This document shows positions 1 through 36,487 of a DNA stretch of 36,487 nt, piece after piece. A model generated the notes under the pieces. That model was not told the origin of the DNA and ran no database searches. It saw only the letters and a program-made list of their open reading frames with translations. The stretch is from an uncultured Acidobacteriota bacterium (GTDB taxonomy: Bacteria; Acidobacteriota; Vicinamibacteria; Fen-336; JAGNNV01). Numbering within the stretch: the first letter of the stretch is position 1; every line of letters starts with the position of its first letter. The stretch is taken from NCBI GenBank assembly GCA_964494295.1, contig CAZBTT010000001.1, positions 1-36,487 on the forward strand. Direction: 5' to 3'. The position numbers and the translations under genes are program-made.

Positions 1-420
1 AAGGACACCGCGGCCCGCGGCAAAGGCGCGATCGAGAAATTGTTCGCGCCGGAGTTCCGGAACCGCCTCTCCGCGATCGTCACCTTCGATTCGCTGCCCT
101 TCGAGGCCATGGAGCTGATCGTTTCGAAGTTCGTCCTCGAACTCGAATCTCAGCTTCGCGAGCGCAAGGTCGCGATCACTCTCGCCGAAGAAGCGCGCGC
201 CTGGCTCGCACGCAAGGGCTACGACCCGAAGTTCGGTGCGCGGCCGGTGACCCGCATCATCCAGGAGCACGTCCGCGATCCCCTCACCGACGAAATCCTC
301 TTTGGCGAACTCGAGTCGGGCGGGGAAGTCACGATCAAGCTCAATTCCGCCGGAGACGGCCTGGCCTTTGAATTCAAACCGGCGATAGTGAAAGAACCGG
401 GAGAAAAGATCGAAGTCTGA
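1..420 (+). CDS. clpA: ATP-dependent Clp protease ATP-binding subunit ClpA, C-terminal fragment (5' end lies outside the window)
   Basis: Frame 1 is open from nt 1. The translation ...FAPEFRNRLSAIVTFDSL...KGYDPKFGARPVTRIIQEHVRDPLTDEILFGEL... matches the ClpA D2-small/C-terminal region as I recall it from E. coli (FTPEFRNRLDNIIWF...KGYDRAMGARPMARVIQDNLKKPLANELLFG). Confidence 0.9.
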   Translation, partial: KDTAARGKGAIEKLFAPEFRNRLSAIVTFDSLPFEAMELIVSKFVLELESQLRERKVAITLAEEARAWLARKGYDPKFGARPVTRIIQEHVRDPLTDEILFGELESGGEVTIKLNSAGDGLAFEFKPAIVKEPGEKIEV

Positions 421-435
421 CCGCGAGCCGCGAAA

Positions 436-834
436 CTAAGCCCCCAGCGCCTTCGTCCACTGCCCGGTGTCGGTGTACTGCTGAAACCGCACGATCTTCC
501 CGCCACTCAGCGTGTCGACGTGCGCGAACTGCGCGTCGAGGACCGTTCCCGTCGCTTTGACCTTCCCCTTGTAGCGGCCCTGGACGACGACGGAGTCGCC
601 GCCGTCGATGAAGCTCGAAGGGATAGCCGCGAACTGATCGACCTCGGAAATGATCCGGCCGAAGACACCCTCCGCCACCGCCATGGGCCCTCGGTAGGGG
701 TTGCGGTCGGCGTAGCGAACGCCATCGGCCTCGTTCCATTCGATCTGTGGATCGAAGAGCCCCAGCACCGTGGGCACGTCCCCGCGGGCGAAAGCGTCGT
801 AGAGGCTCTTGATGAGTTCGGCATTCGTGGGCAT
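436..834 (-). CDS. SnoaL/NTF2-like (ketosteroid-isomerase-like) small protein
   Basis: 132 aa. The N-terminus ...LIKSLYDAFARGDVPTVLGLFDPQIEWNE... and the C-terminus ...GKIVRFQQYTDT... are typical of the SnoaL_2/NTF2-like fold. It is convergent with clpA. Confidence 0.7.
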   Translation of the reverse strand: MPTNAELIKSLYDAFARGDVPTVLGLFDPQIEWNEADGVRYADRNPYRGPMAVAEGVFGRIISEVDQFAAIPSSFIDGGDSVVVQGRYKGKVKATGTVLDAQFAHVDTLSGGKIVRFQQYTDTGQWTKALGA

Positions 835-965
835 GATGCCCGGATACTAGTTCTCGGTGCGCCCCTTCGCACGGCGCGTTTTGAAATCGGCACCGTCCCG
901 CTCGTGTTCAGGGCCGTGCGGTAGGCTGAAACCGCAACCCCACTCCCCAAGGAGGAGATCCCCGC

Positions 966-2585
966 ATGAGTCTCACCGCCGCCTTCGCACTCGCCGTTCT
1001 GCTCGCGCCCCAGCCGAAGGCCAAGCCGACACCGCTTCCTCCCGGCACGATGGAGGCGAAGAAGCTCGAAGCCCTCAAGGTCGAAGTCATCGCCGAGGTC
1101 GAGAAGAACAAGGACATGGTCCAGCAGATGGTGGATCAGATCTTCAGCTACGGTGAGCTTGGCTTCCAGGAGACGGAAACCTCGAACTACCTCGTCGGGA
1201 TACTCGAGAAGAACGGCTTCACCGTTCAAAAGGGCGTCTCCGGAATTCCCACTGCCTGGTTCGCACGCTGGGGCTCGGGCAAGCCCGTGATTTCCCTCGG
1301 CACCGACATTGACGGCATTCCGAAGTCCTCCCAAAAGCCCGGTGTCGCGTATCCCGAGCCTCTCGTCGAAGGCGCTCCCGGGCACGGGGAAGGACACAAC
1401 TCCGGCATGGCCGTGAACATCGTGGCCGCCCTTGCAGTGAAGAAGGTCATGGAGCGGGACAAGATTCCCGGCACGATTCAGATCTGGCCGGGCGTCGCCG
1501 AGGAACTCGTGGGCACCAAAGCGATCTACGTGCGCGACGGCTTCTTCAAAGACGTCGACATCACGCTGTTCTCCCACGTTTCCTCCGACATGAAGGCGGC
1601 GTGGGGAACCCAGGCCTCGAATGCCCTCGTCTCGGTTCGGTACGATTTCAACGGCGCGGCTGCGCACTCGGCCGGTGCTCCCTGGCGCGGGAAAAGCGCG
1701 CTTGACGCGGTGGAACTCATGAACGTGGGCTGGAACTACCGGCGCGAACATCTCAAGTACACGCAGCGTTCCCACTACGTCATCCCCGATGGCGGCGACC
1801 AGCCCAACGTCGTGCCGAGCAAAGCGAGTGTCTGGTACTACTTCCGCGAGACCGACTACAAGAACACCAAAGACCTGTGGGATATCGGCAATCGAATCGC
1901 GCAAGGCGCGGCGATGATGACCGACACCATGTTCACGTCGACCGTGCTCGGTTCCGCAATGGACCACCACATGAGCAAGCCGGTGGCCGAGGCCATGAAC
2001 GAGAACATCAAGCGTGTGGGCATGCCGACCTGGGATGACAACGACCAGACCCTGGCCAAGGCGGTTCAAAAGGAACTCGCGGTCAAGGAAGAGGGCCTTG
2101 CGACCAAGGTTTCGGACATGGATGGCCCAGTGGACGAGAAGGCGCGTACGGGCGGCGGCTCTGATGACATCGGCGACATTCAATGGAACACGCCCTCGGT
2201 CACGCTCCGCTACCCGGCGAACATCCCGAACCTGCCCGGCCACAGTTTCTGGAACGGGATCGCGATGGCGACGCCGATCGCGCACAAGGGGTCGACCGCG
2301 GGGGCCAAGGTCATGGCGACCACGATGCTCGACCTCTTCGCGAAGCCGGGCCTCGTGGCCGACTCGTGGAAGTACTTCAACGAGGTCCAGACGAAGGATC
2401 GCAAGTACATCTCGTTCCTGAGCGCCACCGACAAGCCGGCCGTCCACCTGAACAAGGAAATCGCGGAAAAGTTCCGCGAGAAGATGCGGCCGTACTACTA
2501 CGATCCGACGAAGTACAAGACCTATCTCGAGCAGCTCGGCATCAAGTACCCGACGGTTCGCACGCCGCCGGCATCGAAGGAGTAG
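966..2585 (+). CDS. M20-family amidohydrolase (AbgB / aminobenzoyl-glutamate-utilisation-like), probably exported
   Basis: 539 aa. An AAGGAGG Shine-Dalgarno lies about 10 nt upstream of the ATG. The N-terminus is hydrophobic. The metal-site region ...APGHGEGHNSGMAVNIVAALAVKKV... and the ...FNGAAAHSAGAPWRGKSALDA... dimerisation-domain signature are typical of M20D/AbgB-like enzymes. Confidence 0.85.
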   Translation: MSLTAAFALAVLLAPQPKAKPTPLPPGTMEAKKLEALKVEVIAEVEKNKDMVQQMVDQIFSYGELGFQETETSNYLVGILEKNGFTVQKGVSGIPTAWFARWGSGKPVISLGTDIDGIPKSSQKPGVAYPEPLVEGAPGHGEGHNSGMAVNIVAALAVKKVMERDKIPGTIQIWPGVAEELVGTKAIYVRDGFFKDVDITLFSHVSSDMKAAWGTQASNALVSVRYDFNGAAAHSAGAPWRGKSALDAVELMNVGWNYRREHLKYTQRSHYVIPDGGDQPNVVPSKASVWYYFRETDYKNTKDLWDIGNRIAQGAAMMTDTMFTSTVLGSAMDHHMSKPVAEAMNENIKRVGMPTWDDNDQTLAKAVQKELAVKEEGLATKVSDMDGPVDEKARTGGGSDDIGDIQWNTPSVTLRYPANIPNLPGHSFWNGIAMATPIAHKGSTAGAKVMATTMLDLFAKPGLVADSWKYFNEVQTKDRKYISFLSATDKPAVHLNKEIAEKFREKMRPYYYDPTKYKTYLEQLGIKYPTVRTPPASKE

Positions 2586-2589
2586 GCGG

Positions 2590-3120
2590 ATGGCGGATCT
2601 CAAGTCGGGCTTCGAGAAGATGGAGGCCCAGAAGGCCGATCTCATGCGCGGTCTCGCGTCTCTCGATGCCGAGACGTTGAACCGCCAGCCTCAGCCCGGC
2701 GCCTGGTCCATCCTCCAGGTGATCGCCCATCTCACAAAATCCGAGGGGGGAACGCTTCAGTACATCAAGAAGAAGACACAGGATCCGCAAGCCCTTCCGA
2801 AGACCGGCGTCGTGCCCTGGCTCCGGATCGGTCTCCTGATCGCGGGCATCCACTCACCGCTCAAGTTCAAAGCGCCCAAGGCGATCGCCGACGTGCCCGA
2901 TCGGGGCGACTTCCAGGCCGCGAGCCTGGCGTGGGCCGAGGTGCGGGAGGACTGGCGCGAGTTCGTGGATGCGTTTCCCGCGGTCTTGAACGATCGAATG
3001 ATCTTCCGCCACCCGTTTGTCGGCCTGCTCGGTCCGGCGCAGACCATGATCTTCCTGAACGAACATCTGGGGAATCACATCCGCCAGATCGGCCGGATCC
3101 GCAAGACCCTGGGCGTGTAG
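2590..3120 (+). CDS. DinB-family (DinB_2 four-helix bundle) protein
   Basis: 176 aa. It starts 4 nt after the M20 stop, with AAGGAG overlapping that stop. ...PGAWSILQVIAHL... near the N-terminus and ...FLNEHLGNHIRQI... near the C-terminus supply the conserved His residues of DinB-like proteins. Confidence 0.8.
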   Translation: MADLKSGFEKMEAQKADLMRGLASLDAETLNRQPQPGAWSILQVIAHLTKSEGGTLQYIKKKTQDPQALPKTGVVPWLRIGLLIAGIHSPLKFKAPKAIADVPDRGDFQAASLAWAEVREDWREFVDAFPAVLNDRMIFRHPFVGLLGPAQTMIFLNEHLGNHIRQIGRIRKTLGV

Positions 3121-3125
3121 CCGCC

Positions 3126-5093
3126 TTACGAGGCAGGTAACTTCGCGAGAACCGCCTCCGCATCTTTCCGACGCGGGTCCTTGCGATCGACGTTTCTGAG
3201 CAGTGTCCTCGCATCCGCGACCCGGCCCTGGCCGAGGGTCGCGAGGCCGAGGAAGTATTGACCGCCCGCGATCTTCGAATCGAGTCTCAAGGCGTCGCGC
3301 ACCGACGTTTCGGCATCCTTCCACTGGCCGGCCAGGAAGTACATCTTGCCCAGTTCGAGCTGCGCCTCGGGATCCTCGCTCAGGAACCGGGCCCGGTTCG
3401 CGTGCTCCCTCATCGCCGCCCGGAGCCCTTCGGTGGACGCAGTAGGCGAGGGAGAGGCGAGGCCCGCATTGAGCAGGCCGACTGCCGCGGCCATTCGTAC
3501 CGTCCGGCGCGTATCTCCAAGCGCCGTCTCCATGGCGGTCCGCACGTCAGGATCGCGGCCGCGCTCGGCGAGAGACAACGTCGCGACGGCCCGGAGTGCA
3601 GGGTGGGACTCGCGGATTCCCTCGAGAAGCGCGCGAGTCGCCGCAGGCTCGACGAAGTTTCGGAGATGTCCGAGCGCATTGGCCCGGATGAGGGGTGGCC
3701 GCGAGTCGTCGCGCGCGATCTTCGCCAGCGGCTCGACGGCTTTGGGATCCCGCTTCACCGCGAGCGTGAAGGCGACGGCATCCTCGACGGTCCGGTCGCG
3801 TCGGCCTCCCGGAAACCACGAAGCCAGTTGCTTCTCCGACCACTCGGCCGACTTGTCCTTGTGGCATTCGTTGCAGGCGTTGGGGATCCCGAATCGCCTC
3901 GTGTTCTCAGGAGCGGGCACCGAGATGGTGTGGTCGGGCATGCGATGCCGCAGCGAGATCACGGTGTCCGGCATATGGCATGAAACGCAGGTGGGAGTTT
4001 TCTGGCCGGGGGTCCCGGGATGCCTCGAATGCCGCGTTCCTTCATCCGCGATCTTTTGATGGCAGCCTGTGCACAGACCCTCCTGCTTCGCCCTGAAGTT
4101 CGAGTTCTTCTCGATGTCGGGCTCGTGCACATCGGTGTGGCAATTGAAACAGGTGGCGCCGCCCCTGAAGTAACACTGGCTCTGCCAGAAAGCCAGGGCT
4201 TCGTTCGAGAAGCGCCGGGGGCGTCCGTTGGGCCAATAGGCGGGATCGCGGTTGCGCTTCTGCGCGTATTCGAGAAGCGGCGTGAAGAAGTCGTAGTAGT
4301 TCTCCCCGCCCGAAAAACCCGGCTGGGTGATGTCCCGAAGCGCGTGGCACTGGGCGCATAGCGTGGTGCTGGTTTCCTTGTCGACGTGCCGGGGATGGAC
4401 GATGGCGGTTTCGCGATCGTCGGCGGAGGCCTTTTTCGTCGCGTATTTCGCGGAGTGAATCTGGCCGGGGCCATGGCACCGTTCGCAGCTCGTGCCGAAG
4501 TCCGTCCACGTGGTCTCGTAGGCCTTCCGGTCCGGATCGAAACCCTTCTCTTCGCCGCTCACATGGCAGCCGAAGCAGTTCGAGTTCCATACCTGCACCT
4601 TGACCGCGCCAGACTCCTCGAGGTCGACGATGTCGAGGTTGTGGAACCACTCCTTCTTTTCGACATCGTACGAAGGCGGAAGGACCACGATTCGGCCGTC
4701 CTCGAGCCGCGAGAGATAGTGCTGCACCCGCCGCGATCCCAGCGTGTAGTCGACGCGGCGCTTCACCGGAGTCTCCTGGAGATAACGCTCGACGATGAAG
4801 TACGCCCCGCCTTCCTGCGAAAGCCGGTACTCCTGACCGTGAAGGGTCACCGCGCCACGGAAAGCCGGGATCACGCTCGCGGGCCTCGCTTCCTGGAGCA
4901 TCCGGCTGTGCCGGCCATTCGTCCAGCTCGAATGTGTCGTGGCATGGCACTCGCGGCAGGCCTTCGAACCGACGAAGCCGGACGCTCGCGAGGGAGGAAT
5001 CGGACCGTGGGCCGGCGGTGTTGAAGAACCGGCCTGACCGAAGACCAGGGGTGCGGCCAAAAGCGCCCCCGCGAGGAAGGCGGCCCGGGTCAC
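3126..5093 (-). CDS. Exported octaheme c-type cytochrome (cytochrome c554/multiheme family) fused to C-terminal HEAT-like and TPR repeats
   Basis: 655 aa with a GTG start and a signal peptide (MTRAAFLAGALLAAPLVFGQA). There are eight CxxCH motifs: CRECH, CFGCH, CERCH, CAQCH, CFNCH, CTGCH, CVSCH, CNECH. The C-terminal third carries HEAT-like (…RANALGHLRN…ALRAVATLSLAERG…RMAAAVGLL…) and TPR-like (…ELGKMYFLAGQWKDAE…YFLGLATLGQGRVADA…) repeats. Confidence 0.85.
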   Translation of the reverse strand: MTRAAFLAGALLAAPLVFGQAGSSTPPAHGPIPPSRASGFVGSKACRECHATTHSSWTNGRHSRMLQEARPASVIPAFRGAVTLHGQEYRLSQEGGAYFIVERYLQETPVKRRVDYTLGSRRVQHYLSRLEDGRIVVLPPSYDVEKKEWFHNLDIVDLEESGAVKVQVWNSNCFGCHVSGEEKGFDPDRKAYETTWTDFGTSCERCHGPGQIHSAKYATKKASADDRETAIVHPRHVDKETSTTLCAQCHALRDITQPGFSGGENYYDFFTPLLEYAQKRNRDPAYWPNGRPRRFSNEALAFWQSQCYFRGGATCFNCHTDVHEPDIEKNSNFRAKQEGLCTGCHQKIADEGTRHSRHPGTPGQKTPTCVSCHMPDTVISLRHRMPDHTISVPAPENTRRFGIPNACNECHKDKSAEWSEKQLASWFPGGRRDRTVEDAVAFTLAVKRDPKAVEPLAKIARDDSRPPLIRANALGHLRNFVEPAATRALLEGIRESHPALRAVATLSLAERGRDPDVRTAMETALGDTRRTVRMAAAVGLLNAGLASPSPTASTEGLRAAMREHANRARFLSEDPEAQLELGKMYFLAGQWKDAETSVRDALRLDSKIAGGQYFLGLATLGQGRVADARTLLRNVDRKDPRRKDAEAVLAKLPAS

Positions 5094-5626
5094 GGCTTCT
5101 TGAGGACCTCCGCGATCCGGGCGTCGAGTTCCGAGGCTTCCACGACCCCTTCCTTCCTGAACACGACCCTCCCCGGCGCGCCCTTGCGGCCATCGACGAT
5201 CAGCTTGGTGGGAAAGATCATCACGTCCATCCGGTCGGACAGGCCCGAAGCCATGTAGACGGGGAACTTGTCTTTCCGGTTTTCGAAGAAGCGGACCACG
5301 TCGGCCTTGTCGTCATCCACGCTGAAACTCAGGAACGCCACATCCTTGCGATCCTTGATCTTCGACGCGAACTTCTCGAGCTCGGGCAGTTCCTGAATGC
5401 ACGGCCCGCACCAGGTGGCCCAGAAGTCGATGACTACCACCTTGCCCTCGAAGGCTCTTTCGGTGGGCCGGCCGCCGCCCATCTCTTCGACCGAGAACTT
5501 GACCGCGGCCGCGTTCGTTTTCTCCCAGCCTTCTTCGTTGGCGCCGCTGAAGGCGACCGAAATCAAGCCGATGGCGAAGGTGAAACGAAGAAGGCGGGAC
5601 AGGGGTCTTTTCACGGAACCGCGCAA
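5090..5626 (-). CDS. TlpA/ResA-family thiol:disulfide oxidoreductase (thioredoxin fold), membrane-anchored or exported
   Basis: 178 aa. It has an N-terminal hydrophobic anchor and the motif ...VVVIDFWATWCGPCIQELPELEKF... (WCxxC redoxin). Its stop overlaps the cytochrome start as GTGA. The start is uncertain: TTG at 5626 or GTG at 5614. Confidence 0.85.
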   Translation of the reverse strand: MRGSVKRPLSRLLRFTFAIGLISVAFSGANEEGWEKTNAAAVKFSVEEMGGGRPTERAFEGKVVVIDFWATWCGPCIQELPELEKFASKIKDRKDVAFLSFSVDDDKADVVRFFENRKDKFPVYMASGLSDRMDVMIFPTKLIVDGRKGAPGRVVFRKEGVVEASELDARIAEVLKKP

Positions 5627-5695
5627 ACATACGCCCTCGGGGCGTGCCTGGAGAACTCAGGCAGCGCCTGTAGCATCGCCGAACCCGACGCGCCC

Positions 5696-8600
5696 ATGAC
5701 CCTACCCCAAAGGCCCTCTCCGCTCGTCCCGTTCCTGATCGCCGCCGCCTGCTCCGGCTGCGCCGCGCTTCTGAATCAGGTGATGTGGTCCCGGATGCTG
5801 TCCCTGGTGTTCGGCTCGACGATCGAAGCGGTATCGGCGGTCACCGCGATCTTCATGGCCGGACTCGCGCTCGGCAGCGCCCTGGCCCCCCGGCTGGTCG
5901 CGCATCGCAGCGCGCGGGAGGCTGCGATGCTCTACTCACGCGTCGAGCTCTTCATTGGCGGAGCGGCCATTTTTCTGGCTTTTGTACTTCCCGCGCTCGA
6001 GCCGGTGCGGGGGTCCGTCGGAGCCGGTCCCCTGTGGTTCCTGGCCATCCTTCTTCTCCTGGTACCCGCAGGCCTCATGGGAACGACGCTGGTGATCCAG
6101 AGTCATGTGGTCTCCTCTTCGGTGGATCACGCTCTGGGCTCGCGCACCGCAGGCCTCCTGTTCACCGCCAACACCTTTGGAGCGGTGGTGGGGGCCTACG
6201 GAAGCGTCATGGTTCTGGTTCCTTCGCTGGGTGTCCGCAGGACCATCATGGTCGCGACCGTTCTCAATGTCATCGCCGCCGGTCTCGGCCGGATGCGCAC
6301 CGCGGAGAACTCGACGGCCGCGACACCAAAAAACGTCGCGCCGGCGAGCACCTCCCAAACGCCTGCGCCGGTTTCGCGCCTGTCGGTTCTTCTTGTGATG
6401 GCGGCGCTCTTCACCGCGGGTTTCGCCGGTCTCGCGAACGAGGTGGCCTGGACCCGTGCCTTCATCCTGGTGGCCGGTCCCACCGTGCACGCCTTCGCCT
6501 TCGTGCTCGGCGCGATTGTTCTGGGCCTGGCCACCGGCGCCTTGATCTCGAGCAACCTGCTCCCCTACCTCGGCAATCCACGCCTTGCTTTCGTCCTGGT
6601 TCAGGCGAGTGTCGCGATCGCGAGTGCCCACGTGATCCGCACCCTGGCCTCCATGCCCCTCGCTTACGGCGATGAGGTGAGACGTCTCATCGATCAGCCC
6701 GAGGCCATCGTCGGCCTTCAGGCGAGCCGATCACTGCTCTTGCTCTTCCCCGCAGCGGCTCTCTCTGGCGCGCTTTTCCCGCTCGGTCTGCGTCTTCTAC
6801 GATCACGCTTCTCGATGCCCCAGGCCATGGGCTTCGGCAGCGCGCTCAACACATTCGGAGCGATCCTCGGGGCGTCCCTCGCGGGCTTCGTCCTGCTTCC
6901 CGGCCTCGGCCTCGACATGACCCTCCGCGTCGCCGCCGCCGGCTCGGCCCTATCCGCCCTTCTTGTGGCGCTTCACTGCCGTCTCCCGTCGAGAATCGCG
7001 GGTGTTGCCGCCTCGCTCGTGGCGATCGGCCTCCTCTTCACCGCCCCGACGTTCGACAAGGAACTCTTCGCCGGCGGTGTCTACAAGTACTCGGCCTACG
7101 ACCCGGAGCTGAGTGTCGAAGATGTCCTCCGTCGTGGCGAACTGGTTTCGTATGTCGAGGGCCGCGCCTCCAATGTATCGGTCAAGCGGATCGGCGCATC
7201 ATTCTCCCTGGCCGTGGACGGGAAGGTGGACGCCACGTCCGGCGGCGACATGCTCACCCAGCGCCTGCTCGCCCACGTCCCGTTCCTGATCAGTGAGCAG
7301 CCCAAGAACGCTCTCGTAATCGGTCTCGGAAGCGGCGTCACCGCGGCGGCCGCTCTGACTCACGAGCCGGCTTCGGTCACCGCGGTGGAGATCTCGCCGG
7401 ATGTGGTCGACGCGGCGCGGGAGTTCTTCGGCGACGCCAACCAGCGCGTTCTCGAGAACCCGAAGCTGAGGCTCGTGGTGGGCGACGCGCGGCAGCACGT
7501 CCTGGCCGAACCCGATCGATACGACGTGATCATCTCCGAACCTTCGAACCCGTGGATGGCGGGTGTGTCCGCCCTCTTCACCAGGGAGTTCTTCACGTCG
7601 GTTCGTTCGCGCCTGGTCGATGGAGGCGTGTTTTGTCAGTGGGGTCATCTCTACAACATGAGCGAGGCCGATCTGGCGACACTGCTCGCGACGTTTGGAG
7701 ACGTGTTTCCCAAAGCGTCGGTCTACGTGATCAGTGAGGCCGACATTCTGATCGTGGGCCGTGACGGTTCTTCGGCTCTTTCATCCTCCCGCCTCGAAGG
7801 GATGTCCGCGGCGGCCCGCCTGGATCTTGCCGCCTCGAACCTGACCGCGGATTCTCTGGCTTCGATCCCGACCGTGGGCCTCGAGAAACTCGCGGACTGG
7901 CTTCGCGGCGCTCGACGCCATACCGACGATGCACCCGTTCTCGATTTCAGCGCACCCCTTTCGATTCACGCGCAAACCGCCTCCGCGAACCGGCGCCGAC
8001 TCAGTCCCGAAGATGCGCCCGGCACGCTTGACGCCCTCAAGGCCCGCCTCACCCTTCTCGGCGCTTCGGGGAGTTCGGAGTGGGCCTTTGAAGTGGCGGA
8101 GCGTGCGATCTCCGGGGGCCTCTCCGACCGAACGGTCGGGCTCGAGTACGTGAAAGGCGCGGTGCGGCTCCGCAGAGTTGAGGCCGCCGAGGCGACGTTG
8201 TTCGCGGCCATCGCCCGAGCGCCCTCAGCCTCGCTTCATGTGACCCAGGCTCTTCTTTACTGGAATACCGGGCGGGCCGACCGCGCGCTTCAGTCCCTGG
8301 AAGCCGCTTCCCGTCTTGATCCCCTGGATGCGAACGCCTACCTCCTCGGCGCGGAGATCCAATCCGGGGCCGGGAATCTGCAGGCCATGCGAAAGCTGAT
8401 CGCGCGCGTGCTGGCCGCGGACGGCCGGAACGTCGAGGCTCTCGGCCTCGCCGCGGAGGCGGAGCTCAAAGACGGGCGCCTCGAACCCGCCGCGCGCCTG
8501 GCGGAGGGAGCCCTGAGCATCGACCCCAGGGAGTCGAGAGCCCTCGAGGTTCACGCCCTGGCCCTTGCCCAGCTCGGCCGTCTGGCTGAAGCGAGGAACG

Positions 8601-8836
8601 CTTTTCTGGCCCTCCTTCGAGCTTCTCCCGAGGCCCCCGTTTCGAGAAACAACTTCGGTGTCTTCGAGTTGCAGCAGGGCAACGCGGCCGCTGCGGCTCG
8701 CCTCTTCAAGGACGCCGTGGATCTCGATCCTGCGAACCTCGATGGCTATCGGGGCCTGAGGGAGGCGGCGAACGTACTCAAGCGCGACGATCTGCTTCAA
8801 TTCGCGGAAAGGGGCATCGCCCGGCTGACGCGCTAA
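5696..8836 (+). CDS. Fused polytopic membrane (MFS-like) / spermidine-synthase-like / TPR-repeat protein
   Basis: The ATG at 5696 is in frame with the 4934..8836 ORF. There are two blocks of TM helices, each opening with a related motif (LLNQVMWSRMLSLVFGST and LANEVAWTRAFILVAGPT). The centre, ...VIGLGSGVTAAAAL...VEISPDVVDAAREFF...VVGDARQHV...YDVIISEPSNPWMAGVSALFTREFF, is a spermidine-synthase-type fold. The C-terminal ~300 aa are TPR-like. Confidence 0.85.
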   Translation: MTLPQRPSPLVPFLIAAACSGCAALLNQVMWSRMLSLVFGSTIEAVSAVTAIFMAGLALGSALAPRLVAHRSAREAAMLYSRVELFIGGAAIFLAFVLPALEPVRGSVGAGPLWFLAILLLLVPAGLMGTTLVIQSHVVSSSVDHALGSRTAGLLFTANTFGAVVGAYGSVMVLVPSLGVRRTIMVATVLNVIAAGLGRMRTAENSTAATPKNVAPASTSQTPAPVSRLSVLLVMAALFTAGFAGLANEVAWTRAFILVAGPTVHAFAFVLGAIVLGLATGALISSNLLPYLGNPRLAFVLVQASVAIASAHVIRTLASMPLAYGDEVRRLIDQPEAIVGLQASRSLLLLFPAAALSGALFPLGLRLLRSRFSMPQAMGFGSALNTFGAILGASLAGFVLLPGLGLDMTLRVAAAGSALSALLVALHCRLPSRIAGVAASLVAIGLLFTAPTFDKELFAGGVYKYSAYDPELSVEDVLRRGELVSYVEGRASNVSVKRIGASFSLAVDGKVDATSGGDMLTQRLLAHVPFLISEQPKNALVIGLGSGVTAAAALTHEPASVTAVEISPDVVDAAREFFGDANQRVLENPKLRLVVGDARQHVLAEPDRYDVIISEPSNPWMAGVSALFTREFFTSVRSRLVDGGVFCQWGHLYNMSEADLATLLATFGDVFPKASVYVISEADILIVGRDGSSALSSSRLEGMSAAARLDLAASNLTADSLASIPTVGLEKLADWLRGARRHTDDAPVLDFSAPLSIHAQTASANRRRLSPEDAPGTLDALKARLTLLGASGSSEWAFEVAERAISGGLSDRTVGLEYVKGAVRLRRVEAAEATLFAAIARAPSASLHVTQALLYWNTGRADRALQSLEAASRLDPLDANAYLLGAEIQSGAGNLQAMRKLIARVLAADGRNVEALGLAAEAELKDGRLEPAARLAEGALSIDPRESRALEVHALALAQLGRLAEARNAFLALLRASPEAPVSRNNFGVFELQQGNAAAAARLFKDAVDLDPANLDGYRGLREAANVLKRDDLLQFAERGIARLTR

Positions 8837-8894
8837 GATTCGCGCCCAGCTACGGCGGGCGAATGGCTCGCTGCTGATCACAGGAGGGCGGACC

Positions 8895-9131
8895 TTGGAC
8901 TTCATCACCACATTCACCGGCGGCAGAATCGCGCGCGGCGGCGGTTTCCTTTCGGGCATCATTTCGTGGTTCATCCGGATCGTCATCTATGACATCTGCA
9001 TCTCCACGATCCAAAGCGTCCTCGGCGTTTCGAGATTCACCGCGCTCATGATCTTTCTCGGGATCCTTCTCGCCCTCTCGGGCGCGGCGTATGTGATCCG
9101 TCAGAAGGCGAGCCGCGGCGTCGACGAGTAA
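8895..9131 (+). CDS. Small hypothetical membrane protein (two predicted TM helices)
   Basis: 78 aa. The TTG start is preceded by AGGAGG (8882..8887) with a 7-nt spacer. Two hydrophobic stretches are present (GIISWFIRIVIYDICISTI and ALMIFLGILLALSGAAYVI). I recognise no family. Confidence 0.55.
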   Translation: MDFITTFTGGRIARGGGFLSGIISWFIRIVIYDICISTIQSVLGVSRFTALMIFLGILLALSGAAYVIRQKASRGVDE

Positions 9132-9175
9132 GCCGTCGCATCGCAGGCCCCCGTCTGAGCGAAGATCGAGGGATC

Positions 9176-9868
9176 ATGCGCCACACCATCGATCACGGCC
9201 CCGCCTTCACCACGCTGACCTTCGAGTGCGACGAGGGTGAATCGGTGGTCGCTCAGCCGGGCGTGATGCTCGGTATGACCACCGGCTTCGACGTGGCGGC
9301 GAAGATGGGATCCCAGATGACGGGCCGCGGCCGGATCTCCCGCTCCCTGCGCAGCCTCGCTTCGGGCGAGAACTTCTTTACCTCCGTCTACACGTCGAAA
9401 CGCTCCGGCGAGACCATCACACTAGCCCCGCCCCATCCGGGCGAGATCCGACGGATCCAGGCGAGCGACGCCACCCCCGTCATGCTCGCCACCGGAGCCT
9501 TCATGGCCTGCACTGCGGGCGTGAAGTTCGAACTGAAGTACGTGGGGGTCCGGGGCCTGATGTCGACCCGCGGGCTGTTTCTCATGCGGACCACCGGAGA
9601 GGGTGAGGTTTTCGTCTCGTCCCATGGCGCGCTGGTCGAGCGAACCCTCGCGGAGGGCGAGCGCTACGTGCTCGACAACCGGAACATCGTGGCCTTCTCG
9701 GAATCGGTGCAGTGCGAGATGGTGAAAGTCGCGGGGACCGTGCGCGATTCGCTCATGACGGGCGAGGGTCTGGTGAACCGCTACACCGGCCCGGGCTTCA
9801 TCCTCTACCAGACGCGTGGGGCAGAGGGCCGAGGCATGGTGCGCGGCCTGTTCGAGATGATGACGTAG
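9176..9868 (+). CDS. AIM24-family (DUF124 / TIGR00266) protein
   Basis: 230 aa. ...GPAFTTLTFECDEGESVVAQPGVMLGM..., ...GENFFTSVYT..., ...GALVERTLAEGERYVLDNRNIVAFSESV... and ...GEGLVNRYTGPGFILYQTRG... follow the AIM24 pattern. Confidence 0.8.
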   Translation: MRHTIDHGPAFTTLTFECDEGESVVAQPGVMLGMTTGFDVAAKMGSQMTGRGRISRSLRSLASGENFFTSVYTSKRSGETITLAPPHPGEIRRIQASDATPVMLATGAFMACTAGVKFELKYVGVRGLMSTRGLFLMRTTGEGEVFVSSHGALVERTLAEGERYVLDNRNIVAFSESVQCEMVKVAGTVRDSLMTGEGLVNRYTGPGFILYQTRGAEGRGMVRGLFEMMT

Positions 9869-9882
9869 CCGTCTCGAAGAGG

Positions 9883-11190
9883 ATGCGCGATCTCTCGACG
9901 GACTCGCTCGAAAGCCTCGAAGCGCGATTCCGCGGCGTCGAAGTGCGGTCCCGGCTGATCCTCGCCGCGGAGGCGGTGGCCGGAGTGGTGTTTCTCTCGC
10001 GCGTGATCGATGGCGGCGTCCGCGTCGAGAGAATCGAAGCGATCCTCCTTGGTGTAGCCGCCCTGGTTGTGCTCTTCCGCGGCTTCTTTCCGCTGGTGTT
10101 CATGAAACGGAAGCGGCTCGACGAGCTTCGGCCGGACGTTCATTTCGGCGTTCACACCCGCGACAGCCTGGTGGCTTTGTCGCGCCGTGTCTTCGCGCGC
10201 TCCGGCCTTGCGCCGGACGCCGCGCCGGTCTTCCTCATTCGCGAAAAGGAACTCAATGCCCAGGCCTCGCGGGCCGAGTTCCTTCCCGGTCTTCGTTTCC
10301 GCAACGAGGTCTATCTCAACCGGTCGATCGTCCATCTCCTCAATGAACCCGAACTGGAGAGCGTCGTGGGTCACGAACTCGGCCACGTCTTCCCTTACGC
10401 GCCCCTGCTCTCGCGGTTCTATCTGCTCCATGCCTTCTTCGCCGTGACCGCGACGTTGTGGCTGGCCGACGTGCTGGCTCCGTGGGGGATCTTCTGGGTC
10501 GCGCCGTTTCTGACCGTGTGGGGCTTGTCGTACCTCATCTCGTATCCCTGGCGCAGGATGAAGGTCGGAGTGGAACTCCTCTGCGACGCGCACGGCGCCA
10601 GGGTCGCCGGACTTCTGGCGGCGATGAGCACCGAGGTGAAGATGCAGGCGGAGAACGAAGTCCGCGGCGAACTCCTCGCCCTCACCCTGGAGGCGCGGCT
10701 GAAGCAGGGCGGTGAAGTTCCGTTTCAGCGCCTTGTTGAGACGTATCAGGAAGCCCTGCCTTTCGGCCGTTCCGATCCCGAGGCGACGCGGCTGGAACTC
10801 GAAAGGCAATTTGAGAAGCAAAGAAAAGAGAGCGCTGGCCCGTCGCTCGGCGGCTTCCTTGCCTTCATCGGCTTCGGCGGCGGCCTGGACGAGGGTGGGG
10901 TGGACGATGACGCGGTCGAGCAGAGTCTGCGCGTGCTCCGGGCCCTCGAGAAGCTTCCCGTGGTCGAGATCGACCGCGAGCGGTATCTGAGCGGCTCGGA
11001 CCTGTGGACGATGGAGAGCGCCCGCGAACTGGTCGCCCGGATCGAGGAACAGTCGGACCGGCTTCTCTTCCGGGTCGAGGATGAGCTGCCCGGGGGGGAA
11101 AGCACTCACCCAAACGCCAGCCGACGCGTCCTGTTCTTGTGGCGCAATCGCGACCGCTTGCGCGGTCTGCCGATCAGCGGCCGACCCTGA
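9883..11190 (+). CDS. Membrane M48-like zinc metalloprotease with a long insertion before the C-terminal THP motif
   Basis: The ATG at 9883 lies 14 nt after the AIM24 stop and is in frame with ORF 9712..11190. Four predicted TM segments. Motifs: HExxH in ...VVGHELGHVF...; a third-ligand/ExxxD-like motif ...VELLCDAHGA...; and a C-terminal ...STHPNASRRV... resembling the M48 THPxxxxRI motif. Confidence 0.7.
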   Translation: MRDLSTDSLESLEARFRGVEVRSRLILAAEAVAGVVFLSRVIDGGVRVERIEAILLGVAALVVLFRGFFPLVFMKRKRLDELRPDVHFGVHTRDSLVALSRRVFARSGLAPDAAPVFLIREKELNAQASRAEFLPGLRFRNEVYLNRSIVHLLNEPELESVVGHELGHVFPYAPLLSRFYLLHAFFAVTATLWLADVLAPWGIFWVAPFLTVWGLSYLISYPWRRMKVGVELLCDAHGARVAGLLAAMSTEVKMQAENEVRGELLALTLEARLKQGGEVPFQRLVETYQEALPFGRSDPEATRLELERQFEKQRKESAGPSLGGFLAFIGFGGGLDEGGVDDDAVEQSLRVLRALEKLPVVEIDRERYLSGSDLWTMESARELVARIEEQSDRLLFRVEDELPGGESTHPNASRRVLFLWRNRDRLRGLPISGRP

Positions 11191-13732
11191 CCAGGCTGAT
11201 TCCGTCGGGATCGACCACGACCTTGACGCCGGGACCGGCGCCGGGAATCTGGAGACGTCCGGGCACGATCAGGTTCCGCCGTTCGGCTCCAACCAGAACC
11301 GTGACCGGCAAGGGCCCCGTGTAACCGTCCACCACGATTTCCTGGATCCCGTCCCGGCTCTGCACGCGCACCGTCGGGATCGTTGTGTTTCGCACGAAGA
11401 CCTCCCAAAGGCCGTTGAGGTCGATCGAGCCCTCCGCTTCGAAAGCCTGGCGCACCATCTCGGAATCGACTTTGCGGAAACGGTTCTCGCTCTGGAGCTT
11501 CATCAGACTTCGGCGGAAGGCGTCCTCGCCGATGAGACGCCGCACCATGTCGAGGACCAGGGCGCCCTTGTTGTAAACGACCGCGCGGTGGGCCTGGGGG
11601 TTGTTCTGGATATGACCGACGCGGTTTCCCAGATCGACGGGGCCCATGTCGGTCATCCGGCGGGCCCAGGCCACCATCTTCCTGAGCACCCGCACGAAGG
11701 TGGCCTCGCCCTGAGACTCCCGGGCCCACAGGGCGCCCGCGTACTGGGCGAAACCCTCGGCCACCCATCGGTCCCGGTACGAGCGGGGAGTGACGCCGTG
11801 GCCCCACCATTGATGGGCGAGTTCATGGGCGAGGAAGAAACCCGGGATGTCGTAGAACGTCGCCGGGTCGTCCTTGAGTCCCCCGCCCATGAGCGGAGGG
11901 CGCTGCTGCAGAATGATCAAGCCCGGCGGCGAGTGACCGCCCGGCACCGGAGCTTCCACGAGGGCCAGATTGAGGGGCAGGTAGGGGAGCGGGCCGAAAA
12001 GCCCGCGGTAGAACCCGGCCGCGGCTTTCAGTGTGTCGACCGCCCGTGCGGCTTCCCGACGCGCCCGCGACTGGCCGTAGGCATCGAAGGAAAACTCTTC
12101 CGAACGTTCGCTGGCTATGGGAAGGAGCCGCGCCACCAGGAAGGCGATGTACTTCGCCTCGTGCTCCTGCTCGTGGGTGACGGTTCTTGCGTTCGGTTCG
12201 ACGGTTTCGCTGCGCGTCCCCCCGGAGACCACGGTCCATGCCGAGGGCACCGTGACCTTGAGAGTCGAGGTCGCGTAGTCGTCGTTTCCGAACTGCGGGT
12301 AGAAGTACCGTCGCTTCGAGTAGATGAACGCGGGGTCGATGAAGAACGTCGGCTGCTCCTCGGTGGTGAACGTCGAGCCCTGGAGAATTTCGCTGTCCAC
12401 CGTGCCCGCGGGCAGGCGCCCCATGTAGTCGATGGTCAGGTTCAGCCGCCCGACCCGGCCGGCCAGTGAGCCCATCGAAATCAGAACGCTGTTCTGGCCC
12501 CGCACCCGGAAGAAGAGATGACGACCGCCCTGCGCGGATCGCACCGACTTCACCTGCAAGTCGTCGTCGAGCTGGAACCGGAAAGAAGTGATCGCTCCCC
12601 TTATCTCGATGGCCGCGGTCGAACGGCCGGTCAGGTCGAAGGTCTCGGGGTTCAACGACAACGAAAGCTCCTGCTTCACGACGTCGAGCAACCGGTCCTC
12701 CTCGTCCCCGATTTCCCTCGAAGCGCCCAGCCGCGGATAGGCCGTGATCTGCTTTCCGGTGCTTCGATTGAAGAGGCTCACTCCCTCGGTCTCGTTGCTG
12801 CTGAGAGAGAGGGTCAGGGAACCGAACCGCTTCGTCTCGAAGGCGATGGCGGCGTCGCCCAGGCCGGGGAGAAGCCACCACGGAGCCCCGGGGATCGGCG
12901 CATCGAGGACGAACGAGTCTCCCTTGTGCCGCGAGAAGTACTCGCGGGCCCGGACCAGCCGCTGCGGGGCCTTTGGATCATCGACGAACTGGCCTGGACG
13001 CAGGGTGCGGTACAGGTCCGCCGGGTGCAGCCTCAGGAAGGCACGGGTGACCTCTTCGTCGAGCACTTCGCTCTTCGCGAAGATCTTCATCTGGCCGCGT
13101 TCCGTGGCCGGGCGCGGTTTGAACGTCACCCGTCCCTTGCCGACGAACACGAGGGCGGTGGGTCCGGCTTCCTGGGTGTTCAGGAAGAACGTGCCGTCGA
13201 TCATGCGCAGGGTGAAGTCCTCGAGTTCGATGGTCTGCCCTGACGCGATGTGGCCCTGGGTCTGAAGCTCGAGATGAACCATTCCGTCGACCCCGCCGAA
13301 AGTCTGCCGCGAGACCACGCGCCAGCCGGCCGGCCTCTTCCTCCACAACAGGCTCCACTGTTCCACCGAGCCGCGAGGCTCCGTGATCTGGGACAGTGTC
13401 CCGAGGGTGACCGCGGTGTCGCCGGTCGCACCGATGGACGGCGGGTCCGACGACAGAATCACTTGCTGAGCCGAGAAGACGCCGCGCAGGTGGGCTTCCT
13501 CTTCGGCTCGAGCCGCCGGGCTCTCGAACTCCCAGGCCGCGATCGTGCCTGCGAAATTCTTCTGCCGAAGCGCGTTCTCAAACGCTTTCACCGCGGCCAT
13601 CAGATTCGGATCGACTGAGGACTGTGCGCTCGCGTTCGCTAACATCGCCGCGCTGACCGCCCAGACGCAGGCGATCAGGCGCCCTGCGACGCGCCGCCTC
13701 TTCCCGCCCTTCGAGGACAAATAACCCGGCAT
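11174..13732 (-). CDS. Exported M1-family zinc metallopeptidase with a long N-terminal extension
   Basis: 852 aa with a signal peptide (...RLIACVWAVSAAMLANASAQ). It carries the gluzincin signature GFFLAHELAHQWWGHGVTPRSYRDRWVAEGFAQY (HExxH-X18-E), located about three quarters of the way along the protein. No recognisable GxMEN exopeptidase motif lies upstream of it. Confidence 0.85.
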   Translation of the reverse strand: MPGYLSSKGGKRRRVAGRLIACVWAVSAAMLANASAQSSVDPNLMAAVKAFENALRQKNFAGTIAAWEFESPAARAEEEAHLRGVFSAQQVILSSDPPSIGATGDTAVTLGTLSQITEPRGSVEQWSLLWRKRPAGWRVVSRQTFGGVDGMVHLELQTQGHIASGQTIELEDFTLRMIDGTFFLNTQEAGPTALVFVGKGRVTFKPRPATERGQMKIFAKSEVLDEEVTRAFLRLHPADLYRTLRPGQFVDDPKAPQRLVRAREYFSRHKGDSFVLDAPIPGAPWWLLPGLGDAAIAFETKRFGSLTLSLSSNETEGVSLFNRSTGKQITAYPRLGASREIGDEEDRLLDVVKQELSLSLNPETFDLTGRSTAAIEIRGAITSFRFQLDDDLQVKSVRSAQGGRHLFFRVRGQNSVLISMGSLAGRVGRLNLTIDYMGRLPAGTVDSEILQGSTFTTEEQPTFFIDPAFIYSKRRYFYPQFGNDDYATSTLKVTVPSAWTVVSGGTRSETVEPNARTVTHEQEHEAKYIAFLVARLLPIASERSEEFSFDAYGQSRARREAARAVDTLKAAAGFYRGLFGPLPYLPLNLALVEAPVPGGHSPPGLIILQQRPPLMGGGLKDDPATFYDIPGFFLAHELAHQWWGHGVTPRSYRDRWVAEGFAQYAGALWARESQGEATFVRVLRKMVAWARRMTDMGPVDLGNRVGHIQNNPQAHRAVVYNKGALVLDMVRRLIGEDAFRRSLMKLQSENRFRKVDSEMVRQAFEAEGSIDLNGLWEVFVRNTTIPTVRVQSRDGIQEIVVDGYTGPLPVTVLVGAERRNLIVPGRLQIPGAGPGVKVVVDPDGISLVRVGR

Positions 13733-14468
13733 GAATGAATCCGTCTCACTATTTACCGCATTCGTGGCGGGAATCGTTTCTTTCGTCTCTCCGTGCGTCC
13801 TGCCGATCGTGCCCGGCTACCTCTCCTTCATCAGCGGAATCAACGTCTCGAAGTTCAAAAATATGGAGACGCCCAGGGACCAGGCGAGGCGGGTCGTCAT
13901 CACCTCTTTGTTCTTCGTTCTTGGCTTTTCCACGGTTTTTGTCCTTCTCGGCGCGGCCGCGACGATGGTCGGGTACTACCTGCAACAGTACAAACGGTTG
14001 CTCGGAATCGTCGGAGGTGTCGTCATCATCGTTCTCGGCCTGCACATGATGGGCGTGTTCCGGATCAAGTGGCTGCTCGGGGAAATGCGCGCCGAGGTGA
14101 AGCAGAAGCCTCTCGGTCTCTTTGGCGCCTACGTGGTTGGCATCGCGTTCGCGTTCGGCTGGACCCCCTGTATCGGCCCCATCCTCGCCGCGATCCTCCT
14201 CTACGCCTCGCAGCAGGAAACTGTGACCCAGGGCGTTGTGCTGCTCTCAGCCTACTCCGCGGGCCTCGGCATTCCGTTCATCCTCGCGGGTCTCGCGGTC
14301 AACTGGTTCTTCGCCGCCTCGGCCCGGATCAAGACCCAGATGCGGCGGGTGGAGATCGTCTCCGGCGTTCTCCTCATCGCAGTCGGCCTGCTGCTCGTGA
14401 CCGACCGCCTGAGCGCCATCGCGCAATGGTTCACGAAGATGTTCCCAAGCCTGGCGATGTTGGGGTAG
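13731..14468 (+). CDS. ccdA: Cytochrome c biogenesis / thiol-disulfide electron transporter CcdA (DsbD-family membrane core)
   Basis: 245 aa and polytopic. The N-terminus has ...AFVAGIVSFVSPCVLPIVPGYLSFISG... and a second conserved Cys sits in ...FAFGWTPCIGPILAAIL.... Confidence 0.9.
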   Translation: MNESVSLFTAFVAGIVSFVSPCVLPIVPGYLSFISGINVSKFKNMETPRDQARRVVITSLFFVLGFSTVFVLLGAAATMVGYYLQQYKRLLGIVGGVVIIVLGLHMMGVFRIKWLLGEMRAEVKQKPLGLFGAYVVGIAFAFGWTPCIGPILAAILLYASQQETVTQGVVLLSAYSAGLGIPFILAGLAVNWFFAASARIKTQMRRVEIVSGVLLIAVGLLLVTDRLSAIAQWFTKMFPSLAMLG

Positions 14469-14471
14469 CGA

Positions 14472-15833
14472 CTACTGCCGCATCGGCTTGAGGTTCGCTT
14501 CGTCGACCAGCAGCTTCGTCCCGGTCGCCCTTCTCACTTCGTCCAGCGTGACCCCGTCCGCGATTTCGATGAGGTGAAGGCCGTCCTTCTGAACTTCGAT
14601 CACCGCGAGTTCGGTGATGATGAGGTTCACGCAGCGCTTTCCGGTGAGGGGAAGAGTGCATTGCTCCACGATCTTGTGTGCGCCTTTCGCGGTGTGCTCC
14701 ATCGTGATCACCACGCGCTTGGCGCCCGCCACCAGGTCCATGGCGCCGCCCATGCCCTTCACCATCTTGCCGGGGATCATCCAGTTCGCGAGGTTGCCTT
14801 CGCGATCGATCTGAAGCGCGCCCAGGATGGTGAGGTCGACGTGACCGCCCCGGACCATCGCGAATGAATCCGCGCTCGAGAAGTACGACGTGCCTGGGAG
14901 TTCGGTGACGGTCTCCTTGCTGGCGTTGATGAGGTCAGCGTCCTCGGTTCCGGCCTCTGGATACGGCCCCACGCCCAGCATCCCGTTTTCGGAATGCAGG
15001 ACGACGTTCACGCCCTTCGGCACGTAGTTCGAGGCCAGCGTCGGTATGCCGATTCCGAGATTCACGTAGAAGCCGTCGCGCATCTCGAGGGCGGCGCGCC
15101 GGGCGATGCGCTCGCGCACCGCGTCGATCTCCATGGCCCCTTGCCCTTGAACCGTCCGCTTCTCGATTCGCTTCTCGTATCGCTCGCCCTTGACCACACG
15201 CTGCACGAAGATGCCGGGGGTCATGATCGCGTCGGGTTCGAGCGAACCCGCGGGCACGATCTCCTCCACCTCGGCGATCGTGATCTTCGCGGCCATCGCC
15301 ATCATGGGGGCGAAGTTCCTCGCGGTTTTCCGATAGATCAGGTTGCCTTCGGTATCGGCCTTCCAGGCCTTGATGAGGGCGAAGTCGGCGCGCAGGGCGT
15401 TTTCTAGGATATGGGGCCGTCCGTCGAACCAGCGGACCTCTTTGCCTTCGGCGATCAGCGTGCCGTAGCCCGTGGGCGTGAAGAATGCCGGCACTCCAGC
15501 GCCTCCCGCGCGCATCCGTTCGGAGAAAGTCCCTTGCGGCACCAGTTCGACTTCGATCGAGCCGTCAAGCGCCATGCGCTCGAACACCTTGTTCTCGCCG
15601 ACGTAAGTGGAGATCATCTTCTTCACGAGACCGGCTTCGAGAAGGAACGTGATGCCGAAATCCGATGTGCCCGCGTTGTTGCTCCCAAGGGTCAGGTTCT
15701 TCGGACCCTTTTCCTTGAGCGCCTGAATCAGGTTCTCGGGAAGACCACAAAGGCCGAAACCGGAAAGGAAGAGAGTGGCGCCGTCGGGGATGTCCCTGAC
15801 CGCTTCCGAAGCCGAACTGAAGATCTTGTTCAT
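14472..15833 (-). CDS. 3-oxoacid (succinyl-CoA:3-ketoacid) CoA-transferase, with subunits A and B fused in one polypeptide
   Basis: 453 aa. The N-terminal half, [36 protein letters not shown]..., is subunit A. The C-terminal half, ...[31 protein letters not shown]...[10 protein letters not shown]..., is subunit B and includes the catalytic-Glu SENG motif. Confidence 0.9.
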
Positions 15834-15949
15834 GGACCCACGATCTTAAGGCGAAGGCCGTCCGAGCCCCGCCGGAGCGAGCCCGCGGAGGCGCGGTCGG
15901 GCCAGGCGCCCTTGCTTCCTGGCCTGAACGGTGTACGCTCCTTCACGTC

Positions 15950-16513
15950 ATGAAGAGTCCCGACCTCGCAGCGCCTTACATGCTCGTTGCCTCGCCCCTC
16001 ATGAATGATCCGAAGTTCGCGCGGACCGTCATGGTCATCGGCCACCACGACAAGACCGGCGCATTGGGCTGGGTCGTGAACCGCGTCCTCGATGTGAGCG
16101 TTCAGGATGTTCTTCCCGATCGTCTCGCCTCCGGACTTCATCCCGACACGCCGCTCCGTCTCGGCGGTCCCGTGGGAGCCACGGGTCTCACCGTGCTCCT
16201 TCGCGATCCGCTGAGCGAGGACGCCACCGAGGTGGCGCCGGGACTCTTCGCCTGCGGCAACGCGAACATTCTGCCCATCGCTTTCTCGGAGCCGCCCGAC
16301 GGCGACGTGGCCGAGGCGATTCTCGTCATCGGTTACGCGGGTTGGGAGGCCAAACAACTCGACCGCGAGATCACCGATGGCTGGTGGTTCGTGCTCGGCT
16401 ACGACCCTGAACTCGCCTTTACCCATGCCGCCGCCGATCTATGGGACGCGTCGATGGAGCGCCTCGGCCTCGCCGCCGCCACGGCGTTCGGCCGGTCGGA
16501 ACAGATTCACTGA
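15950..16513 (+). CDS. YqgE/AlgH-family (UPF0301) protein
   Basis: 187 aa. ...MLVASPLMNDPKFARTVMVIGHHDKTGALGWVVNR...LRLGGPV...VIGYAGWEAKQLDREI...GWW... parallels E. coli YqgE (...[33 protein letters not shown]...GYASWEKGQLEQEI...). Confidence 0.85.
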   Translation: MKSPDLAAPYMLVASPLMNDPKFARTVMVIGHHDKTGALGWVVNRVLDVSVQDVLPDRLASGLHPDTPLRLGGPVGATGLTVLLRDPLSEDATEVAPGLFACGNANILPIAFSEPPDGDVAEAILVIGYAGWEAKQLDREITDGWWFVLGYDPELAFTHAAADLWDASMERLGLAAATAFGRSEQIH

Positions 16514-16524
16514 AAAGCGCGCGA

Positions 16525-17304
16525 CTACTGTTTCTTCGGGAGGCCTTCCACGGAAATCGGAGGGAGGCTCGCCGCGGTCGCGGGCTCGTCGGCGAACCGC
16601 ACCCGCACCTCGAGATTTGAGGCGTCGTCGTAGTGCGAGACGAGGAAGTTCCGCACGAACTCCGCGGTGGCCTTCCGTCCGGTCTCGCGCACCAGGGGCA
16701 GGTGCTCTCGGGCGCGCTGATCGAGAAGAGCCGAAAGGCCGGTCTGCAGCGCTTTTCGAACCGCCCCCTCATCGCGGAGCACGGAGCCGCGCTTGGTCTC
16801 AAAGGTGAGAGTCGAGGGATCGAGCGCGGGCACGCCGAACTCGGGTGCGGGTGCTACGACTTCCACGCGGCTGCCTTCGAGTTTCAGATCCCAGCGCTTC
16901 TGGAAGTCGAGAACGTAGGTGTAGACGACCGTGCCGCGGGCCTCCACCACGACGTCCGGCAACGGGATGGCGCCCCACGCGAGGGCCGCGGATTCGGTCC
17001 GCTCAAACGATTCGAGCTGCTTGAGTTCCGCGAACTGAAACTTCGAGGTGCCTTTGACGCTCGCGGCGTAGCTTCGCAGGACCGTCTCGACGCGGCTTGC
17101 CCGAAACGCCTCGGCCGCGCTGCGGACACTGATCAGGGCGCTCTCCGCGGTGCCGCCCAGACTCCGCACCCGCGTCATGGCCGAGCGGATGAGGAGGATG
17201 GGGAGGACGAGGCAGGCGACGATGAGCAGCGCCATGGCGACGGCCCAGGCGCCGCCCGTGCTCTTCCGCTCTGGCGGGGGCGCTCCGCCCAGGTCGTTGC
17301 TCAC
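16525..17304 (-). CDS. Hypothetical N-terminally membrane-anchored protein (possibly DUF4230-like)
   Basis: 259 aa. The GTG start overlaps the pirin stop as GTGA. It has a single N-terminal TM helix (GGAWAVAMALLIVACLVLPILLI) followed by a soluble domain. The family guess rests only on architecture and is weak. Confidence 0.55.
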   Translation of the reverse strand: MSNDLGGAPPPERKSTGGAWAVAMALLIVACLVLPILLIRSAMTRVRSLGGTAESALISVRSAAEAFRASRVETVLRSYAASVKGTSKFQFAELKQLESFERTESAALAWGAIPLPDVVVEARGTVVYTYVLDFQKRWDLKLEGSRVEVVAPAPEFGVPALDPSTLTFETKRGSVLRDEGAVRKALQTGLSALLDQRAREHLPLVRETGRKATAEFVRNFLVSHYDDASNLEVRVRFADEPATAASLPPISVEGLPKKQ

Positions 17305-18131
17305 GCGAACCGCCCATTCCGGAAGTCGTCGAAGGCCTGATGGATCTCTTCGCGGGTGTTCATCACGAACGGACCATAACGGGCGATGGGTTCATTCAGG
17401 GGCCGCGCGGCTATGCAGAGGAAGCGCACGCCGGTTTCGCCCGACGCAACGCGTATGGCATCACCCGACGAGAGAACGGCGAGCGTTTTCGGAGAGAGCG
17501 GCGTGTCCCCGACCGAGCCTGCGCCCTCATAGGTGTAGAGGAAAGCCGTGTGGCCGCTGGGGATCCCGGCGTCGAAAGTTCCCCCGCCCCCGAGCCGGAC
17601 GTCGAGATAGACAGGATCGGTGACGATGCCCTGCACCGGCCCCGTGGCTTCGCCAAACGTTCCCGCGATGACGCGCACCGCGCCGCCCTCGAGCTTCACT
17701 TCCGGAATCGCGCCGGGGTCGATGTCTTGGTATCGCGGAGCCGTCATCTTGTGTTTCGCCGGAAGGTTCACCCAGAGCTGGAAGCCCCACATGAGACCGT
17801 CTTCCTGTTTCGGAGTTTCCGAATGAATGATCCCGCGCCCCGCGGTCATCCACTGCGCGCCACCGCCGGTCAGCAGGCCGCGATTTCCCGCGTGATCGGC
17901 ATGCTCCATTTTGCCCGCGAGCATGTAGGTGACGGTCTCGAAGCCACGGTGCGGGTGGTCGGGGAAACCGGCGATGTAATCGCTCGGATTGTCCGAGCGG
18001 AATTCGTCGAGCAGGAGGAACGGATCCAGATGGTCGAGTTCGGCGTTCGCGATGGCGCGGCTCAGGCGAACCCCCGCTCCATCCGAAGTGGGAACGGCGT
18101 GAACGACTCTTTCAACTTTCCTCTCAGCCAT
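17301..18131 (-). CDS. Pirin-family (bicupin) protein
   Basis: The start is taken at the internal ATG (MAERKVERVVHAV...) of ORF 17301..19157. ...DPFLLLDEF...GFPDHPHRGFETVTYMLAG...H.D..GN...GG.QWMTAGRGIIHSE... is the pirin N-terminal cupin signature. At 276 aa the length is typical for the family. Confidence 0.9.
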   Translation of the reverse strand: MAERKVERVVHAVPTSDGAGVRLSRAIANAELDHLDPFLLLDEFRSDNPSDYIAGFPDHPHRGFETVTYMLAGKMEHADHAGNRGLLTGGGAQWMTAGRGIIHSETPKQEDGLMWGFQLWVNLPAKHKMTAPRYQDIDPGAIPEVKLEGGAVRVIAGTFGEATGPVQGIVTDPVYLDVRLGGGGTFDAGIPSGHTAFLYTYEGAGSVGDTPLSPKTLAVLSSGDAIRVASGETGVRFLCIAARPLNEPIARYGPFVMNTREEIHQAFDDFRNGRFA

Positions 18132-18170
18132 GCCTATAGTCTGACGCACTGGTCTGTGCGGGAGGGAACA

Positions 18171-18899
18171 ATGTTTCGAAGCACTTTGGTGGCGCTCGTT
18201 GCGATCTCGGTGTGGAGCCCTGCCGTCGCCGCCGACGATCTGAGCCAGACCCTTCTTCTTTCGCAACGCCATCACGATCCGAGCGGCGTCTGGTTCAAGT
18301 CGCGGATCCGTCTCACCATCGAGGAAGTCCGCGCGGATGGCTCGTCGCGAACCAGCCTCGTGGTAATCGACAACCCGGGTTCGGCCTTCGAGCTCAAGAC
18401 CCGTCGCGACAACCGGCAGATCGTGATGAGTGTTTTCCGCGAGAAGAGTTCGGCGTCCCTCGACGGACGGCTGGACTTCTCGAAGGAGGAGGCCACGAAA
18501 TACGGCCTCACCACGGAGGGTGTCCAAAGACGGCGCAACTACTACAGCTACCTCTACGGTCTGCCCATGAAACTCAGCGACCCCGGCGCGATTCAGGGCA
18601 TCCCCGTGCCCATCGCGAAGTACGAGGGACGCACCTATCGAAAGATTCGGGTGACCTACGACCCCAAGGTCGGCGGCGACGTCTGGGACTTCTTCTTCGA
18701 TCCGAAGACGAATGCGCTTTCCGGCTACCGCTTCTTCCACGACGAGGCGAAGGGCGACGGTGAATTCATCACGCTTGAAGGTGAGATTGCCTGTGGCGCG
18801 GGGGTCAGGCTTCCGAAGTCGCGCTCGTGGTTCGTGCACAAGGACCGCAAGGCCCTTGGCAAGGACACGATCACTGCGTGTTCGGTGGAAACGCCCTGA
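18171..18899 (+). CDS. Hypothetical secreted protein
   Basis: The start is an internal ATG of ORF 17340..18899, preceded by GGGAGGG. It has a signal peptide (MFRSTLVALVAISVWSPAVAADD). I recognise no family. Confidence 0.6.
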   Translation: MFRSTLVALVAISVWSPAVAADDLSQTLLLSQRHHDPSGVWFKSRIRLTIEEVRADGSSRTSLVVIDNPGSAFELKTRRDNRQIVMSVFREKSSASLDGRLDFSKEEATKYGLTTEGVQRRRNYYSYLYGLPMKLSDPGAIQGIPVPIAKYEGRTYRKIRVTYDPKVGGDVWDFFFDPKTNALSGYRFFHDEAKGDGEFITLEGEIACGAGVRLPKSRSWFVHKDRKALGKDTITACSVETP

Positions 18900-18918
18900 G
18901 AACGCCGACGCGCCCCCT

Positions 18919-20328
18919 CTACTGGCGGGGCAGGGGAGTGGGGAGATCCGCCACGACGTAGGCGAGGAACGCGATCGCGGCCGCGTTGTCAGCGAGGGCC
19001 TTGGGGTCCAGCTTGTCCCCGGTGTCGGCGTGGGTGTGATGGAGGAGGAAGTACTTCGAGTTCTCGGTTTCAAGACTCGCGGAGGGAATCTTCGCGGCGG
19101 CCACCGAGGGACCGATGTCAGCGCCGCCGCCCTGCGGCCCGATGATGTCGGCGCCAAGGGGCTTCAGGAGTGACACGATCTCGGTCAGCGTCTTCCTCGC
19201 CGCGTCCGCGCCCGTGAAGCCGAAGCCTCGCGCCCGGAAAACCCCGGCATCCGATTCGAGAGCGAGGACGTGTTTGTCGAGTTCGGCCCGGTGCGCGTCG
19301 CGATACGCGTTGCCGCCGGCGAGGCCATTCTCCTCATTGGTGAAGAGCACCACGCGGATCGTGCGCTTCGGTTTGAGGCCGAGGTTCTTGAGGAGCCGCA
19401 GCGCCTCCCAGGTGACGACACAACCGCCGCCGTCATCCATGGCCCCTGTGCCCACGTCCCACGAGTCGATGTGGCAGCCCACGAGCACCACCTCATCCGC
19501 CTTCTCCGTGCCCCGCAGTTCACCGACGAGGTTTGCCGAGGGAGCGTGATCGAGGAAACGCGCGTTCATCTTGAGACGCAGCACGACCTTCTGCCCGCGC
19601 TTGACCATGCGATCGAAACGGTCGGCATCTTCAGTCGGGATCGCCGCGGTAGGGATCTTCGGCGCGCCTTCCTCGTAGCGCATGCCGCCGGTGTGGGGTG
19701 TCCTCAAACCCGGAAGTCCTACCGACCGAACGAGGGCGGCCACCGCGCCGACCTTCGCCGCGGCCGAGGCGCCGCCGCCGCGGTAGCGCACGGTTTCGCC
19801 GTAGTTCGTGTAGAGGACGTTGAAGAGCACGATCCGTCCGCGCGCTTCGTCCTTGCGTGCGTTCAGTTCGTCGTAGGACGACACGACCATCAACTCGCCT
19901 GAGACGCCTTCGGGGCGCGTGCTGACGCTGCCGCCGAGGCCGAGGATCGGCACCGCATTCGGAAACGGTTCGACGATTTCAAGGCTCTCTTCGCCGCGGA
20001 CCCAGTGCGGCGCCATCACCGGTTCGAGCCGCACATTTTCGAGGCCGTCCTTCTTCATCTCGGCCTCGGCCCAGCGAAGTGTGGCGTCGAGGTTCGCCGA
20101 ACCCGTGTGGCGCGGCCCGAAGGTGTCGGTCATGAAGGCCAGCCGATCCCACGCAAAGCTCCCTCCCGCATCCTTCGCGGTGGCGATGAGGCGGTCGGCG
20201 ACCGGCTGATAGGTCGCGAGCCACGCGGGTGCGGCGGCTGCGCCTGCCTTCGGTTTCTTCGCCTGGGCCCAGGCGGGGCTCGAGCAGGCGAAGGTGGCGA
20301 TCAGGAACGAGAGGGAAAGTCGGCGCAC
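18919..20328 (-). CDS. Exported M28-family metallopeptidase (carboxypeptidase-Q-like)
   Basis: 469 aa with a signal peptide (MRRLSLSFLIATFACSSPAWAQA). The zinc-ligand regions are ...VVLVGCHIDSWDVGTGAMDDGGGCVV... and ...VVLFTNEENGLAGG.... Confidence 0.85.
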   Translation of the reverse strand: MRRLSLSFLIATFACSSPAWAQAKKPKAGAAAAPAWLATYQPVADRLIATAKDAGGSFAWDRLAFMTDTFGPRHTGSANLDATLRWAEAEMKKDGLENVRLEPVMAPHWVRGEESLEIVEPFPNAVPILGLGGSVSTRPEGVSGELMVVSSYDELNARKDEARGRIVLFNVLYTNYGETVRYRGGGASAAAKVGAVAALVRSVGLPGLRTPHTGGMRYEEGAPKIPTAAIPTEDADRFDRMVKRGQKVVLRLKMNARFLDHAPSANLVGELRGTEKADEVVLVGCHIDSWDVGTGAMDDGGGCVVTWEALRLLKNLGLKPKRTIRVVLFTNEENGLAGGNAYRDAHRAELDKHVLALESDAGVFRARGFGFTGADAARKTLTEIVSLLKPLGADIIGPQGGGADIGPSVAAAKIPSASLETENSKYFLLHHTHADTGDKLDPKALADNAAAIAFLAYVVADLPTPLPRQ

Positions 20329-20400
20329 GGGAACTCCTTCAAGGTAGTGGTCGAGGCCCGCAAGCCTAGCCCACCTCCCGAAGCGCGCGCCTCCCGTGGG

Positions 20401-21105
20401 CTACCCGGCCAGGTTCTGCGAAGCGAACTCCCAGTTGAGCAGTTTGTCGAGTACCGCGGCGACGTAATCCGCCCTCTTGTTCTGGAAGTCGAGGTAGTAG
20501 GCGTGCTCCCAGACGTCGAGAGTGAGAAGGGGCTTCGCCGCGGTGGTGAGGGGCGTCTCGGCGTTCGGCGTCTTCGTGACCTTCAAGACACCGCCGTCGC
20601 TCACGAGCCAGGCCCAGCCCGAACCGAACTGACCCATCGCCGCGGCCGCGAACTGCTCCTTGAACTTCGCCATTCCTCCGAAGTCCTTCTCGATGCGGTC
20701 CGCGAGGTCCTTCGAGGGGGAGGTGGATTTGGGCGACATCGAGTTCCAGTAAAACGTGTGGTTCCACACCTGGGCCGAATTGTTGAAGACGCCGGCCTTG
20801 TCGGCCTTGCCCGCGGTCGCGCGCACGATTTCCACGAGCGACTTCTCCGCCAGGTCGGTGCCGGCGATCAGTTTGTTCAGGTTGTCAACGTACGTCTTGT
20901 GATGTTTCCCGTAGTGGAACGAGATGGTGTTCGAGGAAATGGTCGGGGCGAGAGCGTTGTCTTCGAAGGGGAGTTTGGGGAGTTCGATGGGCATGGTCTT
21001 CCTTTGGGTTGCGCCCGCGGCGGTTTGAGCGACGGAGGTCGCGGCGAGAGCCGCCATCGTGGTACCGCCGGCGGCCGCGAGAAACGAACGGCGAGCTGCT
21101 GTCAT
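20401..21105 (-). CDS. sodB: Fe-type superoxide dismutase with an N-terminal twin-arginine (Tat) signal peptide
   Basis: 234 aa. [14 protein letters not shown]...AQTAAGA is a Tat-type leader. The canonical SOD N-terminus [17 protein letters not shown]...FHYGKHH follows, then [16 protein letters not shown] (Fe-SOD type; compare E. coli Sod[16 protein letters not shown]) and [13 protein letters not shown]. Confidence 0.9.
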
Positions 21106-21123
21106 GGACTCAATTCTGAGTCC
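21106..21123. repeat. Inverted repeat abutting the annotated sodB start codon
   Basis: GGACTCA-ATTC-TGAGTCC has 7-bp arms and a 4-nt spacer. It occupies the 18 nt immediately 5' of the sodB ATG on the minus strand, where a ribosome-binding site would be expected. Confidence 0.35.
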
Positions 21124-21219
21124 GGGACGGCGTCCGACCCAACTGCGATGGCGGTTCGAGGAGCAGACGCAGAATACGCGACGAAAGCCAAGGCGGTGAT
21201 CCAGAGCCAGGATCAGGCT

Positions 21220-21759
21220 TCAACCGAGGCGTCGGACGAGCCGGGCCGGCGTCCCTGCAACGAGACTGCACGCCTCCACGTCTTCCGTCACCACGGCGCC
21301 CGCGGCCACGAACGAGCGCTCGCCGATCCGAACACCCGGAAGCAGGGTCGCCCCCGCTCCGACGAAGCACCCGCGCTCAATGGTGACGGATGCCGACGAC
21401 GCAGGGAAATGTACTTGCAGCGGGTGATCGCCGTACCCCACGTTCGTGTGCGTGAGGATCATCACCCTCTCCGCGAGCGTCACTTGCTCCTTCAGGTGGA
21501 TGCCCTCCGCCAAGTCCAGCAGACACTCGTCGCCGATGAAGCACTCCTCGCCGATGGTCAGACCCTTTAGGCCTCGTCGGTAGAGGTTGAAGAACCGGGT
21601 GTCATGCATGACAACGCGTTTGCCAATCCGCGCGCCGTACAACCGCAGCAGGCCGACCCGAACCGGTGGAAAAAGAGCCAGCCGGTAGGGAACCATCGCC
21701 AGGGTCATGAACCCGAACCGCCAGATCTTTCGCCAGCCGACTTCCCGTGCGGCCTTCAT
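21220..21759 (-). CDS. Hexapeptide-repeat (left-handed beta-helix) sugar O-/N-acyltransferase (WbbJ/WcaF-like)
   Basis: 179 aa. Imperfect hexapeptide repeats are present (...IGEECFIGDECLLD..., ...IERGCFVGAGATLLPGVRIGERSFVAAGAVVTEDV...), and the C-terminal ...LVAGTPARLVRR is typical of the family. Confidence 0.75.
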   Translation of the reverse strand: MKAAREVGWRKIWRFGFMTLAMVPYRLALFPPVRVGLLRLYGARIGKRVVMHDTRFFNLYRRGLKGLTIGEECFIGDECLLDLAEGIHLKEQVTLAERVMILTHTNVGYGDHPLQVHFPASSASVTIERGCFVGAGATLLPGVRIGERSFVAAGAVVTEDVEACSLVAGTPARLVRRLG

Positions 21760-21913
21760 CGTTCTCGGGCCAGAGTAGCGCGAAAGCGAATGAGCCCACT
21801 GGGGTAGTCGAAAGAGTTGCGGAGGCCGCTCACCGTGGAAGGCTTGTCCTCGCGGCGGACATACGCCTGAGCAGCTGTCGAACGAGCCAGGATGACGCTT
21901 AGACCCGGCTCGT

Positions 21914-23053
21914 TCACCCCTTTGCCTCTCCCTGGCGCCGCACCGTGTCGATTACCCGGTCCACTTCATTGTCGGTCATCTGGGGGTACAAGGGCAGCCG
22001 GAGCAGCCGGCCGGCGATTGAATCCGTGCACGGAAGGGGTGCCGAGGCGCCGATCTTCAATCCGTGAGGCGCGCTATGGAGCGGCACGTAGTGGAACGTC
22101 GCGTATATCTCCGCCTCCCGAAGATGGGCCAGGGCACGGTCGCGCATATCAACGTCTTGGTAGAGGAGGTAGAAGATGTGGTGAGCTGACGCGCGCTCCT
22201 TGAAAGCGCCAGGCAGGCCCACCGCGTTCCCGCGAGCCCAGTCGGCAAGGCCCGCGGCATAGCGCTCGCAGATGGCGGCCCGCCGCCGTTGAATCTCCGG
22301 AAGTTTATCGAGTTGGGCGTCGAGCATGGCCGCGAGCATTTCGGGCAGCACGTAGCTGCTGCCCTCCGCGACCCAGCTGTACTTGTCCACCTCGCCTCTG
22401 AAAAACGCGCTTCGGTTGGTTCCCTTCTCGCGGATGATCTCGGCCTTGCGCGCGAGGTCGCGGTCGTTTAACGCAAGCGCCCCCCCCTCTCCGCAAGTGA
22501 TGTTCTTGCTCTCGTGGAAACTGAAACAACCCGCGTCCCCCAGCGTTCCGAGCGCTCGACCGCGGTAGGCGCCCCCAAGACCGTGCGCCGCGTCCTCAAT
22601 CATGCGCAAACCATGGCGGTGGGCGAGCGCCGACAGGGCGTCCATGTCGGCGCCTGTTCCCGCATAGTGAACCGGCAGAAGGGCCCGCGTTCTCGCGGTC
22701 AGGCGCGTGGCCACGTCCTCAGGATCAAGGCCCAGTGAGCGCGGTTCGATATCCGCAAACACCGGGCGTGCCCCGACCCGCAATATCGCGTTGGCGGTAG
22801 ACGCAAACGTGAACGACGGGCAGATGACCTCGTCGCCCGGACCGATTCCGAGAGCCAGAAGCGCGAGTTCCAGGGCGTGCGTGCAGGAGGTGGTCAGGAG
22901 CACGCGCTCGGCGCCAAGCAACTCCTCCAGTCGTTTTTCCACCGACCGACAGAGCGGACCGTCGCCCGACAAGCGACCTTCAAGGGCTCGAGTGACCCGA
23001 AGGGCCTCGGCGTCACCGATCCAAGGCCGCGAGAGTGGAATTGGGGTGGTCAT
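21914..23053 (-). CDS. wecE: dTDP-4-amino-4,6-dideoxygalactose transaminase (WecE/RffA type; DegT/DnrJ/EryC1 family)
   Basis: 379 aa. ...GRALGTLGDAGCFSFHESKNITCGEGGALALND...AEIIREKGTNRSAFFRGEVDKYSWV..GSSY... and ...FHYVPLHSAPHG...RLLRLPLY... track E. coli WecE closely (GRALGTIGHIGCFSFHETKNYTAGGEGGATLIND...AEIIREKGTNRSQFFRGQVDKYTW). Confidence 0.88.
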   Translation of the reverse strand: MTTPIPLSRPWIGDAEALRVTRALEGRLSGDGPLCRSVEKRLEELLGAERVLLTTSCTHALELALLALGIGPGDEVICPSFTFASTANAILRVGARPVFADIEPRSLGLDPEDVATRLTARTRALLPVHYAGTGADMDALSALAHRHGLRMIEDAAHGLGGAYRGRALGTLGDAGCFSFHESKNITCGEGGALALNDRDLARKAEIIREKGTNRSAFFRGEVDKYSWVAEGSSYVLPEMLAAMLDAQLDKLPEIQRRRAAICERYAAGLADWARGNAVGLPGAFKERASAHHIFYLLYQDVDMRDRALAHLREAEIYATFHYVPLHSAPHGLKIGASAPLPCTDSIAGRLLRLPLYPQMTDNEVDRVIDTVRRQGEAKG

Positions 23054-23160
23054 GGCTCGCCCCGGAGAGCGCTAGGGATGCTAGCACCTGAGCGAAAGCG
23101 CGCTGGGATCGAACGACTGCCGGGCAAACCGCGGTTCGCACGGGCAGGGTTCCTCGGTAC

Positions 23161-23190
23161 AAGGCGCCTTCAGGCAGCGCCCGCTGCCTG
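23161..23190. promoter_or_regulatory. Two adjacent palindromes in the wecE/pilB divergent intergenic region (candidate operator)
   Basis: AAGGCGCCTT (23161..23170) is a perfect 10-bp palindrome. It is followed directly by CAGGCAGCG-CC-CGCTGCCTG (23171..23190), which has 9-bp inverted arms and a 2-nt spacer. The pair lies about 20 nt upstream of a TTGACA hexamer. Confidence 0.3.
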
Positions 23191-23210
23191 GCCGAAGCGG
23201 GCGGGCGGGG

Positions 23211-23244
23211 TTGACAAGAGTCAAGGCGGGGCATGGGCTAATAT
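23211..23244 (+). promoter_or_regulatory. Sigma70-like hexamers upstream of pilB (TTGACA ... TAATAT)
   Basis: TTGACA is at 23211..23216 and TAATAT at 23239..23244. The 22-nt spacer is too long for a canonical promoter. TAATAT ends 6 nt before the pilB ATG, and no Shine-Dalgarno is visible there. Confidence 0.2.
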
Positions 23245-23250
23245 CAGCAA

Positions 23251-25110
23251 ATGCCCGTGAAGATCGGCGAGATGTTGTCCAAAGAGGGACTGATCACGCC
23301 CCAGCAGCTCCAAGAAGCTCTCGCTCATCAGAAACAGAACGGAATCAAGCTCGGACGGGCGCTCGTCAGCCTCGGCTTCGTCAAGGACGACGAGATCACC
23401 GGCCTGCTCTCGCGGCAGTACGGCGTGCCTTCGATCAACCTCGCCACCTTCGACATCGATCCCACCGTGCTCAAGGTGTTGCCGGGGGAGACCTGCCGCA
23501 AGTATCAGGTGATTCCCATCTCGCGCGCGGGCGCCGTGCTCTCCCTCGCGATGAGCGACCCCACGAACGTGTTCGCCATGGACGACATCAAGTTCATGAC
23601 CGGCTACAACGTGGACCCGGTGGTCGCTTCTGAGATCGCCATTGAGGAGGCGATCAATCGGTTCTATGGGAGCGCCCGTTCTCTCACCCTCCGGCAGGAG
23701 GGTGGCCCGCCCAGCTCGGGCGGCGGCGGCGGCCAGCGTCAGGGCGGCGGCATGGGAAAGGCGCCGACCCTCAAGGAAGTCATCGACGGCCCGGCCCTGA
23801 CCTTCGACGACATGGCCTCGGTCGGTCTGTCGGAAGTCGACATCGACGCGATCGGAGACGAGGAAGGCGAAGTCGAAACCCTCAAGACCGAGGAAGACGA
23901 AATCGATCTCGGCGCGCTGTCGCGGTCGTCCGAGGCGGCCCCCGTGGTCAAGCTCGCGAACGTCCTGCTCATCGACTCGCTGAAGCGCGGCGCCTCCGAC
24001 ATCCACATCGAACCCTACGAGAAGGAATTCCGCGTCCGGTTCCGCATCGACGGCATCCTCTACAACATCATGGCCCTGCCCATGAAGCTGAAGGATCCGC
24101 TCACCTCGCGCATCAAGATCATGTCGAAGCTCGACATCTCGGAAAAGCGCCTGCCCCAGGACGGCCGCATCAAGATCCGCCTGAAGATCGAAGACCGCAG
24201 CCGCGAAATGGACTTCCGGGTGTCCTGCCTGCCCACCCTGTGGGGCGAGAAGATCGTCATGCGACTCCTCGACAAGAGCAAGCTCATGCTCGACATGACC
24301 AAGCTCGGTTTCGAGCCGGAGTCGCTCGCGAAGTTCAAGCGCAATATCGACAAGCCCTACGGGATCGTCCTCGTCACCGGACCCACCGGATCGGGCAAGA
24401 CGAACACTCTGTACTCGGCGCTGGCTTCGCTCAACAAGCCGGACATCAACATCATGACCGCCGAGGACCCGGTCGAGTTCAACCTCATGGGGATCAACCA
24501 GGTCCAGATCCGCGACAACATCGGCCTCAATTTCGCGGCCGCCCTGCGGTCGTTCCTCCGGCAGGATCCGAACATCATCCTGGTGGGTGAGATCCGCGAC
24601 TACGAAACCGCGGAGATTTCCACCAAGGCGGCGCTCACCGGACACCTCGTTCTCTCGACCCTCCACACCAACGATGCTCCCTCCACCGTCTCCCGCATGG
24701 TGAACATGGGCATTGAGCCTTTCATCGTCGGTACCGCGGTCAACCTCATCCAGGCGCAGAGACTCATCCGCCGGATCTGCTCGCAATGCAAGGAGGAAGT
24801 CCGCGACGTGCCCGCGAAGGTGCTGCTCGACGTGGGCTTCGAAACGGAGGCGGTGGGCTCGTTCCCGATGTTCAAGGGCCGCGGCTGCGCCACCTGCAAC
24901 GGCACCGGCTACAAGGGCCGCGTCGGCCTGTATGAAGTGCTGGAAATCAACGACGCGGTCCGCGAGCTCATCATGATGGGCGCGAACTCGGTCGAGCTTC
25001 GCAAGAAGGCCATCGAAGAGGGCATGCTCACTCTTCGCATGAGCGGCCTCGAGAAGATCAAGCAGGGGATCACGACGATTGAAGAGGTCCTTCGGGAGAC
25101 TGTTCTCTAG
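23251..25110 (+). CDS. pilB: Type IV pilus assembly (extension) ATPase PilB (GspE/PilB family) with an N-terminal MshEN-type domain
   Basis: 619 aa. The N-terminus, MPVKIGEMLSKEGLITPQQLQEALAHQKQNGIKLGRALVSLGFVKDDEITGLLSRQYGVPSINL, is a T2SSE_N/MshEN domain. It also has Walker A VTGPTGSGKTNT, Walker B/Asp box ...NIILVGEIRD..., His box GHLVLSTLHTNDA, and tetracysteine CSQC...CATCNGTGYKGRVG. Confidence 0.92.
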   Translation: MPVKIGEMLSKEGLITPQQLQEALAHQKQNGIKLGRALVSLGFVKDDEITGLLSRQYGVPSINLATFDIDPTVLKVLPGETCRKYQVIPISRAGAVLSLAMSDPTNVFAMDDIKFMTGYNVDPVVASEIAIEEAINRFYGSARSLTLRQEGGPPSSGGGGGQRQGGGMGKAPTLKEVIDGPALTFDDMASVGLSEVDIDAIGDEEGEVETLKTEEDEIDLGALSRSSEAAPVVKLANVLLIDSLKRGASDIHIEPYEKEFRVRFRIDGILYNIMALPMKLKDPLTSRIKIMSKLDISEKRLPQDGRIKIRLKIEDRSREMDFRVSCLPTLWGEKIVMRLLDKSKLMLDMTKLGFEPESLAKFKRNIDKPYGIVLVTGPTGSGKTNTLYSALASLNKPDINIMTAEDPVEFNLMGINQVQIRDNIGLNFAAALRSFLRQDPNIILVGEIRDYETAEISTKAALTGHLVLSTLHTNDAPSTVSRMVNMGIEPFIVGTAVNLIQAQRLIRRICSQCKEEVRDVPAKVLLDVGFETEAVGSFPMFKGRGCATCNGTGYKGRVGLYEVLEINDAVRELIMMGANSVELRKKAIEEGMLTLRMSGLEKIKQGITTIEEVLRETVL

Positions 25111-27394
25111 CTCGGGGCGGAGAACTTCCTGCCTTCCGGACACTGAGCACTATCCAACCCCAGGCCAGGGCGGAGAGCCAGAACCCGACTATCAAGCCCG
25201 GAGTTTGATAGTCGAGCCGAACCAGGTGTTCGCCAGCCTCCAGGTCCACCGACTGAAAGATCAGGTTTGCCGGCAGGACATCGTGGGGTTTCCCATCGAC
25301 GCGCGCGTGCCATCCCTCGGAATACGCGTTCAGGAGCACCAGGGTCCCGGGCTCGGACAACCTGGCTCGGACCAGTACTGAGCCGCCGGTATCACTTTCG
25401 ATCTTCGCCTCGGACACGGCCGCCGCCGGCGCCTCAGGCCGCCGGGATGAAGGCTGCGCTCCGATTCGGACAATCTCCTGCTCTCGATTGAAGGTCGAGC
25501 TTCCCATCGTTTGGAGGGCAGCATCTTGTGATTCCTCGCTCACCACCCTGTGGACCACGTAAGCCATGGGCAGGGGGTCGGGCACTTTGAGGACTTCCAC
25601 AGCTCGTTCTTGAAAAGTTCTTACGCTGGCAACGACTGGGAACTCGGCCGGGACTGGTCCGGCATAGCGAATGGCGTGGGTAACTCCTGCGAGTCGGAGC
25701 CATCGCTCGTTTGTGGTTTGGGCGCTCGAGGCGATGGCGGTCATGGCTGAGTACGCGGGCCTCGCCAGCCCGGTGAAATCTCCGTCGAAACTTCCCTTCA
25801 GTCCCCACCTTACCGACTGAGGTGGAAGAAGGAATTGACCCAGGCCGAAATAGAAGGCCTCTTTCTCCGACCAGTCCGCCGGAGACTTCCACGCCAGGGT
25901 GGGCGAGCGGGACCTCTGAAACACGTAGATCCTGGATGCTTCCTGTCGACGCAACTCGTCAACCAGGCTCGGTCGAATCCGGAAGATCTCCTCGGAAGAA
26001 TAAGAGTTCATGGCCTGGCCTGCACCCAGGAGGTCGAGAACCACGATGAGCGCGACGCCGAATTCGGTTCGTTGCGCGCGGGATACAACGAGAACCAGGC
26101 TGCCGAGGGCAAGCGGCGCCAACGGGGCGAGGCCCAGGGCTCGCTCCCACAAGCTGTCCCCCCCGGGGACGATGGACGCGCCCCACAAGATCAGGGCCAG
26201 CCCCACGAGTGCGCCGCCCAGCAGAGTTCCGGGCAGGCTCGTTTGAGGCGCCCTTCGGTTGAGCTCCCTGCACCCGATGGCTGCCAGTAGCGCCCAACAC
26301 CCGGACACGAACCACAGGATTTTTGAGGGGAACCGAAAGGAGGAAATCAAGGGAGCATCAGCGAGGAGTCCCGCGAGGGGTGTATGACGCCCCATGCTCA
26401 GGGCGATGGTCAGCGCCAGCAGCAGCCCCAAACGCGGCGCACGTCTGATTCCAAGCACAAGAAGCGGGAGAGTCGAGGCGCCCATGTACATGAATTGAAT
26501 CAGGCGCTGGCGTTCCTCGAGGTCCCCGGGCCTCTCCCCGGGGGAATGGGCAATTCCGCTGAGGGGGATGACCAGATCCACGAGTGAAACGCCCGTGACC
26601 GACCAGTGCATGCGGCCTGCGGGGTCGAGGTTCTTGCGCGAAGTCTGTCCCGCCAGTATCACCGTCGGCAGCCACTGAATAGCGGCCAACAGCAAACACA
26701 ACCCCAACGCTGTCGATAATTTGAGCAGGAAGGGCAGCAACCGGCTCCACCGGGTCGGCAACAAGAGAGCCATTCCGAGCCCCGTCATCAGACAGACGTC
26801 GGCGGACCCCGCGAGGGCCTGGAGGGCCGCCAGGCAGGCGAGCCTTTTCACGCCTCCTCGCCCGCTTCGGAGTCGCAGGAACGCGTCGAGAACCCACGGC
26901 ATGTACATGACCGATGAGAAGTGATGCCAGAGATTGGCGGACGAAACCACGGGTCCCGCGGCAATGAACACCGCGACGCCAACCAGCGCGCTGGACACCG
27001 AGCGCAGTCGGCGCCTGAGGAGTTGAAAAGCGCCCAGGCTGCCAAAGAGGGTGTGTCCGACAACAAGTACCGTGTAGGCGACATTCGCCGGGAGGATCCA
27101 GTTGAGGATCGAAGGCGGGTAGAAGAACTGAAAACTCGGGTCGGCCAGGAATGGCGAGCCGAAGGCAACGAAGGGATTCCACTGAGGCAGCCGGCCATTG
27201 GCCAGCGTTCCGGTGGCCCATTCGACGTGAGGCAGCCAGTAGACCCAGATATCCCGTTCGAAAAAGAAGCCCAGGCCGGCGACTGCCGGCCAGTACAGCA
27301 CCAATGCGAACCCGGCCGAAAGGGCAAGTCCCTTGAGGTCACGCGGCAGGTCCATGCCCATCCAGCGTGTCGGCTTGTCGCGCCACAATGTCAT
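25070..27394 (-). CDS. YfhO-like polytopic membrane protein (putative GT-C-fold glycosyltransferase), paralogue 1
   Basis: The start is taken at the ATG (MTLWRDKP...) that overlaps the upstream stop as TGATG. The longest ORF would reach 27484. There are more than 10 TM helices. The first loop reads ...FFFERDIWVYWLPHVEW...GRLPQWNPFVAFGSPFL.... The C-terminus, ...YSEGWHARVDGKPHDVL...LEAGEHLVRLDYQTPGLIVGFWLSALAWGWIVLSV, is a soluble domain plus a terminal TM helix, as in YfhO. Confidence 0.72.
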   Translation of the reverse strand: MTLWRDKPTRWMGMDLPRDLKGLALSAGFALVLYWPAVAGLGFFFERDIWVYWLPHVEWATGTLANGRLPQWNPFVAFGSPFLADPSFQFFYPPSILNWILPANVAYTVLVVGHTLFGSLGAFQLLRRRLRSVSSALVGVAVFIAAGPVVSSANLWHHFSSVMYMPWVLDAFLRLRSGRGGVKRLACLAALQALAGSADVCLMTGLGMALLLPTRWSRLLPFLLKLSTALGLCLLLAAIQWLPTVILAGQTSRKNLDPAGRMHWSVTGVSLVDLVIPLSGIAHSPGERPGDLEERQRLIQFMYMGASTLPLLVLGIRRAPRLGLLLALTIALSMGRHTPLAGLLADAPLISSFRFPSKILWFVSGCWALLAAIGCRELNRRAPQTSLPGTLLGGALVGLALILWGASIVPGGDSLWERALGLAPLAPLALGSLVLVVSRAQRTEFGVALIVVLDLLGAGQAMNSYSSEEIFRIRPSLVDELRRQEASRIYVFQRSRSPTLAWKSPADWSEKEAFYFGLGQFLLPPQSVRWGLKGSFDGDFTGLARPAYSAMTAIASSAQTTNERWLRLAGVTHAIRYAGPVPAEFPVVASVRTFQERAVEVLKVPDPLPMAYVVHRVVSEESQDAALQTMGSSTFNREQEIVRIGAQPSSRRPEAPAAAVSEAKIESDTGGSVLVRARLSEPGTLVLLNAYSEGWHARVDGKPHDVLPANLIFQSVDLEAGEHLVRLDYQTPGLIVGFWLSALAWGWIVLSVRKAGSSPPRAREQSPEGPLQSS

Positions 27395-29607
27395 CAGATG
27401 CGCAGGAAGAGGCAAATCAAGCAGACAAGGCCGGCTACGAGTGAGATGCTGATTCCCGCGACCAACCCGGGAGGGTCGTACCACATGCGGACATGGCTTC
27501 GTCCCTTCCCGAGCGGGACTTCCCGGTGACCATCGGGTGTTGAAAGTATGGATAGTTCGATTCCGTTGACGGTGGCCCTCCAGCCTTTGCTCATGGGCTC
27601 TCGGACGATGAGACCCGTTGGGAGGTCCACGACGACCTCGATCTCAAGGGTGTCCGAGTTCTCGTGGAGGATCGTCACAGGTTCGCTGAACCGGGGCAGG
27701 CCGCCCGCCAACTCGTAGACCCTGATCTTGAGAGGCGCGATTCGGTGCGGCGCGATCTCGGTCAACAGTCGCAGAGCCGGGTCATCGAGCAACTCCAGGC
27801 TGACGACTCGAGTCACGCCAGCGCTGCGCAGCAACGGCAGCATCAGCGGGAACTTTGTGCAGTCCGAGAGGTCCTCGGTCAGCACGCGTCGGGTGGCCAC
27901 CAGACTGGTGCGATCCGGGCTCAGAGCGGTCCTCACTCCGAAGGGGAGGTGGAAATCGGGCGTCATCGTCTCCTGCAGGGCGGCCATGGTGAGGGTTTCA
28001 TGGTGCACGCCACGGTTGAACCGCGCGTTCCAATAGCTGGGGCTCTTCTCGATATCGCAGGTGTAGACGCGACCGCCCGATTGGCGGACCAGATCCATTT
28101 CCTGATGCATCTCCGGAGACACCTGGTAGAAGTCAGTCGTCACCCCAGGGTTCAGGCCGGCTCCTGCTCGGACCAGATCCGCCGCCACAAGAGCAACGAC
28201 TGCTATTGCGGCCCGTCGGCTGGTCAGGAGGTTTCGCCCGGCCATCCAGCAGAGCGCTCCCGCGATGATGGCCACAGCGCCGCCGGTGGCGGCATCGTTC
28301 GCAATGAAAGCCCCGATCTGCGCGCGCTGAGTGGCCAGGGTTTGAGGGGGCAGGAAGCCATACAGGAACCAGCCTGTCCATTGCGGAGCGATCCACGGCA
28401 GGAGAGGGAGCGCGGCGAAGGCGCCACCGAGACCCATACTCACCCGACAAAGTCGGGTCAGGTAACCCGGTGCAGCATTTACGAGAGCGTCGGCGGCAAG
28501 AGACGTCAGGAGCGCAACGCAGAACTGAGCCGTGAAGAACGCCTTCACGGGATATCTGAGAAAGCGAAGGCCCGGAGACAATTCGACAACGCTCTCCCAC
28601 CCGGCGTAGCGGCCCAGTCCAACAAGAATCGCGATCAACGCCAACAGCCCCAATCGTCGGCGGAGTGGGCGCTTCACGGTGATTCCGACAATGGCCAGAG
28701 CCACGACGGTGGGTCCGAGATAGAGACTCAATATGTAGGGAAAACCCATCGGGAAGAAGTTCTCCCCCCACCAGAGGCCGGTTATGTTCGAAGTCTCACC
28801 GTAGAAGCCCGCGATGAATACTTGAAAGAGAGTCAGGGGGTGGATCGAGTGGGCCAGCATCACCGAAGGGGAAAAGCCTGAGGTCCGCTCACTCCCGGCA
28901 GAGGCGGAAAGAAGGGGCGCCACGACCGCTGCCGAAAGCGCCAGGGCCAGCCCGGCGGCTGCGGCCGCCCGCAAGAGCCGCAACCGGCTGTCGGGAGGTG
29001 TGAGCAGCACCGCCAGAATGCAGGTCTGAATCACGATCTCGAGGCCAGTGGTGCTGACCAATATCGAGAGCGTGATCGCCGCAAGGGCCAACTCGCGTGA
29101 TCCGCCCCGTTCAAGCAGTCGGCGAAAGGCCATGACAAAAAGAGGAGCCCAGGCAATGGCCTGGGTGTAGACGTAGAGATTGAGGCTGGACAGGGAGAAG
29201 CCCCCAAGGGCATAGACACCCGCCCCGGCAACCGCCCCCAGCGGACCGATCCGGAGCTCACGCGCCAGAAGTGTGAAGGAAACGGCCGCCATCGGAATGT
29301 GGAGAGCCAGAAAGAGAGAGATCCCAAACTCATTCGGTATGAGCAACTGCAAGAGGTCGGGGAAGTACCCGAAGGAAGACAGAAGCAGGGGTGTGCCTTC
29401 GTGGGTGAGCGGGTTCCAGAATCGCAGTTCACCACGCCCCAATCCCTCGAGGATGAACTTTCTCCCGGGTATGAAATACGCCGAGAGGTCCCGAAAGTAG
29501 AGGCTGTCTCTCTCGAGGAACAGCCTTATGAACGGAATGAAGCCGATGATCGCCGCCGCGGCGGCCGGCCACAGGAGGCCGTCTTTGGCTCGGTTTGGTT
29601 CGCTCAC
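27394..29607 (-). CDS. YfhO-like polytopic membrane protein (putative GT-C-fold glycosyltransferase), paralogue 2
   Basis: 737 aa with a GTG start. The first loop reads ...SLYFRDLSAYFIPGRKFILEGLGRGELRFWNPLTHEGTPLL.... There are many TM helices. The C-terminus reads ...MSKGWRATVNGIELSIL...LGKGRSHVRMWYDPPGLVAGISISLVAGLVCLICL (terminal TM). The layout matches paralogue 1. Confidence 0.72.
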   Translation of the reverse strand: MSEPNRAKDGLLWPAAAAAIIGFIPFIRLFLERDSLYFRDLSAYFIPGRKFILEGLGRGELRFWNPLTHEGTPLLLSSFGYFPDLLQLLIPNEFGISLFLALHIPMAAVSFTLLARELRIGPLGAVAGAGVYALGGFSLSSLNLYVYTQAIAWAPLFVMAFRRLLERGGSRELALAAITLSILVSTTGLEIVIQTCILAVLLTPPDSRLRLLRAAAAAGLALALSAAVVAPLLSASAGSERTSGFSPSVMLAHSIHPLTLFQVFIAGFYGETSNITGLWWGENFFPMGFPYILSLYLGPTVVALAIVGITVKRPLRRRLGLLALIAILVGLGRYAGWESVVELSPGLRFLRYPVKAFFTAQFCVALLTSLAADALVNAAPGYLTRLCRVSMGLGGAFAALPLLPWIAPQWTGWFLYGFLPPQTLATQRAQIGAFIANDAATGGAVAIIAGALCWMAGRNLLTSRRAAIAVVALVAADLVRAGAGLNPGVTTDFYQVSPEMHQEMDLVRQSGGRVYTCDIEKSPSYWNARFNRGVHHETLTMAALQETMTPDFHLPFGVRTALSPDRTSLVATRRVLTEDLSDCTKFPLMLPLLRSAGVTRVVSLELLDDPALRLLTEIAPHRIAPLKIRVYELAGGLPRFSEPVTILHENSDTLEIEVVVDLPTGLIVREPMSKGWRATVNGIELSILSTPDGHREVPLGKGRSHVRMWYDPPGLVAGISISLVAGLVCLICLFLRI

Positions 29608-29638
29608 GACCTAACCACCGCGAGAGTCGTCACTCCGA

Positions 29639-30400
29639 TCACGAGCGGTCTGGACCATCCGCTTTCCTGAGTGGCATCTTTTCGCCTCTCCGAAGCGAGG
29701 CGTGGAACCGCATCAGTCTGGCGAAGTAGCTTGCCGAGTCCCGAAGGCCGCGAACGGTCGAGGTCTTGTCGTCGCGCCGAACGTAGGCCCCCGGGATCTC
29801 CCTTATCTGAAGCCCGGCCCTCTCGGCCCGGATCATGAACTCGGTGTCCCAGAACCATCTGGGATCTTCAATGCGGTCAATGATCGGCAACAGGCGCTCG
29901 CGTCGAAAGAACTTGAAGCCCGTCTCGGTGTCGCGCAGGGCCGTCCCCAGAAATCGCCTCACCAGCCACGAGTACCCGCGGCTCATGAAATAGCGGTCGA
30001 GGGCGCGGAGTTGAAACGCATAGATCCGCCTGACCGTGGCCACGTCGGCTCCGCTCTCAATCGCCTGGACCAGCGACGGGATGTACCGACAGTGCACTTC
30101 CAGGTCGATGTCCAGGTAACCGGCGATGGCGCCGCGAGCGGCGCGGAAACCGTCCGTGACCGTGGCGCCGCGACCTTTATTGACGTCATGGAGCAAGACC
30201 CGGAGATCCATGTCCCGGTTCTGGGCCACGAGCTTCTCGATCAACCGCCGCGTGCCGTCCCGACTCACATCGTCGACGAACAGGATTTCGAAAGTTCGAT
30301 CGAGGAGGAGCAACGTCTGCCGAAGCTCATGGAAGCTGGCCTCGAGGGTTTCCTCCTCGTTGTAGCAGGCCAGAACGACGCTTAGCTTGGGTTCGTCCAT
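29639..30400 (-). CDS. GT2-family glycosyltransferase, polyprenol-phosphate-sugar synthase type (DPM1/GtrB/CsbB/ArnC-like)
   Basis: The start is taken at the ATG (MDEPKLSVVLACYNEEETL...). The longest ORF starts with TTG at 30436. Motifs: ...ILFVDDVSRDGT..., ...NKGRGATV..., DxD-like ...GYLDIDLE... and ...ETGFKFFRRE.... No C-terminal TM helices are evident. Confidence 0.82.
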   Translation of the reverse strand: MDEPKLSVVLACYNEEETLEASFHELRQTLLLLDRTFEILFVDDVSRDGTRRLIEKLVAQNRDMDLRVLLHDVNKGRGATVTDGFRAARGAIAGYLDIDLEVHCRYIPSLVQAIESGADVATVRRIYAFQLRALDRYFMSRGYSWLVRRFLGTALRDTETGFKFFRRERLLPIIDRIEDPRWFWDTEFMIRAERAGLQIREIPGAYVRRDDKTSTVRGLRDSASYFARLMRFHASLRRGEKMPLRKADGPDRS

Positions 30401-30488
30401 GATTCGCCGGCGTGGAGGTCCCGGGCCCACGCCCAAGGGGACGAAAATGGTAGCACTGTCCGCAGTTGATCCTTGAAGTCAGCTGCGG

Positions 30489-31322
30489 TCAAGCGCGTCG
30501 TGCGACGGCGATGCAACTTGCCCCGAAGGGCAGCACCTTTTTCTTTTTCAGGCGCCCGCGTTCGATCTGAAGCACCCGGTCGGCAAGAAAACGAAGCGGG
30601 CCTCCGCCCAAGGAGTGCTCCTTGACGCCCGGCTCGCTCGTGGTTTTCCTACGGAACCCCAGGCGACTTGGGATTGTCCGGAATAGAAAGACCGGAAGTG
30701 TGAGGGGGACGAAATAGTAGGACATGTAATCGACCGGGAAATCGGCTTCGCTCAACGAACGCCGAAGGCTCTCCATCGAGTACCGACGTTGGTGCTGCGC
30801 GTAGTCGTCGTCGGTGGACCATAGCCCCATGAACGCCGGAACGGTCACGTAGATGCGACCGCCGGGCTTCATGATGTCGTGAAGGTGGGCGAGGAAGGCA
30901 CGATCGTGCTGGACGTGCTCCAGGACGTCGAACAGACCGATGGCCGAAACCGAACCGGAGCGAAATCGGGCCGACTCGACGGTCGAGCAAACCACAGTGC
31001 GCAGACCCCGCCCGATGGCGTTCGCGGCGCCGCTCGCGCTGGGTTCAAGGACGATGCAGGAGTGCCCGGCGCTCTCCAATCCTCGTGCGACATAGCCATT
31101 GCCGGCTCCCACGTCCAGTATCGGGCCCTCGGGCGGAAACATCGCCACGAGGTCGACGATCACGGCGTTTCGGTGGCGAAACCAGAACGATTGGTCTTCG
31201 ACGGCAAGGCACTGCGTATTGCCGTCCGAGGGATAGCTGACGGGCTCCGTGCCCTCTGCCCGCCAGAACCCCGGTGAGGCCAGTTTGAGCCCAGGCGCAA
31301 TTGTCGAAAGATCAGTATCCAA
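30489..31322 (-). CDS. Class I SAM-dependent methyltransferase
   Basis: Motifs: ...QSFWFRHRNAVIVDLV..., motif I ILDVGAGNGYVARGLESAGHSCIVLEPS, and ...FDVLEHVQHDRAFLAHLHDIMKPGGRIYVTVPA.... The start is uncertain. I chose the TTG at 31322 because third-position GC rises only from about there and 31323..31483 looks like AT-richer non-coding DNA. The longest ORF reaches a GTG at 31499, which would overlap pilT; another GTG lies at 31439. Confidence 0.7.
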   Translation of the reverse strand: MDTDLSTIAPGLKLASPGFWRAEGTEPVSYPSDGNTQCLAVEDQSFWFRHRNAVIVDLVAMFPPEGPILDVGAGNGYVARGLESAGHSCIVLEPSASGAANAIGRGLRTVVCSTVESARFRSGSVSAIGLFDVLEHVQHDRAFLAHLHDIMKPGGRIYVTVPAFMGLWSTDDDYAQHQRRYSMESLRRSLSEADFPVDYMSYYFVPLTLPVFLFRTIPSRLGFRRKTTSEPGVKEHSLGGGPLRFLADRVLQIERGRLKKKKVLPFGASCIAVARRA

Positions 31323-31411
31323 AGCGGCTTGGAGCAGAAGAGAATGAAAACCGGTTGCGCGGACTGTACAGCAAGATCGGGGTCTGATCGACCCTGTCGG
31401 GAAGGATTTTC

Positions 31412-31427
31412 TGGAAAGCGGTATGCT
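31412..31427 (+). promoter_or_regulatory. Sigma54-like -24/-12 element upstream of pilT
   Basis: TGGAAAGCGGTATGCT compared with the consensus TGGCACG-N4-TTGCW. The GG and GC dinucleotides are at the correct 10-nt separation, and 9 of the 12 defined positions match. It lies 57 nt upstream of the pilT GTG. A sigma70-type -10-like TACAAT at 31443..31448 is an alternative. Confidence 0.22.
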
Positions 31428-31483
31428 TCCATAAAACACGCTTACAATCCCGCGTGTCAGCAACGATATTAGGAGGATTCTTA

Positions 31484-32632
31484 GTGGCCGACGCCCCACC
31501 GCTTTCGCTGCACCACCTGCTCAAGACGATGGTCGAGCGCGGAGGATCCGACCTCCACATCACCACGAACTCCGCCCCGCAGATCCGGGTCGACGGCCAC
31601 CTTCATCCGCTCGAGGGTTATTCGCCGATGTCGCAGTCAGACACGAAGACGCTCGCTTACAGCGTCCTGACGGACGCACAAAAGCACCGCTTCGAAGAAA
31701 ACCTCGAACTCGACTTCAGCTTCGGCATCAAGGGCCTCGCCCGCTTCCGCGCCAACAACTTCTTCCAGCGCGGCGCGGTGGGTGCGGTCTACAGAACCAT
31801 TCCCGTCGAGATCAAGTCCTTCAACCAGCTGGCGTTGCCGGCGGTGGTGGCTCAGATCTCCGAGAAGCCTCGCGGTCTCGTGCTCGTGACCGGCCCCACG
31901 GGTTCGGGCAAGTCCACGACCCTCGCCGCCATGATCGACAAGATCAATATGGACCGGCACGATCACATCCTCACCATCGAGGATCCGATCGAGTTCGTGC
32001 ACCAGCACAAGAACTGCCTGGTCAATCAGCGCGAAGTCCACCAGGACACGGCATCGTTCAGCAACGCCCTGCGCGCCGCCCTCCGCGAAGATCCCGATGT
32101 GGTCCTGGTCGGCGAAATGCGCGACCTTGAAACGATCGAATCGGCCCTGCGCATCGCGGAAACCGGCCATCTCACCTTCGGCACCCTGCACACGAACTCC
32201 GCGGCGCAGACCATCAACCGTGTCATCGACGTCTTCCCGGCGCACCAGCAGGGCCAGGTTCGCGCGCAGCTCGCGCTCACCATCGAAGGCATCCTCTGTC
32301 AGGCGCTCCTGCCGAAGATCTCGGGCAAGGGCCGCGCGATGGCGATGGAGATCCTGGTTCCAAATCCCGCGATCCGGAACCTGATCCGCGAAGACAAGAT
32401 CCACCAGATCTACTCGACCATGCAGACCGGGCAGGACAAGTTCGGCATGCAGACCTTCAACCAGAGCCTCGCCCAGCTGTACCAGACGAAGCAGATCAAT
32501 CTTCAGACTGCGATTCAACGAAGTTCACTGCCCGATGAGCTTCAGGACATGATCAATCGCGGCGTCGGCACCAACGCGGCGCCGGGCGGCCCGCAGCGGC
32601 CCGGGATGCCCCCGCGTCCCCCCGCACGTTGA
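31484..32632 (+). CDS. pilT: Type IV pilus retraction (twitching motility) ATPase PilT
   Basis: The GTG at 31484 is preceded by AGGAGG (31471..31476) with a 7-nt spacer. Motifs: ...LLKTMVERGGSDLHI..., Walker A VTGPTGSGKSTT, ...DPDVVLVGEMRD..., His box GHLTFGTLHTNSAAQT, and the PilT-specific AIRNLIRE motif (NPAIRNLIREDKIHQI). It has a Pro-rich C-terminal tail. Confidence 0.92.
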   Translation: MADAPPLSLHHLLKTMVERGGSDLHITTNSAPQIRVDGHLHPLEGYSPMSQSDTKTLAYSVLTDAQKHRFEENLELDFSFGIKGLARFRANNFFQRGAVGAVYRTIPVEIKSFNQLALPAVVAQISEKPRGLVLVTGPTGSGKSTTLAAMIDKINMDRHDHILTIEDPIEFVHQHKNCLVNQREVHQDTASFSNALRAALREDPDVVLVGEMRDLETIESALRIAETGHLTFGTLHTNSAAQTINRVIDVFPAHQQGQVRAQLALTIEGILCQALLPKISGKGRAMAMEILVPNPAIRNLIREDKIHQIYSTMQTGQDKFGMQTFNQSLAQLYQTKQINLQTAIQRSSLPDELQDMINRGVGTNAAPGGPQRPGMPPRPPAR

Positions 32633-32663
32633 TTCCGACCTCAAGGACTAAAGGAGACACTGG

Positions 32664-33863
32664 ATGCCGACCTACATAGTCAAAGGCAAGTTCCGGGATG
32701 GAAAGCCCTACTCTGGAGAACGGGTCGGCGCCAATCCCGACGAGGTGACCGCCGGTCTGCGCAAGGAAGGCGTCACCATCGCCTCCATCGCGGAGAAGAA
32801 GAAGGGCGGCCCGAAGGCCACCGGCAAATCCGTTCCCGCCAAGCTCCTCTCGATCTTCGTGCGTCAGTTCTCGGTCATGATCGACGCCGGCCTTCCCCTG
32901 GTCCAGTGCCTGGAAATCCTCGGCTCGCAGCAGGAGAACCCGCACTTCGCGAAGGTCATCATCGCCACCCGCCAGGACGTCGAGAGCGGATTGAACCTCG
33001 CCGACTCCATGCGCAAGCATCCCCAGGTCTTCGACGACCTGTTCTGCAACATGATCGCGGCCGGCGAAGCGGGCGGTATTCTCGACACCATCCTCAAGCG
33101 GCTCGCGACCTACATCGAGAAGTCGGTCAAGCTTCAGGCCCAGATCAAGGGCGCGATGATGTACCCGGTTGCGGTCATCAGCATCGCGGTTCTGGTCATC
33201 GGCGTCATCTTGTGGAAAGTCATCCCGACCTTCGCGGCCATGTTCGCCGGTCTCGGGGCCGAACTGCCTCTCCCCACGAAGATCGTCATCACCGCGTCGA
33301 ACCTGCTCGTCCGCCTGATGCCCTTCATTGTCATCGGCGCGTTCCTGATCCAGTACGCCTTCCGGCAGTATTACGCGACCTACAGCGGTCGGCGTGTCGT
33401 CGACGGGATGCTCTTGAAACTGCCGATCTTCGGTGACTTGTTCCGGAAGATCGCGGTGTCGAAGTTCTGCCGGACCCTGTCAACCCTCATCGCGTCGGGC
33501 GTTCCCATCCTCGATGGCATCGAGATCACCGCCCGCACCGCCGGTAACGCCGTCGTTGAAGACGCGCTGATGTCCGTGCGGAAGTCGGTTGAGGGAGGTC
33601 TGACCATCGCCCAGCCGCTTAAGGAAACCAAGATCTTCCCGGGCATGGTCGTTCAGATGATCAGCGTCGGCGAGCAGACGGGCGCCCTCGACGCGATGCT
33701 TTCGAAGGTCGCCGACTTTTATGAGGACGAGGTCGACCAGGCGGTTGCGAACATGCTGACCCTGATGGAGCCCGTCATGATCCTCTTCCTCGGCTGCACG
33801 GTCGGCGGCATCGTCATCGCGATGTACCTGCCGCTCTTCTCCCTCATCTCGCAGCTGTCCTAA
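32664..33863 (+). CDS. pilC: Type IV pilus inner-membrane platform protein PilC (GspF family)
   Basis: 399 aa, with AAGGAG upstream. It has two GspF-type repeats (...LSIFVRQFSVMIDAGLPLVQCLEIL... and ...VSKFCRTLSTLIASGVPILDGIEIT...) and ends ...MEPVMILFLGCTVGGIVIAMYLPLFSL. Confidence 0.9.
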   Translation: MPTYIVKGKFRDGKPYSGERVGANPDEVTAGLRKEGVTIASIAEKKKGGPKATGKSVPAKLLSIFVRQFSVMIDAGLPLVQCLEILGSQQENPHFAKVIIATRQDVESGLNLADSMRKHPQVFDDLFCNMIAAGEAGGILDTILKRLATYIEKSVKLQAQIKGAMMYPVAVISIAVLVIGVILWKVIPTFAAMFAGLGAELPLPTKIVITASNLLVRLMPFIVIGAFLIQYAFRQYYATYSGRRVVDGMLLKLPIFGDLFRKIAVSKFCRTLSTLIASGVPILDGIEITARTAGNAVVEDALMSVRKSVEGGLTIAQPLKETKIFPGMVVQMISVGEQTGALDAMLSKVADFYEDEVDQAVANMLTLMEPVMILFLGCTVGGIVIAMYLPLFSLISQLS

Positions 33864-33920
33864 GAGGTTGGTCGGGGCGCCGCTCAAGGGCCCCCGCCCG
33901 CCTTTAGGGAGGCGGAACTG

Positions 33921-35567
33921 ATGGCTGGGCTACGCGACCATCCTTCGTCGCAGGAAGCGCCCTTTTCGCTCGGGGCGTTGATCGGATTCCGTCTGGTCAT
34001 CGTCACCGTGCTGCTGTTCGTCGCCGGATACATCGAGGCGGTCCGGGCGCTCCCGATGCCGATCTTCCTGCTGATCTCGGCCACTTTCGCCCTGAATCTG
34101 GGCTACGCCATCCTGCTCGCGGTGGCCCCTTACAAGACGCAGGCGCTCGTGCAGATCATGGGCGACCTCATCGTCATCACCGCCTTCGTGTACCTCACCG
34201 GCACTGAACGAACCGGATTCTCCATCCTTTATCCGTTGAGCGTTTTGTGCGGGAGCGTTCTCCTCGGACGCGGCTTTCTGGTCGCCACCGCCGCCAATGG
34301 CCTGTTTGCCGGCGTGCTCCTGCTGGTGCGCGCGGGGGTCATTCCCGACGAAGCGGTCGGGTCGATCGCGCGGGGAGAAATTCGGGATCTTCTGCGTGCG
34401 CTCGTCGGGATGGCGCTCTCATCTTTTCCGGTGGCGGCCCTCGGTCAGTTCCTGACCAAGGCTCTCAAACGAGCGGGCGAGAGTCTCGACGCGGCGGCGG
34501 GCGAGGTGGCCACCCTTCAAGACTTCAACCGGCTGGTGGTCGAGAACATCCACAGCGGTCTGGTCGTTACGGACAATTCCGGCCGGGTTTCCTTCGCGAA
34601 CGCGAGCGTCGCGGAGACCCTGGGTCTTCCGCGGGGCAGTCTGCAGGGGAGATCGATCGACGAACTCTTCAACTTTCCTGAACTCAGGCAACGTTCTCAA
34701 CCCGACGCGGAGACCACCCTCGAATTGGATCACCAGCGCGCCGACGGGGAACAACGCGTTCTCGGCCTGTGGATCTCGGAGCTGTCGGGGGCGTCCGGGG
34801 GTGGTCGTCTCATCGTGATTCGCGACCTGACCGAGGTGCGCCGGCTCGAGGCCGAGGCTCTGCTCAACGAGAAGCTCGCGATCGCGGGCAGCACCGCCGC
34901 TCAACTCGCGCATGAGATTCGCAATCCCCTCGGAGCCATCAGCGCCGCGACGAAACTCCTTTCAGAAGGTTCCTCGGTCGCAGAGGACCAGAAAAGCCTG
35001 CTCCGGATCATCGCCAAGGAGGCCGATCGACTGGCCGTCACCGTGACTTCGTACCTCCGCGATGTGAAGACCCAGAACACCGTGGTCTACTGCGATCTCA
35101 AGGCGGTGGTATTGGATGCGGTGCGTCTCATAGAAATCTCCCCGGAGAGGAAGCCCAACCATCACATCAGCGTCTCAGCCCTTTCCGGGAGTCTGCGGGT
35201 TGCCATCGCCGAGGAAGAACTGATGCAGGTTCTCTGGAACCTGGCCCGGAACGGACTGGAGGCCATGCCGCAAGGGGGACGCCTCACGTTCACCCTGCGA
35301 CCTTCGGAAGATGTCGCCGAGATCGAGGTCGCCGATGAAGGCCATGGCATGGACCGCCGGCAACTGTCGCAACTCTTCGAGCCCCTCCGGACGAGCAAGG
35401 CCATGGGAACCGGGCTTGGTCTCGCCATCGCCCATCGTCTGGTGCGCGCCCGCGGTGGCGACCTGCTGATCTCCTCCGAGCCCGGCCGGGGCACGCGGGT
35501 CAGGGTTCGCCTGATCGTGCAGGCTGCATCCGTGCCGGCGGCAGAGAAGACTGGAGCGGTGGCATGA
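33921..35567 (+). CDS. pilS: PilS-like sensor histidine kinase (polytopic N-terminus, PAS, HisKA, HATPase_c)
   Basis: 548 aa. About 6 N-terminal TM helices are followed by a PAS-like region (...VVENIHSGLVVTDNSGRVSFANASVAETLG...), an H-box (AAQLAHEIRNPLGAI), an N-box (LWNLARNGLEAM), and G-boxes (VADEGHGM, GTGLGLAI). Its position directly upstream of pilR supports the call. Confidence 0.82.
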   Translation: MAGLRDHPSSQEAPFSLGALIGFRLVIVTVLLFVAGYIEAVRALPMPIFLLISATFALNLGYAILLAVAPYKTQALVQIMGDLIVITAFVYLTGTERTGFSILYPLSVLCGSVLLGRGFLVATAANGLFAGVLLLVRAGVIPDEAVGSIARGEIRDLLRALVGMALSSFPVAALGQFLTKALKRAGESLDAAAGEVATLQDFNRLVVENIHSGLVVTDNSGRVSFANASVAETLGLPRGSLQGRSIDELFNFPELRQRSQPDAETTLELDHQRADGEQRVLGLWISELSGASGGGRLIVIRDLTEVRRLEAEALLNEKLAIAGSTAAQLAHEIRNPLGAISAATKLLSEGSSVAEDQKSLLRIIAKEADRLAVTVTSYLRDVKTQNTVVYCDLKAVVLDAVRLIEISPERKPNHHISVSALSGSLRVAIAEEELMQVLWNLARNGLEAMPQGGRLTFTLRPSEDVAEIEVADEGHGMDRRQLSQLFEPLRTSKAMGTGLGLAIAHRLVRARGGDLLISSEPGRGTRVRVRLIVQAASVPAAEKTGAVA

Positions 35568-36487
35568 GTGAAGCGGCGCCGCCCGGGTCGGAAGGCCGCG
35601 TCCTCGTCATCGACGACGAGCCCTCTCTGCGTGATGTTCTAAAGCTCGGACTCTCCCGGGCCGGTTTCGAAGTGGGCACGGCCGCGACCCACGCCGAGGG
35701 CATCGCCCAGCTCGCGGAGCCCTGGGATCTGGTGCTCACGGATCTCCAGTTGCCCGATGGCGACGGACTTTCGATCCTGCGCTACGCGAAAGAGGTTTCT
35801 CCGGAAACCGCGGTGGTGGTTCTCACCGCTCACGGCTCGGCCGATACCGCGGTCGCGGCCATGAAGCTCGGCGCTCACGACTACCTCACCAAGCCCTTCG
35901 ATCTCGACGAGCTTCGTATCCGCGTCCGCCAGGCCATCGAGGGGGAGAAACTTCGCCGGGAGAACCGCGAGCTTCGCGCCCAGGTCGGCGCGCGCGCGGG
36001 CATTCAGGGCCTCGTGGGGAAGTCCGCGGCCATGCGTTCGGTGGTGGCGCGGGTCCGCGCGGTCGCGAGTTCCTCGTCGACCGTCCTCATCGTCGGAGAA
36101 AGTGGCACGGGCAAGGAACTCGTGGCCCGGGCGATCCACGATCTCTCACCCCGCAAGAACCGCCCTTTTGTCGCCATCAACTGCGGGGCCATCGCCGAGT
36201 CGCTTCTCGAGAGCGAGATGTTCGGCCACGTCAAAGGCGCATTCACCGATGCCCGTCAGGCCAGGGCCGGAGTGATCGAGCAGGCGAATCAGGGCACCCT
36301 GCTCCTCGACGAGATCGGCGAGATGCCGCTCAGCATGCAGGTAAAACTCCTTCGGGTGATCCAGGAGCGGCGCGTGCGGCGAGTGGGGGGCGCCGACGAG
36401 ACTCCCGTCGACGTGCGGATCATCGCCGCCACCCATCGGGACCTCATGCAGATGGTGCGCGAGGGAACGTTCCGCGAGGACCTCTAC
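35564..36487 (+). CDS. pilR: Sigma54-dependent response regulator PilR (NtrC family), N-terminal 308 aa; the 3' end lies outside the window
   Basis: The ATG overlaps the pilS stop as ATGA. My own translation gives MSEAAPPGSEGRVLVIDDEPSLRDVL...DLVLTDLQLPDGDGL...LTKPFDLDEL (receiver domain), then ...LVGKSAAMRSV...VLIVGESGTGKELVARAIH...INCGAI...LESEMFGHVKGAFTDA...GTLLLDEIGEM...IIAATHRDL...GTFREDLY (AAA+ sigma54-interaction domain). Confidence 0.9.
   Translation, partial: MSEAAPPGSEGRVLVIDDEPSLRDVLKLGLSRAGFEVGTAATHAEGIAQLAEPWDLVLTDLQLPDGDGLSILRYAKEVSPETAVVVLTAHGSADTAVAAMKLGAHDYLTKPFDLDELRIRVRQAIEGEKLRRENRELRAQVGARAGIQGLVGKSAAMRSVVARVRAVASSSSTVLIVGESGTGKELVARAIHDLSPRKNRPFVAINCGAIAESLLESEMFGHVKGAFTDARQARAGVIEQANQGTLLLDEIGEMPLSMQVKLLRVIQERRVRRVGGADETPVDVRIIAATHRDLMQMVREGTFREDLY

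Follow-up and report, generated by a model that had tools for sequence, protein, structure and literature searches.

A predicted YfhO-type glycosylation pathway linked to the type IVa pilus locus of Vicinamibacteria

Four minus-strand genes, encoding a methyltransferase, a GT2 glycosyltransferase and two YfhO-like membrane proteins (Y1 and Y2), lie between pilB and pilT in a soil acidobacterium of the class Vicinamibacteria. On balance we favour the view that they encode the membrane-proximal half of a polyprenyl-phosphate-sugar-dependent periplasmic glycosylation pathway, which is tied to the type IVa pilus locus in this class and has pilin as its most likely acceptor. The block arose by relocation, in this lineage, of part of a conserved pilB-adjacent operon to the pilB-pilT junction, with the gain of one methyltransferase. 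These observations suggest a new family of YfhO-type enzymes that may decorate a pilus protein with sugar.

Gene organisation

The window, by which we mean the whole stretch analysed, is the 36,487-nt contig CAZBTT010000001.1. Two minus-strand genes precede pilB, one for a hexapeptide-repeat (LbH) sugar acetyltransferase (21220-21759; 179 aa; Hexapep and Hexapep_2, 47-49 bits) and one for a DegT/WecE-type sugar aminotransferase (21914-23053; 379 aa; PF01041, 335 bits). The divergent intergenic region between DegT and pilB (23054-23250, no strand) was inspected directly, and a consensus scan of it found no sigma-70-like promoter. The plus-strand pilB gene (23251-25110; 619 aa) encodes the type IVa pilus assembly ATPase, with T2SSE and MshEN domains and a TIGR02538 score of 763 bits against a cut-off of 676; its 3' end overlaps that of the Y1 gene by 41 nt.

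The block comprises, all on the minus strand, the genes for Y1 (25070-27394; 774 aa) and Y2 (27394-29607; 737 aa), which are GT-C membrane proteins with ∼11 transmembrane helices each, for a soluble GT2 glycosyltransferase (29639-30400; 253 aa) and for a class I SAM-dependent methyltransferase (30489-31322; 277 aa from a TTG start). Beyond a second divergent intergenic region (31323-31483, no strand), also inspected directly, the plus-strand array resumes with pilT (31484-32632; 382 aa), encoding the retraction ATPase (TIGR01420, 492 bits against a cut-off of 319) from a GTG start located 8 nt 3' of an AGGAGG sequence. A GG-N10-GC-like site is present in this region at 31412-31427; such sites are no commoner than chance. 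The array continues with pilC for the platform protein (32664-33863, plus strand; T2SSF 224 bits, and 466 bits to the Myxococcus-type PilC model, below its cut-off of 700), pilS for a sensor histidine kinase (33921-35567, plus strand; 6TM_PilS, PAS, HisKA and HATPase_c domains) and pilR for a sigma-54-dependent response regulator (35564-36487, plus strand; Response_reg and Sigma54_activat), which is cut by the contig end. The pilA gene of the organism lies beyond that end.

This map bears out the gene order and junctions given in the initial annotation, namely a gap of 88 nt, a gap of 31 nt and a 1-nt overlap within the block, and the ATGA overlap of pilS and pilR, which is visible directly in the sequence. 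Its four family assignments are likewise supported by matches to PF09586, PF00535 and Methyltransf_23/11, and by structure models that make both large proteins GT-C. Two further contigs (L085 and L165) have an identical layout, with 93-99% protein identity, so the arrangement is not an artefact of assembly.

The YfhO-like proteins

Both large proteins exceed the PF09586 (YfhO) cut-off of 28.5 bits, Y1 with 36.3 and Y2 with 44.2 bits, their best-matching stretches covering only the last ∼60 of the 835 profile positions, in the C-terminal region. They share 23% identity over 753 columns (E 1e-17). The AlphaFold model of Y2 has a pLDDT of 91.7 and a pTM of 0.91, and that of Y1 a pLDDT of 74 and a pTM of 0.81. 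Foldseek matches the Y1 model to AftD (7e-7), ArnT (4e-6) and AftA, and the Y2 model to AftD (7e-8), EmbA/B/C, PglB, STT3 and AftA. We conclude from these matches that, as modelled, Y1 and Y2 have the GT-C glycosyltransferase fold.

An Arg-Asp pair just C-terminal to TM1, R39 and D40 in Y2, is invariant in 49/49 homologs and in 18/18 proteins drawn from five subfamilies; the corresponding R47 and D48 of Y1 are also invariant. The pair is placed in the first periplasmic loop, where GT-C enzymes have their catalytic loop.

The GT2, the methyltransferase and the sugar-synthesis genes

The GT2 (PF00535, 88 bits) carries FVDDVSRDGT and LDIDLE motifs, and no transmembrane helix is predicted in it. 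Its best matches among solved structures are DPMS (5mlz, 4e-13), ArnC (9bhc, 8vxh and 9hwj, ∼1e-12) and GtrB (5ekp, 3e-8). All of these nearest solved relatives are polyprenyl-phosphate sugar synthases, and the GT2 is predicted to be one as well.

The methyltransferase scores 65 bits to Methyltransf_23 and 46 bits to Methyltransf_11. Its longest open reading frame extends to 31499; homologs are 277-285 aa long, which supports the TTG start and a length of 277 aa. Homologs with 53-57% identity are located in DegT-GT2-acyltransferase clusters of other organisms, and the gene is missing from the operon of the closest relatives. It may act on the sugar, possibly giving a methyl-glycosylation.

DegT reaches 451.6 bits to the NCBIfam model PRK11706 (dTDP-4-amino-4,6-dideoxygalactose transaminase), above the cut-off of 375. 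An identification as ArnB was considered and rejected, DegT scoring 262 against the 631 of the ArnB model. Among NCBIfam models the acetyltransferase comes nearest to the WcaF and NeuD/PglB/VioB sugar acetyltransferase families, without reaching the cut-off of any. The initial annotation had supposed that this aminotransferase and acyltransferase pair feeds the system, and the arrangement in relatives fits that idea: DegT is the first gene of an operon in which the acetyltransferase gene stands between those for GT2 and YfhO2.

Linkage to pil genes in relatives

Metagenome contigs were scanned with a Y2 profile. In 52 contigs GT2 and Hexapep genes lie directly upstream of Y2, and 37 of the 52 also have DegT. 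A lack of linkage to pil genes in relatives had been set beforehand as a result that would refute the proposal, and the opposite was found: in all 20 Vicinamibacteria contigs long enough to judge (>2.5 kb upstream of DegT) the DegT-GT2-acetyltransferase-YfhO2 operon adjoins pilB, with pilB, pilT or pilC present in that upstream stretch. The operon and pilB are divergently transcribed in relatives, and their junction is conserved. The Hexapep-Y2 pair occurs together with pil genes in 25 contigs, which fall into 21 clusters at 80% Y2 identity; the median pairwise Y2 identity is 49%. The genes on the far side of the operon vary by clade, SOD-M28-pirin in one and others elsewhere, which argues for retention with pilB and not for simple inertia.

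Other YfhO paralogs occupy other sites in the pil cluster. The four closest relatives have a different paralog, Y3, at the pilB-pilT junction, and another is found directly upstream of pilB (L009, L010 and L030). Two YfhO-like genes of a large clade directly follow pilA in Vicinamibacterales (L081, L083; 4/4 sampled long contigs), the order there being pilB-T-C-S-R-pilA-YfhO-YfhO-VKOR/DsbA-ABC-PilD, and in three independent contigs of this group the second reads through in frame into a complete prepilin module, uninterrupted by a stop codon. These pilA-adjacent and pilin-fused proteins form a separate subfamily that shares no more than 25-28% identity with Y1 and Y2. Y2-like paralogs that occur without the operon (L004, L134, L162 and L164) have no pil genes nearby.

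The location of such genes in the pilA-pilD interval of core pilus operons, together with the pilin-module fusion and with the lack of any GT2 gene within 9 kb of the pilA-adjacent pairs, could be read to mean that the YfhO-like proteins are not glycosyltransferases here but membrane proteins accessory to the pilus, such as pilin chaperones or assembly factors, which have retained a GT-C scaffold, and that the GT2, DegT and methyltransferase serve an unrelated glycan. We regard this as improbable. Every subfamily keeps the Arg-Asp pair unchanged where GT-C enzymes have their catalytic loop, dozens of contigs have Y2 in one operon with the GT2, DegT and acetyltransferase genes, and some close relatives possess the system while others, with intact pil genes, lack it. 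Close relatives vary in which of the genes they keep; L005 lacks the entire DegT operon, so pili can be made without the system.

Origin of the block

The initial annotation had described the block as an insertion, and alternatively as an unrelated island, and neither description survives comparison with relatives. In the nearest relatives, orthologs of GT2 (79-81% identity), Y2 (56-63%) and Y1 (56%, in L001) lie on the other side of pilB, which shows that the genes are native to this neighbourhood. Chance arrival of a horizontally acquired island between pilB and pilT could draw on the slightly lower GC content of the block (62.3% compared with 63.9% for the window) and a GC3 below that of the pil genes, on the taxonomic breadth of the methyltransferase family and its absence from the operon of relatives, and on unrelated insertions at the pilB-pilT junction in other Acidobacteriota. 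Besides the orthologs across pilB, however, the GC content is within the normal range of the window (rank 56 from the bottom among 303 equally long windows), so that an early impression of lower GC is true only weakly, and GC3 (0.73-0.79) equals that of DegT, pilS and pirin and that of the YfhO orthologs of relatives. The block is free of tRNA genes, flanking repeats and mobility genes. The island explanation is thus largely refuted, and we give it very little weight beside relocation.

Proposed pathway and acceptor

In the pathway that we favour, the WecE-type aminotransferase and the hexapeptide acetyltransferase would act in the cytoplasm, converting a dTDP-4-keto-6-deoxyhexose to a 4-acetamido-4,6-dideoxyhexose nucleotide that the soluble methyltransferase may further modify. 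The soluble GT2 would transfer the sugar to a lipid carrier, probably undecaprenyl phosphate, and a flippase would bring the lipid-linked sugar to the periplasmic face; no flippase gene was found in or near the block, and the window has no GtcA/GtrA-type or ArnE/F counterpart. Y2 and Y1 would then transfer the sugar to the acceptor on the periplasmic side, presumably with some division of labour between them. The acceptor would most likely be pilin, major or minor, which before assembly is anchored in the inner membrane and exposes its globular domain to the periplasm.

A Ser/Thr-rich pilin had been looked for as a sign of such modification, and the pilin of L006, the closest relative that has one, is not of this kind, with only 14% Ser+Thr in its globular part. 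Among YfhO-linked loci, which are few, there is a weak trend towards Ser/Thr-rich pilins.

The same machinery, with a lipid-linked sugar and periplasmic GT-C transfer, might instead serve an acceptor that is no pilus component, the linkage to pilB reflecting shared regulation or history. Candidates are lipid A or the LPS core (Arn-like), a side chain of O-antigen or exopolysaccharide (Gtr-like), or many envelope proteins of which pilin is at most one. We consider this possible, at a distinctly lower probability than is warranted for pilin. It is consistent with the layout of aminotransferase, N-acyltransferase, GT2 and GT-C, which parallels ArnB/ArnA/ArnC/ArnT, and with the presence of ArnC among the closest GT2 structures and of ArnT among the Y1 fold matches. 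A module of DegT, GT2, acyltransferase, methyltransferase and a large membrane protein is also found without pil genes in other organisms, and the gene set varies among close relatives as in a surface-glycan locus, with YfhO proteins only 51-63% identical where PilB is 94-96% identical. Streptococcal YfhO-type enzymes, moreover, have many protein targets (bioRxiv 10.1101/2024.05.05.592596). This reading leaves unexplained, however, why several YfhO subfamilies have settled independently at different sites of the pil cluster, why YfhO-pilin fusions occur in frame, and why adjacency to pilB is kept in 20/20 contigs across a clade with so low a median Y2 identity; the failure of DegT against the ArnB model also counts against it. 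We retain pilin as the preferred acceptor.

Comparison with known systems

In streptococci, YfhO-family enzymes together with a GT2 O-glycosylate extracytoplasmic Ser/Thr-rich regions of proteins, PgtC2 and PgfM1 being YfhO-type protein O-glycosyltransferases (bioRxiv 10.1101/2024.05.05.592596). The GtrB/PgtC2 system of S. pyogenes and the PgfS-PgfM1-PgfE-PgfM2 system of S. mutans resemble the block in pairing a GT2 with YfhO-type GT-C proteins, of which Pgf also has two, and in its proposed type of acceptor, the portion of a membrane-associated protein outside the cytoplasm. Among NCBIfam models the window GT2 matches PgfS best, followed by ArnC, and PgfM1/PgfM2 are the sole matches of Y1 and Y2; the scores nevertheless fall far short of the equivalog cut-offs (64 against 500 for PgfS, 18-22 against 1400-1500 for PgfM1/PgfM2), and the window proteins are therefore not Pgf orthologs. 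The window differs further in its Gram-negative host, in its predicted sugar, a dTDP-derived 4-amino-6-deoxyhexose in place of Glc or GalNAc, in lacking a PgfE epimerase, and in its location in a type IV pilus locus, whereas the streptococcal genes adjoin adhesin genes. The initial annotation held a YfhO-type system in such a locus to be new; given the streptococcal enzymes, what is new is the link to the pilus and the phylum, not protein glycosylation by YfhO-type enzymes as such.

CsbB/YfhO of B. subtilis and GtlA/GtlB and Lmo2550/GtcA/Lmo1079 of Listeria (PMC5836110) follow the same logic, in which a cytoplasmic GT2 makes a C55-P-sugar that is flipped and transferred outside by a YfhO-type GT-C protein. 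Their acceptor is teichoic acid, however, which is not expected in a Gram-negative acidobacterium, and they use a GtcA/GtrA-type flippase. The Arn and Gtr (GtrA, GtrB, Gtr*; PMC11127046) systems, the latter modifying O-antigen, share structural relatives with the window GT2 (ArnC, GtrB) and, for Arn, with Y1 (ArnT); Arn also combines an aminotransferase and an N-acyl step with a GT2 undecaprenyl-phosphate sugar synthase and a GT-C enzyme. In contrast to these systems, the window has a WecE-type DegT and not ArnB, a GT2 that lacks the membrane helices found at the C-termini of ArnC and GtrB, no flippase of the ArnE/F or GtrA kind, YfhO-type GT-C proteins with a C-terminal β-sandwich domain and terminal helix, and an acceptor that is probably protein.

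TfpO/PilO and PglL are likewise inner-membrane enzymes for periplasmic glycosylation of pilin, often encoded next to pilA, but they have a Wzy_C (O-antigen-ligase-like) domain, which a profile search did not find in the window, and transfer a preassembled undecaprenyl-pyrophosphate-linked oligosaccharide. A GT-C enzyme that glycosylates pilin is known from Pseudomonas in TfpW (bioRxiv 10.1101/2020.04.19.049825), the arabinosyltransferase of P. aeruginosa group IV. TfpW belongs to a different protein family from the Pfam YfhO proteins of the window, its donor is made by a decaprenyl-phosphoribose route and not by a GT2 from a nucleotide sugar, and its gene follows pilA instead of lying between pilB and pilT. 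As in the proposed system, TfpW is nonetheless a GT-C enzyme from a pilin locus that draws on a polyprenyl-phosphate sugar to modify pilin on the periplasmic side. Y1 and Y2 find their best fold matches in the mycobacterial arabinofuranosyltransferases AftD, AftA and Emb, and relatives carry a YfhO-like gene at the tfpW position, directly 3' of pilA.

Gene order between pilB and pilT

Gene calls and family scans confirm that four minus-strand genes lie between pilB (23251–25110, plus strand) and pilT (31484–32632, plus strand): YfhO-like Y1 (25070–27394), YfhO-like Y2 (27394–29607), a GT2 glycosyltransferase (29639–30400) and a SAM methyltransferase (30489–31322). Downstream of pilT, also on the plus strand, are pilC (32664–33863), pilS (33921–35567) and pilR, which begins at 35564 and is cut by the contig end. 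The genes on the other side of pilB, all on the minus strand, encode a WecE-type DegT aminotransferase (21914–23053), a hexapeptide acetyltransferase (21220–21759), an Fe/Mn superoxide dismutase (20401–21105), an M28 peptidase (18919–20328) and Pirin (17301–18137). The junctions reported in the initial annotation, with gaps of 88 nt and 31 nt and a 1-nt overlap inside the block and an ATGA shared by pilS and pilR, all proved correct when the sequence was re-read. Y1 and pilB are convergent and share 41 nt at their 3' ends.

A consensus scan of positions 22900–31700, uninformative for this phylum, gave no promoter-like sites and terminator-like sites at chance level. The sigma-54 promoter pattern matched 23 times against ∼48 matches expected by chance, and with matches below chance expectation the sequence at 31412–31427, in the spacer between the methyltransferase gene and pilT, was rejected as evidence of a sigma-54 site.

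Origin of the block

The window is ∼64% GC. The block is slightly less GC-rich, as had been judged by eye (62.3%, compared with 63.9% for the window), but this does not single it out as foreign, as it ranks 56th lowest among the 303 windows of its size. Its GC3 (0.73–0.79) is the same as that of DegT, pilS, the pirin gene and the orthologous YfhO genes of relatives, and on GC and GC3, compared with both the window and relatives, we reject composition as a sign of foreign origin. No tRNA or mobility genes were found around the block, and the only repeats flanking it are short and at chance level. Two further loci (L085 and L165) have the same arrangement as the window, with 93–99% protein identity; this shows the arrangement to be genuine and the property of a species-level lineage.

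A Y2 profile scan of metagenome contigs returned 80 loci, and the proteins of the window were mapped onto each. The acetyltransferase and GT2 genes precede Y2 orthologs nearly always (in 52 loci), joined by DegT in 37 of them, and on every contig that extends more than 2.5 kb upstream of DegT (20 of 20) pilB, pilT or pilC is found there, in divergent orientation. The acetyltransferase–Y2 pair occurs together with pil genes on 25 contigs; clustering Y2 at 80% identity groups these into 21, with a median pairwise identity of 49%. The operon keeps its pilB side, while the genes that flank it at the far end vary between clades. The more distant Y2-like paralogs that stand without the operon (L004, L134, L162 and L164) have no pil genes nearby. 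The initial annotation had named a lack of linkage to pil genes in relatives as grounds for refuting its reading; this comparison ran that test, which clearly failed to refute. One contig (L098, Ga0310121_10000006) carries the operon and an additional YfhO paralog, of the subfamily termed 'up', beside pilT–pilC–pilS; no pilB was detected between them, and the linkage to the pil cluster persists here in its absence.

A PilB scan of species-representative genomes likewise returned 80 loci for mapping. About 60 of these are Acidobacteriota loci with PilB 62–65% identical, in which pilB and pilT are adjacent or, in Blastocatellia, ∼0.9 kb apart; within 10 kb none of them has a YfhO gene except L066, L081 and L083. 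The gap in Pyrinomonas methylaliphatogenes K22 holds an unrelated 268-aa ORF (L027, 11810–12616) whose product has an N-terminal hydrophobic segment as well as a stretch very rich in Arg. Several acidobacterial lineages seem able to accommodate insertions at the pilB–pilT junction.

In the four closest relatives (L001, L003, L005 and L006; PilB 94–96% identical) the junction is occupied by a third YfhO paralog, Y3, which is co-directional with the pil genes, is only 28–32% identical to Y1 and is not present in the window. On the opposite side of pilB are orthologs of GT2 (79–81%), the acetyltransferase (70–72%), Y2 (56–63%) and Y1 (56%), and there DegT–GT2–acetyltransferase–Y2(–Y1) form one operon transcribed away from pilB towards the dismutase gene. 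Judging by these gene orders, the layout of the window is a local rearrangement in which GT2, Y2 and Y1 moved to the pilB–pilT junction and the methyltransferase gene was added to them. With native orthologs beside pilB in relatives, and with no composition, repeat or tRNA signal, the alternative first raised, of an unrelated foreign island inserted by chance, is very improbable despite the slightly lower GC content. Different close relatives retain different subsets of the glycosylation genes, and the system is therefore accessory to pilus biogenesis rather than a requirement for it, much as pilin glycosylation in Pseudomonas is strain-specific.

Family, fold and conserved motif of Y1 and Y2

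Both YfhO-like proteins pass the PF09586 gathering cut-off of 28.5 bits (Y1 36.3, Y2 44.2), in line with their initial assignment; the best-matching stretch covers only profile positions 775–835 of 835, that is, the last ∼60 residues. NCBI lists their homologs as 'YfhO family protein', and Y1 and Y2 are homologous to each other over their full length (23% identity, E 1e-17). Since a sequence-profile search of the PDB with the Y2 alignment gave no meaningful match, the structures of Y1 and Y2 were modelled. The Y2 model is confident (pLDDT 91.7, pTM 0.91), and its best Foldseek matches, AftD (E 7e-8), EmbA/B/C, PglB, STT3, AftA, DPY19 and Pmt4, are all GT-C glycosyltransferases with lipid-linked donors. 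The weaker Y1 model (pLDDT 74) matches AftD (7e-7), ArnT (4e-6), AftA and ALG12. In the predicted models both proteins have the GT-C fold, with a polytopic N-terminal core and an extracytoplasmic C-terminal domain; TM-scores of the matches are modest (0.3–0.5).

An Arg-Asp pair follows directly after the first transmembrane helix (R39-D40 in Y2, R47-D48 in Y1) and is invariant in every alignment made (49 of 49, 40 of 40 and 18 of 18 sequences). GT-C enzymes carry a catalytic acidic residue at the position right after the first membrane helix, and we infer from the sequence pattern that this pair is catalytic. By analogy, Y1 and Y2 are predicted to transfer sugar from a C55-P-sugar to an extracytoplasmic acceptor. 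We think it improbable that the YfhO-like proteins are instead non-catalytic pilus accessory proteins.

Predicted sugar-processing enzymes

GT2 matches PF00535 with 88 bits, as its initial assignment implied, and its top PDB sequence matches are exclusively polyprenyl-phosphate sugar-loading enzymes (Pyrococcus DPMS, three ArnC entries and GtrB). It misses the cut-offs of the NCBIfam equivalogs PgfS (64 bits against 500) and ArnC (61 against 529). No hydrophobic segment above threshold was found in its 253 residues, so that the C-terminal membrane helices of GtrB and ArnC are absent; some enzymes of the polyprenyl-phosphate GT2 subgroup, such as those of the soluble DPM1 type, also lack these helices. 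DegT passes the NCBIfam model for WecE-type dTDP-4-amino-4,6-dideoxygalactose transaminases (451.6 bits against 375) and fails the ArnB model (262 against 631).

The methyltransferase has a class I SAM fold by family scan and is absent from the operon of relatives. Its homologs elsewhere (53–57% identity) lie beside DegT, GT2, acyltransferase and dTDP-sugar enzymes and large unannotated membrane proteins. The lengths of its homologs (277–285 aa) support a TTG start at 31322; an upstream GTG at 31499 was rejected on the same grounds, and because it would make the gene overlap pilT. Being soluble, the methyltransferase would presumably meet its substrate, the nucleotide sugar or the lipid-linked sugar, in the cytoplasm. 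No gene for a GtrA/SMR-like or MATE flippase was found in the window: 25070–31322 holds no further ORF, and there is no small polytopic ORF nearby; a flippase could be encoded elsewhere in the genome. The genes rmlA and rmlB are not present in the window.

YfhO-like genes beside pilA and a YfhO–pilin fusion

YfhO-like genes take up other positions in pil clusters as well. Members of the 'up' subfamily lie directly upstream of pilB in L009, L010 and L030, and in two Vicinamibacterales loci (L081 and L083) the gene next after one to three co-directional pilin genes of the classic type IVa kind is YfhO-like. Matches listed for this pilA-adjacent subfamily already make up more than 120 clusters, so that it is very large. 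All four long contigs sampled (L168–L171) share the order pilB–pilT–pilC–pilS–pilR, pilA in one to three copies, a YfhO gene and a second YfhO gene, followed by VKOR/DsbA, an ABC transporter, a prepilin peptidase and minor pilins. A GT-C gene adjoining a pilin gene, the arrangement typical of TfpW, is thus found in L081, L083 and L168–L171, and belongs to a YfhO subfamily other than Y1/Y2; the contig of the window ends inside pilR, with pilA beyond its end.

In three of the four sampled contigs, each from a different data source, the second YfhO gene after pilA runs in frame into a complete prepilin module of ∼170 aa (L171, 11445–14609; L170, 11424–14432; L168, 12196–14463). In L169 both parts of the fusion are present, with an apparent frameshift. 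The module comes after the last membrane helix of the enzyme and an Arg-rich stretch, with no stop codon between, and carries the sequence G|FTLIELMVVLAI... (G|FTLIELM...); in the L171 fusion protein TIGR02532 scores 34 bits at residues 885–907. The topology of the fusion is self-consistent, as the last helix of the enzyme ends in the cytoplasm, on the side that a prepilin leader occupies. Fusions of this sort are a classic sign that the two partners are functionally linked; the fused subfamily is only 25–28% identical to Y1 and Y2.

Proposed pathway and acceptor

In the pathway that we propose, DegT would aminate a dTDP-4-keto-6-deoxyhexose and the hexapeptide transferase would N-acetylate the amino sugar, which might also be methylated. 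GT2 would then load the sugar onto undecaprenyl phosphate and, once the lipid-linked sugar had been flipped to the periplasmic face, Y2 and Y1 would pass it to a periplasmic acceptor. Chemistry of this kind, based on a lipid-linked sugar and GT-C transfer, is very probable.

We favour pilin as the acceptor because of the pil synteny, the positions of YfhO genes within pil clusters and the pilin fusion, and because pilin, before assembly, resides in the inner membrane and exposes a domain to the periplasm. The complete pathway, including a pilus-related acceptor, is on balance probable. Its main rival, the same chemistry acting on another envelope target, would make this a commonplace operon for surface-glycan modification whose neighbour is unusual yet conserved, and we consider it rather unlikely. 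The pilin of L006, the closest relative possessing one, is not Ser/Thr-rich, and in the few loci available pilin Ser/Thr content is 0.14–0.35 with YfhO genes in the locus and 0.15–0.29 without, the two ranges overlapping.

Returning to the pilin as acceptor, we tentatively suggest that YfhO-like GT-C proteins may be dedicated pilin glycosyltransferases, an integral component of the type IVa pilus gene set throughout the class Vicinamibacteria that has so far gone unrecognised. The window would then show one form of this, a GT2-fed pair sitting between pilB and pilT, and other lineages would have the enzymes directly after pilA, some as an enzyme–pilin fusion whose pilin part would be freed by prepilin peptidase.

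Comparison with characterised systems

The scheme of C55-P-sugar synthesis, flipping and GT-C transfer has been established in several systems: CsbB/YfhO and those of Listeria (PMC5836110), Gtr and its three-component relatives (PMC11127046) and, with proteins as the O-glycosylated acceptors, the streptococcal GtrB/PgtC2 and PgfS/PgfM1 (bioRxiv 10.1101/2024.05.05.592596). The statement in the initial annotation that YfhO-type enzymes have no part in known pilin glycosylation needs updating, in that these enzymes are now known protein glycosyltransferases. The system of the window would work like streptococcal Pgf and GtrB/PgtC2, and resembles Pgf (PgfS, PgfM1, PgfE, PgfM2) in having GT2 and two YfhO-type genes in one co-directional array; the Pgf epimerase has no counterpart in the window and the equivalog cut-offs are not reached, so that the organisation is analogous and the system is not a member. 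Because all NCBIfam equivalog cut-offs are widely missed, the system is not orthologous to any that has been characterised.

The system occupies a genomic niche similar to that of TfpW. No protein of the region has a Pfam or NCBIfam match to a Wzy_C/O-antigen-ligase-like domain, and it is therefore not of the TfpO/PglL (TfpO/PilO) type. Nor is it an Arn pathway, since DegT is WecE-type; Y1 and Y2 match YfhO and not the ArnT/PMT families, ArnT being a relative in fold only.

Pilin glycosylation influences pilus function, recognition by phages and predators, and surface properties. To our knowledge, only two types of enzyme carry it out, the O-antigen-ligase-like TfpO/PglL and the arabinosyltransferase TfpW, and among the papers searched we found none tying YfhO to pili or to Acidobacteriota. 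The pattern seen here includes adjacency that is conserved, YfhO genes re-positioned repeatedly within pil clusters, and an enzyme–pilin fusion. If pilin is indeed the acceptor, YfhO-type enzymes fed by a lipid-linked monosaccharide would provide a third, independent enzymatic route to pilin glycosylation, in an abundant and little-studied soil phylum. This would carry YfhO-type protein glycosylation beyond Firmicutes into Gram-negative bacteria and supply a concrete acceptor for the uncharacterised membrane proteins that make up a very large acidobacterial family.

Other proteins of the region

The superoxide dismutase of the window (20401–21105) has an N-terminal extension resembling a twin-arginine export signal, which suggests a periplasmic enzyme. 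Further from pilB, positions 3126–5093 (minus strand) encode a 655-aa multihaem cytochrome c-like protein with HEAT and TPR repeats, and positions 4934–8836 a large polytopic protein with a spermine/spermidine-synthase-like domain and TPR repeats; the longest ORFs of the two genes overlap by 160 nt (4934–5093). Large polytopic spermine/spermidine-synthase-like proteins are also encoded immediately beside pilB in two other loci (L005, 11799–14414; L008, 6972–9788).

Two polytopic membrane protein families recur in close relatives and are absent from the window, one of ∼637 aa directly upstream of pilB (u637; L001, 5491–7404; L003, 6545–8464) and one of ∼424–436 aa between Y1 and the dismutase gene (u436; L001, 14712–15986; L005, 8642–9937). 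A metagenome protein from JGI (P0090, 1274 aa) consists of a Y2-like protein fused to a ∼500-aa polytopic module of a third, unannotated family (L010_506, represented by L010, 6018–7538). All three families look polytopic and have no Pfam or NCBIfam match. The ∼500-aa family recurs beside the DegT–GT2–acetyltransferase–Y2 operon in many contigs, and may represent another partner of the system or another GT-C-like enzyme.
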